Position numbers and translations under genes: made by a program. Below, piece by piece: positions 1 to 64,000 of a stretch of 64,000 nucleotides of DNA. Origin of the DNA: Candidatus Limiplasma sp. (GTDB taxonomy: Bacteria > Bacillota > Clostridia > Christensenellales > Aristaeellaceae); the NCBI GenBank assembly GCA_045538465.1, contig JAZSRK010000017.1:14863-78862 (forward strand). Direction: 5' to 3'. The notes beneath the pieces are model-generated. The model was not told the origin of the DNA. It ran no database searches and was given only the letters and a program-made list of their open reading frames with translations. Within the stretch, counting starts at the first letter, position 1; every line of letters starts with the position of its first letter.

Positions 1-954
1 GCTTATGAGGAAATGTGGGATCCTTTTTTTGCCTTGCTGGAGAAGTATTGGCCGGAGGCAAAGAATTATCCCTTCATCCTCAATACCGAAAGCAAGGTCT
101 ACCAGCGTGAGGGCTGGGATATTCAGTGTTTTGCCATGTATCCCAGCGGTAAACAGGTATCCTACGGCACCAGAATGATCCGGCACCTTGCCAAGGTGAA
201 GACTGAGTTTGTTTTCATTATGCTAGAGGACTTCTTCTTCCGCTCCAGAGTGGATCAGTCCCGCGTGGATTACTACGTAGACGCTATCCGTACCCATAAG
301 GATATTGCTTGTTTCAACTTTTCATGCATGGAGCAGCCCGGCATTGCCAGTGAAGAGTTCGAAGGGTTTCAGGAGCTTCATCCCATCTGTCATTACCGCC
401 TGAACCTGCAAGCAGCCATTTGGCGCAAAAAAGAACTGCGCCGCTATTGGAAGCCCGGAGCCAACCCTTGGCTGTGGGAGACCTACGCCACTCGCAGGAC
501 CGATTGCACCAAGAAAAAGTACTACTTCTATCAGGAAAACAAGAATGTACTCTTTGACTACGGCAGAAAACCTGGCCTCTCTTGGGGCAGCGTTCGAGGC
601 AAGTGGGTCAGGGAGGATGTTGAGCCCCTTTTTGAAAAAGAAGGCATCATCGTCGATTTTGAAAAGCGCGGCTGGTTTGATGAAGTGGCCTTTTGGCCTG
701 AGTTTATCCTGAATATCAAAAACAGGAGCCGCTGGGAAAAACTGAAAATGCGGGTGATGGAGTTCTATCTGGGTGGTTTCCGTTACACGCGTAATCGCCT
801 GATATATAGCCTTTACAGCAAGATGTTCGGTCAAAAGTACGGCTATGAAGAATACATGCGCCGTAAGTACAACCCGCCGGATGGCTACTCCAGCACATAT
901 GAGACCGTCTACGCCCCGGAAGTGGATGTAAGCAAACTGCCGGAACTGAAATAA
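1..954 (+). CDS. hypothetical protein in a glycan-biosynthesis neighbourhood (5' end probably outside window)
   Basis: Frame 1 is open from base 1 (AYEE precedes the first ATG at 13). The ORF ends at TAA 952-954. I do not recognise the family; only context (radical SAM gene 52 nt downstream, sugar-nucleotide genes nearby) suggests a polysaccharide role. Confidence 0.6.
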   Translation, partial: AYEEMWDPFFALLEKYWPEAKNYPFILNTESKVYQREGWDIQCFAMYPSGKQVSYGTRMIRHLAKVKTEFVFIMLEDFFFRSRVDQSRVDYYVDAIRTHKDIACFNFSCMEQPGIASEEFEGFQELHPICHYRLNLQAAIWRKKELRRYWKPGANPWLWETYATRRTDCTKKKYYFYQENKNVLFDYGRKPGLSWGSVRGKWVREDVEPLFEKEGIIVDFEKRGWFDEVAFWPEFILNIKNRSRWEKLKMRVMEFYLGGFRYTRNRLIYSLYSKMFGQKYGYEEYMRRKYNPPDGYSSTYETVYAPEVDVSKLPELK

Positions 955-1006
955 ACCTTTGCGATAGAGACATAGGTTGCTAGCGAAAAAAACAGGAGGT
1001 ACTCCC

Positions 1007-1912
1007 ATGAGCCTGAAGAGCAAACTTCGTAAGATCCTTCCCCAACCTTCTGCCAATACGGCAGAAGCCTTCCACCGTCTGGACGTGGCCCTGCAGATGA
1101 CCCAGAAGCGCAACTGCTTGTTGAAGCTGGATTATCACCTGACGGAGCATTGCAACCTGAATTGCAAGTGCTGCTCCACCTATGCGCCCCTTGCCGAAAA
1201 AGAGTTCACCGATATCGAAGTCTTTAAGGCTGACCTGACCCGCCTGCACGAGTTGATCGGCGACAAGCTCATCTCCCTGCACTTGCTGGGCGGAGAGCCG
1301 CTGCTGCATCCGGATGTAGAGCAGTTCATGGTCGTGGCTCGCAGCATTTTCCCCGAGACCTACATCGACGTGGTCAGCAATGGCTTGCTGGTCAAGAAAA
1401 TGCCCGATTCCTTCTGGAATACCATGAAGGAGAACAACATCGTCATGCAGTACTCCGCTTATCCCGTTAATCTGGACTATTTGGAGCTGATGGAGTACGC
1501 CCGCAGCAAAGGCGTTCGTGCACTGTGCTATTCCGGCGGCAAGAAGCTGGATCATTTCTACCGCAAGGGTCTGGATCCTTTTGGCCAGGGCATCATGTAT
1601 ACCAACCACATGTTCTGCCCCCATGGCGATAATACCCAGATGCGCAAAGGCAAGCTGTACCGCTGTCCCTCTGCTGCGTATGTGCAGAACCTGAATCGTA
1701 AGATGAAGGAAGATGATCCCACCTGCCCGGATGAGACCTTCAAGCTGCACTCCATGGATGCCTTGGATGTCTATAAGGCCACCAGCGAAGACGAAGTGTT
1801 CGAGTTCCTCAGCAACGCAACACCTTTCTGCCGCTATTGTGTGTGCGGTAATATTACCAATGTGCCGTGGGAACAGTCCAAGCGCGATGTTCGTGAGTGG
1901 GTCAACCTGTAA
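1007..1912 (+). CDS. radical SAM protein with extra C-terminal Cys-rich region (SPASM/twitch-like?)
   Basis: ATG 1007 lies 7 nt after AGGAGG (994-999). It has the CxxxCxxC motif in EHCNLNCKCCS and a GGEPLL glycine-rich motif. Further Cys occur in CPHGD, YRCPSA and FCRYCVCG. Confidence 0.8.
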   Translation: MSLKSKLRKILPQPSANTAEAFHRLDVALQMTQKRNCLLKLDYHLTEHCNLNCKCCSTYAPLAEKEFTDIEVFKADLTRLHELIGDKLISLHLLGGEPLLHPDVEQFMVVARSIFPETYIDVVSNGLLVKKMPDSFWNTMKENNIVMQYSAYPVNLDYLELMEYARSKGVRALCYSGGKKLDHFYRKGLDPFGQGIMYTNHMFCPHGDNTQMRKGKLYRCPSAAYVQNLNRKMKEDDPTCPDETFKLHSMDALDVYKATSEDEVFEFLSNATPFCRYCVCGNITNVPWEQSKRDVREWVNL

Positions 1913-1931
1913 AATTGTTCATCGATCGTTT

Positions 1932-1960
1932 CATCCTCCGGTTTATCCGGAGGATTTTTG
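1932..1960 (+). terminator. rho-independent terminator after the radical SAM gene
   Basis: ATCCTCCGG-tttat-CCGGAGGAT hairpin followed by TTTT. Confidence 0.75.
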
Positions 1961-1976
1961 AATGGAGGAGATTTGC

Positions 1977-2498
1977 ATGGAAATATGGGATCTATACGAT
2001 GCACAGCGGCAAAAGACTGGGCGTACCCATGTGCGGGGCGCGCCATTGGCTAAAGGCGATTACCATATGGTAGTTCACTGCTGTCTGTTCAACGCAGAGG
2101 GCGAAATGCTCATCCAGCAGCGGCAGCCTTTTAAGGAAGGCTGGCCTGATCTATGGGATGTAACAGTCGGCGGCAGCGCCGTGGCAGGGGAAACATCTCA
2201 GCAGGCAGTGGCCAGAGAATTGCTGGAGGAAGTAGGCATTTGGCACGAATTCCAGAATGAGCAGCCCCGGTTTACCATTCATTTTCAGGTGGGTTTTGAT
2301 GATTGGTATTTGGTGGAGCGAAACGACATTCAACCGGAAACGCTTCGCTTACAGCCGGAGGAGGTTCAGGCCGTACGCTGGGCAAAGCAAGATGAGATCA
2401 AGCAGATGATCGAAGCGGGAAGCTTTATTCCCTACGAACCATCCCTGATCGATTTTCTGTTTTCCAGACGCAAAAGGGTGGGCAGCTTTCAGCGCTGA
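1977..2498 (+). CDS. NUDIX hydrolase
   Basis: Nudix box GGSAVAGETSQQAVARELLEEVGI (Gx5Ex7REUxEExGU). ATG 1977 follows GGAGGAG; ATG 1962 is an alternative start. Confidence 0.8.
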   Translation: MEIWDLYDAQRQKTGRTHVRGAPLAKGDYHMVVHCCLFNAEGEMLIQQRQPFKEGWPDLWDVTVGGSAVAGETSQQAVARELLEEVGIWHEFQNEQPRFTIHFQVGFDDWYLVERNDIQPETLRLQPEEVQAVRWAKQDEIKQMIEAGSFIPYEPSLIDFLFSRRKRVGSFQR

Positions 2499-2531
2499 TC
2501 ACGGGAAAGCAGCAAAAGTACAAGTGCTGTC

Positions 2532-2560
2532 TTGATAGTTTTTTAGCGCCTTGCTACAAT
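2532..2560 (+). promoter_or_regulatory. sigma-70-type promoter for the EamA transporter gene
   Basis: TTGATA (2532-2537), 17-nt spacer, TACAAT (2555-2560). Confidence 0.6.
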
Positions 2561-2583
2561 GCTTTGAAGGGAGGGGATATCCT

Positions 2584-3498
2584 ATGCAGCAAGGCAAGAA
2601 CGCTGGCAAAGCAAATGCAGCATTTATTCTGTCTATGGTTATTTTTGGCACCATCGGCATCTTCCGCAGATATATTCCATTGCCTTCGGGGCTGATCGCT
2701 TTTTCGCGCGGGCTGATCGGCATGCTTTTTTTGCTGGTTTTTGTGGCTATCAGAGGCATTCGCCTTTCTGGCGAGAACATCCGCAAAAACGGCTGGAAGC
2801 TGTTTGTTTCCGGTGCCTTTATCGGTTTTAACTGGATCCTGTTGTTTGAAGCCTATCGGTACACCTCTGTAGCTGTTGCAACGCTGTGCTACTACATGGC
2901 CCCCATTCTGGTGGTGCTGGCTTCTCCTGTTTTGTTCGGCGAGTCGCTGGGCGGCAAGAAGTTAGTCTGCGTTTTGGTAGCACTGTGCGGCATGGTGCTG
3001 GTCTCCGGCGTTTTGGAAACCGGTTGGAGCGGGGGAGAGAATACCAAGGGTATCTTGCTAGGGCTGGGCGCAGCGGTGCTTTACGCCAGCGTTGTGCTCT
3101 TCAACAAGAAGATCGGCCACATTACCGCTTACGAAAAAACCATCATACAGCTGGGTACTGCGGCAGCGGTCATTTTGCCCTACACGATCTTTAGCGAAAG
3201 CGTCGATCCGATGGCTTGGTCTGTGTTGTCGGTGGTATGCTTGCTCATCGTGGGCATTGTGCATACGGGCATCGCTTATGCGATGTACTTTGGCGCTATC
3301 AGCGAGTTGAAAGCACAAACGGCAGCGCTTTTCAGCTATCTGGATCCCGTGGTTGCCATCTTCTTGTCGGCGCTGCTGCTGGGCGAAAAGCTCACCCCCG
3401 CAGTGGCCGTTGGCGCCGTGCTGATCCTTGGTGCTGCGATCCTATGCGAAGTGGAGTTTGGCAAACGCAAAAAGGCAGCTCTCACGGGTGATGAATGA
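2584..3498 (+). CDS. EamA/DMT-family transporter
   Basis: Polytopic hydrophobic protein with two EamA-like halves. ATG 2584 follows GGGAGGGG. Confidence 0.8.
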   Translation: MQQGKNAGKANAAFILSMVIFGTIGIFRRYIPLPSGLIAFSRGLIGMLFLLVFVAIRGIRLSGENIRKNGWKLFVSGAFIGFNWILLFEAYRYTSVAVATLCYYMAPILVVLASPVLFGESLGGKKLVCVLVALCGMVLVSGVLETGWSGGENTKGILLGLGAAVLYASVVLFNKKIGHITAYEKTIIQLGTAAAVILPYTIFSESVDPMAWSVLSVVCLLIVGIVHTGIAYAMYFGAISELKAQTAALFSYLDPVVAIFLSALLLGEKLTPAVAVGAVLILGAAILCEVEFGKRKKAALTGDE

Positions 3499-3502
3499 AT
3501 AT

Positions 3503-3533
3503 GAAAAAGCGGCCAAGCATAGCCGCTTTTTTC
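3503..3533. terminator. bidirectional terminator between convergent genes
   Basis: AAAAAGCGGC-loop-GCCGCTTTTTT, with A-run and T-run flanks that can serve both strands. Confidence 0.75.
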
Positions 3534-3541
3534 TATGTATT

Positions 3542-4267
3542 TTACTGGCGATTCATTTTGCAGGCTGCTGCCTTAACAAACCCTTCAAAGAGCCGGGCAG
3601 AGGCTGTGTCGGTCAGACGCTCCGGGTGCCATTGTACACCGACAAAAAACGGATGGTCGGCGAGCTCCAAAGCCTCCAACACACCGTCGGGCGCTGCGGC
3701 AGTGGCGCAAAGACCGGGAGCCAGTTGCTTGATCGCTTGATGGTGCATAGAGTTTACCAGCAATTCCTTTTGCGCCACTAATTGAAACAAAAAAGAATTT
3801 GTCTGCACGTTTACTGCATGGGTGGGCATTTCGTAAGGCTTTGGCTGCCTGTGATCGATCAGTACGGAGCGAGCAGGGTACTGTGCGGGCAGATCTTGAT
3901 ACAGTGTACCGCCCAGCGCCACATTCATTATCTGCACACCGCGGCAGATGCCAAGCGTAGGTAATTTGCGTTCCAGTGCCAACGTAATGATGCGCAGCTC
4001 AAATTCGTCCCGCAGGGGAGTCTGCTCGCCTATCTCCGGAATGGGTTCCTCTTCATAGCGGGCAGGAACCACATCGCCGCCGCCTGCAAGCAGCAAGCCA
4101 TCCAATCTGTCAAGGCACTGGGCAGCAGCATCCTCATGCATGCTTGGGTTTAGCAAGACGGGTATACCGCCCGCCTTTTGTACAGCTTCCATATAAGCGC
4201 GTAAAAGAAATACTCGGGTTCCATCGGCATCCAAACTTCCGGAAATACCGATCAACGGCATGGGCAT
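3542..4267 (-). CDS. class I glutamine amidotransferase / gamma-glutamyl-GABA hydrolase family (peptidase C26)
   Basis: GICRGVQ nucleophile-elbow Cys and an HHQA His motif. ATG at 4267 follows GGAGG on the minus strand; the ORF-track start at 4432 is an upstream extension. Confidence 0.8.
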   Translation of the reverse strand: MPMPLIGISGSLDADGTRVFLLRAYMEAVQKAGGIPVLLNPSMHEDAAAQCLDRLDGLLLAGGGDVVPARYEEEPIPEIGEQTPLRDEFELRIITLALERKLPTLGICRGVQIMNVALGGTLYQDLPAQYPARSVLIDHRQPKPYEMPTHAVNVQTNSFLFQLVAQKELLVNSMHHQAIKQLAPGLCATAAAPDGVLEALELADHPFFVGVQWHPERLTDTASARLFEGFVKAAACKMNRQ

Positions 4268-4369
4268 ATAAACACCTCCATGTGGTGATGATGTGTTCAG
4301 TATACGCCTGTTTTTGCCAGAAGGAAACCCATTCGTTTTGGCACGCAGGCAGCTATGCAAGGCGCAGCC

Positions 4370-4398
4370 TTGACTATTGCGGGAAAAGATACTACAAT
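4370..4398 (+). promoter_or_regulatory. sigma-70-type promoter upstream of the SDR epimerase gene
   Basis: TTGACT (4370-4375), 17-nt spacer, TACAAT (4393-4398). Confidence 0.55.
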
Positions 4399-4515
4399 AT
4401 TCCTTGTATATAAGCTGACCAAAGCTTGCCAAACTGCCAAGAACCGTATACAGGCGGCTATATGTCTGCGCTTTGTTATGCGGAATGCATACACTTCAGG
4501 AAATGGAGCGATCTT

Positions 4516-5454
4516 GTGAATATCATCCTTTTGGGTGCGGCCGGGTTTATCGGCACCAATTTGACCCTTGCGCTTGCCAAGGATCCCGGTCATCAGATCA
4601 CTGTTGTGGATCGGGATTTGTCGTATTTTCAGCCGGTCATCCGCAGCAAAGCGCCTCAAGTACGCCTGGTGGTCTCCAGCCTGACCGCCGAAGACGATTA
4701 CGAGACCTTGCTCAAGGGGCAGGATGTGGTATATCATCTCATCAGCACCACGGTACCCACCACCTCCAACCAAGCCATCGCTGAGGAACTGAAGGCGAAT
4801 GTGGTTCTTTCTGCCAATCTTTTGGAAGCATGCGTGCATCAGGGCGTGCAGAAGGTGGTATTTATTTCTTCCGGCGGTACAGTCTATGGCAAAACGCAGG
4901 AATGCCCCATCCCCGAAACAGCGCCTACCGACCCCATTTCTTCCTACGGCGTGCAGAAGATCACCATCGAAAAGCTGCTGTATTTGTACCATTGCATGTA
5001 TGGTCTCGATTACCGGATCATCCGTCTGGCCAATCCCTACGGTCCGTACCAGCGCCCCAACGGCGTGCTGGGCGCCATTACCACCTTTACCTATAAAGCC
5101 CTTTGCGGCGAGGAGATCCAAGTGTATGGCGACGGTTCCGTTATGCGCGACTTTATCTATATCGACGATGCGGTGCGCGGCATCCTTCGCATTGTGGATG
5201 GCAATGCCAAAGAGCGGCTTTTCAATCTTGGCAGCGGCTACGGCACAAGCCTTCGCTGCGTGCTGGATACCATTCAAAAAACGCTGGATATCCCGGTCAA
5301 GGTATCCTACGCTCAAGGCAGAGGCGTGGATGTACCCGTCAATTATTTGGATATTTCTCGTTATGAAGAAGCGTATGAGCCTCTGGAGCCCATTCCATTG
5401 GAGGAAGGCATCCAAAAAACGGCTACCTTTATGAAGGAATATTATCATCTGTAA
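4516..5454 (+). CDS. NAD-dependent epimerase/dehydratase (GalE-like extended SDR)
   Basis: N-terminal Rossmann motif LLGAAGFIGTN and YxxxK (SSYGVQK). GTG 4516 was chosen because the Rossmann motif starts right after it; an upstream ATG start cannot be excluded. Confidence 0.8.
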   Translation: MNIILLGAAGFIGTNLTLALAKDPGHQITVVDRDLSYFQPVIRSKAPQVRLVVSSLTAEDDYETLLKGQDVVYHLISTTVPTTSNQAIAEELKANVVLSANLLEACVHQGVQKVVFISSGGTVYGKTQECPIPETAPTDPISSYGVQKITIEKLLYLYHCMYGLDYRIIRLANPYGPYQRPNGVLGAITTFTYKALCGEEIQVYGDGSVMRDFIYIDDAVRGILRIVDGNAKERLFNLGSGYGTSLRCVLDTIQKTLDIPVKVSYAQGRGVDVPVNYLDISRYEEAYEPLEPIPLEEGIQKTATFMKEYYHL

Positions 5455-5457
5455 AAA

Positions 5458-5494
5458 AGCGGGGGGAAAAACATCCCTCCGCTTTCGTCTGTTT
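5458..5494 (+). terminator. probable terminator after the SDR gene
   Basis: AGCGGGGGGA-aaaaca-TCCCTCCGCT stem followed by a T-rich tail (TTCGTCTGTTT). Confidence 0.6.
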
Positions 5495-5688
5495 AATGCC
5501 TCCAGCGTAAGCAGAGCCAAACAAAAGATCGGATCATTTACCGAACAGAATATATAACAGCTAAGAAAAACACAAATAATGCTATTCATTCGGGCAACGA
5601 AACGCAAGAGAAATGCCGATGTGGCGGCAAAAATACTGCAATGACCTTCGTCGTATTTTCAACAGCGAAGCCACCTTGTAAGAATAAC

Positions 5689-5717
5689 TTGCTACAAAAG
5701 GTATTTTGTTGTATTAT
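5689..5717 (+). promoter_or_regulatory. sigma-70-type promoter for the capF/capG-like pair
   Basis: TTGCTA (5689-5694), 17-nt spacer, TATTAT (5712-5717). Confidence 0.6.
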
Positions 5718-5776
5718 ATCATTGACCAATTTGGTCCATTAGGAATGATTTGATCACCGAAGGAGAATCCTTTCTT

Positions 5777-7021
5777 ATGAAAGTACTGGTCACCGGTGCA
5801 GCAGGCTTTGTGGGAAAAAATCTGGTAGAAAATCTGCGCACTCTTCAGGACGGCAGAAACAAGACCAGACCCTGCCTGTCCATTGAAGCCGTTTATGAAT
5901 ACGATCAAAATAACACCTTGGAAGAATTGGAACAGTTCTGCAAGGATTGCGACTTTGTGTTTCACCTTGCCGGTGTAAACCGCCCGCAGGATCCCGAAGA
6001 GTATCAACAGGGAAACTTCGGTTTTGCATCTACGATTCTGAGCATATTACAGAAACATGGGAACAAAGCACCCATTATGCTCAGCAGCAGCATTCAGGCC
6101 ACGCTGGCCGGGCGTTTCGGCACATCGCCCTACGGGCTGTCCAAAAAGGCGGGGGAAGAACTGTTTTTCCAGTACGCCGCCGATACCGGCGCCACGGTGT
6201 ATGTGTATCGCTTCCCCAATCTGGTGGGTAAGTGGGTACGCCCCAATTACAACTCCGCCGTGGGCACCTTCTGCCACAACATCGCCAATGATCTGCCCAT
6301 TACAGTAAACGATCCTGCTGTAGAGCTGGAAATGCTGTTTATCGACGATCTGATCGAAGAGATGTACGATGCCATGGAGGGCAGACCTCACCGCTGCGAT
6401 TACCCAGAAGCAGGTACTGCGGTAAACGGGGTCACCTACGATGGGCTCACCCCCTGCTGGGCAGCAAACGGAAGATACTGCGCTGCACCCGTTACCCACA
6501 AAGCAACGCTGGGTCGTATCGTGGAGCTGCTCCACACCTTCCGCGACCAGCCCAAGAGCTTGGTGATGCCCGCCATCCCCAACGGTTCCTTCGAAAAGAA
6601 ACTGTATAGCATGTATCTATCCTACCTGCCCAAGGAAAAAGTCGCTTTTGATTTGAAAATGAACTGCGACGACCGCGGCAGCTTTACCGAACTTTTAAAA
6701 ACAGCCGATCATGGTCAGTTTTCCGTCAATATTTCCAAGCCTGGCATCACCAAGGGGCAGCACTGGCATAACAGCAAGTGGGAGTTCTTTATGGTAGTTT
6801 CCGGGCAGGGGCTCATCCAGCAGCGTCGCATCGGCTCCGATGATGTGCTCAACTTCCGTGTTAGTGGCGAGCGCATTCAGGCTGTTCATATGCTGCCGGG
6901 ATACACTCATAACATCATCAATCTCAGCGAGACGGAAAACTTGGTGACCGTTATGTGGGCAAATGAAAACTTCGCTCCCGCCCACCCAGATACTTTCTTT
7001 GAGCCTGTAGAAAATGCGTGA
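5777..7021 (+). CDS. capF: CapF/FnlB-type bifunctional SDR-cupin enzyme (UDP-L-FucNAc pathway reductase/epimerase)
   Basis: The blocks HLAGVNRP, SSSIQAT, PNYNSAVGTFCH, LYSMYLSYLP, DDRGSFTE, VNISKPGITKGQHWH, YTHNIINL and VTVMWANE..P..PDT match my recollection of S. aureus CapF. It has an N-terminal Rossmann fold and a C-terminal cupin. Confidence 0.85.
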   Translation: MKVLVTGAAGFVGKNLVENLRTLQDGRNKTRPCLSIEAVYEYDQNNTLEELEQFCKDCDFVFHLAGVNRPQDPEEYQQGNFGFASTILSILQKHGNKAPIMLSSSIQATLAGRFGTSPYGLSKKAGEELFFQYAADTGATVYVYRFPNLVGKWVRPNYNSAVGTFCHNIANDLPITVNDPAVELEMLFIDDLIEEMYDAMEGRPHRCDYPEAGTAVNGVTYDGLTPCWAANGRYCAAPVTHKATLGRIVELLHTFRDQPKSLVMPAIPNGSFEKKLYSMYLSYLPKEKVAFDLKMNCDDRGSFTELLKTADHGQFSVNISKPGITKGQHWHNSKWEFFMVVSGQGLIQQRRIGSDDVLNFRVSGERIQAVHMLPGYTHNIINLSETENLVTVMWANENFAPAHPDTFFEPVENA

Positions 7022-7033
7022 GGTGACACTCTC

Positions 7034-8200
7034 ATGGCTTCTTTCCAGAACAATGGTAAGCTAAAACTGCTCATTATTGTCGGCACCAGACCGGAAATTA
7101 TCCGTCTGGCAGCGGTCATCAAGAAGTGCAGAAAATACTTCGACACCATTCTTGCCCATACCGGTCAGAACTACGATTATAATCTTAACGGCGTGTTTTT
7201 TCACGACTTGGAACTGGCTGACCCGGATGTATATCTCAATGCGGTGGGCGATAACCTTGGGCAGACCATGGGCAATATCATTGCCAAGTCTTACGAGCTG
7301 ATGGTGGAGCTTCAGCCCGATGCGGTGCTGGTGTTGGGCGATACCAACTCCTGCCTGTCTGTGATCGGCGCCAAGCGCCTGCATATTCCCATTTTTCATA
7401 TGGAAGCAGGCAACCGCTGCAAAGACGAATGCCTGCCGGAGGAGACCAATCGGCGCATTGTGGATATTATTTCCGATGTTAATCTGGCTTATTCGGAGCA
7501 CGCCCGCCGCTATCTGGCCGATTGCGGTCTGCCTAAGGAGCGCACCTATGTGACTGGTTCGCCCATGGCAGAGGTATTGCATATGAACCTTGCCAAGATC
7601 GAAGCATCCGACATCCACAGCCGTCTTGGTCTGGAAAAGGGAAAGTATATACTGCTCTCCGCCCATCGTGAAGAAAACATCGATACGGAAAGCAACTTCC
7701 TCAGCCTGTTCACGGCTATCAACCGCATGGCAGAGAAGTATGATATGCCCATTCTCTATTCCTGCCACCCCAGAAGCCGCAAGCGGCTGGAGGCGACTGG
7801 TTTCCAACTGGATGCCCGGGTGATCCAGCATGAACCGCTGGGTTTCCACGATTATAACTGCTTGCAGATGAATGCCTTCTGCGTAGTGTCGGATAGCGGC
7901 ACTTTGCCGGAGGAAAGCAGCTTTTTTACCTCCGTGGGACATCCTTTCCCGGGTGTGTGCATCCGCACCTCTACCGAGCGCCCAGAAGCGCTGGATAAAG
8001 CTTGCTTTATTCTTTCCGGCATCGATACCAAGGGGCTTTTGCAGGCGGTGGATACGGCAGTGGAAATGGTACGAAACGAAAAGGATGGGGGAGCCCTTCC
8101 CGTACCGGACTATGTGGATGAAAACGTATCCGATAAAGTGGTCAAGATCATCCAGAGCTATGTTGGCGTAGTGAACAAGATGGTCTGGAGAAAGTACTGA
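7034..8200 (+). CDS. capG: non-hydrolysing UDP-N-acetylglucosamine 2-epimerase, CapG/FnlC type
   Basis: IVGTRPEIIRLA and HTGQNYDYNLN motifs. It lies 12 nt after capF, as in cap5/fnl loci. Confidence 0.85.
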   Translation: MASFQNNGKLKLLIIVGTRPEIIRLAAVIKKCRKYFDTILAHTGQNYDYNLNGVFFHDLELADPDVYLNAVGDNLGQTMGNIIAKSYELMVELQPDAVLVLGDTNSCLSVIGAKRLHIPIFHMEAGNRCKDECLPEETNRRIVDIISDVNLAYSEHARRYLADCGLPKERTYVTGSPMAEVLHMNLAKIEASDIHSRLGLEKGKYILLSAHREENIDTESNFLSLFTAINRMAEKYDMPILYSCHPRSRKRLEATGFQLDARVIQHEPLGFHDYNCLQMNAFCVVSDSGTLPEESSFFTSVGHPFPGVCIRTSTERPEALDKACFILSGIDTKGLLQAVDTAVEMVRNEKDGGALPVPDYVDENVSDKVVKIIQSYVGVVNKMVWRKY

Positions 8201-8269
8201 TCGATCAGCTTTGATTCGCCTCATGGCGATTCGAATAGGTAAATGGCACCTCTGGCGCAGGAGGCATGG

Positions 8270-8450
8270 CGGAGGTGCTATAGCGCCAGGCCCTTCGGGG
8301 TGACGAGGTTGACAGTTTATCGAAAAACTCGGCGGATGCTGTCACGGCGTGCAGTAGGGAAATCCTGCGTACCAAGCTTCTTTATGGCTTGGCAGGCAAA
8401 CAGACCCGTACTGTATGGTGCGTCGTCAGAGAGAAAGCAAAAAGCGGAAT
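8270..8450 (+). ncRNA. glmS ribozyme (GlcN6P-dependent self-cleaving riboswitch)
   Basis: 8282-8346 reads A/GCGCCAGG-CCCUUCGGGG-U-GACGAGG-UUGACAG-UUUAUCGAA-AAAC-UCGGCGGAUGC-UGUCAC. These are the conserved core blocks in canonical order. UUGACAG/CUGUCA pair, and a P3/P4-like segment (ACCAAGC..GCUUGG) follows. Predicted cleavage is between A8282 and G8283. The 3' boundary is approximate. Confidence 0.85.
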
Positions 8451-8570
8451 CAACACCGTAACAGAGATTCTCTCACCACCGGAATGGTTTATTTCGGGGT
8501 ATACAGGGAAACCTTTTCCCTGGCAGATCCCCAAGAAAAACAAAAATAGATAGTAAGGAGAATAACGCAG

Positions 8571-9362
8571 ATGAGAGTAGTTATTCAGGACAATTACGAA
8601 AAAATGTGCCTTTGGGCAGCCGGTTACATTGCAAACAAGATCAAGAACCATAAGGAAGACCGTCCCTTCATTCTGGGTCTGCCCACCGGTTCTTCTCCCA
8701 TTGGCGTGTACAAGGAACTGGCCCGCATGAATCAGGCTGGCGAACTTTCCTTTGCCAACGTGGTCACCTTCAACATGGATGAATATCTGGGCCTGCCCCA
8801 CGAGCATGACCAGAGCTATTGGTACTTCATGCACGAGAATTTCTTTGATCATCTGGTGGATATGAAGCCCGAGAACATCAACATTCTCAACGGCATGACC
8901 GACGATCCCGAAGGCGAGTGCGCCCGCTACGAAGAGAAGATCGCTTCCTATGGCGGCATCGACCTGTTTATGGGCGGCATCGGCGTGGATGGCCACATTG
9001 CTTTCAACGAGCCCTTCACCAGCCTCACCTCCCGCACCGGCGTGCGCAACCTGACCTCCGATACCCGCATCGTCAATTCCCGCTTCTTTGGCAACGATCC
9101 CGAGAAGGTGCCCTCTCAGGCCCTGTCCGTGGGTGTTGGCACGGTGACCGATTCCAAGGAAGTGCTCATTCTCATTAACGGCCACAACAAGGCTCGTGCA
9201 CTGGCTGCCACTGTGGAAGGCGCTGTCAGCTCCAAGTGGACCTGCTCCGCTCTGCAGAACCACAACGGCGCTATCATCGCTTGCGACGAAGCTGCCTGCG
9301 GCGAGTTGCTGGTGGATACCTACAAGTATTTCTTGGATATTGAGAGAGGGGAACGACTGTAA
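8571..9362 (+). CDS. nagB: glucosamine-6-phosphate deaminase/isomerase (E. coli-type NagB)
   Basis: Similar along its length to my recollection of E. coli NagB: LGLPTGSSP, VVTFNMDEY, FMGGIGVDGHIAFNEP, VGVGT. AAGGAG RBS. Confidence 0.9.
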   Translation: MRVVIQDNYEKMCLWAAGYIANKIKNHKEDRPFILGLPTGSSPIGVYKELARMNQAGELSFANVVTFNMDEYLGLPHEHDQSYWYFMHENFFDHLVDMKPENINILNGMTDDPEGECARYEEKIASYGGIDLFMGGIGVDGHIAFNEPFTSLTSRTGVRNLTSDTRIVNSRFFGNDPEKVPSQALSVGVGTVTDSKEVLILINGHNKARALAATVEGAVSSKWTCSALQNHNGAIIACDEAACGELLVDTYKYFLDIERGERL

Positions 9363-10024
9363 TGTATACGATCGCAGATCTGTACGATTTGGAGCATACC
9401 CTTGCAGCAGAGTACCTTCGTCAGTTTACCTATCCTTGGGAGGCTCTCAAGGGCATCAAGGACATGATCGTTCAGCTGGGCGAGAACCTTGGCGATGAGT
9501 ACGAGGAAGTTTCCAAGCAGGTTTGGGTGCATAAGACCGCCGAGGTGGCTCCCACCGCTTATCTGGGCGCTCCCTGCATTATCGGCCCCAAGACCGAAGT
9601 ACGCCATTGCGCTTTCATCCGTGGTGCTGCGCTGGTGGGTGCCGATTGCGTCGTGGGCAACTCTGTTGAGCTGAAAAACGTCATCCTGTTCGACCATGTG
9701 CAGACTCCCCACTACAACTATGTGGGCGACTCCATTCTGGGCTATTACAGCCACATGGGCGCCGGCAGCATTACCAGCAACGTCAAGTCCGATAAGCAGC
9801 TGGTAGTTGTCCGTGATGGCACGGAAAAGATGGAGACTGGTCTTAAGAAGTTTGGCGCTATGCTGGGTGATTATGTAGAAGTTGGCTGCAATGCCGTGTG
9901 CAACCCCGGCACGGTGGTGGGTCGCAACTCCAACGTCTATCCTACCTCCTGTGTAAGAGGCGTTGTGCCCGCAAACTCCATTTGGAAGAACAATGGCGAA
10001 GTGATTCACAAGGAGGAAAAGTAA
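9362..10024 (+). CDS. left-handed beta-helix (hexapeptide-repeat) acyltransferase resembling the GlmU C-terminal domain; putative GlcN-1-P N-acetyltransferase
   Basis: Hexapeptide-repeat pattern. HYNYVGDSILG..MGAGSITSN..FGAMLGDYVEVGCNAV parallels the GlmU acetyltransferase half. The start overlaps the nagB stop by 1 nt (TAATG). No nucleotidyltransferase domain. Confidence 0.55.
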   Translation: MYTIADLYDLEHTLAAEYLRQFTYPWEALKGIKDMIVQLGENLGDEYEEVSKQVWVHKTAEVAPTAYLGAPCIIGPKTEVRHCAFIRGAALVGADCVVGNSVELKNVILFDHVQTPHYNYVGDSILGYYSHMGAGSITSNVKSDKQLVVVRDGTEKMETGLKKFGAMLGDYVEVGCNAVCNPGTVVGRNSNVYPTSCVRGVVPANSIWKNNGEVIHKEEK

Positions 10025-10025
10025 C

Positions 10026-11375
10026 ATGGGTAAGTATTTCGGAACGGACGGTTTCCGTGGCGAAGCCAATAAGGATCTGTCGTTTGAACATGCAGTAAAG
10101 ATCGGTCGATTCCTTGGTTGGTACTATGGTGCCAAGCAGGGCAAGAAGGCCAAGATCGTCATCGGTAAGGACACCCGGCGCAGCTCTTATATGTTTGAGT
10201 ACGCCCTGTGCACTGGTCTGATGGCTTCCGGCGCAGATGCTTACATCATGCACGTGACCACCACACCTTCCGTGGCCTATATTACCCGTGTGGATGATTT
10301 CGACTGCGGCATCATGATCTCCGCTTCCCACAACCCCTACTACGATAACGGCATCAAGCTGCTCAACGGCAATGGTGAGAAGATGGACGAAGACACCATT
10401 TTGCTGGTAGAAGACTACATCGACGGCAAGGTGGAAGTGCCCATTGCGGAGCGTAACGATATCGGCCGCACGGTGGACTATGCCTCCGGCCGCAACCGTT
10501 ACATCGGCTACCTGATCTCCATGTCCAAGTACAGCTTCAAGGGCGTGAAGGTGGGTCTGGACGTGGCCAACGGCGCTGCTTGGCAGATCGCCAAGGGCGT
10601 GTTTGAAGCACTGGGTGCCAAGACCTACGTGATGAACGATGCTCCCGACGGCTACAACATCAATACCGATTGCGGCAGCACCCACATCAAGCATTTGCAG
10701 AAATTCGTGGTGGATAATCAGCTGGACGTGGGCTTTGCCTATGATGGCGATGCCGACCGTTGTCTGTGCGTGGATGAGTAGGGCAACGAGATCACCGGCG
10801 ACCACATCCTCTACATCTACGGTTTGTACATGAAGGAGCGCGGCAAGCTGCTCAACAACAAGGTGGTTACCACCATCATGTCCAACTTCGGCCTGTACAA
10901 GGCACTGGATAAGGTGGGCATCGACTACGAAAAGACCGCTGTGGGCGACAAGTATGTGTACGAGAACATGGTTGCCAACGGCCACCGCATCGGCGGCGAG
11001 CAGTCTGGTCACATCATTTTTTCCAAGTACGCCACCACCGGCGACGGCATCCTGACCAGTCTGAAAATGATGGAAGTGCTGCTGGCTAAGGAAAAGCCCA
11101 TGAGCGAACTGGCTGCTCCTGTGGTGTTCTATCCTCAGGTGCTCAAGAATGTGCGTGTCAACAGCAAGCCCGAGGCTCAGAACGACCCCGATGTGCAGGC
11201 GGCCGTAAAGAAGGTTGCCGACGAGCTGGGCGATTCTGGCCGCATTCTGGTGCGTGAAAGCGGCACCGAGCCCGTCATCCGTGTGATGGTGGAAGCGGAA
11301 AGCGACGAGATCTGCAAGAAGTATGTGGATTCCGTTATCGATGTCATTCGCGCCAAGGGTCATATCGTTGGCTGA
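10026..11375 (+). pseudogene. glmM: phosphoglucosamine mutase GlmM, frame interrupted by one in-frame TAG (10779-10781)
   Basis: ISASHNP phosphoserine loop and FAYDGDADR metal loop lie before the stop; the GGEQSGH sugar loop lies after it. Both halves (10026-10781 and 10824-11375 in the ORF track) are in the same frame. Confidence 0.9.
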
Positions 11376-11519
11376 TCGGTATTAACCAAAAAACAAACTC
11401 TGGTGCACATCAACAGGGATGGAAAGGAATATTTATCCCTTGCGTTGCATTGCGCAACAGTAGGGGCTGTCTAAAAACAAGAAGATATTACCAATTCATC
11501 GTGAAAAACTGTCAAAAAA

Positions 11520-11562
11520 GGCATGGAACGTTGCCGGATGTGCAACATTCCATGCCTTTTCA
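11520..11562 (+). terminator. rho-independent terminator closing the nagB-glmM operon
   Basis: GCATGGAACGTTGC-cggatgt-GCAACATTCCATGC hairpin followed by a T-rich tail (CTTTTCATTTCTT). Confidence 0.8.
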
Positions 11563-11959
11563 TTTCTTCAAAATAGTCATTACGTTTTTCAAGTATGCAA
11601 CGACCAAGGATATGTTTGAAAAGTTAAAACCAGCAATAGCACTATTGGATAAGTACAACAGGCCATACGACATTGTTTATACAAATTTTGTCGGTACGAT
11701 CGTCTATGAAGATGAGTGGCAAGTAGCGGTTAATGTTAAAGATGGTAAGATGGATCGATGGTTGTTGAAGGTAGTATATATTTAAAGATAGAAAGTGTTA
11801 TAAAGCCATTTGGAATTGACATTTTTGCAGAAAAATGAAAAAAGCGCCATCCTGTTTGGATGCTCGTTTGTTTATGTAGTCCTCAAACGCAATGCACAGG
11901 AACGGTGCGTATCATTGCGCCCTCCTGTGATCTGTGGCTGCTCGATAAATTGGAATTTT

Positions 11960-12289
11960 TCAGCCTAATGTTTCGACAAATATCTTCCTCAACACATCAG
12001 CAGGAATATCTTGTTTTAAGAAAATTTGCAACATTCCTTTAGGCGTTACTTTATAGCCTGATAACATTTCCGTATTTGCCAACACAGCCTTCGCTTCAAT
12101 ATTAATATGGTCTTTGAAAGGAATAAGCCTTACAAAAGATTCCCCAACATAATAGGTTGGGAGTTTAGCCCACATTGTTTCTTGTGGTTCAGATGAAACA
12201 CTATCAAAAATTAGTTTTCTTAAAGTATTGTACATTTCGATAATGTTATTTGGATATTTATCTATATATTCTTTTACCTGCTCATTCAT
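11960..12289 (-). CDS. DUF1801/YdhG-like small protein
   Basis: 109-aa ORF with a GAGGT RBS 6 nt upstream, in a markedly AT-rich stretch. The family call is from overall resemblance only. Confidence 0.5.
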   Translation of the reverse strand: MNEQVKEYIDKYPNNIIEMYNTLRKLIFDSVSSEPQETMWAKLPTYYVGESFVRLIPFKDHINIEAKAVLANTEMLSGYKVTPKGMLQIFLKQDIPADVLRKIFVETLG

Positions 12290-12453
12290 TTGAATACCTC
12301 GTCAAATTCAAGTTTATCGCTTTCATTCTATCACACAGTACAAGAAACCGCAAGCCAACAAAGGCTAGCGGTTTCGTTATTTGCGCGATGTGAAGTGAAG
12401 GATAACTCCATCCTTGTCACCACCCCTTCTGATGCAAGGCGCTTTTTCGTTGC

Positions 12454-13665
12454 TTATTCCGAGAGCTCCTTTGTGGTTTCAGAAACCTTTTTAGCGGCCA
12501 TGCGGCGCATTGCCAACAGAGCGATAATGAGAACGATGGGGAAGATGCAGCCAAGCAGCAGACCGGCTTGCAGATCATCGCCAGCACGCTGGGAAACGAA
12601 GCCTACCAATCCGGGACCAAAAGCACCGCCGAAATCACCAGCCATGGCGAGCAGTGCAAACATGGCGGTACCGCCCAAGGGGAGATGGCGGGAGGTGATG
12701 CTGATGGTACCGGGCCACATAATAGCGACCGAGAAGCCGCACACCACACAGCCGATCAGTCCCACAACCGGGTTTTGGGATAGGCTTGCCAGCAAATAGC
12801 ACACAAGGCATAGCACGCCGGAACCCAACATGAATTTTGTCAGATCCACCCGGTCGCCGAATTTGCCATAGAATACACGGCAAATGCCCATGGTAACGCC
12901 AAACAGACAAGGGCCAGCCAGATCGCCCATGGTTTTGGAAAGCCGCAGACCGCTTTCTGCAAAAGCGGATGCCCACTGTGCCATGGCCAGTTCCGAAGCA
13001 CCGGCGCATACCATCAACACAATGGCAAGCCAGAAAAGAGGAGTGGTAAACAGTTTGCCGATGGACATTCCCTTGCCTTCCTCTACCAGCCGCTCAATGG
13101 GGCAGGTGGCAAAGTTGTAAATGTTGTACAGCGGCACCGCTGCCCAGATGCAGGCAAGGATCTGCCAGTGCTCGATGCCAAAGGCGGCAAAGAACAGTGT
13201 GGAAAGCAAAATAACGCCAACGCTGCCCCAGCAGTAAAAAGAGTGCAGAAGGCTCATCACGCGTTCCTTGTGGTCAAAAGGACAGGCTTCCACAATGGGG
13301 CTGGCCAATACTTCGATCAGGCCGCTGCCGATGGCATAGAAGAAAACGCTGATGATGATGCCCACAAAGGGAGCAGCAAACAAGCCGGGCAGGAAGGCCA
13401 GCCCGATCAGCCCAGCACCGCAGGCGATCTGAGAGATCACGATGGCTTTGCGATAGCCGATCGCATCCACATACTTGGCACAGATCAGATCCACCACCAA
13501 CTGGGTGAGGAAAAATACAGTGGGGATCAAAGCCAACTGTCCAAGGGAAATGCCGTACGTGGTGTGAAACATCAAAAATAGCAGAGGGGCGAAATTGGCT
13601 GTGATGGCTTGTGTAATAAAGCCTAAATAGCAAGCACGCAGTGTTTTACCGTAGTTCTTTTGCAT
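12454..13665 (-). CDS. MFS transporter
   Basis: About 12 hydrophobic segments. ATG at 13665 (MQKNYGKT); the ORF-track start at 13737 is an extension. A hairpin at 12344-12375 lies downstream. Confidence 0.85.
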   Translation of the reverse strand: MQKNYGKTLRACYLGFITQAITANFAPLLFLMFHTTYGISLGQLALIPTVFFLTQLVVDLICAKYVDAIGYRKAIVISQIACGAGLIGLAFLPGLFAAPFVGIIISVFFYAIGSGLIEVLASPIVEACPFDHKERVMSLLHSFYCWGSVGVILLSTLFFAAFGIEHWQILACIWAAVPLYNIYNFATCPIERLVEEGKGMSIGKLFTTPLFWLAIVLMVCAGASELAMAQWASAFAESGLRLSKTMGDLAGPCLFGVTMGICRVFYGKFGDRVDLTKFMLGSGVLCLVCYLLASLSQNPVVGLIGCVVCGFSVAIMWPGTISITSRHLPLGGTAMFALLAMAGDFGGAFGPGLVGFVSQRAGDDLQAGLLLGCIFPIVLIIALLAMRRMAAKKVSETTKELSE

Positions 13666-13789
13666 AATGCGACCGACCCTTCCGTTGAAGATGATGATGA
13701 AATTATATCCCATAATGCTCCATTGGTCATTGGACAAAATTGGTTTTTCATGCTACAATATCGCAAAAGCAACAAAAGCAGGTGGCATT

Positions 13790-14725
13790 ATGCAACCCAA
13801 AAACAGCTATCCCCGCATTGTGACCGATGATGATATGCGGGAGGCGCAAAGCCATGGAGAGGAAGATTTTCCTTTTCAGTATTATTTAGAAGATATATGG
13901 GACTTTGATTTTCATACGGTGGATTGGCATTGGCATCCCGAGTGGGAGTTTGTTGTCGTTCGCCAGGGAAGTGTGCATTGCTCTGTGGGAAACGAAGAGT
14001 TTCTTTTGCAGAAGGGACATGGGCTGTTTGTAAACAGCTGCGTTATCCATCGTATGGATGCAGATAGTCACAATCTGATGCCTAATATCGTGTTTTCGCC
14101 TGCGTTGCTCGCCCATCCCCAAAGTCGCGTTTACCGCACAGCCATTCAGCCCTATCTGTCGCAAAGTTTGCCTTTTCTGGTTTTTTCACCGGATGTTCCA
14201 TGGCAGGCTGAGGTTCTTTCTTTGCTGGAAACTGTTTTTGCCCAGCAGGAAGCCAAATCGGATTCGCCCCTTAGAACCTTGGTATTGCTGTTAAAAATTT
14301 GGGATTTGATCAGCACACATACAGCACCGCTGGCTGCCCATGAAGAAAGCTCTCAGCGCAATAGCGCCTCCGCTCGCCTTCAAATTATGATGGCGTATAT
14401 TCATCAGCATTATGTTGATGCCATTACCCTTGATGATATCGCCGCTACCGTGTTCATCAGCAAAAGCAGTGCCTTGCAGATTTTTCAAAACGCCATCCAT
14501 CTTTCCCCAGTGGCGTATTTGATCCAATACAGGCTTCAAAAGGCGGCTGAACTTTTGCTAAAGACCAATCGGCGTGTAAACTACATTGCAGAAGAGACGG
14601 GCTTTCGCAGTACCGGGTATTTTTGCAGGAAATTTCGTGAGCGCTTTGGTCTTTCCCCGTTGCAATACCGTCAGCAGAAAGGTGCGAATCGGAATGCAGA
14701 GAATGAGGTGACAACTGTTTCCTAA
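13790..14725 (+). CDS. AraC-family transcriptional regulator (cupin sensor + HTH)
   Basis: The C-terminal AraC HTH region (ITLDDIAATVFISKSSALQIFQ ... GFRSTGYFCRKFRERFGLSP) follows an N-terminal cupin-like half. The gene is divergent from the MFS gene. Confidence 0.85.
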   Translation: MQPKNSYPRIVTDDDMREAQSHGEEDFPFQYYLEDIWDFDFHTVDWHWHPEWEFVVVRQGSVHCSVGNEEFLLQKGHGLFVNSCVIHRMDADSHNLMPNIVFSPALLAHPQSRVYRTAIQPYLSQSLPFLVFSPDVPWQAEVLSLLETVFAQQEAKSDSPLRTLVLLLKIWDLISTHTAPLAAHEESSQRNSASARLQIMMAYIHQHYVDAITLDDIAATVFISKSSALQIFQNAIHLSPVAYLIQYRLQKAAELLLKTNRRVNYIAEETGFRSTGYFCRKFRERFGLSPLQYRQQKGANRNAENEVTTVS

Positions 14726-14976
14726 CACGCTGTAAAACATGAGTTAAAAAATGTAATAATTAACTTAAATTTTTGATAACAAATACAAGATCTCAAAAAA
14801 TGTAGATATTTCAACAGATTTCGTTCACACGGGAGGTGGTGGAGAGTAGCCGTAAGTGGTTTCCAGCGATTGAGAAAAGAAGAAATGCATGTTATAGTAT
14901 AAATGACCTACAATAGGCTTATTTTGTCTGCAATTATTTATGTACAAACGTTCGCTTTTTAGGAGGGAATGCAAGT

Positions 14977-16065
14977 ATGAAGTATGTACGCCTTAACAGA
15001 TCCATAGCTTTGATGCTTACTTTGGTTCTGCTCAGCAGCATCTGTTTTGCTGCTTTGGCAGAAACCTTGACAAACAATAGCATGCCTGCTGCAGCCAATG
15101 GCGAAGGAGCAACAGCGGAAGCTACGCTGTCTCCTTTTGCAACGCTGCCTATTCCTACAACGACCGTAGAGCCCACTGTCACTGAAGAACCCACAGCAAC
15201 AGAGGTACCTGCCGCCACCGAGGCGCCCGCAGCAACAGAAGTACCTGCAACTACTGAGGAACCCGCAGCAACGGAGACTCCTGCAGCCACTGAAGAACCC
15301 GTTGCTACCGAAACACCCGAAGCAACAGAAATCCCTGTCACCACTGAAGAACCCATGGCCACCGAAGAACCCGTTGCTACGGAGGAACCCATGGCAACAG
15401 AGGAACCCGTTGCAACGGAAGAACCTATGGTCACTGAGGAACCCGCTGCCACCGAGGTACCCGCCTTTGAAAGCGGCTACGCATATGCAGCCAGCGGCAT
15501 GCAGCTCTACACGAGCCGCAGCCAGACAGCTGAAAGCCTGCTGCTCACCACCACAGCCGATGGTTATGTGTATGTGCTGGAAACTTACGGCGAGGAAAGC
15601 GATTGGGCGAAGATCTGCCTTGCCTGTCAAGTGGGGGAGGAGACGTTGCTCGTTGAAGGCTATGCACAGCATCTTTATCTGACCCTTACCTCGGTAGAGG
15701 AACAGCCGTCGATCGCTGATAGTATTGTGGCTGGTCCTCATCACTGGTTCGGAGATGTACCGCTGACCATTGTATCGGCACAGGCGCCCGTTACCGAAGA
15801 ACCGGAAGCCACCCCCGAACCCACACCGATGCCGGAACCCACAGTGCACATCATTATTCACGCAAACGATGTTATCTACGAGGGCGATACCGTTACCTTG
15901 GAGGCAGTCGCCGAAGGCTTTGACCATACACCCGTTTATTCTTGGGAATATCAAGTGCCAGGCGATGAAACTTGGCATACCTGCCAAGGGGCAAATGGAA
16001 GTACCTTTTCCTTTGTGGTCAATCAGTACAACAGCCTGTTCCATTGGCGCGTGAATGCTGAATAA
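14977..16065 (+). CDS. secreted protein with TEEPxA tandem-repeat linker and C-terminal beta-rich domains
   Basis: Signal peptide MKYVRLNRSIALMLTLVLLSSICFAALA, about 16 T-E-E-P-x-A units, no sorting signal. GGAGGG RBS. Confidence 0.8.
   Translation: MKYVRLNRSIALMLTLVLLSSICFAALAETLTNNSMPAAANGEGATAEATLSPFATLPIPTTTVEPTVTEEPTATEVPAATEAPAATEVPATTEEPAATETPAATEEPVATETPEATEIPVTTEEPMATEEPVATEEPMATEEPVATEEPMVTEEPAATEVPAFESGYAYAASGMQLYTSRSQTAESLLLTTTADGYVYVLETYGEESDWAKICLACQVGEETLLVEGYAQHLYLTLTSVEEQPSIADSIVAGPHHWFGDVPLTIVSAQAPVTEEPEATPEPTPMPEPTVHIIIHANDVIYEGDTVTLEAVAEGFDHTPVYSWEYQVPGDETWHTCQGANGSTFSFVVNQYNSLFHWRVNAE
15163..15465 (+). repeat. 18-bp (6-aa, TEEPxA) tandem coding repeat
   Basis: PTVTEEPTATEVPAATEAPAATEVPATTEEPAATETPAATEEPVATETPEATEIPVTTEEPMATEEPVATEEPMATEEPVATEEPMVTEEPAATEVPA. 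Confidence 0.85.
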
Positions 16066-16099
16066 TGGTTGGTTAAGTTTTCATGGAGGCCTTTGAAAT

Positions 16100-19000
16100 A
16101 TGAAGAATTCAATGCAAAAGTTTATCGCCATGATGCTATCGATCTTGCTGGTTTTTGGGCAGATCGCTACGCCTGTGCTTGCAGCAACATCTGACGACGT
16201 GACCCTCAACGGCAATGTAATGCCTTTGGCGGTTCCGGGCTCTGCAGGAATTTTGGATTTTGATCCCTACTCCGACTATGTGGAGAGCGAGATCGTTCTA
16301 ACAAACCCAGATACCGGCGCGCCCTATCCGGATGACCACCAGTTTTCCAATGGCGATGAGCTTCGCTTTACGGTGCGTTTTGAGTTGGATGCCAGCAATG
16401 CTTGGTATGTTGATAATACTCAACAAAAAGAGTGCAAATATTTGATCCGTGAAGCCTATCGTCAGGGCTACACGGGGCCTGATGATAATGCCCAGCAAAC
16501 TACGCTGCCTCAGATCGACGAGAATACTGTGTTTACCATTCCCTTCAAAGGGCTACAGTATCTGGCACAGGCCAACAATCTTCCTTGGAGCGAGGCACAG
16601 AAGCAGCCAGCCCTTATCGGTGCTACGTATAACGTAGCATTCTATTGGTGGTTGGATCGCGCTACCAATAAGCTTTGCCTCACTTTCACCAAAGAAGCGT
16701 TGGATGGTTCTAAGGGCCACGATACGCTCAATAATTTGTTTATCAACGTTAAAGGTGTATTGGATACCAGCCAGCTTTCTGGACAGAACAGTGCTGATTT
16801 TACCGTCGGCAATGTGAATTTTCAATTGCCGCTGGCGGCTTCCTACAATATCAGTAAGAATTCCCAGATGGTTTATAACAAAAACACCGGCAACTACGAT
16901 ATCAACTATACTGTAAGACTGAATGTAGACCGTGAGGTGGATCTTTCCGCTACCCAACTGAACATTTTGGATACGGTTTTTGATAATTCTATTATTGGCA
17001 AGCCCAGCAATGTGTCGGTAACCACCAACAGCGGCGATGACGTGGGCGTGACCGTTACCAATGTGGACAACAAAAATACCAAGTTCCAGTTTACTTCCAA
17101 CGATCAAAAGCTGGCAAAGGGCGAGTATGTTATTACCTATACCTCGCCTGTTACCCAAAGTTTTGATTCGCTTTTTGCCAATAATGGCGAGGGCTATAGG
17201 AACCTTGGCGGCGACCAGCGCAAGAATGCTGTACAGGTATATCAGGGCAACGAGCCCACCAACACAAGAGCAGATTCCTATCTTAATTGGGTTTCTCCCG
17301 GCGAAGAGACCCGCATCCATAAGTCTGCCGTTCATAATGGCAATACCTTAAACTACAACAACATTTACAGGGAAACCGTAAACGGCCAGACGGTTTATTA
17401 TGTAAACTTCTATCTGGAAGCGAAAATCAAAAACGAAGCAAGCTCCATTACCCTGACCGATGATGGCGGCCAGTGGCTGAGCCATGTAAACGAGCAGCCG
17501 CAGCTTTTGTATATTCAAAAGGGGTTGGATGAAGGCTACGACCCCAATACCATGGGCACTGCTCAAGGCGTATCGGTATCCACAGCCGATAATGGTTCTG
17601 TGCGTACCTATACGTTGAATGGTTCTCCCATTCCAGCGGGCGTGTACCGTCTTAACTATCGCATGCAATTAAAGCCCGAGGCAGTGGAGCAATTGCTCAG
17701 CGGTGCCTCCATGCCCAATATCGTAAACAATGCGACTTTCGCCACACTGGATAACCAGTCCGTACCCCACCGCAATACACAGACGAATGTTTCCATTCCC
17801 AATCGTGATGCATCTTCCAAGAGTTATCATGTAACTACGTTGGAGGACGGAACCAAGCTGGTGCAATGGACGCTGAATTTCCGCTGGAATTTCTTCCAAG
17901 ATGAGGGTCTCAGCAATGTAGTTGATACGTTGACCAACGGCACCTACTATATTGCCGAAGGTTATCCTTTCGTTATCAATAACAATTATCAGCAGCGTGC
18001 CTCCATTACAGATGCAGCCAACGCTGGCAATATTGGCGTTGTTTTCAACGAAGACAAAACATCCTTCACCTTTACGCTGGGCAATACCGGCAACAACGAA
18101 GAACGGACGGATGCTTTCTATAGCATTACCTATTATACCAAGGTAGAACCGGATGCGGAGGGCAACTATCCTTCGCATACCAATAGTTATGATGTAAATT
18201 ATTCCTTCAATGGCACCATCGGCGGCGATGAAGGAAACGTAACGGTCAATTTTGATGATCCTTCCGATCCCGATAACCCCAACAACCCTGATGATCCCCA
18301 GAACCCCGGAGAAAACGTTATCGAAGTTTCTCCCACGAAAAAACACCAGAGCTCCACGTTCGATAAGAGCAGCCAAACTGTTGTTACCACATGGGAAATC
18401 GAAGTGGATCTGTCCAATCTGCCCTTGGAGCGCATGACGTCATTCCAGATCTCCGATGTGATCCCCGATCATATGAAAAACTACATGAACATCACGGATG
18501 TCTCTGTGTACGGCAGAGGTCATGATTGGAATGTAGCGGCCAACTTTACCGAGAATACTGATTATACCGTCACCAAGACTTCCGACGATCTGTGGACGGT
18601 CACCATGTCCGAAACGGCCTTGAGGGAAGGCTGCGAGAACGTTCGTTGGCTATGCGTCGCTGTTACTACCAGCAGCAGTCTTATCAACCCTTCTCAAGAA
18701 GATCAAAATTATCAGAATTTCTGCCGATTGGATTATACCTATTCGCCCGTGAACCCCGAGGCGGAGGATTTTGTTGTATCCAAAACCTCCGATGCTTGGT
18801 GCAATTACAAGCGTTTGCTTTCCAAGAAGGAAGTTTCTGCTTACAGCGACTTTTATAACTCCACTACTAATCAATATGCAATGAATCAGGATGGTAAAAA
18901 CGATATCGTTTGGCAATTGTCCCTCAGGGATACAGCTTTTGTAAATCGCGGTACCGCTACTACCGTTACCATCACCGATACGCTGCCCGTTACAGGGGCT

Positions 19001-21199
19001 GGTGTGCCTATTTTCCAGTTGATCGAGCCATCTGTCAGAGTTCGTAGTACCTCCGTATACGATGGAAGTGCATCCATCTATATAGAAAATTACACATTGC
19101 AAAGCGATGGCAACTGCTTTACGCTTACTTTTGATGTGCCTGCCGATTGGCGGTCCGATACGGTTTATGTGCTCTATTGCTGCGATTTTACCAAAGAGTT
19201 CATGTCCACCATTACGGGCGATACCCATCTGAATAATGCAACCAACAACGCTACCGTAGAGTGGGATGGCGGCTCCCAGCAGCTAAAAGCCAATCTTTCC
19301 CTGAATATACCGGATAAGCGTCTTAACAAGACCGGTTCAGTCTCCAACGACCATTCCATGGTCAACTATACCATCAAGATCAATGAGTATGGGCAGGATC
19401 TGGACGCAACGAGCGATACGCTAGTGCTTACGGATCGGCTCAACAGCAGCAGCGTTGTATATGCGCAGGCCAGCTTTGTGCTTAAGGATAGTTCCGGCAA
19501 CACCCTTACACGCAGCGGGTATGCATCTGCTAATACATATCGCCTCAAATTCAGCGAAGATGGTAAGAGTTTCGAATTGGAAGTTCCCGATGAGACCAGC
19601 TTGACACTGATCTATTTTGCCGATCCCACCATCCAGATCGGTCAGCAGACAGGCAATATTGAAAATGTTGTTTCTCTGCAAAATATCAGCCGTCACTTCA
19701 CGGTTAACAGCTTCAAGGTAGACATGTCTTCTGCCGGCGCCAGCACTGCGCTGCCCAAGGGCGCATGCGGCGTGATGGTTTATAAAAACGATGGCGAGAC
19801 AGACCTTCCGCTGGATGATGCAGTCTTTACGATCTACAAAGTAGATCCTCAGCTGCAAGAGACCGAAACCAGCAAAACCGGTACTACGGTCGATGGTCGT
19901 ACGACCTTCACCTTCCCTGCCGACGAAGAAGGCTTTGGCTTTGATCAGGTCTATTGCCTTCGTGAAACGGAAGCCCCGGAAGGGTATCAAAAGAACGATA
20001 ATGCGTGGTATTTCTACTTCGTCCAAAGAGATGCTGACGGAGTGGTGATGGAACCCAGCGCATCCGTGCAGGCTACCATTGATGCCTTGACCGCCGTTGG
20101 AAAAACTGTTTACGTCAATCCTGAATTGGAAACCTACGTTTATACTGCTGTGAATATGCCGCGAACGCAGATAACGGCTGTCTTTACCTTTACCAAGGTA
20201 GACGAGAACGGTGCACATCTTGATGGTGCAAGCTTTACGCTGACGGATGCTGACCAGCAGCCCGTAACTGCGAAGGCAGGCACCACCACTGGCGTGTTCA
20301 CTTACGAGAACCTGCTGCCCGGCACTTACACCTTGACCGAAATTGCAGCCCCCGCAGGTTATGCAAAGCCCGCCAATACCACATGGACAGTCACAGTAGA
20401 TGCTACAGGTGCAGTCACCGTCACCGGTGCAGATTACAACACCACCAACAACACCATTACCAATACGCTCATCACTGCTGATTTCACCTTTACCAAAGTG
20501 GATGAAAACGGCACGGCGCTTGGCGGAGCGACCTTCACGCTGACAGATGCGCAAGGCAACACCATCAGAGCAGCTGCGAATACGGCGGTTGGCGTGTTTA
20601 CTTACGAAGATCTGCTGCCCGGTACCTATATCCTTACGGAAACTGCTGCTCCTGTAGGCTACCACCTGCCCGCCAATACCCGTTGGCAGGTGACGGTCGC
20701 TCTTGATGGAACGATCTCAGTCATCGGCGCAGACTTCAACACGGCTACCAACACCATTATCAACAAACAGATCCGCCGTATGTTTACATTTACCAAGGTG
20801 GATGCAGTTGATGCATCGCTCAAACTGGCCGGCGCACGTTTTGAACTGTCCGGTAATGGTTACAGAGCACAGGCTGATTCTGACCGATACGGCAAGGTGG
20901 TATTTACCGATCTGCTGCCTGGCGAATATACTCTGAAGGAAGTCAGCGCCCCCAGCGGATATGTAAGATGCCCCCAGACGTGGAAACTAACGGTACATCT
21001 GGATGGTACTTTCGATGTGGATGGTCGTACCAATGTGCGCGATCTCTACCAGATCGCCAATAGCCGCAGTGGATACATTCCTCAGACTGGTGCTATCACT
21101 TGGCACAAGGATGTTGTACTTACTTTAGGCTATGTACTGTTCATGCTGGGCGCTGTTATGATGCTTTGTCGCCGTAGGAGGGATCGGCATGAAAAATAA
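16100..21199 (+). CDS. cell-wall-anchored giant adhesin with four C-terminal Cna-B/SpaA-type modules and an IPQTG sorting signal
   Basis: Signal peptide ending PVLA/ATS. Repeated FTFTKVDENG...LLPGTYTLTE.AAP.GY modules at about 19760-21050. The C-terminus is IPQTG + hydrophobic segment + RRRRDRHEK. Confidence 0.9.
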   Translation: MKNSMQKFIAMMLSILLVFGQIATPVLAATSDDVTLNGNVMPLAVPGSAGILDFDPYSDYVESEIVLTNPDTGAPYPDDHQFSNGDELRFTVRFELDASNAWYVDNTQQKECKYLIREAYRQGYTGPDDNAQQTTLPQIDENTVFTIPFKGLQYLAQANNLPWSEAQKQPALIGATYNVAFYWWLDRATNKLCLTFTKEALDGSKGHDTLNNLFINVKGVLDTSQLSGQNSADFTVGNVNFQLPLAASYNISKNSQMVYNKNTGNYDINYTVRLNVDREVDLSATQLNILDTVFDNSIIGKPSNVSVTTNSGDDVGVTVTNVDNKNTKFQFTSNDQKLAKGEYVITYTSPVTQSFDSLFANNGEGYRNLGGDQRKNAVQVYQGNEPTNTRADSYLNWVSPGEETRIHKSAVHNGNTLNYNNIYRETVNGQTVYYVNFYLEAKIKNEASSITLTDDGGQWLSHVNEQPQLLYIQKGLDEGYDPNTMGTAQGVSVSTADNGSVRTYTLNGSPIPAGVYRLNYRMQLKPEAVEQLLSGASMPNIVNNATFATLDNQSVPHRNTQTNVSIPNRDASSKSYHVTTLEDGTKLVQWTLNFRWNFFQDEGLSNVVDTLTNGTYYIAEGYPFVINNNYQQRASITDAANAGNIGVVFNEDKTSFTFTLGNTGNNEERTDAFYSITYYTKVEPDAEGNYPSHTNSYDVNYSFNGTIGGDEGNVTVNFDDPSDPDNPNNPDDPQNPGENVIEVSPTKKHQSSTFDKSSQTVVTTWEIEVDLSNLPLERMTSFQISDVIPDHMKNYMNITDVSVYGRGHDWNVAANFTENTDYTVTKTSDDLWTVTMSETALREGCENVRWLCVAVTTSSSLINPSQEDQNYQNFCRLDYTYSPVNPEAEDFVVSKTSDAWCNYKRLLSKKEVSAYSDFYNSTTNQYAMNQDGKNDIVWQLSLRDTAFVNRGTATTVTITDTLPVTGAGVPIFQLIEPSVRVRSTSVYDGSASIYIENYTLQSDGNCFTLTFDVPADWRSDTVYVLYCCDFTKEFMSTITGDTHLNNATNNATVEWDGGSQQLKANLSLNIPDKRLNKTGSVSNDHSMVNYTIKINEYGQDLDATSDTLVLTDRLNSSSVVYAQASFVLKDSSGNTLTRSGYASANTYRLKFSEDGKSFELEVPDETSLTLIYFADPTIQIGQQTGNIENVVSLQNISRHFTVNSFKVDMSSAGASTALPKGACGVMVYKNDGETDLPLDDAVFTIYKVDPQLQETETSKTGTTVDGRTTFTFPADEEGFGFDQVYCLRETEAPEGYQKNDNAWYFYFVQRDADGVVMEPSASVQATIDALTAVGKTVYVNPELETYVYTAVNMPRTQITAVFTFTKVDENGAHLDGASFTLTDADQQPVTAKAGTTTGVFTYENLLPGTYTLTEIAAPAGYAKPANTTWTVTVDATGAVTVTGADYNTTNNTITNTLITADFTFTKVDENGTALGGATFTLTDAQGNTIRAAANTAVGVFTYEDLLPGTYILTETAAPVGYHLPANTRWQVTVALDGTISVIGADFNTATNTIINKQIRRMFTFTKVDAVDASLKLAGARFELSGNGYRAQADSDRYGKVVFTDLLPGEYTLKEVSAPSGYVRCPQTWKLTVHLDGTFDVDGRTNVRDLYQIANSRSGYIPQTGAITWHKDVVLTLGYVLFMLGAVMMLCRRRRDRHEK

Positions 21200-21920
21200 G
21201 CTTGCGCTTGTTTTGATGATCGTCGGTGCGCTTATGATGCTCGCCTCTGTAGGAATGACGATGTATCAGGATCACGAAGAAACCGTTGCCAACGAAACAG
21301 TAATGGCCGTGACAGATGATGTTCAGCAAGCGGTGCAAAAGAACGCTGCATTTCTTGCGCTCGAGCCGCGACCGGAAGAGCAGCCGGTCGCGGACGAGGC
21401 ATCAACTGGCGTAGATACGCCGGTTGTAGCTATTGTAGCAACAACCGGTGGATCTGCAGAGCCGACCATCGTACCGGATCCGATCATGGCAGCGGATGAA
21501 GCCCCACAAACTATGCCGATCGTTTATGTTGATGGCAAAGCGTATATCGGTATGCTGACGATCCCTTCCTTGGAACTTGATTTGCCCATTCAGGAGCAGT
21601 GGAGCTATGCCAAGTTGAAGCAAACACCGTGTCACTACAGCGGCACTGTTTATGAAGGCAACCTGGTTTTGATCGCCCACAATTACGACAGGCATTTCGG
21701 TCGCCTCAGTACCCTCAAGCAGGGAGACAGTGTGCTGTTTACCGATGCAAACGGAATGGTCTATTATTTTGAGGTAGAAGTTTTGGAAACGTTGCAGCCC
21801 AATCAAAACGACTATTTGACCTCTGGCTTGTGGGACTTGAGCCTCTCCACCTGCACCATCGGGGGAAGGCAGAGAAATGTGGTTCGTTGCCGGAGGGTAG
21901 ATCCCCTTGCGGTTCCATAA
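21189..21920 (+). CDS. sortase-family transpeptidase (class not assigned)
   Basis: N-terminal TM anchor, LIAHNYD His motif, LSTCT catalytic Cys motif, and a downstream Arg (RNVVRCRR). The start overlaps the last 11 nt of the adhesin gene. Confidence 0.85.
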   Translation: MKNKLALVLMIVGALMMLASVGMTMYQDHEETVANETVMAVTDDVQQAVQKNAAFLALEPRPEEQPVADEASTGVDTPVVAIVATTGGSAEPTIVPDPIMAADEAPQTMPIVYVDGKAYIGMLTIPSLELDLPIQEQWSYAKLKQTPCHYSGTVYEGNLVLIAHNYDRHFGRLSTLKQGDSVLFTDANGMVYYFEVEVLETLQPNQNDYLTSGLWDLSLSTCTIGGRQRNVVRCRRVDPLAVP

Positions 21921-22001
21921 AAAGCTTGGCGCAAAACAGATGAACAGGCCACTTCTCTATCAGTTTCCTGTGTATAGTACATATGAAAGTGTAGGGTTCT
22001 T

Positions 22002-22789
22002 ATGTTAAGAGAGTTTTTTGGTATTAACGGCTATCAGCGAGAACCAGAAGGTTTTCTTTCATGGCAGCAATTGGTTTTTGCGACATTCTTTTTCTTCCTG
22101 ATGGTGGCATTGGCTGTTTGGGTCGGCTTGAAAAATCGCCACCGCAGCGAAAGGGAGAAAAATCGTGTTCTCATCCTTGCTGCACTTACGATCGATCTGT
22201 TGGAACTCATCAAGATCATTCTATATACCATCATTAACAATAATCCCAACCATTGGCTCTACGAACTGCCGCTGTTTTGTGCTCCATCCAGATGATCTCT
22301 CTTCCCGTTGCTGCATTTACCAAAGGCCGTCTTCGGGAAGCAGCGCTGGACTTTGTGTGCATTTTCGGCGTATTGGGTGCATTGATGGGCACGTATGCAG
22401 CAGGAAACATCTATGCTCATACACCGCTTATTTCCTTCCCATGTATTGTTTCTGCCACAACGCATTGTATATCCGGTTTTGCTGCGTTGTATATCATGAT
22501 CGTTGGGCTTAGCAGCATGAAGCGGGAAAATATCTTTATTACTTTTGCTATTCTGTTTTTCTTCTGTGCAGCAGCCTATGTTGTCAATCAGTTGATCGGC
22601 TATAATTACATGTTCCTTTCTCAGGGCGATGGTACCCCTTACGATATCCTCTATAATCTGGTAGGAGGCAGCAAGGTTTGGTATCCGCTGGGGGTGGTTG
22701 CATTGTTCATTATCTACATCTCTTTGTATTATGGTGTTTATCACTTCATTGTAAGCCGCAGAGCTAAAAGTAAGAATGTAAGCGCTTGA
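22002..22789 (+). pseudogene. YwaF/TIGR02206-family integral membrane protein, split by a -1 nt frameshift at a T4 run
   Basis: ORFs 22002-22295 and 22253-22789 overlap in different frames. One extra T in TTTT (22275-22278) gives ...ELPLFLCSIQMISLPVAAF..., which restores the family's LPL.LCS motif. Confidence 0.65.
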
Positions 22790-23004
22790 TGCGCAACGAT
22801 TTCGAACAAACGATTCAGGGCACTTTGTCATTTCAGTTTATAGGCTGGAATGCAAAGTGCCTTTGTTTTGGCTGGTAATGCATGTGTAGCTTGAATAAAG
22901 AGTCATCCGGCATAACCGTCACACAATCTGCCCGCGGCTAATTAGATCAATTCGAAATTCAACACGAAATTGTTGCGATTTTCTTCCCAACCAAGGTTCG
23001 CATC

Positions 23005-23033
23005 TTGTAATCACTTCGCAACAATGGTATAAT
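23005..23033 (+). promoter_or_regulatory. sigma-70-type promoter (extended -10) for yicC-remA-gmk-rpoZ-coaBC
   Basis: TTGTAA (23005-23010), 17-nt spacer ending TGG, TATAAT (23028-23033). Confidence 0.65.
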
Positions 23034-23061
23034 AAAGGTTGTATCGAAAGGAGGGAAGGCC

Positions 23062-23937
23062 ATGCAGAGCATGACCGGTTACGGACGGGGACGCGCCTGT
23101 CAAGAGGGACGGGAAATGGTGGTAGAGCTTAAGTCTGTTAACCATCGGTACCTTGATCTTTCGTTCCGCATGCCAAAGAATCTCGGCTTTGTAGAAGATA
23201 CACTGCGTACAGCCTTGCAAAAGTCACAGGTCGACCGGGGCCATGTGGATGTATCGGTCACCTACACCAATACCCGCGAGGATGCCCGCACCTTGGACGT
23301 GGACGAAGCCCTGCTGAGCTCCTTTCGTCAAGCAGTTGCCAAAGCAGATGCTCTGTTGTCCGGCTTCCAGAGCGTCACGGTGGGTGAAGCGCTCACGCTC
23401 AGCGGTGCGCTTACCATTGCACAAGCAGATGAGGATACCGAGGCCGTCAAAGCATTGGCTGCCGAAGCTGTAGAGCAGGCACTGGCTGCGCTGCTGGAAA
23501 TGCGCACGCAGGAAGGCGAAAACCTTCGTGCGGATCTACGCTTCCATCTGGCCACCGTGGCCACCCTTCGGGAGCAGATCGCTCAGCATGCGCCCACAGT
23601 GCCTCAGGAATACCGCAAGCGGTTGGAAAACCGTTTGAAGGAGTGGCAGGTAGAAGGCGTGGAGCCTCAGCGCATTGCGCAGGAAGTTGCTATTATGGCA
23701 GACCGCTGCGCCATCGACGAAGAACTGAGCCGCCTCAGCAGCCACATCGCACAGTTTGAAGATATCCTCGCCAACGAAAGCAAACCCGGTAAAAAACTGG
23801 ATTTTCTCCTGCAGGAGATGAACCGCGAGGTAAATACCATCGGTTCCAAGGCTTCCGATGCACAGATCGCAAAGGCAGTTGTCGAAGCCAAGTGCACGCT
23901 GGAAAAGCTGCGTGAGCAAGTACAGAATGTGGCCTGA
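23062..23937 (+). CDS. yicC: YicC/YloC-family protein (endoribonuclease)
   Basis: MQSMTGYGRG...ELKSVNHRYLD N-terminus and C-terminal EMNREVNTIGSKA motif. Gene order is the same as B. subtilis yloC-remA-gmk-rpoZ-coaBC. Confidence 0.9.
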   Translation: MQSMTGYGRGRACQEGREMVVELKSVNHRYLDLSFRMPKNLGFVEDTLRTALQKSQVDRGHVDVSVTYTNTREDARTLDVDEALLSSFRQAVAKADALLSGFQSVTVGEALTLSGALTIAQADEDTEAVKALAAEAVEQALAALLEMRTQEGENLRADLRFHLATVATLREQIAQHAPTVPQEYRKRLENRLKEWQVEGVEPQRIAQEVAIMADRCAIDEELSRLSSHIAQFEDILANESKPGKKLDFLLQEMNREVNTIGSKASDAQIAKAVVEAKCTLEKLREQVQNVA

Positions 23938-23958
23938 CGGAAGGAAAGGAACCGTATA

Positions 23959-24228
23959 ATGAAACTCATCAATATAGGCTTTGGCAATATGATCGCCGCA
24001 GAGCGCATCATCGCCATTGTCAGCCCGGATAGTGCACCCGTCAAACGGATGATCCAAGAAGGCCGGGAACGTCATTGCATTATTGATGCAACACAGGGGC
24101 GGCGCACACGAGCCGTCATCCAGACCGATAGCGACCATATCGTACTGTCTGCCATTCAGCCGGAAACCATTGCCGGTCGAGTGGCGGGTAAGGAACCTAT
24201 TACCAAAGACGACGAAAGAGAGGCATAG
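23959..24228 (+). CDS. remA: RemA/DUF370 extracellular-matrix regulator
   Basis: [12 protein letters not shown]...[15 protein letters not shown]...[12 protein letters not shown]. Ends with TAG. Confidence 0.9.
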
Positions 24229-24230
24229 GC

Positions 24231-24842
24231 ATGAAGATCGACCAAAAAGGAATGCTGCTCATCGTGTCCGGTCCGTCCGGCGTTGGCAAGGGAACATTGG
24301 TACAATTGCTGAAGGATTACGATCCAAACTTCGTGCTCTCCTGCAGCGTTACCACCCGCGATCCTCGCCCTAATGAGATCGAAGGAGTCCACTACCATTT
24401 CATTACCGATGCCGAGTACGACCAGATGCTGGCAGAGGATGCCTTTCTGGAACATGCTGTGGTTCACGGCAACCGCTATGGTACCCCTCGCAAGCCTGTA
24501 GAGAAGCTGCTGGCCGAAGGTAAGAATGTTATTCTGGAGATCGACCCTCAGGGCGCTATCGCCGTTATGGAAAATCCCAACGCGGGCGATTATGTCAGCG
24601 TGTTCATCCTGCCGCCCAGCTATGCAGAGCTTCGCCGTCGGCTTACCGAGCGCAATACGGAAGAACCCGAGGTGGTGGAACGCCGTATGAACAACGCCCG
24701 TATCGAGATCGCTAAACTGGATCGTTACCAGTACACCATCATCAACAAAACGCTGGAAGCCGCCTTTGAAGAGTTCCTTCAGATCGTAAAAGCCGAAAGC
24801 AAGCGTACCGTGCGCTATATGCCAGAAATTCCCGAAGAATGA
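24231..24842 (+). CDS. gmk: guanylate kinase
   Basis: P-loop GPSGVGKGT, SCSVTTR..RPNE, HYHF. Confidence 0.92.
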   Translation: MKIDQKGMLLIVSGPSGVGKGTLVQLLKDYDPNFVLSCSVTTRDPRPNEIEGVHYHFITDAEYDQMLAEDAFLEHAVVHGNRYGTPRKPVEKLLAEGKNVILEIDPQGAIAVMENPNAGDYVSVFILPPSYAELRRRLTERNTEEPEVVERRMNNARIEIAKLDRYQYTIINKTLEAAFEEFLQIVKAESKRTVRYMPEIPEE

Positions 24843-24862
24843 GAATATAGGAGGAAAAGAAT

Positions 24863-25078
24863 ATGTCTATCGTCGAGCCTAACATCGTAGAACTGTCCGA
24901 GAAGGTGGATTGCCGTTACACGCTGGTAGTGGAAGCCAGCAAGCGCGCCCGTCAGCTGGTGGACGAAAAGGAACCCCTCATCGATGCCAAGGATATGAAG
25001 CCCCTGAAGATCGCTGTGGAAGAAATCAACCGCGGCTTGCTTACCTACGAGCGGGACGCCGATGTAACGGAGGATTGA
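24863..25078 (+). CDS. rpoZ: DNA-directed RNA polymerase subunit omega
   Basis: 71 aa containing RYTLVVEASKRARQL, in the conserved position after gmk. Confidence 0.88.
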   Translation: MSIVEPNIVELSEKVDCRYTLVVEASKRARQLVDEKEPLIDAKDMKPLKIAVEEINRGLLTYERDADVTED

Positions 25079-25079
25079 T

Positions 25080-26285
25080 ATGCTCACCGGCAAACATGTG
25101 GTGCTGGGCGTAACGGGCGGTATTGCCGCATACAAGGCGTGCGAAGTGGTTTCCCGACTGCGTAAGCTCCATGCCGAGGTGGATGTGATCATGACTGAAA
25201 ACGCCACCAAGCTGGTTGCGCCGCTCACCTTCGAGACCCTCAGCAACCGCCCGGTGTGCGTTGATACCTTTACCCGTGTGGAAAGCTGGGATGTAAAGCA
25301 TATTTCGCTGGCACAGAAGGCGGATGTGTTTCTGGTTGCCCCTGCCACTGCCAACTTGATGGCCAAGTTGGCGCATGGTATTGCAGATGATATGCTCTCC
25401 ACCACGCTGCTGGCCACCAAAGCGCCCATTCTGCTGGCGCCTGCTATGAATACGGGCATGTGGACGGCGCAGGCTACACAGGAAAATCTGCAAACTTTGC
25501 TGACACGTGGTGTGCATACGGTGGGTCCGGCCAGCGGCGTGCTGGCCTGCGGCGATACCGGAGCAGGGCGCATGAGCGAGCCGGTGGAGATCGTGGAAGC
25601 TGTTTGCCACCTGCTGACTGCTAAACAGGATCTGCAAGGTATGAAGGTATTGGTCACCGCTGGCCCTACCGTAGAACGGATCGATCCTGTGCGTTACCTG
25701 ACCAACGATTCCTCCGGCAAAATGGGCTATGCCATTGCCCAAGCCGCCGTGGAGCGCGGAGCACAGGTGACTATCGTTTCCGGCCCGGTGCATCTTGCGC
25801 CGCCACAAGGGGCGCAGGTGCTGCCGGTACAGTCCACTATGGATCTGTACCGCACCATGCTGGAAAATGCGCCTGCGCAGGATATCGTTATTCAGGCTGC
25901 AGCCCCGGCCGATTATCGGGTGGAGAGTCCTGCGGATCAGAAGATCAAGAAGCAGGATGGCGAAAGCCTTGTGTTGACACTGGTAGAGAACCCTGATGTG
26001 GCGAAAGCGGTGGGCGAAAATAAACGACCCGGGCAGGTGTTGGTGGGTTTCGCAGCTGAGACCCAGCAGGTGACGGAGAATGCCATCAAGAAGCTGCACA
26101 AAAAGAATCTGGATATGATCGTTGCCAACGATGTGACCGCAGAGGGTGCTGGCTTCGGAGTGGATACCAACATCGTTACCCTGATCACCGAGGATGGGCT
26201 GAGCGCTCTGCCTAAAATGACCAAGCGGCAAGTAGGCGACCGTATTCTGGATGAAGCCCTGCGGCTATACCAGCAAAAGCATTGA
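25080..26285 (+). CDS. coaBC: bifunctional phosphopantothenoylcysteine decarboxylase / phosphopantothenate-cysteine ligase
   Basis: N-terminal flavoprotein half (GVTGGIAAYKA, PAMN..MW) and C-terminal CoaB half (ITNDSSGKMG, AAAPADY). Confidence 0.92.
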   Translation: MLTGKHVVLGVTGGIAAYKACEVVSRLRKLHAEVDVIMTENATKLVAPLTFETLSNRPVCVDTFTRVESWDVKHISLAQKADVFLVAPATANLMAKLAHGIADDMLSTTLLATKAPILLAPAMNTGMWTAQATQENLQTLLTRGVHTVGPASGVLACGDTGAGRMSEPVEIVEAVCHLLTAKQDLQGMKVLVTAGPTVERIDPVRYLTNDSSGKMGYAIAQAAVERGAQVTIVSGPVHLAPPQGAQVLPVQSTMDLYRTMLENAPAQDIVIQAAAPADYRVESPADQKIKKQDGESLVLTLVENPDVAKAVGENKRPGQVLVGFAAETQQVTENAIKKLHKKNLDMIVANDVTAEGAGFGVDTNIVTLITEDGLSALPKMTKRQVGDRILDEALRLYQQKH

Positions 26286-26291
26286 TATTTA

Positions 26292-26325
26292 AACGACGGA
26301 CAGGTAACTGCCCGCCGTTTTTTGT
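26292..26325 (+). terminator. rho-independent terminator after coaBC
   Basis: AACGACGGACAG-gtaa-CTGCCCGCCGTT (two mismatches) followed by TTTTT. Confidence 0.7.
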
Positions 26326-26375
26326 TATGTATGATAGGTTTTGATATTCACTGCAAAAAAATTATTCTAAATCTA

Positions 26376-26405
26376 TTGACAAACTATATCGCCATCCGAT
26401 ATAAT
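26376..26405 (+). promoter_or_regulatory. sigma-70-type promoter of the padR-DUF2812 operon
   Basis: TTGACA (26376-26381), 18-nt spacer, TATAAT (26400-26405). Confidence 0.7.
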
Positions 26406-26412
26406 CAACTCA

Positions 26413-26437
26413 CGATATATCGAGTGTCGATATATCG
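26413..26437 (+). promoter_or_regulatory. candidate operator: two copies of the palindrome CGATATATCG separated by 5 bp
   Basis: CGATATATCG at 26413-26422 and again at 26428-26437, immediately downstream of the -10 box. Confidence 0.5.
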
Positions 26438-26457
26438 GCAAACAATACAGGAGGCGT

Positions 26458-26778
26458 ATGATGAACGAAACTTTGGTTCTGACAGAATCCACTTACTACA
26501 TCTTGCTTTCTTTGCATACGCCGCAACATGGTTATGGCATTATGCAGCAAACGGAGCAGATGTCTGGCGGGCGAGTGCGCTTGGCAGCAGGTACGCTGTA
26601 TGGTGCGCTGAATGCCCTGTGCGAGAAAGAGTGGATCAAGCAGTTGCCCATTGAGGATGGAAGCCGTAAAAAGCAGTATCAGCTTACGGAAAAAGGTCAA
26701 CAGGTACTAAGGACCGAATTGAACCGCTTGCGCCAGTTGGTGGCCAATGGCGAAGCGATTTTGGGAGGAGAAGCGTAA
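26458..26778 (+). CDS. PadR-family transcriptional regulator
   Basis: Winged-helix core YYILLSL....HGYGIMQ...... GTLYGALN.L..KEWI. AGGAGG RBS. Confidence 0.88.
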   Translation: MMNETLVLTESTYYILLSLHTPQHGYGIMQQTEQMSGGRVRLAAGTLYGALNALCEKEWIKQLPIEDGSRKKQYQLTEKGQQVLRTELNRLRQLVANGEAILGGEA

Positions 26779-27299
26779 TGGAAAAGAAGACTGTGAGAAA
26801 ATGGATGTGGGCATGGAATTTTGATAAGGAAGAGGAATGGCTTAACCAGCAGGCACAAAACGGCTGGGTACTGGATGGTTTGGGCTTCTGCACCTATCAT
26901 TTTGTTAAGTGTGAGCCCGACGAGTATACCGTACGTATGGAAATGAAGCCCATGAAGGAATTGGGCAGCAATTGTGATGATTATATCCGCTTTTTGGAGG
27001 AAACGGGCGCAGAATACATCGGGCGCATGGTACAGTGGATCTATTTCCGCAAAAAGACGGAACTTGGCACGTTCGATCTGTTCTCCGATCTGGATTCCCG
27101 CATTGCTCATCTGGACAAGATCGCTAAAATGATGCTGATCATTCTGTTTGCAAATCTTGTAATAGGTTTGGTAAACAGTTTCAACTTTGTTAATATGGGT
27201 TGGCTGAACCTGTTGTGCGCTGCCCTGTTGGCGTATGCTACAGGCCGCATCCACGGCAAAAAGGAATCGTTGGAAAAGGAACGGCTGCTTCGGGAATAA
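26778..27299 (+). CDS. DUF2812-domain membrane protein (PadR partner)
   Basis: WNFDKEEEWLNQQAQNGW N-terminus and a C-terminal TM pair. The start overlaps the padR stop (TAATG). Confidence 0.8.
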   Translation: MEKKTVRKWMWAWNFDKEEEWLNQQAQNGWVLDGLGFCTYHFVKCEPDEYTVRMEMKPMKELGSNCDDYIRFLEETGAEYIGRMVQWIYFRKKTELGTFDLFSDLDSRIAHLDKIAKMMLIILFANLVIGLVNSFNFVNMGWLNLLCAALLAYATGRIHGKKESLEKERLLRE

Positions 27300-27335
27300 T
27301 GCCCGGTTTTTCCAGTGCGAAAAAGCAAAAGATGC

Positions 27336-27379
27336 AAAACGGCGGTACAGCGCAAACAAAGCGTTGGCCGCCGTTTTTG
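27336..27379 (+). terminator. rho-independent terminator after the DUF2812 gene
   Basis: AAAACGGCGG...CCGCCGTTTTT with an inner CAGCGC/GCGTTG extension. Confidence 0.75.
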
Positions 27380-27457
27380 CCATCAACCCCCATACATGGA
27401 ACAGGCAAAAAAGACACATCCTACCTCCAGCAAACCGTGAAATGGGAGGTACAGGTC

Positions 27458-29182
27458 TTGATCAGTGTGATCTTATTCGGAATTCAGCTGCTGGTAACAG
27501 TGGTGGTCGGGGTCTATTTCTATTCGCAATTGCGGGCCCAGCGTAAGAGCCAGCCCACCCAGCGCAGGGATAGCGGGCGTGAATATGAGAAACTGCAAAA
27601 ATTGCGGGCGCTCCATCTCAGCGAACCGTTGGCAGAAAGGGTACGACCCACCCAATTTAGCGATATCGTGGGGCAGGAAGATGGTATCAAGTCGCTCAAG
27701 GCTATTTTGTGCGGCAAAAATCCGCAGCATGTGATCATCTATGGCCCTCCCGGTATTGGCAAAACCTGCGCTGCCCGTTTGGTGCTGGAGGCTGCCAAAA
27801 AAAGCCCGGGTACGCCCTTCGCCAGCGATGCGCCCTTTATCGAGATGGATGCCACCTGTGTACGTTTTGATGAACGCGCCATTGCTGACCCGCTGATCGG
27901 CAGTGTTCACGACCCGATCTATCAAGGCGCTGGGCCTCTCGGGGTGCAGGGCATTCCCCAGCCCAAACCGGGCGCTGTGACCAAGGCCCATGGCGGCGTT
28001 TTGTTTTTGGATGAGATCGGAGAGCTTCACCCAGTGCAAATGAACAAACTTTTAAAAGTCTTGGAAGACCGCAAAGTTATGCTGGAATCTGCCTATTACA
28101 ATGCAGACGACCATGCAGTGCCCCGGTATATTCACGATATCTTTAAAAATGGGCTCCCGGCAGATTTTCGTCTGGTGGGCGCAACCACCCGCAGCCCCAG
28201 TGAGATCTCTCCGGCGCTTCGCTCTCGCTGCATGGAGATCTATTTTCGCGCATTGGAACCGGATGAGGTGGCAGATATCGCTATGCATTCCGCAGAGCGT
28301 GCCGGTTATACGATGACCAAGGAAGATGCGGAAATGGTAGGTAGGTTTGCCTCCTGCGGCAGAGACGCTGTGAATATCGTACAGATGTGCGCTGGGCTTG
28401 CCCAATTGGAGGAACGCAAGACGATCCATACCAAGGATGTGGAATGGGTGGTCTATTCCGGTCATTACGCCGCAAGACCGGAGCAGCGTGCAGACACTAG
28501 CGACCGGGTAGGCGTTGTACACGGGCTTGCGATCGTGGGCAGCCATCAGGGCGCAACCATGGAAATTGAAGCAGTGGCACAAAAAGGCAGCGGCAGGCTT
28601 CACATTACCGGCATTGTGGAGGAGGAGGAAATGGGCAGCGAGAATCGCCGCATCCGGCGCAAATCCACAGCCAAAAGTTCCCTTGAAAACGTGATGACGC
28701 TGCTGAGCAGCATGGGTTATCCCACAGAAGAATATGACCTGCATATCAATTTTCCCGGCGGCACACCGGTGGATGGGCCTTCTGCAGGTGTCGCCATGGC
28801 CGTGGTAACTGCCAGCGCGCTTACGGGCCGCCCTGTGGATGGGCGCGTGGCAGTAACCGGCGAAGTATCGGTGCTGGGGCAAGTAAAGCCTGTGGGCGGC
28901 GTGCCCGGCAAGGTGGAAGCAGCGCAGCGGGCTGGGTTGACCACTGTGCTGATCCCTGCAGAAAACCAGCTGGAACGCTTTGAGCATATCAACATTGAGG
29001 TAAGCCCGATCCGCACGCTGAAAGAGGCGCTGGAGCGTATGCTGTTGCCCAGTATGCAGCGTATTCCGAACGAGGTCTGCTCCATACCGTATGCAGCCGA
29101 GGCAGGGGTGCAGCCTGCGCTCCCCGTATTGATTGCAGGCGAGAAGCTGGCCAGCGGAGAAAGCAGCACCTGCCTTCCCTGA
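27458..29182 (+). CDS. lonB: membrane-anchored Lon-like ATP-dependent protease LonB
   Basis: TTG 27458 lies 7 nt after GGGAGG. N-terminal TM (ISVILFGIQLLVTVVVGVYF), Walker A GPPGIGKT, protease Ser in DGPSAG. lonB-lon-engB order is as in B. subtilis. Confidence 0.85.
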   Translation: MISVILFGIQLLVTVVVGVYFYSQLRAQRKSQPTQRRDSGREYEKLQKLRALHLSEPLAERVRPTQFSDIVGQEDGIKSLKAILCGKNPQHVIIYGPPGIGKTCAARLVLEAAKKSPGTPFASDAPFIEMDATCVRFDERAIADPLIGSVHDPIYQGAGPLGVQGIPQPKPGAVTKAHGGVLFLDEIGELHPVQMNKLLKVLEDRKVMLESAYYNADDHAVPRYIHDIFKNGLPADFRLVGATTRSPSEISPALRSRCMEIYFRALEPDEVADIAMHSAERAGYTMTKEDAEMVGRFASCGRDAVNIVQMCAGLAQLEERKTIHTKDVEWVVYSGHYAARPEQRADTSDRVGVVHGLAIVGSHQGATMEIEAVAQKGSGRLHITGIVEEEEMGSENRRIRRKSTAKSSLENVMTLLSSMGYPTEEYDLHINFPGGTPVDGPSAGVAMAVVTASALTGRPVDGRVAVTGEVSVLGQVKPVGGVPGKVEAAQRAGLTTVLIPAENQLERFEHINIEVSPIRTLKEALERMLLPSMQRIPNEVCSIPYAAEAGVQPALPVLIAGEKLASGESSTCLP

Positions 29183-29304
29183 AATTGCCCATTTGTGACA
29201 ATCTGCGCATGTGACTTGCATTTGTACCTTGAACCCGATATAATCATTCAGGGCTTTTGCCTTTTATGATGTCCGTCTGCTTTTGCAGGCGTTTGGAGGT
29301 ACAT

Positions 29305-31659
29305 ATGCAGGAAACGAACCGCAAAACGCTGCGTAAATCGCTGCCGTTGTTGCCGCTGCGCGGGATCATGGTATTCCCGCACATGGTAATGCATTTTGAT
29401 GTGGGTCGTCCTAAGAGCGTAGCAGCTCTGGAAAAAGCAATGATGGATGACCAGCTGATTTTTCTCGTGGCCCAGAGGGATGCGGATGTTGATGACCCCA
29501 AGAATAGCGATCTGTACCGGGTGGGTACGGTAGCACGCATCAAGCAGGTGCTCAATCTTCCGGGCGATAGCATTCGTGTGCTGGTGGAAGGTCTCCATCG
29601 GGCAGTGCTGCTTCGCATAACGGAGACCGAGCCGCATCTGGTGGCGGAGGTGCGCAATGTTACCAAGTCTATAGACGACCCCATGGAACTGAAGGCACTG
29701 GTACGCACCACCCATCAGTATTTTGAAGAGCTGGCCAGAGTCAGCAAGCGCGTTTCTCAGGAAACGCTTCAATCTGTTCTGTCTGTAGACGACCCTGAGC
29801 AACTGGCAGATATTATCGCTGCTAATGTGCTCACCGAACTTACAGACCGGCAGTCCGTGCTGGAAAAGTTGAAAGTGAGCCAGCGCTTGGAAGCAGTTTG
29901 CGCTATTCTCCTTAGAGAGATCGAACTGACCGGCGTTGAAAAACAAGTACAGAGCCGCATCAAGACCCAGATCGAGCAAAACCAGAAGGATTATTACCTT
30001 CGGGAACAGATCAAGGCCATTCAGACCGAACTGGGCGATAAGGACGGTACCGAAGTAGAAGAACTGCGGGAACGCCTTGCCAATACACCCTTGAATGAGG
30101 AAGCGCGCCAGAAGGCCCTCAAGGAGATCGAACGCCTGAGCCAGATGCCTCCGGGCATTCCGGAGATCAATGTGACCCGTACCTACATTGAATGGATCTT
30201 GGATCTTCCGTGGGGCAAAACCACCACCGATCAGCTGGATCTGAAGCGGGCACGCCGGGTGCTGGATCAGGAGCATTACGGCATGGAACAAGTTAAGGAG
30301 CGCATTATCGAATATCTGGCAGTTTTGCGCATGAAGCAGGATATGAAGGGGCCCATCCTTTGCTTTGCAGGCCCTCCCGGTGTGGGTAAGACCTCTATTG
30401 TGCGTTCCATTGCCAAAGCCGTCGGACGCGAGTTTGTGCAGATGTCTTTGGGCGGCGTGCGGGATGAAGCGGAGATCCGCGGTCATCGCCGTACCTATGT
30501 AGCCGCGATCCCCGGACGCATCATTGCGGGTCTTAAGCAGGCCGGCACCACCAACCCGGTGTTTCTGTTTGACGAGATCGATAAGCTGAGCCGGGATAGT
30601 CACGGCGATCCGTCCGCAGCCCTGTTGGAAGTGCTGGACGGCGAGCAGAACCACGCCTTCCGGGATCACTATATGGAGCTGCCCTTCGATCTGAGCCGGG
30701 TTATGTTCATCACCACCGCCAATAGTGTGGATACCATACCGCCTGCCTTGCGCGACCGTCTGGAGATCATCGAGGTTTCCAGCTATACCGAGGAAGAAAA
30801 ACTGCGCATTGCTAAAAAGCATCTGCTGCCAAAGCAGATAACGGCGCACGGTCTCAAGAGCGGCAGTGTGCGCATGCAGGAAAAACTCATCAGCACCGTT
30901 ATTGAGGATTACACCCGGGAAGCCGGTGTTCGTCAGTTGGAACGGGTGCTGGCAAAAATCGTCCGCAAAGCCGCTGTCGAAATGCTGGATAAGGATACCA
31001 AGCAAGTCGCCATGAGTTTGGATAAGCTGCGCAACTATCTGGGCGCAGCCCGCTATACCCGTGAAGGGCTGGATCATGTGGATCTCATTGGCGTTGTCAA
31101 CGGTCTGGCATATACCTCCGTAGGCGGCGAATTGTTGCCTGTGGAATGTGCCATGATGGAAGGCACAGGCGTTTTGCAGCTTACCGGCAGCCTTGGCGAT
31201 GTAATGCAGGAAAGCGCTAAAGCAGCGCTTAGTTGGGTGCGCGCCCATTGCACTGCTTGGGGTGTAAACGCCGAGTTCTTCCGTAAACATGATATTCATA
31301 TCCACGTGCCGGAAGGCGCTGTGCCTAAGGATGGCCCCAGCGCAGGTGTAACGCTCACCACTGCGCTGGTCAGTGCGCTTCTGTCTCTGCCGGTACGCCA
31401 GAGTGTGGCCATGACGGGCGAAGTAACGCTCCGTGGCCGAGTGCTGCCCATTGGCGGTCTAAAAGAGAAGCTGATGGCTGCCTACCGTGCGGGTGTAAAA
31501 ACGGTGCTTATTCCCAGCGAGAACATGAAAGACTTGGAAGATGTGGCAGAGGTAGTGCTTGCTAAGCTGACCATTCAGCCTGTAGAAGATGTACGGCAGG
31601 TGTTGGAGGTCGCGCTGGCGCAGCCCTTGCCGGAGGCGGAGGTGCAGCATGGAGATTAA
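29305..31659 (+). CDS. lon: ATP-dependent endopeptidase La (LonA)
   Basis: [19 protein letters not shown] domain, [20 protein letters not shown] 29305 follows GGAGG. Confidence 0.95.
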
Positions 31660-32269
31660 GCAAGCTTCCTTTGTGACCAGTCTGGCGAAGTACCACGAAA
31701 ATCCGCCCATCCAATTGCCTCAGCTGGCTGTAGTAGGCAAGAGCAATGTGGGCAAAAGTTCACTGATCAACTCCCTGTGCAATCGCCGCAAGCTTTGCAA
31801 AACCAGCGCTACTCCGGGAAAAACCCGTCTCATCAACGTGTTCCTCATCAATGAGGCTTTCCATTTGGTAGACTTGCCAGGCTATGGCTTTGCCAAAGTA
31901 GATAAGGCGGAGAAACAGCGCTGGGGCGATATGATGGATACCTATTTTCAGGAAAGCAACTATCTGATGCATGTATTGCACCTGGTAGATATCCGTCACG
32001 AACCCACGCAGGATGATATCGCCATGAACAAGTATTTTCGCCAAATGGACATTCCCTTTACAGTGGTGGCTACCAAAGCGGATAAGATCAGTCGCGGGGC
32101 CCGTATGAAGCACATCGCGCCGATTTGCCGTGCGCTGCTCGTACAGCCGTGGGAGGTCATTCCCTATTCCAGTGAAGATGGCTTCGGAAGGGATAAGGTG
32201 TTGGATCTGATCGACGATGTGCTTTACGGCGAAGAGCCAGAAGAGACGCGAGCTGCCCCGGAGGCATAA
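31649..32269 (+). CDS. engB: ribosome-biogenesis GTPase YihA/YsxC
   Basis: G1 motif GKSNVGKSSL, DLPGYG, ATKADK. ATG 31649 overlaps the lon 3' end. Confidence 0.9.
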   Translation: MEIKQASFVTSLAKYHENPPIQLPQLAVVGKSNVGKSSLINSLCNRRKLCKTSATPGKTRLINVFLINEAFHLVDLPGYGFAKVDKAEKQRWGDMMDTYFQESNYLMHVLHLVDIRHEPTQDDIAMNKYFRQMDIPFTVVATKADKISRGARMKHIAPICRALLVQPWEVIPYSSEDGFGRDKVLDLIDDVLYGEEPEETRAAPEA

Positions 32270-32343
32270 CGAAAGACACCATTCGCTACAGCGCGCATAG
32301 CATGCAGTATCCTCCTGTTGATAACGCAGAAAGGAGCGAAAGC

Positions 32344-32670
32344 ATGCAGCAGCGTTACCTGTATATGAAACCGGCGCTACAGCCCAGCGAGGCTGTTCTG
32401 CTGCCGGCGCTTACCAGACGTAAATGGCCAGAACTGCCGGCAATGGAGCCGCTTCGTACCCCAATGTCCAATGGCTTTGTGCCTGTCAGCGGCGATTGGA
32501 ACGGGCAAACCACAGCCCTGAGTACGCGGGTGCGCTCCGTGGGCAGCATGGCCGGTCGGGGCGTGCTTAGAGCAGTTGGTGCCATGGAAAACCCTTATGC
32601 AAGAAAAAGCACCAATGGTTTCAGAAGAAGAGCCGGACGGAGCACGTACACAGCTTGGTCGGGCCGATAA
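32344..32670 (+). CDS. hypothetical basic 108-aa protein (orphan)
   Basis: ATG 32344 lies 7 nt after AAAGGAG and is followed by a GGCGTCC..GGACGCC hairpin. No family recognised. Confidence 0.35.
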   Translation: MQQRYLYMKPALQPSEAVLLPALTRRKWPELPAMEPLRTPMSNGFVPVSGDWNGQTTALSTRVRSVGSMAGRGVLRAVGAMENPYARKSTNGFRRRAGRSTYTAWSGR

Positions 32671-32822
32671 ACGAGTGCGGCGTCCTTCCCATCAGGGAGG
32701 GACGCCGTTGACTATCCAATAAAAGCCAACAGGAATATAGCGAAAGAAGGCTCCGTTGGCGGAGGGGATACCTTTGCCAACGGAGCGATGGAAAAATAGC
32801 TTTGTTAATAGGAACGGCGAAC

Positions 32823-33641
32823 TTATCGAACGAATAATTGAGTCACATACACAAAGCCCTGTGCGTCGGTTACCACACCAATGCCTACCTTCGTCCAGCT
32901 GGATGATAGAATGTTTTTTCTGTGGCCGTCGCTGCTCATAAAGGCGGCTTGCGATTTTTCTACCGTGGCATGGTGGGCGATGTTTTCACCAACAGCTTGA
33001 AAAGTGTAACCTAAGCTTTTTAGCATTTGGGAAGGAGAGCCGTAAGTAGGGGAGTTGTGAGCAAAATATCGGTTGGTCTTCATATCGCTGCTTTTGAGGC
33101 GGGCTATGGCGCACAATGCAGGATCCAGCGTTAAAGGAGCTTTTCCGTTTGCTTTTCGGTCTTGATTAAGCAAAAGAAATGCAATTTCCTCTTGCGTGCC
33201 TACATATCCCGTAGTATAATCTTCGTCTGTAGAGGGGGTAGGCGTTGCAACGATAGGTTTTTTGCTGGTTTCCGGCTGCGGGGTCGCAGTGGGATGAGGC
33301 GTAAACGAGATCGTTGGCTTAGGCGTCTGTGTTCTCTCGGGTATGAATGGCGGTGTTAGCGTCGGTTTTGCAGTCGGAGCGGCGGTGGCTATCGGCTCCT
33401 TTGTGGGCGTGGCTTCAAGCGGCTGCTGGGTGAGCACAGGCACCATGGTCGGCTCAGGTGTAAAGTGCGGCACTTGTGTCAAAACCGGTCGGTCATCCAC
33501 TGGTGTTGCAGATGCGAAGGGGTCAGCCTTACCGCTGTAGGGCGTGTGTGGAGTATGCCATGTAGCTTCTGCCTGTGCAGCAGTACTTGTGCCAAGCGCC
33601 ACCGCCAAAAGAAGGGACAGCGTCTTCTGTTTCTTTTCCAT
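32823..33641 (-). CDS. secreted CAP/SCP (YkwD-like) domain protein with Pro/Thr-rich linker
   Basis: Signal peptide MEKKQKTLSLLLAVALGTSTAAQA. C-terminal CAP domain (NQDR...YFAHNSP...GENIA...H.KNIL...VGIGV). GGAGG RBS. Confidence 0.85.
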   Translation of the reverse strand: MEKKQKTLSLLLAVALGTSTAAQAEATWHTPHTPYSGKADPFASATPVDDRPVLTQVPHFTPEPTMVPVLTQQPLEATPTKEPIATAAPTAKPTLTPPFIPERTQTPKPTISFTPHPTATPQPETSKKPIVATPTPSTDEDYTTGYVGTQEEIAFLLLNQDRKANGKAPLTLDPALCAIARLKSSDMKTNRYFAHNSPTYGSPSQMLKSLGYTFQAVGENIAHHATVEKSQAAFMSSDGHRKNILSSSWTKVGIGVVTDAQGFVYVTQLFVR

Positions 33642-33797
33642 AGGAACCTCCGTATTCTTCAGAATGTGTGCTTCAAGCAATAAAATCGTAATATATTCGT
33701 AATATAATTACAACGATTTTACCAGCCGCATTCCAAGGTAATCTATCCCACGGTATCAAAGGACGTCGGTCCGCAATCATTAGAGGGGGAACACAAA

Positions 33798-34196
33798 ATG
33801 AATCTGGTAAAATGCCCAAGGTGCGACCTGAATTACATCCAGGAAACCGAAAAGCTGTGCAAGGTCTGTATGCGCGAAATGAAAGGCGAACAGGCTTCCG
33901 AAGAAATGGAACTCTGCTCTGTGTGCAACGCAGCGCCTGCATTGCCGGGTCATGATGTGTGCCTTGGCTGCCTGAAAGAAATGAATACCGGTAGTGCCGC
34001 CAGCGATCAGGATGAAGGCCGTGTAAACGAAAACACGCTGCCTGAACTGAATTCTGTCAGCACGATGGATGAGATCATTCCTCAGATCCACGAAGATATT
34101 CCGGAAAATGAGTACGGTGATATTCAAAACGAACTGTCTCTGGAAGACATGATTGAAGAAGAAAATCAGGATGAGGAAGAGGAAGACGACGAATAA
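33798..34196 (+). CDS. zinc-ribbon protein with four CxxC pairs and a poly-acidic tail
   Basis: CPRC..CKVC..CSVC..CLGC in the first 60 aa. The C-terminus is EEENQDEEEEDDE. Confidence 0.7.
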   Translation: MNLVKCPRCDLNYIQETEKLCKVCMREMKGEQASEEMELCSVCNAAPALPGHDVCLGCLKEMNTGSAASDQDEGRVNENTLPELNSVSTMDEIIPQIHEDIPENEYGDIQNELSLEDMIEEENQDEEEEDDE

Positions 34197-34226
34197 ACTT
34201 CCTTAGCGGGCGAAAGAGAGGGACGC

Positions 34227-34937
34227 ATGGCTGTATTTGCAATAGGCGATCTGCATTTGCCGGGGCATAGCGAAAAACCTATGGATGTGTTTGGCGCTCA
34301 TTGGGAAAACCATTTTGCCACCATTTCACAGCATTGGCAGCAGATGATCGCTCCATCCGATGTGGTGCTCCTCCCCGGCGATACCAGCTGGGCAATGCAG
34401 CTGGCCGAGGTGCAGGACGATTTGCGTGCCATAGAGGCTTTGCCGGGTACCAAATTGTTTTTGCGCGGCAACCACGATTATTGGTGGAATGCCATTGGCA
34501 AAGTGCGAAGCATGCTGGGGCCTAACAGTTATGCGCTGCAAAACGATGCTGTTGCTGTGAATGGGCAGGTGTTCTGCGGCACACGCGGGTGGATGTTTCC
34601 CACCCTTACACAGCCGCTGGGCGAACAGGATGAAAAAGTATTTCTGAGAGAATGCATGCGCCTGAGAATGTCTCTGGATCAGGCAGTCAAGCTGTCCGGT
34701 GGAGAACCGGTGGTGGTGATGATGCATTTTCCGCCCCTTTTTGCTGATAGCACCTCCACTGCCTTTACAGATATTCTGGATGAGTATCCTGTGCAGCATG
34801 TTGTGTATGGACACTTGCATGGCCATGGTATCAAAGTAGCGTTTGAAGGGGAGCGAAAAGGCATCCTTTACCACTTGGTATCTTGCGATGCATTGGGTTT
34901 CTGCCCTAAGCAGATAGTGGGCACTGATGAATGTTAA
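34227..34937 (+). CDS. metallophosphoesterase
   Basis: GDLHL, PGDTSW, RGNHDYWW and a later HF.P/GHLH motif set. Confidence 0.85.
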   Translation: MAVFAIGDLHLPGHSEKPMDVFGAHWENHFATISQHWQQMIAPSDVVLLPGDTSWAMQLAEVQDDLRAIEALPGTKLFLRGNHDYWWNAIGKVRSMLGPNSYALQNDAVAVNGQVFCGTRGWMFPTLTQPLGEQDEKVFLRECMRLRMSLDQAVKLSGGEPVVVMMHFPPLFADSTSTAFTDILDEYPVQHVVYGHLHGHGIKVAFEGERKGILYHLVSCDALGFCPKQIVGTDEC

Positions 34938-35065
34938 CAAAATTATAAACAAAATATTAAGAAATTGTAACAATTAAAACAAGAACACGCGTTCGAGCGA
35001 TTGTTTCCAACCCTTTGTGACTACAAAGGTCAACTCCAATCAGATTTTTTAGGAGTAAGAACAGT

Positions 35066-35090
35066 CAAGAACGGGCGTTCTTGTTTTTTG
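35066..35090 (+). terminator. rho-independent terminator upstream of the dcw cluster
   Basis: CAAGAACG-gg-CGTTCTTG followed by TTTTTT. Confidence 0.75.
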
Positions 35091-35146
35091 TTGTTCAAAA
35101 AATGCCGAAGAGGTGTCTGAAGGCCTTGTGCCATAAGGGTTTGGGA

Positions 35147-35175
35147 TTGTCAACCATCCGTCGGTGTGCTATAAA
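35147..35175 (+). promoter_or_regulatory. candidate Pmra promoter
   Basis: TTGTCA (35147-35152), 17-nt spacer, TATAAA (35170-35175). GTGT/GTGG motifs at 35164, 35177 and 35187 could be MraZ boxes, but this is tentative. Confidence 0.5.
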
Positions 35176-35243
35176 TGTGTCATGGAGTGGTTGGCAAGCC
35201 CTAAAAAGGGAGCCAAATAGTAACTTGGTGGGGAGGATGCGCG

Positions 35244-35774
35244 ATGGACGAGAATCAGCGAAATGCCGTAGCTGATGAGCCTGTACGGCAATTGCCGCGC
35301 TCCTTTACCTTCTTTGGCTGTTACGACCACTCCCTCGATAGCAAAGGGCGCCTCATCGTACCCAATGCATACCGCAAACCACTGGGCGAAACCTTTACCG
35401 TAAGTGTTACGCCGGATGGCGAGGGCATTGCACTCTACCCCGAAGGCGTATTCGATGAGCTGCTGGCCGATCTGTACCAGCTCAATCGTCTGGATGAATC
35501 CCTGCAAAAGTATCTGGCCTATTTGGGCAAGATGAGCTACCGCTATATGGAAGTGGACAGTCAGGGACGTATTTTGATCCCCGCTAAGCTTCGCCAAAGA
35601 ATTTTGGGCGATGCCAAAGAACTGGAAGTTAGCGGTGCAATGGATCATGTGCGCATCGTAGATAGCGCCAAGGGCAGCGAAGAGGACGATTTCTTCGACC
35701 TCAACCGCAAAGATATTATTCGCAACGTTAGTAAACTTAAGTCTGAACAAATGGCACGGAAAGGAGATGCGTAA
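35244..35774 (+). CDS. mraZ: division/cell-wall cluster regulator MraZ (with N- and C-terminal extensions)
   Basis: Two SpoVT/AbrB-like halves: DSKGRLIVP and DSQGRILIPAKLR. GGGGAGG RBS. Confidence 0.88.
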   Translation: MDENQRNAVADEPVRQLPRSFTFFGCYDHSLDSKGRLIVPNAYRKPLGETFTVSVTPDGEGIALYPEGVFDELLADLYQLNRLDESLQKYLAYLGKMSYRYMEVDSQGRILIPAKLRQRILGDAKELEVSGAMDHVRIVDSAKGSEEDDFFDLNRKDIIRNVSKLKSEQMARKGDA

Positions 35775-35777
35775 GCG

Positions 35778-36419
35778 ATGACGAATGACTATCAATTTGT
35801 TTATGGTAGGTCTAATGCAGATAAGGTGGAAGGATTGGTACCCAATCCCTACCGCAGAATGACCGTCAGCGATTCTGTCGATATGTCTGACAGCATTTGG
35901 GATAGCCGTACCGGCCGTCTGGTCTCTGATGCAACAGAAGAGCGCCGTCGCCGTCGAGTGCAGGGCATGACCATTGAACTGAATCATCTGAACGAAAACG
36001 AAGCTCGCTGCTGTAAATGGGCGCAGTGGGGCGTGCTGGGCAAGCGCATCAATTTTTCTACCGCTATGGTCATTTTGATGGCGCTGTTTGTACTGTTTGG
36101 CATGTTTACTTTGAGCCACCGTTCTTCTTTGGAAGATTGGAATGACAAGTACGAGATCGCTATGCGCGGCGTTTCGCAGGTTCGCGAGGAGAACGACGCC
36201 ATTCAAGAACGAATCGATAACGCTAAGCGGGAAGAGGACATCACCTACAGGGCTGCCAATGAGCTGGGCATGATTCGTGCGGGCGACGCCCACACCATTC
36301 CGCTTACTGCAGTGGATGCATATCCCCAGCAGGCTGTGCAGACCGGTTATACCGCCGAAGTGGTGGTTGATGGTTGGGGCGAAGAGGAAACTGTACCGTA
36401 TACGGCGAAAGTTGATTGA
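35778..36419 (+). CDS. ftsL: FtsL-like cell division protein with long cytoplasmic N-terminus
   Basis: Single TM (AMVILMALFVLFGMF), then a coiled-coil segment and ANELGMIRA. Occupies the position after mraZ. Confidence 0.65.
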   Translation: MTNDYQFVYGRSNADKVEGLVPNPYRRMTVSDSVDMSDSIWDSRTGRLVSDATEERRRRRVQGMTIELNHLNENEARCCKWAQWGVLGKRINFSTAMVILMALFVLFGMFTLSHRSSLEDWNDKYEIAMRGVSQVREENDAIQERIDNAKREEDITYRAANELGMIRAGDAHTIPLTAVDAYPQQAVQTGYTAEVVVDGWGEEETVPYTAKVD

Positions 36420-36510
36420 TTTGTAAAAAGACCACTGTTTTGGTCGGAAGTATCATAACCACAGGCTGAAAAGCATACAACCCATTATCAAGCATAATGG
36501 GGGAAGGTGT

Positions 36511-38631
36511 ATGCAAACTGAGCTACATGTGCGCAGAAGAATACTGGGGCTTTTGGTTTTGTTTGCCTTTGTATTTTTGGTATTGTTTCTGCGCATCGCA
36601 TATTTGACTACCTTTCGCTCTGCCGCGCTTACACAGCGCGGCATTCGTCAATGGACCCGAGAAGGCACCGTCTATGCCAGACGTGGACGCATTTTGGATC
36701 GAAACGGCGAAACGCTGGTAATGAGTGCAACGGCGTACATCGTTAACGCTGACCCCAGAAAGATCGAAGATCCTGAGGCGTTTGCTGCACTGGTCGCTCC
36801 GGTGCTTTCCATCAGTGAAGAAACCGTGCTCAGCCGCATCAGCGACCGAACAAAAGCTTCTGTCACATTAAAAAGGCAAGTTTCTGCAGAAGTGGTGGAT
36901 GTGCTGCGCAAGTTGCAGCTCAGCAGCGACGAGACGATAGCTGCACTGGCGAATGCAATATTGTTTGATGAGGATGTTCGCAGAGTGTATCCTCGGGGTG
37001 CGTTTCTTGTGCAGGCACTTGGGTTGACCAACATCGACAACGTTGGTCAGTCGGGCATTGAGATGCAATACGATCAGCTGCTCAGAGGCGTTGAGGGACG
37101 AATTCTCAGAACGGTGGACGGGCATAACAATACCGTATATGATAGCGGCAATCTCTACGTGGAGCCGCAGGATGGCAACGACCTGAAGCTGACCATTGAT
37201 GTCAACATTCAGGAGATCTGCGAAAAGGCGATGCGGGAATGCTATCAGGTAAACAAGGCGCAGGCCGTGCACGTTATCGCTATGGATCCCTATACCGGAG
37301 CAATATTGGCGATGTGCTCCAAACCGGATTACGACCCCAACGACCCGCCCCGCAACGAAGCGGATGCCTTGCAGCAGCTGATGCGTATTCGCCTCATCTG
37401 CGATGCCTACGAGCCCGGTTCCACGTTTAAGATCCTTACGGCAGCTGCAGCGCTGGATAGTGGTATCACAACCCCGGAGGAAGGATTCTATTGCTCCGGC
37501 AAGATCAAAGTGGATGGCGATACGATCCGCTGCTGGGGCAATCCCCACGAAAGCGAGAGCATGGCGCAGGCTTTGGAAAACAGCTGCAATCCGGTGTTTG
37601 TGGAACTGGCGCTGCGCATAGGGCCCGAACGATTCTACAGCTATATCCACGCCTTCGGTCTTGGTGTGAAAACCAATGTTGACTTACAGGGGGAGGGAAG
37701 TGGTATACTGATACCGGTCAGATCTGTCAAGAATGTGGATCTGGCACGGATCGGTTTCGGGCAGAGCATTGCGGTCACACCGCTGCAGTTGCTTACAGCA
37801 GCCTGCTCCGTCATCAATGGCGGGCGGCTGATGCGCCCCTATCTTGTTGCGGAAGTGCTCACGCCGGAGGGGGAGGTTCTGCAAAGAACGCAACCCAAGG
37901 TGGTCGCCCACCCTATCAGCGAAGAAACCTCCATGACCATGCGGCTTCTTCTGGAAAATGTGGTCAGTGTGGGCGGTGCCAAAAATGCCCGGATAGACGG
38001 TTACCGCATCGGCGGAAAAACCGGCACGGCACAGGTTTACAAGGACGGGCGCATCGTTAGCAATGTTCACATCGGTTCCTTTCTGGGCTTTGCTCCGGCA
38101 GACGACCCGAAGATCGCCCTGTTGGTGATCGTAGACGAGGCAGATGTGCCGGTGGACTACGGCGGCACAACAGCAGCTCCCTTCGCTCGACAAATTCTTG
38201 CGGATGTGTTACCTTATTTAGGTGTCGAGAGCAATGCCGGAGAGACGGAACAAATCGTTCTGCCGGATGTGAAGGGGCAAGCGCTGTGGCAAGCAAGGCA
38301 ACAGATGGAAGGCCTTGGCTTTACCGTGTTGACAGACGGCGGCGATGGCAGCGCACCCGTGACGGCGCAAATGCCGCGCGCAGGCGCATCTCTGGCGAAG
38401 GGCGGGCAATTGATGCTCTATACGCAACAGCAGCCGGAGGCGGAGACGTTGGTCTGCGTACCCGATCTGTATGGTCTTTCACTGGCTGAAGCTTCCGCAA
38501 TGCTGCGGCGGCGGGGGCTGGAGATGGAATTGGACGGCAGCGGCTTCGCTGTTGAACAGGTTCCGGCAGCGGGCGAATTTGTTTCACCCGGAACGCTCGT
38601 AAAAGTAACATTTGTTTTCCCAAACCCATAA
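36511..38631 (+). CDS. class B penicillin-binding protein (FtsI/SpoVD/PBP2B type) with two PASTA domains
   Basis: STFK, SCN and KTGT motifs. Two C-terminal PASTA-like repeats (PDVKGQ..., PDLYGL...). Confidence 0.92.
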   Translation: MQTELHVRRRILGLLVLFAFVFLVLFLRIAYLTTFRSAALTQRGIRQWTREGTVYARRGRILDRNGETLVMSATAYIVNADPRKIEDPEAFAALVAPVLSISEETVLSRISDRTKASVTLKRQVSAEVVDVLRKLQLSSDETIAALANAILFDEDVRRVYPRGAFLVQALGLTNIDNVGQSGIEMQYDQLLRGVEGRILRTVDGHNNTVYDSGNLYVEPQDGNDLKLTIDVNIQEICEKAMRECYQVNKAQAVHVIAMDPYTGAILAMCSKPDYDPNDPPRNEADALQQLMRIRLICDAYEPGSTFKILTAAAALDSGITTPEEGFYCSGKIKVDGDTIRCWGNPHESESMAQALENSCNPVFVELALRIGPERFYSYIHAFGLGVKTNVDLQGEGSGILIPVRSVKNVDLARIGFGQSIAVTPLQLLTAACSVINGGRLMRPYLVAEVLTPEGEVLQRTQPKVVAHPISEETSMTMRLLLENVVSVGGAKNARIDGYRIGGKTGTAQVYKDGRIVSNVHIGSFLGFAPADDPKIALLVIVDEADVPVDYGGTTAAPFARQILADVLPYLGVESNAGETEQIVLPDVKGQALWQARQQMEGLGFTVLTDGGDGSAPVTAQMPRAGASLAKGGQLMLYTQQQPEAETLVCVPDLYGLSLAEASAMLRRRGLEMELDGSGFAVEQVPAAGEFVSPGTLVKVTFVFPNP

Positions 38632-38647
38632 GGATGGAGGAATACCA

Positions 38648-40105
38648 ATGCTGTTAAAGGATTTGCTGACAGAGGTACCGTGCATTGCGGAAACCACCGG
38701 AAATATGATGGTCGAGATCGATCACCTGATCACCGACAGCCGTGAACAAACTGTCAACGGTCTGTTCTTCTGCATTCCCGGTGCACGGGTGGATGCCCAC
38801 GATTTTGCACCGCAGGCAGTAGCGAATGGTTGCGTGGCTTTGGTGGTAGAACGCATTCTGCCCCTGCCTGTGCCGCAATTGCGGGTGGAAAATGTCCGTT
38901 CTGCAGTTGCTTATATAGCAGCAGCCTTCTTTGGTCACCCTGCACGCAGACTGCGCATGATCGGCATCAGCGGTACCAAGGGCAAAACCACTACCAGCTT
39001 CCTGCTGAAGGCGATCATGGAAAAAGCGGGCTATGCCACTGGTCTTATCGGCACCACCGGCAACATGATCGGCGAAAAACGCATCAAAAGCAACCTGACC
39101 ACCCCCGATCCCATCGACCTGCATCGCTGCCTTAAGCAAATGGTGGATGAGGGCGTGGAGGTAGTGGTAATGGAAGTGAGCGCCCACGCGGTGGATATGC
39201 ACCGCTTGGATGGTATTACCTACGAAGCTGCTTGCTACACCAACTTGTCGCAGGATCATCTGGATTATTTCGGTACGATGGAGAACTATTTCGAAACGAA
39301 GAAAAGTTTCTTCATGCACGGAGCAGTGCTCAACGCTGCTTTGAATGAGGATGACGAGACCAGCGACAGGATCATCGACGACATCAGCATCCCGTACCTT
39401 ACCTACGGTATCAGCTCGGAGGCCGATGTGTTTGCCCGTGATATCGAGATCACCGAAAATGGTGTTTCTTTCTCCATCCAGCTCAGGGGCGAGGAGGATA
39501 TGGCTGTTAATATGCAGCTGACCGGCATGTTCAATGTGTATAACGCATTGGCTGCGGCTTCTCTTGCAATGATTGTTGGTGTGCAGAATTGCGATATCAA
39601 GCTGGGTCTGGAAAGTCTCAAAAATGTACCCGGACGTGTAGAAATGCTGGATACCCGTACCCCCTATAAAGTGATCCTTGATTATTCCCACTCCCCGGAT
39701 GCGCTGGAAAACATTCTTTCCACCGTACGCACCTTCACTCGCAATCGGCTGATCGTGCTTTTCGGTTGCGGCGGCGACAGAGATCAGGGCAAGCGCCCCA
39801 TTATGGGCGAGATCGCGGGACGGTTGGCTGATTATTCCATCCTTACCAGCGACAACCCCCGCACGGAAGACCCCATCGCCATTCTGGAAGCGATCGAGAA
39901 CGGCGCCAAGGCAGTCGGCGGCAGCTATACGGTTATCGAAAACCGCCGTGAAGCCATCCGTTATGCCCTCAACATGGGTCGGGACGGCGATGTGATCATC
40001 CTCGCCGGTAAAGGGCATGAGACCTATCAGGAAATTATGGGCGTAAAGCGTCCCTTTGACGAGAAGATCGTCGTTAACGAATTGCTTGCGGAAATGCAAG
40101 CTTGA
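38648..40105 (+). CDS. murE: UDP-MurNAc-L-Ala-D-Glu:meso-DAP ligase
   Basis: GISGTKGKTTT P-loop and the DNPR DAP-specificity motif (SDNPRTEDP). Confidence 0.93.
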   Translation: MLLKDLLTEVPCIAETTGNMMVEIDHLITDSREQTVNGLFFCIPGARVDAHDFAPQAVANGCVALVVERILPLPVPQLRVENVRSAVAYIAAAFFGHPARRLRMIGISGTKGKTTTSFLLKAIMEKAGYATGLIGTTGNMIGEKRIKSNLTTPDPIDLHRCLKQMVDEGVEVVVMEVSAHAVDMHRLDGITYEAACYTNLSQDHLDYFGTMENYFETKKSFFMHGAVLNAALNEDDETSDRIIDDISIPYLTYGISSEADVFARDIEITENGVSFSIQLRGEEDMAVNMQLTGMFNVYNALAAASLAMIVGVQNCDIKLGLESLKNVPGRVEMLDTRTPYKVILDYSHSPDALENILSTVRTFTRNRLIVLFGCGGDRDQGKRPIMGEIAGRLADYSILTSDNPRTEDPIAILEAIENGAKAVGGSYTVIENRREAIRYALNMGRDGDVIILAGKGHETYQEIMGVKRPFDEKIVVNELLAEMQA

Positions 40106-40125
40106 ACACGAAGGAGTGACTCGCC

Positions 40126-41148
40126 ATGCTAAGGCTGATTCTTGCTTTGATTCTTTCTTTGGTCGCTATGCTGCTGATCGGGCCCCGGGTGTTGCCCATC
40201 CTGCGCAAGATGAAGTTTGGTCAGACCATCTACGAGTTGGGGCCGCAGAGCCATCAGGTAAAGCAGGGTACCCCTACGATGGGCGGTCTGATGTTTGCTG
40301 GTGTTTCCAGTGTGATCGCGCTGGTGCTTTGCTTGTTCAGCCTGAAAAACGGCTTCTGGGATTTTAGCCTTGCTCTGATCGCAGTCTCGCTGGGCAGCAT
40401 GCTCATCGGCTTTGTGGATGACTACATCAAGGTGGTCAAAAAGCGCAATCTGGGTCTCATTTGGTGGCAGAAGATCATTGGTCAGGTGGCAGTCGCTGTA
40501 GCCTTTTCGGCCTATTGCTACTTTAACCCCTATGTGGGCAGCAAGGTGCTGGTACCCTTCTTTAACGTGGAATGGGATCTTGGCTGGACCTATATCCCCC
40601 TTATGAGCATGGTCATGATCTTTATGATCAATTCTGCCAACCTGCAGGATGGTCTGGATGGGCTGCTCAGCAGCGTTTCTGTTATCGGCAGCGCTGCGTG
40701 GGGCATCATTGCATTGGTGATCATGCTGGGCATTGGCGCAGATGCTCCTGCTGAAACGGTAGCCAACTACGGCAACCTTGCTATTTTTGCCATGGCGCTT
40801 GCTGGTGCATTGATGGGTTTTTTGCGCTTCAACCACTATCCGGCCAGCGTTTTCATGGGCGATACGGGCAGTATGTATATTGGCGGTGCCATGGTGGGCA
40901 TGGCCATGCTTCTGAAATTGCCCCTGTTTATGCTGCTCATTTGCTTTACCATGATCGCTTCTTCTCTGAGCGTGATCATCCAGCGGATCTATTTCAAGGT
41001 GACCCACGGCAAACGCATTTTCAAAATGTCGCCTATCCATCATCATTTTGAATTGAGCGGCATGACGGAGACCCAGATCGTGGCGATGTATGCCATTGTG
41101 GAGGGCTTGCTCTGCTTGATGGCGCTTTTGTCCATCATCTGTATATAA
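40126..41148 (+). CDS. mraY: phospho-MurNAc-pentapeptide translocase
   Basis: GTPTMGG, DDY.K, NL.DGLDGL, GDTGS, HHHFE motifs. Confidence 0.95.
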   Translation: MLRLILALILSLVAMLLIGPRVLPILRKMKFGQTIYELGPQSHQVKQGTPTMGGLMFAGVSSVIALVLCLFSLKNGFWDFSLALIAVSLGSMLIGFVDDYIKVVKKRNLGLIWWQKIIGQVAVAVAFSAYCYFNPYVGSKVLVPFFNVEWDLGWTYIPLMSMVMIFMINSANLQDGLDGLLSSVSVIGSAAWGIIALVIMLGIGADAPAETVANYGNLAIFAMALAGALMGFLRFNHYPASVFMGDTGSMYIGGAMVGMAMLLKLPLFMLLICFTMIASSLSVIIQRIYFKVTHGKRIFKMSPIHHHFELSGMTETQIVAMYAIVEGLLCLMALLSIICI

Positions 41149-41187
41149 GCGTGGAGAACCACACCTGATTTGTGGAGGTGAACGGCT

Positions 41188-42549
41188 ATGAACTTGACAA
41201 ATAAGCGTGTTTTGGTGCTGGGAATGGCACGAAGTGGTATTGCTGCCGCCGAACTGCTTCTGCACCATGGTGCGATCCCCATTTTGGCAGATAGCAAGAG
41301 TGAAGATTCTTTCGGCGATTCTCTAAATAGCTTGCGTGGTACTGCCTGCCAGTTCCGTCTGGGTGAGGATCCTATTCCTTTGCTGGACGAAGCGGATATC
41401 CTGCTTATCAGCCCCGGTGTGCCCATCGATGCCCCTGTTGTGCTGGCTGCAAAGGAAAAAGGCGTAACGGTGACCGGCGAGCTGGAAATGGCTTCTGTGC
41501 TGCTTGGCGGCGATATGGTGGCTATTTCCGGTACCAACGGAAAAACCACCACCACCACGTTGGTGGGCAAGATTTTTGAAAACGCAGGCTACGTTACCCA
41601 CGTGGCCGGTAACATTGGCTATCCGCTGTCTGCTGTAGCGCGGGTGAGCAAGAAAACGGATGTGTCGGTGGTGGAAGTTTCCAGCTTCCAGTTGGAAAGC
41701 ATCAAGACCTTCCATCCAAAAGTGGCTGCGCTTTTGAATATTACCGAGGATCATCTGAACCGTCATGGTACCATGGCGCAGTATATCAAGCTCAAGCAGC
41801 GGCTGTTTGAAAACCAGAAGGCTACCGATGTTGCTGTGCTGAACATGGATGACCCGGTTTTGCTGAAGATGGCAGGCAAGCTGAAGGGACGAGTTGCATT
41901 CTTCAGCCGTACGCAAAAGGTGGAGAATGGCGCCTGCGTTGAGGATGACAAGATCGTTTGGAAATGGGACGGCGTTACCAAAACAGTTTGCAATGTGGAT
42001 CAGGTGCTTATTCCCGGCCCGCATAATCTGGAAAACGCTTTGGCTGCAACGGCTATGACCTGCGCTATGGGCATCCCGACACCCATTATTCGCCATACGC
42101 TGTCGTCTTTTACCGGTGTGGAGCATCGCATCGAAAAAGTGCGCATCTTCCAGAGCGTTACCTACATTAACGATAGCAAGGGCACCAATGTGGATAGCAC
42201 CATCAAAGCGGTGCAGAGCATGAAGGCCCCCACCGTACTGATCCTTGGCGGTTACGACAAGCATACCGACTTTATGCCTCTGTGCAAGGAGATCGTTGAA
42301 AGCGACCAGATCGCAAAAGTGGTGGTCGTGGGTCAAACAGCCAAACAGATCCAGCAACAGCTGGCAGAGGCTGGCTATACTGAAGTGACCCAGGCCTACA
42401 GCTTTGAAGAAGCCGTTGATACTGCTCGGGCATTGGCAGTGGCTGGCGGTAATGTATTGCTGTCTCCGGCTTGCGCCAGCTTCGATATGTTTCGCGATTT
42501 TGAGGAACGGGGCCGGGTCTTTAAAGAACTTGTAAACAATCTTGAGTAA
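41188..42549 (+). CDS. murD: UDP-MurNAc-L-Ala:D-Glu ligase
   Basis: N-terminal Rossmann (VLVLGMARSG), GTNGKTTTT, DSKGTN. Confidence 0.93.
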   Translation: MNLTNKRVLVLGMARSGIAAAELLLHHGAIPILADSKSEDSFGDSLNSLRGTACQFRLGEDPIPLLDEADILLISPGVPIDAPVVLAAKEKGVTVTGELEMASVLLGGDMVAISGTNGKTTTTTLVGKIFENAGYVTHVAGNIGYPLSAVARVSKKTDVSVVEVSSFQLESIKTFHPKVAALLNITEDHLNRHGTMAQYIKLKQRLFENQKATDVAVLNMDDPVLLKMAGKLKGRVAFFSRTQKVENGACVEDDKIVWKWDGVTKTVCNVDQVLIPGPHNLENALAATAMTCAMGIPTPIIRHTLSSFTGVEHRIEKVRIFQSVTYINDSKGTNVDSTIKAVQSMKAPTVLILGGYDKHTDFMPLCKEIVESDQIAKVVVVGQTAKQIQQQLAEAGYTEVTQAYSFEEAVDTARALAVAGGNVLLSPACASFDMFRDFEERGRVFKELVNNLE

Positions 42550-42627
42550 AGAAAACCCTTCCCACAGGTGGAAGAGATGTGTACAAATGCTAGCATCTTC
42601 ATTCGCATGTGGGGAGGGTCTGCCTTT

Positions 42628-43764
42628 ATGCTGGCACAGAGGGAATTTGTCAACCGGCGTTATCTCAAACGAGCCAAAACACCTGTAGACAGCATGCTTG
42701 TTACGGTGCTTCTGCTATTGATCATGAGCGGTATTCTTATTCTTTTCAGCGCCACCTACTATCAGGCGCTGCGCAAGGGAGACCCGCTTTTGGAGGTAAA
42801 GCGCCAGCTCATTGGCGTTGGGCTGGGCACTGTGTTGCTGCTCATTACCAGCAAGATCCCGTATGCCTTCTGGCGAAAAAAGCAGGTCGTCATCGCGGGT
42901 CTGGCGCTTAGTGCTGTTTTGCTGGTGTTGGTGATCATCCCCGGCGTGGGCGTGTACCTGAACGGCTCCAGGCGCTGGCTCAATATTGCTGGTATGAGCT
43001 TTCAGCCCTCAGAGATGGCAAAGATCGCCTCAGTACTGTATCTGGCTGCAGCACTCGACCAACGGAAAGAACAGCTCAACCGGCTGGTGAGCGGCGTATT
43101 GCCGCTTTTGGTGGTTCCCGCTCTCTTTTTCATTCTCATTTTGGAACAGCCCAACCTGTCCACAGCAGGCAGTATAATGATCACCGCAGTGCTGATGCTG
43201 CTGGTGGCCGGTGTAAAATGGCGGCATTTATCACTATTGGGGGTATGCGGGCTTTGCTTGGGCATGGTTTACGCATGGATCGAGCCTTATCGCAGGGAAC
43301 GTTTGCTTTCGTTCCGGGATCCTTTTGCACAGATGAGCGATGAAGGGTACCAGCTGGCGCAATCGTTGATTGCCATCGGCTCAGGCGGCTTATTTGGCAG
43401 AGGGTTGGGGCAGGGGAGGCAGAAGTTTTCGTATCTGCCTTACCCGGAGAGCGATTTCATCTTTGCTATCGTTGGCGAAGACTTTGGTCTGCTAGGCTGT
43501 GCCGTAGTCATTTTGCTGTTTTTGGCTTTTACCTTTGCAGGCATGCGTATTGCCGTTAACTGTCCGGAACGGTACGGCAGCTTGCTGGCAGCTGGATTAA
43601 CAGCAATGATCTCGCTGCAGGCCGCGCTGAACATTGCTGTGGTGATCGGCATGATGCCTACAACAGGGCTGCCATTGCCGTTTTTCAGCGCAGGCGGTAC
43701 CTCTGTCAGCATGCTCATGGCATCGGCAGGCATCATCCTGAACGTGTCCAAAACCCATCGCTGA
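42628..43764 (+). CDS. ftsW: SEDS protein FtsW/SpoVE
   Basis: Polytopic protein with QPSE.AK and PESDFIFA motifs. ATG 42628 follows GGGGAGGG; the start is uncertain. Confidence 0.88.
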   Translation: MLAQREFVNRRYLKRAKTPVDSMLVTVLLLLIMSGILILFSATYYQALRKGDPLLEVKRQLIGVGLGTVLLLITSKIPYAFWRKKQVVIAGLALSAVLLVLVIIPGVGVYLNGSRRWLNIAGMSFQPSEMAKIASVLYLAAALDQRKEQLNRLVSGVLPLLVVPALFFILILEQPNLSTAGSIMITAVLMLLVAGVKWRHLSLLGVCGLCLGMVYAWIEPYRRERLLSFRDPFAQMSDEGYQLAQSLIAIGSGGLFGRGLGQGRQKFSYLPYPESDFIFAIVGEDFGLLGCAVVILLFLAFTFAGMRIAVNCPERYGSLLAAGLTAMISLQAALNIAVVIGMMPTTGLPLPFFSAGGTSVSMLMASAGIILNVSKTHR

Positions 43765-43831
43765 ACGCACTTTCACATATTTCGGTGCATTGCATAGGAT
43801 GCTCCATGCAATGCTTACCGGAGGTGAAAGG

Positions 43832-45094
43832 ATGGACGTATTACGCATCCGCGGTGGCAGGCGGCTTACGGGAGAATGGACCGTACATACTGCCAAGAAT
43901 GCTGCGCTGCCGATCATGGCAGCCGCAGTGCTTGCATCGGAGAGGACGGTGCTGGAAGCTTGTCCGCAGCTGAGCGATGTAAAACACATGGGGGAGATCC
44001 TGACAAAGTTGGGCTGCAAAGTCGTTTGCAGCGGCAAAACGCTGGAGATCGATCCTCAGGGCATGAACAGCTGCGAAATGCCAGATGCGCTGGCCAAGAA
44101 GATCCGGTCTTCCATTTTTCTGCTGGGGCCTATTCTCAGCCGGTTTCATAAGGCATCGGTAACGTTTCCCGGCGGATGCGAGATCGGGCTTCGTCCCATC
44201 GACCTGCACCTGAGCGGGCTTAGACAGTTGGGCGTGGAGATCGGCGAAGAAGGCGGCGTCATTCACTGTGATGGACGGCATATGCAGGCGGGGGAGGTGC
44301 ACTTGGACTACCCCAGCGTGGGTGCTACCGAGAACGTGGTAATGGCGGCTGTGCTTCTCAAGGGCAGAACGGTGCTCCACAATGCGGCACGGGAACCGGA
44401 GATCGCCGATCTGCAGCGGTTTCTCAACTGTATGGGGGCCAAAGTGAGCGGCGCGGGCAGCAACACCATCGTAGTGGAGGGCGTGCGAAAGTTGCGCGGT
44501 GTGACCTATACCCCCATGCCGGATCGGATCGCCGCTGGAACCATGCTGGCGGCAGTTGCCATCACCGGCGGCACGGTCAGGCTAAAAAACGTACCTACCG
44601 ATGATATGCATGCAGTGTTTTCGAAGCTGCGGGAGATGGGCTGTGTGCTCAATTTGCACGATGGCAGCGCTGTACTGCATGCACCGGAACGGCTATCTCA
44701 GTTTGCAAGTTTGCAGACTCAACCGCACCCGGGTTTTCCTACCGATATGCAAGCGCAAATGCTGGCACTGGCTACGGTGGCAAGCGGGGTCTCCGTCATT
44801 GTGGAGAACGTGTTTGAAAACCGTTTCGGGCATGTGGGCGATCTGAATCGCATGGGTGCAGATGTGCTTATCAACGGTAGAACGGCCGTCATCAGAGGCG
44901 TGCGGGAGCTGCATGGCACCAATGTGACCGCGAGGGATCTGCGGGGCGGCGCAGCGCTGGCTTTGGCTGGGCTTCGCGCAAGCGGCGAAACAGTTATCGA
45001 ACAAGCACAGCTGATCGACCGGGGTTATGAACAGTTTGAAAATGCGCTGGCTTCTCTGGGCGCAGAGATAAAGCGCGAACAGATAGATCCTTAA
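43832..45094 (+). CDS. murA: UDP-GlcNAc 1-carboxyvinyltransferase
   Basis: AKNAALPI and PGGCEIGLRPIDLH with the catalytic Cys. GGAGGTG RBS. Confidence 0.93.
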   Translation: MDVLRIRGGRRLTGEWTVHTAKNAALPIMAAAVLASERTVLEACPQLSDVKHMGEILTKLGCKVVCSGKTLEIDPQGMNSCEMPDALAKKIRSSIFLLGPILSRFHKASVTFPGGCEIGLRPIDLHLSGLRQLGVEIGEEGGVIHCDGRHMQAGEVHLDYPSVGATENVVMAAVLLKGRTVLHNAAREPEIADLQRFLNCMGAKVSGAGSNTIVVEGVRKLRGVTYTPMPDRIAAGTMLAAVAITGGTVRLKNVPTDDMHAVFSKLREMGCVLNLHDGSAVLHAPERLSQFASLQTQPHPGFPTDMQAQMLALATVASGVSVIVENVFENRFGHVGDLNRMGADVLINGRTAVIRGVRELHGTNVTARDLRGGAALALAGLRASGETVIEQAQLIDRGYEQFENALASLGAEIKREQIDP

Positions 45095-45119
45095 AACACA
45101 TAAGAAGGGAAGGGTGCAT

Positions 45120-46016
45120 ATGAATAAGAGGAACAATGCGCGCAACGATCGGCCGGTTGAAGAACAGTATCAGGCTTATGGAGAATACACATATTCCCAT
45201 CGCTTCGATGAGAGTGATACCGCAAATCTGCAGCAGCCTACCGGGCAGATCGCCCCAGAACCTCAGATGCCTCGCCCAGCCAAACCCCGCCGCAGCGGCA
45301 GTGGTTTCTTCCGTTTTTTTGTACTGCTGTCTATTCTGACCATTGGCATCGTCATCATGCTCCAGACGGTTTTCCGTCTGGAGGCTGTCTGCGTTATCGG
45401 GCACGAGACCCATACGGCGCAAGAAGTGATCAACGCCAGCGGTCTTACCTATGGGCAGAGCATTTTCTCGATCCGTGAAAACGATGTTGCGCGCAGCTTA
45501 GAGAGCGACTACACCCTTATTTTTCGTGGGATGCAGGTGAAACACCCCAATCTGGTGTATTTGCATGTGGAGGAGCGCGAGCCTGTAGCGCTGATGCAAT
45601 GGCTGGGCGTGTATTATGTTCTGGATAAGGATGGGCTTGTTATGGATGAGACCACCAGCACCGAGCTGGTGGGCACGCTGCCGTTGGTGTCTGGCATTCG
45701 AGTGTCGGGAGCGCATAAGGGGCATTTCCTCACAGTAAACAGCCAGACGCAGCTGGACGCCTACCGCCAATTGATCGTAGAGCTGAACAAACAAAACTAT
45801 GCAAGCCAGATCACAGAAATTCGTCTGAGTAATCCGGATAATATCTATCTGGTTACGGTAGAAGGCATCAGTGTTCGGGTGGGCAAACCTGAAGATTTAA
45901 AGCATAAGGTGCAGGCCCTCAGAACAACGATCGCTTATCTGCGCGCGCTTGGAGAGACCGCAGGTGTGCTGGATGTAAGCAATTCTGGAGAGGTGAAATA
46001 CCGTTCAGATAACTAA
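45120..46016 (+). CDS. divIB: FtsQ/DivIB-type POTRA cell division protein
   Basis: Basic N-terminus, one TM (FFRFFVLLSILTIGIVIML), then POTRA-like I.V.G...T..EV. Confidence 0.8.
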   Translation: MNKRNNARNDRPVEEQYQAYGEYTYSHRFDESDTANLQQPTGQIAPEPQMPRPAKPRRSGSGFFRFFVLLSILTIGIVIMLQTVFRLEAVCVIGHETHTAQEVINASGLTYGQSIFSIRENDVARSLESDYTLIFRGMQVKHPNLVYLHVEEREPVALMQWLGVYYVLDKDGLVMDETTSTELVGTLPLVSGIRVSGAHKGHFLTVNSQTQLDAYRQLIVELNKQNYASQITEIRLSNPDNIYLVTVEGISVRVGKPEDLKHKVQALRTTIAYLRALGETAGVLDVSNSGEVKYRSDN

Positions 46017-46084
46017 ATATGAGCTACCAGTTTGTAACAATTTCGATTTCATCAAGAAAAAAAGAAAAAAAGCTTGGAATATGC

Positions 46085-46113
46085 TTGCGAATTCCTCCCA
46101 AAACGGTTACAAT
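46085..46113 (+). promoter_or_regulatory. sigma-70-type promoter upstream of ftsA-ftsZ
   Basis: TTGCGA (46085-46090), 17-nt spacer, TACAAT (46108-46113). Confidence 0.55.
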
Positions 46114-46230
46114 AAATTGTGGTACTTTGGGTGCCTCTTTTGTGCGCATACATAAACGCATATTTGAAGCATCTTTCTGCAAGCAGACAAATCGTCTGCA
46201 TCGACTCCTGATGAACGGGGAATGCTTGAT

Positions 46231-47424
46231 ATGAAATCTACCATTGCGGCAATTGATTTTGGAACATCCAAGATTGTTACTCTTGTGGCAGAAATCAGCG
46301 GCGGTCAGCGCTGCGATATCGTAGGCGCCGGCAGCACTCCATACGATGGCTTTATGGAAGGCGAATGGAACAACCCTTCTGCGCTTAACGATGTGATCGT
46401 AAAATCCATCACGAGCGCAGAACAGCAAGCCAAACGCAAAGTTCGCGAGATCAATGTGGGTGTTCCTGGCGAGTTTACGCGTGTATATGCAGTGGAAACC
46501 AGCGTTGATATTCAGGGTACCGATCCCTCGGTCACCCCTCGCCATGTGGAAAAGGTCTTTGCTCAGGCGGACAAGCAGCTCTCTCCTGTACGCGGCATCG
46601 TCATCCACCGTAGCCCTGCTTGGTTTATGGTGGACGGCGGCAAAAAGGTGCTGGAGCCCGTCGGTATGAAAGGCTCCGAACTGAAAGCACTGGTCAGCTT
46701 TGTGGTGGCAGACACTTTCTTCTTGGATGATATTCTCGCTCGTATGCGCGATTTGAATATCACCGTCAGCGGTTTTTTCTCCAGCTCTACTGGCGAAGCG
46801 ATGCTGTACCTGCCGCAGGAAGAACGCGACCGTACCGCCATTCTCATTGATATCGGCTATCTTTGCACCGATGTAATGGCTGTAGAAGGCGATGCGGTCA
46901 TCTTCCAAAAGACATTGCCTGTTGGCGGCGGCCATATCGCAGTGGATGTTGCCAGTGGTTTGCAGGTCAACATGGATCAGGCCGAGCAGATCAAACGCGA
47001 ATATGTGTATGGCATTTCCACCATTTCGCAAAGCTATACCGCATCCGGCACCGATGGTGTCAAAGGGCAGACCTTCACACAGGAAGAAGTTGCAGAAGTT
47101 CTGGAACCCCGTGTGGATGAGATCGCCGATATGGTAAGCCAGTGCATTGAGGATAGCGGCATCAAGATGGGTAGTTGGTCCAACATCTATCTTACGGGCG
47201 GCGGGCTTTGCCTTAACCGCGGCGGCAGAGATTATCTTTCTGCCAGACTGAACCGCCCCGTGCGCGATACCGTCAAACGGACGATCAAGCTTTCCAGCCC
47301 TGTATACGCCAGTGCCATGGGACTTCTGGATCTGATCGCAGATACCATCGAAGCGCAAACAGCTCCTACGGGCGGTATTGGCGGCGGCGTAAAGGAATTC
47401 TTTAAGAGCCTGCTGGGCGGTTAA
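46231..47424 (+). CDS. ftsA: cell division protein FtsA
   Basis: [10 protein letters not shown] actin-fold phosphate-1 motif and ILIDIG. ATG 46231 has better spacing from GGGGA than ATG 46222. Confidence 0.9.
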
Positions 47425-47474
47425 ACCGGTCAGCTCCCGATACGGCTGATTATGAAAACAAGGAGGATGCAATC

Positions 47475-49055
47475 GTGCTGGAATTTCAGATTGAGGATCA
47501 GCAAAGCTTTGCTACCATTAAAGTAATAGGCTGCGGCGGCGCAGGCAACAATGCTGTAAACCGCATGGTGGATGCCGGCTTGAAGGGCGTGGAATTTATC
47601 GCCATCAATACCGACCGTCAGGCCTTGGCTATGAGCAAAGCCAGCACCACCATCCAGATCGGCGAAAAATTGACCAAGGGTCTTGGCGCAGGTGCTGTGC
47701 CGGATGTGGGTCGCAGAGCAGCCGAAGAAAGCCGCGAGGAGATCGCACAAGCCATCAAGGGCGCAGACCTTGTGTTTGTTACTGCCGGTATGGGTGGCGG
47801 CACCGGCACTGGTGCAGCTCCTGTTGTGGCAGAGATCGCCCGCGATATGAACTGCCTCACCATCGCTGTGGTCACCAAGCCTTTCCTTTTTGAAGGCAAG
47901 CAGCGCATGAAGAACGCCGAAATGGGCGTTATGGATCTGAAGCAGAGGGTGGATACCCTTGTTGTTATTCCCAACGACCGTTTGCTGTCTGTTGTCAATA
48001 AAGGCACCACCATGCTGGAGGCCTTCCGCATTGCCGACGATGTGCTCCGTCAGGGCATTCAGGGCATCAGCGATCTGATCGCTGTGCCTGCTCTGATCAA
48101 CCTCGACTTTGCTGACGTGAAGACCGTTATGGAAAGCGGCGGTCTGGCTCATATGGGTATCGGTATCGGTAAGGGCGAAAGCCGTATGGTGGATGCCGCC
48201 AAGAATGCCATCCAGAGCCCGCTTTTGGAAACCAGCATCGATGGCGCTCGCGCTGTGCTGATCAACATCACCGGCGGCGAGGATATGAGCATAATCGATA
48301 TCAACGAAGCTGCCAATTTGGTCATGCAGGCCGCAGACAGCGAAGCCAACATCATCTTTGGTGCTGGTATCGACGATTCTCTGGAGGACGAAGTCCGCAT
48401 TACCGTTATTGCTACGGGCTTTGAAAAAACACCATTCCCCAAGAAGGAAGAGCCTCGCAGAACCAGCGCTGCCGCCAGTGCGGCCAGCCGTGATTGGACA
48501 AGCTCCTTCTCTTCGCCGGAACCCCGCAGCAGCTATAGCTCCAATTTTTCCGGTACGCCGTTGATCCATCAGGAATACCCGGCTACCCCTTACGACGATC
48601 TGGGCTTCAATATGCCTATGGACGATGAGCCCATGCAGAGCGATTTCGGCAGCTATCTGGGCAGCCCCAGCATGCCTACGCCCGCTGCTATGCCTTCCAT
48701 GATGCAGCAGCAGGGCATGCCCATGTTCCAGCAGCAGGGGTATCAGCAGGGCTATCAGCCTCAGCAGTCCTATCAGGATTTCGGCATGCAGCAACCTCAG
48801 CAGGGTATGCAGTATGGCGCTATGCAATCGACCGTGCAGCAGCCCATGGAGTATGGTCAGCAGTATCAGCCTGCTACCCCGCAGCCCATGCCTCAGGAAC
48901 AGGCTGTTCCGCCCCAGCAACCGGCAGCACCCGCAGCCGCAGCTCCGGCGATGGAGCAGCCCGTGGAGCAGCCTGCTGCACCGGTTCAGCCTGCCGCTGT
49001 GGAAAAGGATGAACTTGGTGTGCCAGCCTTCCTGCGCAGACCCACCCGGAGATAA
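47475..49055 (+). CDS. ftsZ: cell division GTPase FtsZ with an unusually long Q/P/M-rich linker
   Basis: [11 protein letters not shown] tubulin signature and NTD. GTG 47475 follows AGGAGG. The C-terminal peptide is [11 protein letters not shown]. Confidence 0.95.
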
Positions 49056-49071
49056 ATATCGATCGTATCAT

Positions 49072-49105
49072 AGCAGCATCCAGAATGTTCTGGGTGCTGC
49101 TTTTC
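49072..49105 (+). terminator. rho-independent terminator after ftsZ
   Basis: AGCAGCATCCAGA-atgt-TCTGGGTGCTGCT followed by TTT. Confidence 0.8.
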
Positions 49106-49234
49106 GTAAAGGCAGACACCGCTCAGAACCTGGAGGAAAAGCAACAGACTGGCATCACGGGGCGTATAGGTCTCCCGTCTATTTTATGCTCGCTACCCAT
49201 ACACTGCTGTATCCGTTCGTAAGGAGGCAGCCAG

Positions 49235-50266
49235 ATGAGTGCATGCATGCGGCAAGCGATCCTGTTTGTGGGCGCAGTGATCGGGGCAGGATTTGTTTCA
49301 GGTCGGGAAGTGTTCAGCTTCTTTTCAGCCTATGGAGATGCATCCTGGGGATTGATCCTGCTATCGGCTGGCACCATGACCGCTTTGTGCGCATTGTGTC
49401 TTCGTCGGGCAAAGGGTACTGAGGGCTGCCATTGGTGTGCCATTTATCATACAGAACACCGAGCAGTTAAACGCTTTGCACAGGGGTGTATTTTGCTCTT
49501 ACAAATGGTGATGGGCGGCTCTATGATATCTGCTGCAGGTCATATGGTCGCGTTGGCTGTGCCGCTGCACGGCGCATACCTGCTGGGTATAGTGGTTACC
49601 ATAACATTGGCGCTATGGCTTGGTTCCATCGATTTGAAACCCTTGGCAATGCTTAGCGGCTTGCTGACGGGTCTGTATGTTGCGGCGGTGATCTTGGTAT
49701 TGGTTTTTGATCGGGGAGAGCCGACTGTTGCATTCACCGTGCCTCTAAACACGGCGAAAGTTCTTACCGGCGCAGCCCGTTCAGTTGCTTATGCGGCACT
49801 GAATATGGCGATCTCCATTGGTGTTATTTGCAGGTGCAGCAATGGTTCTGGTCAAAGCGCCAACCGTGCAGCGTTTTTGTTTGGTCTGGCTATGGTCGCC
49901 TTGCTGTTTGTGAGCAATGCTTTGTATTTGCGACATCCGGAATTACAAACAGCTACTTTTCCAATGGTCGCTTTGCTGGCACGCTTTGGGCGTGCCGGTT
50001 ATGGGCTTAGTTTGTTTACTATGTATCTGGCCGTTTTGACGACGCTTTGCGCAGGTCTGTATGCATTTCGTACCGGTCTGGAAACGCATTTGTCCAGGCA
50101 GACCGCTGGTTGGATGTCGGCGCTGCTTCCATTGTTGGTTTCCTTTGCAGGGTTCGAAAGCCTTGTAGATCGCTGGTACGCACCGGTAGGAGGGCTGTGC
50201 CTTTTGTTGGTGTTTTGTCCGCTGATCATGCGTTCAAAGACGAAATTCTCTCTTGACATCTGGTAG
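49235..50266 (+). CDS. YkvI-family membrane protein
   Basis: N-terminal VIGAGFVSGREV motif and about 10 TM segments. Ends with TAG. Confidence 0.7.
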   Translation: MSACMRQAILFVGAVIGAGFVSGREVFSFFSAYGDASWGLILLSAGTMTALCALCLRRAKGTEGCHWCAIYHTEHRAVKRFAQGCILLLQMVMGGSMISAAGHMVALAVPLHGAYLLGIVVTITLALWLGSIDLKPLAMLSGLLTGLYVAAVILVLVFDRGEPTVAFTVPLNTAKVLTGAARSVAYAALNMAISIGVICRCSNGSGQSANRAAFLFGLAMVALLFVSNALYLRHPELQTATFPMVALLARFGRAGYGLSLFTMYLAVLTTLCAGLYAFRTGLETHLSRQTAGWMSALLPLLVSFAGFESLVDRWYAPVGGLCLLLVFCPLIMRSKTKFSLDIW

Positions 50267-50319
50267 GAAATCTTGTACCATCAAAATACAAACGATTGCA
50301 CATGAAAGGGGAACAGAAC

Positions 50320-52578
50320 ATGGGTTATCAGGTACATCCTTGGAAAGTTGTTGAAACTTCGCTGAATAAAGAACATATGCGTTTGTCCGAAAGCCTTACT
50401 TCCACCGGCAACGGCTACATGGGCATGCGTGGCAATTTTGAAGAGGATTACAGCGGAGATACCCATCTGGGTACGTATATCGGTGGTGTCTGGTTCCCGG
50501 ATAAGACCCGTGTTGGTTGGTGGAAAAACGGCTATCCCCAGTATTTTGGCAAAGCCATCAATTGCGTGCGCATGAATGGCATTCATGTGGAGATCAACGA
50601 TAAGCCCCTTGATCTGGCCACGGCCGATGTGGTGGATTTTTATCGTGAACTAGATATGCAGACTGGTGTGTTCCTGCGCCGTTTTACCGTATGGACCCCT
50701 GACGGCAAGGTGACCGTGGAAGCCGAGCGCTTTGTTTCCCTAGCGCAGAAGGAACTTTTGGCCATTTCGTATTCCGTTACCCCCGAAAACGATGCCAAGG
50801 TCGTTATGCGTCCCTATCTGGATGCCAATGTCAAAAATCTGGATGCAAACTACGACGAGACCTTCTGGGAGATGCTGCAGGAAGAGGGCACCGAGGATGC
50901 AGTCGCATTGCTGACCAAGACCAAGCCCAATCCTTTCGATGCTCCCCGTTTTACCGTTGCTGCGGCTATGAGCTGCTGGGCCGATGGTCTGGAGCTCGTT
51001 GACCGCAAGCTGGAAGAAGGCTATGTAGAAAAGAGCTACGGCGGATTGGTGCCTGCCGGTGAAAAGGTAACGCTGGAGAAGTATGTACTGGTGTTTACCG
51101 ACCGCGATTGGGAGGATAACCTGATCATCACCATGGCGCTGAAAGCCGCTTCCCGCGCCCGCGAGGTCGGCTACGCCGATTTACGCAAAGAACACGCTGA
51201 CACTTGGAAACAGCGCTGGGCCTCCTGCGATGTAACTGTGAAGGGTGACGATGCTGCCCAACAAGGCATTCGTTTCAATTTGTTCCAGTTGCTCAGTACC
51301 TTTACTGGCGACGATGCCCGCTTGAATATCGGCCCCAAGGGCTTTACCGGCGAAAAGTACGGCGGTGCGACCTATTGGGATACCGAAGCCTACTGCCTCT
51401 CTGTTTATATGGCTGTAGCCGGGCAGGATGTAGCCCGTCAGCTGCTGATGTACCGTTACCTCCAGTTGGATGGCGCATATTTTAACGCCAAGCAGCAGGG
51501 CCTCAAGGGTGCATTGTATCCCATGGTCACCTTTACCGGTATCGAGTGCCATAATGAGTGGGAGATCACCTTCGAAGAGATCCACCGTAACGGCGCTATT
51601 GCACATGCTATCTTTAACTACACCACCTATACCGGCGATGAAAGCTATGTGCGCAACGAAGGTCTGGATGTGCTGTGCGGTATTGCCCGTTTCTATACCG
51701 ACCGCACCCATTTCTCCGCCCGCAAAGGTCAGTACATGATCCACGGCGTGACCGGCCCCAACGAATACGAGAACAATGTAAACAACAATTGGTACACCAA
51801 CCGCATTGCCGCATGGAGCATTGAATACTTCTGCGACTGGGCGGAGAAAGTGGATGCAGAGCGCCGTGAAAAGCTGGGCGTTACCGCCGAAGAGATCGCT
51901 CATATGCGGGATGTGGTAGCACGGATGTACTATCCCGCCGATGAGGAACTGGGCGTTTATGTGCAGCATGACACCTTCTTGGATAAGGAACTGATGACGG
52001 TGGATCAGCTGCCCAAGGATCAGCGTCCAATTAACCAGAAGTGGTCTTGGGATCATATTCTGCGCAGCTGCTTCATTAAGCAGGCAGACGTGCTGCAGGG
52101 CCTGTACTTCCTCAATCATCTGTATTCCACCGAGGAGATCAAACGCAATTTCGATTTCTACGAGCCCATGACGGTGCACGAGAGCAGCCTGTCTCCTTGT
52201 GTGCACAGCATTTTGGCTGCACAGCTGGGTTACCATGAGAAAGCCGTGGAAATGTACCAGCGCACCGCCCGTCTGGATCTGGATAACATCAACAACGATA
52301 CGGACGATGGTTTGCACATTACCAGCATGGCAGGCAGCTGGCTGGCCATGGCGCACGGCTTTGCCGGTATGCGCACTGTGGATGGTCTCAGTTTGGATCC
52401 CTTCCTGCCGGAAGCTTGGCAGGGCTATGGTTTCCAGTTCAACTACCGTGGCCGTGTGCTGCGGCTGGATGTGGATAAGGAAATGGCACAAGTGGCGCTG
52501 CTTTCCGGCGAGCCGCTGGCATTGAAACTCTGCGGCGAGCTGGTCACCTTGACCGACAAGATCGCCCATCGTTTCTGA
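50320..52578 (+). CDS. glycoside hydrolase family 65 disaccharide phosphorylase (maltose/kojibiose/nigerose phosphorylase type)
   Basis: N-terminal W.V.E......L...ES.....NGY.G.RG, YWDTE, and HGVTGPNEYENNVNNNWYTN containing the catalytic Glu region. Confidence 0.9.
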   Translation: MGYQVHPWKVVETSLNKEHMRLSESLTSTGNGYMGMRGNFEEDYSGDTHLGTYIGGVWFPDKTRVGWWKNGYPQYFGKAINCVRMNGIHVEINDKPLDLATADVVDFYRELDMQTGVFLRRFTVWTPDGKVTVEAERFVSLAQKELLAISYSVTPENDAKVVMRPYLDANVKNLDANYDETFWEMLQEEGTEDAVALLTKTKPNPFDAPRFTVAAAMSCWADGLELVDRKLEEGYVEKSYGGLVPAGEKVTLEKYVLVFTDRDWEDNLIITMALKAASRAREVGYADLRKEHADTWKQRWASCDVTVKGDDAAQQGIRFNLFQLLSTFTGDDARLNIGPKGFTGEKYGGATYWDTEAYCLSVYMAVAGQDVARQLLMYRYLQLDGAYFNAKQQGLKGALYPMVTFTGIECHNEWEITFEEIHRNGAIAHAIFNYTTYTGDESYVRNEGLDVLCGIARFYTDRTHFSARKGQYMIHGVTGPNEYENNVNNNWYTNRIAAWSIEYFCDWAEKVDAERREKLGVTAEEIAHMRDVVARMYYPADEELGVYVQHDTFLDKELMTVDQLPKDQRPINQKWSWDHILRSCFIKQADVLQGLYFLNHLYSTEEIKRNFDFYEPMTVHESSLSPCVHSILAAQLGYHEKAVEMYQRTARLDLDNINNDTDDGLHITSMAGSWLAMAHGFAGMRTVDGLSLDPFLPEAWQGYGFQFNYRGRVLRLDVDKEMAQVALLSGEPLALKLCGELVTLTDKIAHRF

Positions 52579-52597
52579 TCCGTTCATACACAATGCT

Positions 52598-52651
52598 TCA
52601 CCTCCTGCATAGGATGCATCAACGGCATCATTGCAGGAGGTGATTTTGTTT
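52598..52651 (+). terminator. terminator-like hairpin whose 3' arm contains the dpaA Shine-Dalgarno
   Basis: TCACCTCCTGCA (52598-52609), 22-nt loop, TGCAGGAGGTGA (52632-52643), then TTTTGTTTT running into the TTG start at 52651. Confidence 0.65.
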
Positions 52652-53484
52652 TGAAACTGCTGATCGTAGGCGGCGATACACGCATGCACACAGCAGGGTA
52701 TCTGCTCAAAAAAGAAGGGTATGATGTGGAACATCTTGCCCAAGAGAACGCAGACTGCTGGCAGGAGAAGGTTTCGAGGGCAGAGGTTATCATTCTTCCA
52801 TATCCATATTCACAAAAGGAGGAGCGTATACCTGGTTATGAGCATGGGGGAGTGGATGCAGATAACCTTCTTCGCGTTGCCAAACCAGAAGCCTTTCTTT
52901 TTTTCGGACGTGGCATAGAAAACAGCAGTGCTGTGAGATTTAGACCGCAACAGAGATGCAAAAACTACGAAGAGGATCCGCTCTTTGTGCAGCGCAACAC
53001 AGAGCTATCGGCGGAAGCAGCAGTATCTGAACTGATGCAGCGCAGTACGTTGGCGCTGGATGAACAAAACATCCTTGTTTTGGGCTATGGTTTGTTTGCC
53101 AAAGCCATTGTACGCAAGCTGAAAGCCTTGGGAGCAAGAGTGTGGGTGGCTGCAAGGAAAGAGAAGGCACGTTTGGCAGCAGCCTATGATGGCGCACTGA
53201 GTATTGATTTCGATCAGCTGCATACGTTGCTGCCGCAGATGCATGCAGTGATGAACACTGTACCATCGATTGTAATGGGACGGGAAGCCCTGATGCATTG
53301 TTCTGAGACCCTGTTGCTGATGGAGTTGGCAAGCCCTCCATACGGCATCGATCTTTCGGCTGCAGTTGAGATGGAAAGGAATGTGGTCGTGTTGCCGGGT
53401 TTGCCGGCTCGTTATGCGCCTTTGTCTGCCGGTGCAGCGGTTGCAGCGTCGATCATTCGTCAACTTGCGGAGGTGAAAATATGA
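52651..53484 (+). CDS. dpaA: dipicolinate synthase subunit A
   Basis: LLIVGGDTR N-terminus and a second Rossmann motif ILVLGYGLFAKAI. TTG start. The stop overlaps the dpaB start. Confidence 0.85.
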   Translation: MKLLIVGGDTRMHTAGYLLKKEGYDVEHLAQENADCWQEKVSRAEVIILPYPYSQKEERIPGYEHGGVDADNLLRVAKPEAFLFFGRGIENSSAVRFRPQQRCKNYEEDPLFVQRNTELSAEAAVSELMQRSTLALDEQNILVLGYGLFAKAIVRKLKALGARVWVAARKEKARLAAAYDGALSIDFDQLHTLLPQMHAVMNTVPSIVMGREALMHCSETLLLMELASPPYGIDLSAAVEMERNVVVLPGLPARYAPLSAGAAVAASIIRQLAEVKI

Positions 53485-54089
53485 AAAAAACGACGATCGG
53501 TTTTGCCATGACGGGCTCCTTTTGCACGTTCAACGCTGTTTTAGAACAGATGGAAGAACTGGTGAAACGCGATTATGATGTGCTGCCGGTGCTCTCCTAT
53601 CATGCTGCACAGCTGGATACACGCTTTATGAGCGCCAAGCAGCTCCACGAGCGCTTGCATACCATCACCGGTCGGGAGGCCATTACCACTTTGCAGGAGG
53701 CTGAACCTTTGGGCCCCAAAAAACTGACTGATGTATATGTTATCGCACCTGCAACAGGCAATACGCTTGCAAAGCTAGCTAACGGTATTTTTGATACGCC
53801 AGCACTTTTGGGGGCGAAAAGCCATTTGCGCAACGAACGCCCCTTGGTGCTGGCAGTCTCCACCAACGACGCTCTTTCCAGCGCTGCTCAAAACATTGGT
53901 CGGCTTATGATGTGGCGAAATGTATACTTTGTTCCATTCCGTCAGGATGATGCTTTGAAGAAGCCTCGTTCTTTGGTGGCAGATTTTACCTTGCTGCCAA
54001 AAACGATCCTATCTGCGCTGTGCGGTGTTCAAATTCAGCCCATTCTTGGCGCTCCTTGCGGTTTGGCGTTGGGTAAGGAAGGAAAATAA
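53481..54089 (+). CDS. dpaB: dipicolinate synthase subunit B (flavoprotein-like)
   Basis: IGFAMTGSFCTF...VIAPATGNTLAKLANGI.DT. Confidence 0.88.
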   Translation: MKKTTIGFAMTGSFCTFNAVLEQMEELVKRDYDVLPVLSYHAAQLDTRFMSAKQLHERLHTITGREAITTLQEAEPLGPKKLTDVYVIAPATGNTLAKLANGIFDTPALLGAKSHLRNERPLVLAVSTNDALSSAAQNIGRLMMWRNVYFVPFRQDDALKKPRSLVADFTLLPKTILSALCGVQIQPILGAPCGLALGKEGK

Positions 54090-54187
54090 GTACACGTCCT
54101 ACACAGTTTATCTTTGTTACAAACTTGCAACAGAAACGTCTTTGTTGTATGATATTATTGAACAAATTTGCAAAAGGAGTGTATGGT

Positions 54188-55363
54188 ATGCGCAACAAAT
54201 ACCTGTCCGGGATCATCGCTTTTTTATTGCTGTTTAGCTCTGTTTCCCTTGGTTTGGCTGAAGCACAGACCATACCTCCTACAGTGGAAAACGTAATGAT
54301 GGAAAGCGGCGGCAACTGCCTGTCCTATCCCCAGCTTTCTGGCTGGCAGGACGAAGCTGTACAGAGCCTCATCAACGATGATATCGTTCTGTCAGCCAAT
54401 GTTACCTCCCACATGATCACCTTTGCCACCCTGACTCCGGATAGCAACTGGGGCCTTAAGGTCACATACGAAGCCTATGTGACCGACCGGGTGGCTTCCT
54501 TTGTCATCAGTGCCGAAGGAAAGATGCCTAACAATCGGCAAGGGCAGACCAACACAGCGCTTACTTACGATCTTACCACCGGGCAGCGCATTGAGGCGAA
54601 AGACATCTTCGCTGATCCCGCCTATGCGCAGCAATGGCTGGAAGACGAAGCACTGCGCACCCTTGGTGAAGAGATCAGCGACTATGAAGACAGCGCAGTG
54701 CTGCTGCCCCTTCCTATAGACAGCATTTCCCTTCATGCACACGGTCTTACTTTTTGGTACACTCAGGAACAGTTTAAGACAGTCGATGGTCGTGCTGGTG
54801 CCTGCTATTTTGACTACGCAGAAATTCAGCACTTGTTGAATCTTGACCCGGAAGGCCTGCCTGTAAAACTGGGCATGGTACAGCCGGAACACACACAAGT
54901 GCAGCAGCAGGAAGCTATCTGGGCTACTCTTCGCGAAGGTAAGCTTGCACAATTGCCAGTCTCCCTTGGCGACAGTATGGCTCAGGTAGTCGATACCTAT
55001 GGGCTTTCCCGCACGCCGGATGAATTTCCGGGCGGACGGTATTTTGTGATGGAACACCCAGTTTTCCGCAGTATTTACCTGATCTCTGATGCGATGGAAG
55101 ATGGCTACGAACATTCTGTTCTGGAAGGCATTCAGCTTCGCCGAGGCTCTTTTTGCGGCATTCTGGTGGGACAGGCTCAATGGGAAGATGTGCATAACAT
55201 TTTGGGCGACCCTTACGACGTTATTGAGATAACCGAAAACATGGCATACGACTACCGTTTGCCCGCTGGCAACTGCCGCCTGTACCGGGAAGAAGGCAGG
55301 ACGCTTCGTTTCTATTTTGATGAGAGCGAGCTTTTGGTAGCCGTTCAGCTGGATTTCAATTGA
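54188..55363 (+). CDS. secreted DUF4163/DUF3298-type (RsiV-like) domain protein
   Basis: Signal peptide MRNKYLSGIIAFLLLFSSVSLGLAEA. YPQLSG...INDDI and later ALTYDL.TG..I...DIF resemble the DUF4163+DUF3298 pair. Confidence 0.65.
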   Translation: MRNKYLSGIIAFLLLFSSVSLGLAEAQTIPPTVENVMMESGGNCLSYPQLSGWQDEAVQSLINDDIVLSANVTSHMITFATLTPDSNWGLKVTYEAYVTDRVASFVISAEGKMPNNRQGQTNTALTYDLTTGQRIEAKDIFADPAYAQQWLEDEALRTLGEEISDYEDSAVLLPLPIDSISLHAHGLTFWYTQEQFKTVDGRAGACYFDYAEIQHLLNLDPEGLPVKLGMVQPEHTQVQQQEAIWATLREGKLAQLPVSLGDSMAQVVDTYGLSRTPDEFPGGRYFVMEHPVFRSIYLISDAMEDGYEHSVLEGIQLRRGSFCGILVGQAQWEDVHNILGDPYDVIEITENMAYDYRLPAGNCRLYREEGRTLRFYFDESELLVAVQLDFN

Positions 55364-55376
55364 AAGGATACGCAAC

Positions 55377-58286
55377 ATGGCGATCAAACTGAAAACGACC
55401 TCGAATAAAAGTTATGAATCCGCTTCTTTCCCTATTTTGGGCGTAATGGGCACCTTGCTGATCGCTGCGGGTGTGCTGGCCGGTGCGGCCTTGCTGATGG
55501 GGAATGAGAGCGCATTCTTTCACTCGATCAAAACCATGGTCAATGGCCTTTGCGGATGCCTTTCTGTTAACATGCCCATTTTGTTGATCTGGGGCGGTCT
55601 TTTGCTGATGCTGTCCAACGGCCGCAAGGTATCCTTCCGTGCTTATCTTTTGGTCATACTGCTTTATCTGCTGGCGCTGGCTTTGCTCAATTTGCTCAGC
55701 CGTATCGGCGAGAATGGCTTCTTTGTTGATTATTGCATTGCACAACGCAAGCATTCGCCGGATGCGGCTTCCTACGGAAGCGTCATCAAGGTGGCTTATC
55801 AATTTTGCGCCCAGTATGGCGAACCTGCAGGTGCCCTTGGCATGCTGCTGGCCTGGCCTGTACATCGTTTCTTGGGCACAGCTTTTGGTGCTGCGGTGGT
55901 GTTGATCGTTATTCTTGCAGTGGCGCTATGGCTTTTCCGCTTTAACCTGAGCGGACGCCTTGCGGAATTGCGGGAATCCTCGGCTCAGCGCCGACAGGAA
56001 AAGGCACGTATGCGCGCTCATAAGGTCGAGCAGCAGCGCATTTGGCAGGAGCAGCAGCAACAGGAACAGAATCTGCAAAATCTCCAGACCCCTGCCTATC
56101 TGAGAAGGCAAGCGCAGCAACCTGTGCAGCCGCAGCCTTATGCGCCCGTGCAGCAGCCCGTAATGGCCGCAAATGCACAGATGGGTTACGCAGCTGCTCA
56201 GCCTATGCAGCCAGTGCAGCCTGTACAACCCGTACAGCCCGTTACCCCGATGGTTCGTTCCACCCCTAAAGTTGATGTGGAGCTTTATGACGAAACCATT
56301 CCAGCTGCCTTAACGCAGACTGAAACTTCGAGCGGTTGGCGTCCCTTGCATGCAAAGCCGACCGCTGTGCATCAGACAACGATGACGTTTACCCCCAGCG
56401 AAATGGGCTATCATACTGATGGTGATCAGCCAGAGGCAGATAATGCTTCCGATGTAGGGGTTACCGGTAAACGCCGTAAGAATACCGCTCGTTTGGAAGA
56501 GATCCGAAAGCGCAAAGCGGAGTTGATCCAGCGCATCGAAGAAAACGAACGGGCCCGCAGCGCAGAATGTGTGCCGGAACCTGCCAAACAGCCGGTCTCT
56601 CCCTTTGCGCGTCCCGTGGAAGAACCCGCTGTACAAGAAGTGTACCATCCGCTTGTGGAGGAATTTTCCGAAGAACCCGTTATGCCGATTAAGGAAGAAA
56701 AGCCCTCCATGCCGGAAGTTCCGCAGAAGCACACGCCCATGTTTGCTCCGCTGATCGATTCGGAGGAAGAGGAGCCGGAGATCGCACCGGCTAACAACTT
56801 TGAACTCGCAGAGCCTGCACAGCCGAAACAGCCCTATGTTTTCCCGCCGGTAGATCTGCTCAATTTGGAAGAGCAGGAGATCAAGGATACGCAGGAGATC
56901 GATCAGGCCAATGCTCGCAAGCTGGAAAAAACGCTGTCCAGCTTCAATATTCCGGCAAAGGTGCAGCATATCACCCATGGCCCTGCGATCACCCGCTTCG
57001 CCTTGGGCTTGATGGCCAGCGGCATCAATGTAAAGCGCATCCAGAATATTGCTGATAATATTGCATTGGATCTGGCGGCGGATGGTGCGATCCGTATCGA
57101 GAGCCAGATCCCGGGCACCAATCTGTTCGGCATCGAAGTGCCCAACAAAGAGGTGCAAACCGTTACCTTTGCCCAAGTGCTTATGAGCCGGGAGATGCAG
57201 CAAGCCACCTCACCTCTTGCAGTCGGTTTGGGGCATGATATTACCGGTAAGCCGGTGATCTGCGATCTTTCCAAAATGCCGCATTTGCTTATTGCGGGTC
57301 AAACCGGCAGCGGTAAATCTGTCTGCGTTAATACCATCATCAACAGCCTTTTGTTCCGCGCTTCCCCGGATGATGTGCGCATGATCATGATCGACCCCAA
57401 GGTGGTCGAATTGCAATGCTACAATGTGGTGCCTCATTTGCTGATCCCCGTAGTCAGCGATCCTCACAAGGCAGCTGGTGCTTTGGCTTGGGCTGTGGCA
57501 GAGATGGAAGACCGCTACAACAAGATGCACACCAAGAATGTGCGCGAGCTGAACGCCTACAACGCCAAGCTGGGCCCCGACGAACCCAAACTGCCCCGCA
57601 TCGTCATTATCATTGATGAACTTGCCGATTTGATGATGGCAAGCAAGCGAGATGTGGAAGAAAGCATCATTCGACTGGCCCAGAAGGCTCGTGCCGCCGG
57701 TATTCATATGGTGGTCGCCACACAGCGCCCCACGGTGGATGTTATCACCGGTCTTATCAAGAGCAACGTGCCGTCCCGTATCGCTTTTGCGGTTTCCTCC
57801 ATTGTGGATAGCCGTACCATTCTGGATAAAACGGGTGCAGAGAAATTGCTGGGACGAGGCGATATGCTGTACATGCCCACTGGTGTCAAAGCGCCTGTTC
57901 GTGTACAGGGCTGCTTCCTCAGCGATGCCGAGACCGAACGGATCGTGGATTATATCGGCAAGTATTCCCATGTGGAGTTTGACCCCGATGTAATGGAAGC
58001 CTTGGAAAAACAGGACGATGATAATGCAGACGTGCTGGATGACGGCGGCTCTGACGGCAGCGTGGATGATCGCTTGGAAGAAGCCATTGAAATGGTCATT
58101 ACCGATGGACAGGCCAGCATCAGTATGCTGCAGCGCAGACTGAAGGTCGGCTATGCCCGTGCTGGTCGCATCATCGATGATATGGCAGCCAGAGGCATTG
58201 TATCTAAATCACTGGGCAGTAAGCCTCGTGAGGTGCTCATAACCCGTGAGGAGTACGATCGCATCAAGAGCACATTGCTTAGCTGA
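55377..58286 (+). CDS. ftsK: DNA translocase FtsK/SpoIIIE
   Basis: N-terminal TM bundle, Q/P-rich linker, motor with Walker A GQTGSGKS and IIIDELADLM, and a C-terminal gamma winged helix (SISMLQRRLKVGYARAGRIID). Confidence 0.95.
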   Translation: MAIKLKTTSNKSYESASFPILGVMGTLLIAAGVLAGAALLMGNESAFFHSIKTMVNGLCGCLSVNMPILLIWGGLLLMLSNGRKVSFRAYLLVILLYLLALALLNLLSRIGENGFFVDYCIAQRKHSPDAASYGSVIKVAYQFCAQYGEPAGALGMLLAWPVHRFLGTAFGAAVVLIVILAVALWLFRFNLSGRLAELRESSAQRRQEKARMRAHKVEQQRIWQEQQQQEQNLQNLQTPAYLRRQAQQPVQPQPYAPVQQPVMAANAQMGYAAAQPMQPVQPVQPVQPVTPMVRSTPKVDVELYDETIPAALTQTETSSGWRPLHAKPTAVHQTTMTFTPSEMGYHTDGDQPEADNASDVGVTGKRRKNTARLEEIRKRKAELIQRIEENERARSAECVPEPAKQPVSPFARPVEEPAVQEVYHPLVEEFSEEPVMPIKEEKPSMPEVPQKHTPMFAPLIDSEEEEPEIAPANNFELAEPAQPKQPYVFPPVDLLNLEEQEIKDTQEIDQANARKLEKTLSSFNIPAKVQHITHGPAITRFALGLMASGINVKRIQNIADNIALDLAADGAIRIESQIPGTNLFGIEVPNKEVQTVTFAQVLMSREMQQATSPLAVGLGHDITGKPVICDLSKMPHLLIAGQTGSGKSVCVNTIINSLLFRASPDDVRMIMIDPKVVELQCYNVVPHLLIPVVSDPHKAAGALAWAVAEMEDRYNKMHTKNVRELNAYNAKLGPDEPKLPRIVIIIDELADLMMASKRDVEESIIRLAQKARAAGIHMVVATQRPTVDVITGLIKSNVPSRIAFAVSSIVDSRTILDKTGAEKLLGRGDMLYMPTGVKAPVRVQGCFLSDAETERIVDYIGKYSHVEFDPDVMEALEKQDDDNADVLDDGGSDGSVDDRLEEAIEMVITDGQASISMLQRRLKVGYARAGRIIDDMAARGIVSKSLGSKPREVLITREEYDRIKSTLLS

Positions 58287-58302
58287 TAATGCAGGGGATA
58301 AG

Positions 58303-58348
58303 GTGCCACTATACAGTATGACAACTGTGTAGTGGCACACTTTGCTTC
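58303..58348 (+). terminator. probable terminator after ftsK
   Basis: 14-bp stem GTGCCACTATACAG / CTGTGTAGTGGCAC with a weak T-tract (CTTTGCTTC). Confidence 0.6.
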
Positions 58349-58387
58349 AAAAATTATCATGCGCAAAAGAATAAATTTGCGTTTTGA

Positions 58388-58416
58388 TTGTCAAGCGGCA
58401 CAATATCTGCTATACT
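58388..58416 (+). promoter_or_regulatory. sigma-70-type promoter for the asp23 operon
   Basis: TTGTCA (58388-58393), 17-nt spacer, TATACT (58411-58416). Confidence 0.6.
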
Positions 58417-58477
58417 ATTTATGTATATTGCTCAGAATCGTCCTTTTTCTGGACGTCTGATATAGGAGGTATGCATC

Positions 58478-59170
58478 ATGGCCACCAAGAAAGAAAATCT
58501 GCCCCTGACGACGAATCCCGATGGCGAACCCACCGGTACCATTACCTATGCCAACGAAGTTGTGGCTGTTATTGCAGGCGTAGCCGCCAACGAGGTGGAA
58601 GGCGTTGCCGGTATGTGCACCGTTTCCAGCGGCATTGGCGATGTTTTTGGCCGCAATAAGAACATTACCAAGGGCGTTAAGGTCGAAGTGGGCACCGAAG
58701 AAGTATCCGTAGACCTTTACCTGAATGTGGAATATGGTACGCCTATCCAAACCGCTGCCACCAACGTGCAGGAAAGCGTTCGTAAGTCCATCGAGACCAT
58801 GACTGGTCTGCATGTTGTGCGTGTGGATGTGCATGTACAGGGTCTCAGCTTCGAGAAGGAAAAGAAGGAAAACCTCGTCGGTTTGGATACCATCGAAGGT
58901 CAGACTGGCGAAAAGAAGGAAGCGATCGCTGAAAAGCCCGCTCCTGTAGCCCAGCCCGCTCCTGCAGCACAAAAAGAAGAGCCCGTGGTAAAAGAAACCG
59001 CCGCAGACGAAGCAGAGTCCGTAATGGTTGAAGAAGCAACCGAAGAAAACGCTGCCGAAACCGAGAAGGATTTTTGCGAAGAAACTGTAGCAGAAGCTGA
59101 AGAAGTAGCTGCTGAGGATGACACGACAGCAGAAGAACCCGCCGAGTCTGTAAACGAGAGCGAAGAATAA
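58478..59170 (+). CDS. Asp23/Gls24-family envelope stress protein with acidic C-terminal tail
   Basis: I.YANEVVAVIAGVAANEVEGVAGM core followed by an E/A/T-rich 100-aa tail. GGAGG RBS. Confidence 0.88.
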   Translation: MATKKENLPLTTNPDGEPTGTITYANEVVAVIAGVAANEVEGVAGMCTVSSGIGDVFGRNKNITKGVKVEVGTEEVSVDLYLNVEYGTPIQTAATNVQESVRKSIETMTGLHVVRVDVHVQGLSFEKEKKENLVGLDTIEGQTGEKKEAIAEKPAPVAQPAPAAQKEEPVVKETAADEAESVMVEEATEENAAETEKDFCEETVAEAEEVAAEDDTTAEEPAESVNESEE

Positions 59171-59258
59171 TCGAAAAGGCAATACCACTTGCAGCCCACA
59201 TAGGACTGGGGATGGCATTGCCTTTCTTTCCGTTTGGTAGAAGTAAGGAGGTAAACCT

Positions 59259-60329
59259 ATGAGATTTCGTGTTGTAGACCGAATGCTTGCAGCTTTGTCC
59301 GGATTGTTGATTTGCGCTTTGGGTATTCTGCTGGGTCTGTACGGCGCCGGCGTTCTTCCCGAAGTTGACCTGAGCTTTATGCAGGGACCCTTTACCGTTT
59401 GGCAGCGTGCGATCATTATCGCCGCAGCGTTTCTGCTGTTCCTGCTGGGTGTGCATGGTCTGTGGATGCTCTTCCGCCGTCGTGCAGACAAGGGCTTTAT
59501 TGTGCAGCGCACCGATATGGGCGATATGTGCATTTCTATGTCTGCCCTCAAGAGCATGGTTCGTAAGTGTGTAGACCAGCATCAGGAGATCAGCGTAAAG
59601 AAGACCCATATCCATCGTCTTCGCAATGGTGTCATCGTCGATTTGAAGATCCTGCTGGCCAATGGCATCAACATTCCTCTTACCGTAAATGTTTTGCAGA
59701 AGCAGATCAAGCAATATATCACCTCCTGCAGCGGTGTAGATGTGCACGAAGTGCGTGTACAAGTCGATACCAGCAACCTTCCTGTAGAAATGCAGGATGA
59801 AGAGATCCCTGTTCTTGAGCAAAATGCTGCACCTGCTGCCCTCCTGCAGGAAGAGCCTGTTGTGGAGAACTCTGCCAAGAGCATTCTGCGCCACACCGAA
59901 GAGCCTGCCGATTATGTGGAAACCGTGCCTGTGAATGCTTATGAAGCGCCCGTTGCCGCCGCAGAGGAAATGCCCGTTGCCGAAGATGTGATCGAAGATA
60001 CGATCCAGCAGCCGGTGGAAGAAGTTGCCGAAGAAAGTGCTGCATACACCGAAGAAGCGATCGAATTTCCCACCGAGGCAGCTGCCGAAGAAATGATCGA
60101 AGAAACGTTTGAAGAAGCTCCGGTAGAAGTTGCTCAGGAAGAAGAAACCGTCGTTGAAACTGCCGAAGAGTTCGTAGAAGAAGCCGCCGAAGCCTATCAG
60201 CAGGCTGAGACTTTCTTTGACGAGATGCAGGAGAAGGCACAGCAGGCCGAGGAAGAAGGCGCTGAGCTGTGGGCTCAGGTAGACGGTGCTTTTATCCGTC
60301 AGGATGAAAGCGAAGAAGCACAGGGCTGA
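59259..60329 (+). CDS. AmaP-like alkaline-shock membrane anchor protein with long acidic tail
   Basis: Two N-terminal TM segments (LLICALGILLGLYG, AIIIAAAFLLFLLGV). Position after Asp23. About 170 aa of E/A/V-rich C-terminus. Confidence 0.7.
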   Translation: MRFRVVDRMLAALSGLLICALGILLGLYGAGVLPEVDLSFMQGPFTVWQRAIIIAAAFLLFLLGVHGLWMLFRRRADKGFIVQRTDMGDMCISMSALKSMVRKCVDQHQEISVKKTHIHRLRNGVIVDLKILLANGINIPLTVNVLQKQIKQYITSCSGVDVHEVRVQVDTSNLPVEMQDEEIPVLEQNAAPAALLQEEPVVENSAKSILRHTEEPADYVETVPVNAYEAPVAAAEEMPVAEDVIEDTIQQPVEEVAEESAAYTEEAIEFPTEAAAEEMIEETFEEAPVEVAQEEETVVETAEEFVEEAAEAYQQAETFFDEMQEKAQQAEEEGAELWAQVDGAFIRQDESEEAQG

Positions 60330-60357
60330 GCGTATATTATGAATGAGGTGATAAACC

Positions 60358-60585
60358 ATGCAGGAAACCAATCAGAATAAGAAATTGCAGGTGGGCACTC
60401 CGCTGTGCGGTATTGTGTACGGTCTGGTAGGCGTAGTGATCGCCCTTTGCTTGCTTTACCTTGGTTTTTGGAAAACCTTGTTGATCGTTGCGTTTTTCGC
60501 CATTGGCTACGTGATCGGTGCTTTCAACAATAAAAAGGCTTTTGTAGAAGCCGCCATCAGCACGGTTGCCAATAAGCAGGATTAA
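60358..60585 (+). CDS. DUF2273 small integral membrane protein
   Basis: 75 aa with two TM segments, in the typical third position of the Asp23-AmaP-DUF2273 triad. Confidence 0.7.
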   Translation: MQETNQNKKLQVGTPLCGIVYGLVGVVIALCLLYLGFWKTLLIVAFFAIGYVIGAFNNKKAFVEAAISTVANKQD

Positions 60586-60609
60586 TACATACGAAACGGA
60601 GTGTAATTC

Positions 60610-61056
60610 ATGGCCCGTTCGATTGCCAGAAAAGCAGCCATGCAGCTGCTTTACGAACGAATGACCGGCGGCGATGCCGACCACGAGTCTTTGGAGCTGG
60701 TTTACGAACAGCTCTCCAACGAACGCCCGGAAGGCAGTGGCGTTCTCAACCCCAGCGAGGATGAGCGCACCTATATCAGCGATGTTCTTAGCGGCGTAGA
60801 AGAACACCAGCAGGAACTGGACGAAACCATCGAAAACCATAGTACGGGTTCTTGGTCGCTGCAGCGCGTGCCCAATGTGGATCTGAGCATTTTGCGGCTT
60901 GCAGCATACGAAATGCTGCACCGGAACGATGTGCCCGATAATGTGGCCATCAGTGAAGCGCTCAACCTTTCTAATCAGTACAGCGAACCCAAGAGCACTC
61001 GTTATATCAATGGCGTGCTGGGTGCGATGGAACGGGAAAAGAACGAAGACAAATGA
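60610..61056 (+). CDS. nusB: transcription antitermination factor NusB
   Basis: ARK.A.Q.LY and the C-terminal A.SEA..L...Y......R.INGVLG motif. Confidence 0.92.
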   Translation: MARSIARKAAMQLLYERMTGGDADHESLELVYEQLSNERPEGSGVLNPSEDERTYISDVLSGVEEHQQELDETIENHSTGSWSLQRVPNVDLSILRLAAYEMLHRNDVPDNVAISEALNLSNQYSEPKSTRYINGVLGAMEREKNEDK

Positions 61057-62021
61057 CGAATATTGCTGTAGGTTTTGATACCAGTTGCTATACCACTTCC
61101 GCCGCTGCTGTCAACCGGCAGGGGGAAGTGGTTGCATTTGCTAGAAAACTCCTGCCTGTAGAGACAGGGCAGCGCGGCCTTCGCCAAAGCGAGGCCGTTT
61201 TTGCGCATGTACGGCAAATACCGCTTGTGATGCAGGATCTGCAAGAGCAATTGACTGGTCAGAATGCAAAAATCGTTGCCGTGTGCGCTTCAGCCAGACC
61301 GGTGGATGGCGAGGATAGCTATATGCCCGTGTTTACCGTAGGGCATAGTCACGCCAAGACTGTAGCTTCGTTGTTGAATGTGCCCCTGTACGAGACCACC
61401 CATCAACGGGGACATATAGCAGCGGGGTTGATCGGTAATGCGCCGCTTGCGATGCCGCATGTGGCGCTGCACATCAGCGGCGGTACCACCGACTTGCTGT
61501 ATTGCACGCCCAATGGCATTGAACAGATGGGTTCCTCGCTTGATCTTCATGCGGGTCAGTTGGTGGATAGGATCGGCGTATCCTTTGGAATGGGTTTCCC
61601 TGCTGGACCTGCGCTGGAGAAGCTAGCTTTTACGTGCGAAAGTGAACCGAAAGCCCTTATCCCTTGCAGTATGGAACAGGGCGACCTTAGCTGCCATCTC
61701 TCTGGGGCCGAAAACAAGGTGCAGCAATTGCTGAAAGCTGGCACGGTCACACAGCCAGAAGCTGCATTGGAAGTGTTTGATCTGCTCAGCCGCACCATTG
61801 CCCGTATGCTGGTTGCTGCTGGTAAACAAACCGGTGCCAAGCAGGCATTGGTTGTGGGTGGGGTCGCTTCGTCTACCCTGCTGAGGCAGTTGCTTTTATC
61901 AAGGCTGAAAAAAGCAAGAAACCCGATCCGTGTAGTGTTTGGCGACCCACGCTACAGTGCGGATAACGCAGCCGGGGTCGCAGCGATCGGTATGCAGCAA
62001 TATCTTAGTGAAAATGAATAA
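61053..62021 (+). CDS. divergent Kae1/TsaD (M22 glycoprotease, ASKHA-fold) family paralogue
   Basis: GFDTSCYTT (compare GIETSCDET), THQRGH (compare HHMEGH), LHISGGTTDL (compare VSGGHT), GFPAGPALEKLA, SADNAAGVAAIG (compare CTDNGAMIA). The start overlaps the nusB stop (ATGA). Confidence 0.75.
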   Translation: MTNIAVGFDTSCYTTSAAAVNRQGEVVAFARKLLPVETGQRGLRQSEAVFAHVRQIPLVMQDLQEQLTGQNAKIVAVCASARPVDGEDSYMPVFTVGHSHAKTVASLLNVPLYETTHQRGHIAAGLIGNAPLAMPHVALHISGGTTDLLYCTPNGIEQMGSSLDLHAGQLVDRIGVSFGMGFPAGPALEKLAFTCESEPKALIPCSMEQGDLSCHLSGAENKVQQLLKAGTVTQPEAALEVFDLLSRTIARMLVAAGKQTGAKQALVVGGVASSTLLRQLLLSRLKKARNPIRVVFGDPRYSADNAAGVAAIGMQQYLSENE

Positions 62022-62034
62022 GGAGGCGTTCGTT

Positions 62035-62883
62035 ATGGCAACATTGTTGGATGGCAAGATCATGGCGCAGGAGATCGAGGATAGCTTGAAGCTGCGTGTG
62101 GAAGCTCTCAAGGCGCAGGGTGTAGAAGTGGGTTTGACCGTTATTTTGGTAGGCGAAGACCCTGCCTCTCAAACCTATGTAGGCAACAAGGAAAAAGCCT
62201 GTGCTCGTCTGGGTATTCGTTCCAATACGCTGCGCATGCCTGCCGATACTACGCAGGAAACGCTGGAAGCTGCCATTATGAAGGCCAATGAGGATGAGAC
62301 TGTCCACGGTATTCTGGTGCAGCTGCCCCTGCCTCGCCATCTGGATGAGGCCAAGGCGCTGTCTTTGATCGTTCCTGAGAAGGATGTGGACGGCTTCCAC
62401 GATGTAAACACCGGCAGACTTTGCAGAGGTCAGGATTGTGTGGTGGCCTGCACGCCCAAGGGCGCATTGTACATGCTCAAGCAGGCTGGTATTCCTCTGG
62501 AAGGTAAGGAAGCCGTTGTGGTCGGCCGCAGCAATATCGTAGGCAAGCCCATGGCGCTGCTACTTTTGCAGGAAAATGCCACCGTTACGGTTTGCCATAG
62601 CCGCACCAAGGATCTGGCTGAGCACACTCGCCGCGCGGATATTCTGGTGGCAGCCATTGGCAAGCCCCGTTTCATTACCGCCGACATGGTCAAGGAAGGG
62701 GCAGCTGTAGTGGATGTGGGCATCAACCGTGTGGATGGCAAGCTCTGCGGCGATGTGGATTTTGAACCCGTCAGCCAGAAGGCTTCCTACATTACCCCCG
62801 TACCGGGCGGCGTTGGCAAAATGACCATTGCCATGTTGATGGATAATACCGTAGCCGCGGCCGAAAAGAAGGTGCATGGGTGA
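62035..62883 (+). CDS. folD: bifunctional methylene-THF dehydrogenase / methenyl-THF cyclohydrolase
   Basis: LDGK..A, ILVG.DPAS..YV..K, GILVQLPLP, VVGRSNIVGKP, TPVPGGVG. AGGAGG RBS. Confidence 0.95.
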   Translation: MATLLDGKIMAQEIEDSLKLRVEALKAQGVEVGLTVILVGEDPASQTYVGNKEKACARLGIRSNTLRMPADTTQETLEAAIMKANEDETVHGILVQLPLPRHLDEAKALSLIVPEKDVDGFHDVNTGRLCRGQDCVVACTPKGALYMLKQAGIPLEGKEAVVVGRSNIVGKPMALLLLQENATVTVCHSRTKDLAEHTRRADILVAAIGKPRFITADMVKEGAAVVDVGINRVDGKLCGDVDFEPVSQKASYITPVPGGVGKMTIAMLMDNTVAAAEKKVHG

Positions 62884-64000
62884 AACTGGCTACGCTGAGC
62901 GTAGGACAGCTCAATGAGTATGTTCGGCGCGTGCTCGCCTCAGACCCAATGCTGCGCTACATTTGCGTTGCGGGTGAGATCAGCAATCTGAAAAGACATG
63001 TCTCAGGGCATTGGTATTTTTCTTTGAAAGATGAAGAAGCTGCTGTTAACTGTGCCATGTTTCGTCAGGCCGCTGGAAGCCTCCGCTTTCGTCCTGAGAA
63101 CGGCATGCGGGTACGCCTTTATGGCAATGTGAGCCTGTACACCAAAACGGGTTCTTACCAGTTCTATGTGGAGCACATGGAGCAGGATGGTATCGGCGAG
63201 CTTTATCTTCGCTTCGAAGCGCTCAAAAACCGTTTGATGCAGGAAGGTCTTTTCGACGCTGCGCTCAAAAAACCATTGCCTGCCTATGTGCAGGGTATTG
63301 GTATCGTAACCAGCAAAACCGGTGCCGTGGTGCACGATATCGCACGAGTTGCGTGGCGGCGTGACCCTTCGGTACAGCTGTATCTCTGCACTGCGTCTGT
63401 GCAAGGTGAGCATGCGGCAGAAGAGATCGCCGCAAGCATCAAGATGCTGGATCGTTTTGACCCTGCAGAGGTCATCATCGTTGGCAGAGGCGGCGGCAGC
63501 ATGGAAGATCTGTGGCCGTTCAACGAAGAAAAGGTGGCACGTGCTATCGCTGCATGCAAGAAGCCGGTTATCAGCGCGGTAGGGCACGAAACCGATTTTA
63601 CCATTGCCGATTTTGTGGCTGACCTTCGTGCGCCCACGCCGTCAGCGGCTGCCGAATTGGCTGTGCAGCGGCAGGATGTTCTGCTTGGGCAGCTTGCAAG
63701 TTTGCGAAACAGTTTGGGATCGCAAGTGGATAAGCGGATCATGCAATATCAAATGCAACTGAGCCGTATGAAGCAGCACATAACCGCTCTTTCGCCCGAA
63801 GCGATCACTCAGAAACAAATTGACAACATTGAAAAACTTCGCCTACGTATGCAAGCTGCATACGAAAGTGCACTTGGGCGCAAGGCAAATACACTGAGCC
63901 TCTATCGCCCTCGGGCGGAGCTGGCTTGTCAGCGCCAACTAAAGCAACTGGAACAACGTTTGAATGCGGCGGTGCTCACCTTGCGCACCGCGGGCCCCAT
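62880..64000 (+). CDS. xseA: exodeoxyribonuclease VII large subunit (3' end outside window)
   Basis: My own translation from GTG 62880 (overlapping the folD stop) gives VKLATLSVGQLNEYVRRVL...GEISNLKRHVSGHWYFSLKD...GRGGGSMEDLWPFNEE...ISAVGHETDFTIADFVADLRAPTPSAAAE. The frame is open to the window end, which is why it is absent from the ORF track. Confidence 0.92.
   Translation, partial: MKLATLSVGQLNEYVRRVLASDPMLRYICVAGEISNLKRHVSGHWYFSLKDEEAAVNCAMFRQAAGSLRFRPENGMRVRLYGNVSLYTKTGSYQFYVEHMEQDGIGELYLRFEALKNRLMQEGLFDAALKKPLPAYVQGIGIVTSKTGAVVHDIARVAWRRDPSVQLYLCTASVQGEHAAEEIAASIKMLDRFDPAEVIIVGRGGGSMEDLWPFNEEKVARAIAACKKPVISAVGHETDFTIADFVADLRAPTPSAAAELAVQRQDVLLGQLASLRNSLGSQVDKRIMQYQMQLSRMKQHITALSPEAITQKQIDNIEKLRLRMQAAYESALGRKANTLSLYRPRAELACQRQLKQLEQRLNAAVLTLRTAGP

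Follow-up and report, generated by a model that had tools for sequence, protein, structure and literature searches.

The locus considered here lies on the + strand of the window, by which we mean the whole 64-kb stretch of DNA that was analysed, and consists of a leader (8243-8474) followed by three closely packed genes: nagB (8571..9362), a gene for a stand-alone left-handed beta-helix acetyltransferase (LbH; 9362..10024) and glmM (10026..11375), together called the cassette below. As described in an earlier note on this DNA, nagB and the LbH gene overlap by 1 nt, a 1-nt gap separates the LbH gene from glmM, and the operon ends at a terminator, an intrinsic-terminator-like hairpin by its fold (11516..11560, followed by UUUUCAUUUCUU; dG -26.4 kcal/mol, z -5.6, 0/200 shuffles equally stable). 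A simple terminator scan overlooked this hairpin; a mismatch inside the stem is the probable reason. A ribosome-binding site, AAGGAG, can be read from the sequence at 8555..8560, 10 nt 5′ of the nagB ATG, and between the ribozyme described below and nagB there is no promoter- or terminator-like site on the + strand of the kind that the earlier note thought might uncouple nagB. Upstream of the ribozyme are FnlA-FnlB-WecB, with FnlA/B/C-like polysaccharide genes at 4426-8200, and no convincing sigma-70 promoter was found between the end of wecB (8200) and the ribozyme. The usual context of a glmS ribozyme is directly 5′ of a GFAT-type glmS; here nagB, LbH and glmM are downstream instead, and tblastn found no GFAT-type glmS anywhere in the 64-kb window. 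The leader in front of these three hexosamine genes includes a complete self-cleaving ribozyme of the glmS class.

Core, periphery and 5′ hairpin of the leader RNA

None of the conserved core blocks or helices of the glmS class is missing from the leader RNA, and covariation is strong. The core blocks that the earlier note had recognised were all recovered on the + strand at 8282-8344. Self-cleavage is predicted at A(-1)^G(+1), 8282..8283, from the Rfam alignment to the consensus ‘aAGCGCC’ and from the invariance of AGCGCC in relatives. The catalytic core (8283..8344 in the RF00234 alignment) then comprises the A^GCGCC block (8282-8287), a P1 of 4 bp with a UUCG loop (8290-8293 / 8298-8301), the GACGAGG block (8302-8308), the P2 arms UGACAG / CUGUCA (8310-8315 / 8339-8344), the UUUAUCGA block (8316-8323), P2a (8320-8323 / 8329-8332) and the CUCGGCGGAUGC block (8328-8339), along with the core block CGGCGGAUG at 8330-8338. 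AGCGCC, GACGAGG, UUAUCGA and CGGCGGAUG, at 8282-8338, are invariant in 6/6 sequences and nearly all of 55 relatives. For the putative core pseudoknots P2.1 and P2.2 the sequence offers complementarity, for example of CGCC (8284-8287) to GGCG (8331-8334), but their columns are invariant and therefore without covariation signal. Among 56 sequences P1, P2 and P2a are paired in 99-100% of cells and show compensatory changes.

The match to RF00234 (8271-8362), which the earlier note had proposed as a check on its assignment, is the sole Rfam family match across the window and stands at or just above the gathering score (37.3 bits versus 37; E 3.6e-05 for the 64-kb search, 2.6e-07 when a 471-nt region is searched alone). 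This borderline score arises because an insertion of ~70 nt in P3 hides the P3/P3.1/P4 domain. R2, a covariance model made from 34 relatives with the window left out, finds exactly one match in the window, at 8272-8479, covering the full model with 121.7 bits and an E-value of 3.6e-26.

The earlier note had let the ribozyme end at 8346, but P3, P3.1 and P4 extend it to 8474, and the spacer from there to the nagB ATG is therefore 96 nt rather than the ~230 nt given before. P3 (CGGCG / CGUCG, 8345-8349 / 8421-8425, region 8345..8425) is paired in 97.9% of cells and has 3 covarying pairs. Its lineage-variable insertion (8350-8420) is an extended hairpin according to the fold (dG -34.5, z -2.6), and the R2 alignment places a 67-nt insert within the P3 loop; relatives of the same lineage with a short P3 score 38-71 Rfam bits, with values of 50-71 reached among them. 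The peripheral domain (8429..8474) was drawn as a manual structure on alignment A1 and is matched by the leave-one-out model R2: P3.1 (GAGAGAA / UUCUCUC, 8429-8435 / 8468-8474) encloses P4 (GCGG / CCGU, 8444-8447 / 8456-8459) and the conserved AACAGAG (8460-8466), and in alignment A2 double changes occur in 8/8 P3.1 pairs and 2/4 P4 pairs. A helix test over 31 pairs found 95.9% of cells paired, in a model-fitted alignment that therefore leans to structure (94.1% in the hand alignment A1), and 19 pairs with double changes; 0/500 shuffles matched the observed values, and slid controls had 35-52% of cells paired.

Abutting the cleavage site on its 5′ side is a further hairpin, P0 (8243..8281; dG -22.3, z -5.6), with a stem GGCACCUC / GAGGUGCU lengthened by A-U pairs and a Shine-Dalgarno-like GGAGG in its loop (8260-8264). 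Cassette-linked relatives have an equivalent hairpin with other stem sequences (z < -2 in 46/55), and 25/32 cassette leaders have GGAGG at -19 to -22, whereas ribozymes preceding glmS are largely without P0 (mean z -0.6 versus -2.8 for the cassette-linked ones). The conserved GGAGG-loop 5′ hairpin next to the cleavage site is found only in this lineage. P0 probably stabilises the uncleaved mRNA, and its removal by cleavage would sharpen the switch.

The three proteins and the break in glmM

NagB (263 aa) is a long-type glucosamine-6-phosphate deaminase/isomerase by its match to TIGR00502 (372.9 bits, cut-off 236.9) and to PDB entries 7lqm (3e-97) and 1cd5 (8e-93), and is related to the solved E. 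coli enzyme. Aligned with the solved 7lqm and 7lqn, it keeps the motifs NMDEY, DGH and NEP, whose Asp, His and Glu, respectively, we take to be catalytic with roles as in E. coli NagB. Where solved NagBs have SRTRIKTLT, the window protein has SRTGVRNLT (T..G.R), and SRTG[VLI]R.LT, with G replacing Arg and R replacing Lys of the solved NagBs, is present in 70/70 cassette NagBs. The GlcNAc6P allosteric site of hexameric NagBs, which we take to be E. coli Ser151, Arg158 and Lys160, does not have its residues retained in the window NagB.

The LbH protein (220 aa) is similar to the GlcN-1-P N-acetyltransferase domain at the C-terminus of ST0452 and GlmU: TIGR03992 matches with 141 bits over profile positions 212-393 only, and the PDB matches by phmmer are 5z09/2ggo (1e-21) followed by GlmU C-terminal domains. 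In the alignment to 2ggo and 5z09, ST0452 His308, Tyr311 and Asn331, presumably the catalytic residues, are identical in the LbH protein (PH..Y.GDS and N), and Lys337 and Lys340 are not matched by Lys. Pfam gives LbH domains only, with no nucleotidyltransferase domain in this protein. A bifunctional GlmU was considered and rejected, TIGR01173 and TIGR03992 matching by C-terminal parts only and below their cut-offs; the database names ‘UDP-N-acetylglucosamine pyrophosphorylase’ are therefore misleading.

The position and packing of glmM (phosphoglucosamine mutase) are as the earlier note had them, but an in-frame TAG at 10779-10781, where 68/71 relatives have Lys (AAG/AAA), had escaped it. Domains I-IV and the phosphoserine-loop motif ISASHNP are present, but the TAG breaks the frame; the two halves around the break match TIGR01455 with 283.5 and 236 bits at profile positions 1-249 and 251-441. 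Of the real genes in the window, glmM alone is split by a TAG. The nonsense codon means that this copy may be decaying, or that the base may be an error; a sequencing or assembly error would account equally well for the single A-to-T change. One could go further and regard the whole operon in this genome as a non-functional remnant and the ribozyme as a relic, pointing to the large P3 insertion, an Rfam score barely at threshold and the lack of a clear promoter of its own in addition to the TAG. We consider such decay very improbable, given that all core nucleotides and helices are intact, that nagB and LbH are full-length, and that P3 insertions of like size are common in relatives with intact operons (190-250-nt matches in L003, L010, L011, L021, L022, L026, L030 and L054).

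Recurrence of the wiring and the direction of the NagB reaction

A ribozyme heading nagB, LbH and glmM, as the earlier note had claimed for this DNA, is a conserved arrangement and not a one-off, and the wiring recurs in the survey of gene neighbourhoods that it had suggested. In an LbH-anchored, species-level set of 80 genomes, the same ribozyme lineage lies 5′ of the nagB/LbH/glmM cluster in 55, mostly rumen/gut Clostridia, on the coding strand and separated by 29-256 nt from the first cluster gene, in any gene order; in a metagenome sample, 8 of 108 classifiable glmS-ribozyme cores, on 8 contigs, are followed by the cassette and the other 100 by glmS. The window ribozyme belongs to a large lineage that is always 5′ of this gene cluster. 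No HDV-like Rfam family reached the gathering threshold in the 13 ribozyme-less loci that were scanned.

Ribozymes of the glmS class are already folded when GlcN6P binds to them as a cofactor; the RNA then cleaves, and the downstream fragment with its 5′-OH is rapidly degraded, by RNase J1 in B. subtilis. Let us assume that GlcN6P likewise triggers cleavage at A8282^G8283 and that the 5′-OH downstream mRNA is degraded; all three enzymes would then fall when GlcN6P is plentiful. Because the operon would be switched on when GlcN6P is scarce, NagB would be expected to run in the aminating direction, Fru6P + NH4+ -> GlcN6P, with GlmM and the acetyltransferase carrying GlcN6P on to GlcNAc-1-P. The earlier note had seen here an entry pathway to UDP-GlcNAc, for which the GlmU-like acetyltransferase and GlmM are indeed present, but the uridylyltransferase step is absent from the cassette and would have to be encoded elsewhere. 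The outcome would be a glutamine-independent supply of hexosamine for wall or polysaccharide, suited to the ammonia-rich rumen or gut, that either replaces or supplements GFAT-type GlmS. We hold that the operon with an aminating NagB under product feedback by the ribozyme is, on present evidence, probably the correct description.

The aminating direction was an inference in the earlier note and we still infer it, now with independent comparative evidence in favor of a biosynthetic NagB, namely glmS in the slot or operon of nagB, the changed allosteric motif, the lack of catabolic neighbours and a second, short NagB in at least one genome (L053). In L002 glmS takes the nagB slot before LbH-glmM, and in R. 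albus SY3 (L202) the order FnlA-FnlB-WecB-GlmS-LbH mirrors FnlA-FnlB-WecB-[ribozyme]-NagB-LbH of the window. In L054 a GFAT glmS follows 7 nt 3′ of glmM in the same ribozyme-led operon, and L008 is similar. In the neighbourhoods examined by family searches, the cassette neighbours are cell-envelope or polysaccharide genes, and no nagA, PTS, transporter or amino-sugar catabolic gene is next to the cassette.

The same observations bear on the opposite logic, in which cleavage would remove an inhibitory P0 with a GGAGG decoy, GlcN6P would induce the operon, and NagB would stay catabolic, deaminating GlcN6P while GlmM isomerises it and LbH acetylates GlcN-1-P. In some loci (L057, L075, L113, L174) the ribozyme precedes LbH-glmM without a nearby GlcN6P-forming gene, and thus can also precede pure GlcN6P consumers; P0 is specific to cassette-linked ribozymes, so that what becomes of the RNA after cleavage might not follow the canonical pattern; and NagB enzymes in general favour deamination (PMC5902328). 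The one directly comparable precedent in the literature consulted counts against the aminating reading: A. muciniphila is without GlmS, yet its NagB did not aminate physiologically (Km 41 mM for NH4+, 5.5 mM for Fru6P; PMC5902328). However, induction by the product would be perverse in the GFAT glmS operons headed by this lineage of ribozyme and P0 (L054, L008), and the interchange of nagB and glmS in one slot also speaks against this logic, as does the absence of nagA, transporter and PTS genes noted above. With every characterised glmS ribozyme lowering expression (PMC5473149, PMC2258182), we judge induction by GlcN6P to be decidedly unlikely.

Another scenario would make the cassette an accessory module: the normal ribozyme-glmS, glmM and glmU would be elsewhere, and the cassette would boost supply for adjacent UDP-GlcNAc-consuming polysaccharide genes, with NagB near equilibrium and running in either direction. 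In the window, L204, L206 and R. albus the cassette does adjoin gene clusters for polysaccharide or teichoic acid, it occurs together with a GFAT glmS in 9/80 loci, and the glmM nonsense codon would not be tolerable in an essential single-copy gene. On the other hand, the two glmM halves jointly match TIGR01455, a housekeeping equivalog, and purifying selection on the three proteins is very strong, their amino-acid identity being 80-95% where that of the DNA is 70-83%. We regard this scenario as unlikely, and since NagB would still have to aminate whenever the operon is expressed, it amounts to a variation on the product-feedback explanation and does not contradict it.

Returning to the product-feedback explanation, the ribozyme-nagB wiring in many rumen/gut Firmicutes suggests that a NagB ‘deaminase’ makes a cell-wall precursor from ammonia. 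A bolder version, which is conceivable but which we would not yet favor, is that these Firmicutes use a specialised NagB with a remodelled allosteric site for ammonia-fed GlcN6P, expressed along with GlmM and a stand-alone GlcN-1-P acetyltransferase under a distinct glmS-ribozyme sub-lineage with a detachable 5′ stabiliser hairpin, and that GFAT-type GlmS has been replaced altogether in many species.

Relation to known systems

All the reviews consulted present the glmS ribozyme as controlling glmS and nothing else; its regulon becomes wider with a conserved lineage that governs nagB, an acetyltransferase and glmM. In regulatory terms the wiring argues strongly that NagB can serve physiologically as a GlcN6P synthase in anaerobic habitats rich in ammonia. 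Metabolic reconstructions of the hexosamine pathway in rumen/gut Clostridia would change accordingly, and the clade-specific NagB signature is open to enzymology. Drugs aimed at the glmS ribozyme are also concerned, because in these organisms ribozyme activation would switch off three steps of the pathway together.

The window element shares with the canonical glmS ribozyme (B. subtilis, T. tengcongensis; RF00234) identical core blocks, the P1/P2/P2a/P3/P3.1/P4 architecture, a place in the 5′ leader on the coding strand and, presumably, GlcN6P as cofactor in negative feedback. Unlike the canonical element, it precedes nagB, a stand-alone acetyltransferase and glmM instead of a GFAT glmS, its P1 has only 4 bp with a tetraloop, and it has the ~70-nt P3 insertion and the GGAGG-loop 5′ hairpin at the cleavage site. 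Known stabilisers of mRNA 5′ ends in Firmicutes are 5′-terminal stem-loops and STAB-SD elements. Like them, P0 is a stable hairpin close to the 5′ end that carries an SD-like GGAGG with no start codon after it; it differs in sitting where ribozyme cleavage detaches it, and its role is putative. Hairpin and ribozyme are possibly a two-part RNA device. The P4 loop is the 8-nt AAUCAACA, whereas the canonical one is a tetraloop docking on P1 (compare PMC11602151).

An HDV-like ribozyme, drz-Fpra-1, is situated upstream of glmM in Faecalibacterium prausnitzii, with a proposed response to GlcN6P (as cited in PMC6765202). It is like the window ribozyme in being a self-cleaving RNA that leads a non-glmS hexosamine gene in a gut member of the Clostridia, and unlike it in class, the window ribozyme being of the glmS and not the HDV-like class. 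The link of drz-Fpra-1 to GlcN6P is allosteric modulation, not cofactor use.

For NagB itself, overexpression of E. coli nagB can suppress glmS deficiency. Gnp of Giardia has been proposed as an anabolic NagB-family enzyme during encystment, Fru6P + NH4+ -> GlcN6P (PMC4281351). Both resemble the window case in that an aminating NagB family member is proposed to serve cell-envelope sugar synthesis, and differ from it in that the window case is proposed from regulatory and genomic evidence only. Finally, E. coli controls glmS post-transcriptionally by GlmY/GlmZ/RapZ (PMC7073468, PMC4152352), which is likewise GlcN6P-sensing post-transcriptional feedback on hexosamine supply but, unlike the window ribozyme, employs a protein sensor and small RNAs with glmS as the sole target.

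Structure and extent of the ribozyme

All core blocks of a glmS ribozyme that the earlier note had named were found on the + strand of the window, A^GCGCC (8282-8287, read from the sequence), GACGAGG (8302-8308), UUUAUCGA (8316-8323) and CUCGGCGGAUGC (8328-8339), with the predicted cleavage site at A8282^G8283. The Rfam glmS model, RF00234, which had been suggested as a check, matched 8271-8362 (+) with 37.3 bits, the gathering score being 37 (E 3.6e-05 in the 64-kb window scan, 2.6e-07 on the 471-nt region alone), and this was the sole match in the 64-kb window of all 4227 Rfam families. The score is borderline because the model skips the P3/P4 half of the RNA, its alignment reducing 51 + 18 consensus positions to 9 nt. 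The span first proposed, 8282-8346, stands for the core but not for the 3' end, since the complete ribozyme reaches 8474.

The missing half became apparent from five homologous leaders, located via the adjacent gene for LbH, a stand-alone left-handed beta-helix acetyltransferase, which share with the window a 3' block, AAAAAGCGGAAUCAACACCGUAACAGAG, and complementary flanking arms. A six-helix structure was drawn by hand, with P1 (8290-8293 with 8298-8301), P2 (UGACAG 8310-8315 with CUGUCA 8339-8344), P2a (8320-8323 with 8329-8332), P3 (8345-8349 with 8421-8425), P3.1 (8429-8435 with 8468-8474) and P4 (8444-8447 with 8456-8459), all on the + strand. Across the six sequences 94.1% of the cells are paired and 11 pairs are altered on both sides. 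R1, the covariance model made from this structure, matched at full length both the window, at 8272-8479, and 55 of 80 related loci; in the resulting 58-row alignment 95.9% of the cells are paired and 19 of 31 pairs carry double changes, values reached by none of 500 shuffles, while slid controls pair 35-52% of the cells. As a guard against circularity, a second model (R2) was rebuilt from 34 relatives with the window left out, and it returned a single match in the window, again 8272-8479 (121.7 bits, E 3.6e-26). The R2 alignment places a 67-nt insertion within the P3 loop of the window, which folds on itself (dG -34.5, z -2.6); insertions of similar size occur in other relatives (match lengths 190-250 nt), and relatives without a large P3 insertion score 50-71 bits with the Rfam model. 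Sequence and covariation place the RNA in the glmS ribozyme class, and it shows every structural feature of the class that is testable here. A short P1 was considered as a lineage marker and dropped, as it is also present in some ribozymes preceding glmS.

Gene content and limits of the operon

The ribozyme is followed on the + strand by nagB (8571-9362; TIGR00502, 372.9 bits, cut-off 236.9), which among solved enzymes comes closest to long NagBs of the E. coli kind (7lqm, 1cd5), by the LbH gene (9362-10024, 220 aa, with left-handed beta-helix matches) and by glmM (10026-11375). Matches of the LbH protein to enzymes of the ST0452 and GlmU types are confined to their C-terminal acetyltransferase parts, with identical residues aligned to ST0452 His308, Tyr311 and Asn331, and domain and family searches found no nucleotidyltransferase domain in it. 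TIGR01455 matched glmM as two halves because of an in-frame TAG at 10779-10781 (VDE*GNE), a codon that specifies Lys (AAG or AAA) in 68 of 71 relatives. A scan of the window found no other real gene split by TAG, and recoding of TAG, as for pyrrolysine, was ruled out, glmM alone being affected within the window. Since the TAG is confined to glmM, we take it to be an isolated nonsense mutation or a base error.

The operon ends in a strong terminator-like hairpin followed by a U-tract (11516-11560, +). At its 5' side, the earlier note had raised a terminator or promoter that would uncouple nagB from the ribozyme; the + strand within 8000-8571 holds no promoter-like or terminator-like site. Directly upstream of the ribozyme lie FnlA-, FnlB/WbcJ- and WecB/FnlC-like genes (4426-8200, +), families for which UDP-GlcNAc is a substrate. 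Because just 82 nt, again with neither type of site, separate the WecB-like gene from the ribozyme, the cassette formed by nagB, the LbH gene and glmM may receive read-through from these polysaccharide genes. No GFAT-type glmS was found within the window by tblastn.

The rest of the window carries chromosomal housekeeping genes, among them a dcw division and cell-wall cluster (36511-49055; PBP, MurE, MraY, MurD, FtsW, MurA-like, FtsA, FtsZ) some 25 kb from the cassette. A dipicolinate synthase gene at 52651 suggests that the host is a spore-forming member of Clostridia. The interval 16100-21920 encodes a protein of 1699 aa in which SpaA (pilin-type) domains are repeated, followed by a sortase, and is probably a locus for a sortase-assembled surface fibre.

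Conservation of the wiring and a hairpin specific to it

Relatives were drawn from a one-genome-per-species collection with the LbH protein as anchor; the best 80 of more than 590 are 79-88% identical to it and come mostly from rumen or gut metagenome-assembled genomes. With few exceptions, the genes for NagB, LbH and GlmM stand together in these 80 loci, and their order varies. Carriers of the cassette include Ruminococcaceae bacterium P7 (FMUA01) and YRB3002 (FMTG01). The survey of related genomes proposed earlier showed the ribozyme heading the cluster in 55 of the 80: NagB-LbH-GlmM follows it in 41 loci, LbH-NagB-GlmM in six, LbH-GlmM-NagB in three, LbH-GlmM in two and other orders in three. 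Several of the 25 loci without the ribozyme are truncated by contig ends. As a less biased sample, metagenome contigs were scanned for a pattern that every glmS ribozyme core shares, which gave at least 120 stretches; among the matches listed, 100 precede a GFAT glmS, eight precede the cassette and 12 cannot be classified or are too short, so that the cassette-wired form is a recurrent minority of about 7% of the matches listed. The connection of ribozyme to cassette is thus real and conserved. One human gut metagenome contig, L107, has a ribozyme core and, about 420 nt on, an ORF starting MCGIVGY like GFAT, in which the sequence then changes abruptly, possibly a glmS that is chimeric or has been disrupted.

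The three cassette proteins of the 80 loci are 80-95% identical to those encoded at 8571-11375, across genomes labelled Lachnospiraceae, Oscillospiraceae, Acidaminococcaceae, Erysipelotrichaceae and Atopobiaceae, that is, different families and even phyla, and homology to the window ends at the cassette borders. Such protein identity could come from constraint of unusual strength, from lateral spread long ago or from bins that are mislabelled; recent lateral transfer was set aside, DNA identity being only 70-83%.

A further feature, the 5' hairpin P0 (8243-8281, +; dG -22.3, z -5.6), is formed by the 40 nt that lead up to the cleavage site, ends 1 nt short of it, and is also present at the equivalent position in loci L003-L077, L093, L109, L119, L142, L174 and L179. 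It opens with a conserved UAAAA, followed by a stem whose arms vary in sequence yet complement each other; the stem closes with UU, leaving A(-1) unpaired, and carries a purine-rich loop that usually contains an SD-like GGAGG. RNAalifold found no structure in the alignment of 5' leaders, because stem indels break the MAFFT alignment; P0 was assessed by folding each sequence against shuffles, and z is below -2 in 46 of 55 cassette leaders. Compared like for like, cassette leaders have a mean dG of -11.1 and z of -2.8, with positions -3/-2 paired in 81%, against -4.2, -0.6 and 33% for 105 ribozymes preceding glmS. Of 32 cassette leaders 27 contain the GGAGG, for the most part between -19 and -22, compared with 31 of 102 elsewhere, where its position is scattered; it is not followed by a start codon. 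P0 is specific to the cassette-wired ribozymes and largely absent ahead of glmS. It may act as a 5' stabiliser of the mRNA that is detached by cleavage.

Where the ribozyme is lacking, Rfam searches of 13 such loci found no HDV-like or other known RNA at the cassette. Seven NagB-GlmM-LbH loci, with no Rfam match upstream of the cluster, have in its stead a palindrome, TATACTCC-N4-GGAGTATA, which resembles a protein operator that takes the place of the RNA switch; in L036, L039, L042, L052, L070 and L073 it lies about 120-160 nt upstream of nagB and beside a divergently oriented gene. In Ruminococcus albus (L201-L203, plasmid CP002404.1 among them), extra LbH copies end polysaccharide clusters, with no ribozyme found there; they lie directly 3' of a GFAT glmS in L201 and L202 and are followed in all three by an uncharacterised PF14907 nucleotidyltransferase gene. 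The public annotation of R. albus LbH is 'UDP-N-acetylglucosamine pyrophosphorylase', yet the protein has no nucleotidyltransferase domain.

Direction of NagB and relation to known systems

Cleavage triggered by GlcN6P lowers expression of the downstream mRNA (PMC5473149, PMC2258182). The operon would then be on at low GlcN6P, an arrangement that, with NagB as the first gene product, is sensible if NagB makes GlcN6P. In L054 a GFAT glmS lies 7 nt after glmM inside the same ribozyme-led operon, and in L008 glmS is also downstream; a catabolic NagB co-expressed with GlmS, as in L054, would create a futile cycle. Alternatively, GlcN6P might induce the operon, and P0 is the one feature of this lineage able to support such an ON-switch, but glmS in L054 and L008 would then be induced by its own product.

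The aminating direction, Fru6P + NH4+ to GlcN6P, is also consistent with gene order and with the enzyme itself. In L002 glmS takes the slot of nagB (glmS-LbH-glmM), and the FnlA-FnlB-(PglD_N)-WecB-GlmS-LbH order of R. albus SY3 parallels FnlA-FnlB-WecB-[ribozyme]-NagB-LbH of the window. Family searches of the window, L204 and L206 found envelope and polysaccharide genes as neighbours of the cassette, and neither nagA nor PTS genes beside it. All 70 cassette NagBs carry [FY]TSL.SRTG[VLI]R.LT where solved NagBs have ASSL.SRTRIKTLT. The changed positions, which we take to be Ser151, Arg158 and Lys160 of the GlcNAc6P allosteric site (E. coli numbering), are invariantly Thr, Gly and Arg (n=70). In L053 the long NagB of the cassette is accompanied, 2.4 kb downstream, by a second and short one (9876-10616, 246 aa) that most resembles the NF001684 subfamily; the pair fits a division of labour between the two enzymes. 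Against the aminating direction, L057 and L075 have the ribozyme before LbH-glmM alone, pure consumers of GlcN6P. On balance, amination by the cassette NagB is the best-supported reading, and we infer it with moderate confidence.

Full-text literature searches found no account of a glmS ribozyme that precedes nagB; McCown et al. 2011, the main glmS ribozyme census, is outside that coverage, and an earlier mention is possible. Anabolic use of NagB has a precedent in Giardia (PMC4281351) and a counter-example in Akkermansia muciniphila, which is without GlmS and whose NagB (Km 41 mM for NH4+, 5.5 mM for Fru6P) was judged unable to aminate physiologically (PMC5902328). As to gene context, the canonical glmS ribozyme heads glmS, whereas that of the window heads nagB, the LbH gene and glmM, and the nearest parallel in context comes from F. 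prausnitzii, where an HDV-like ribozyme lies upstream of glmM (PMC6765202).
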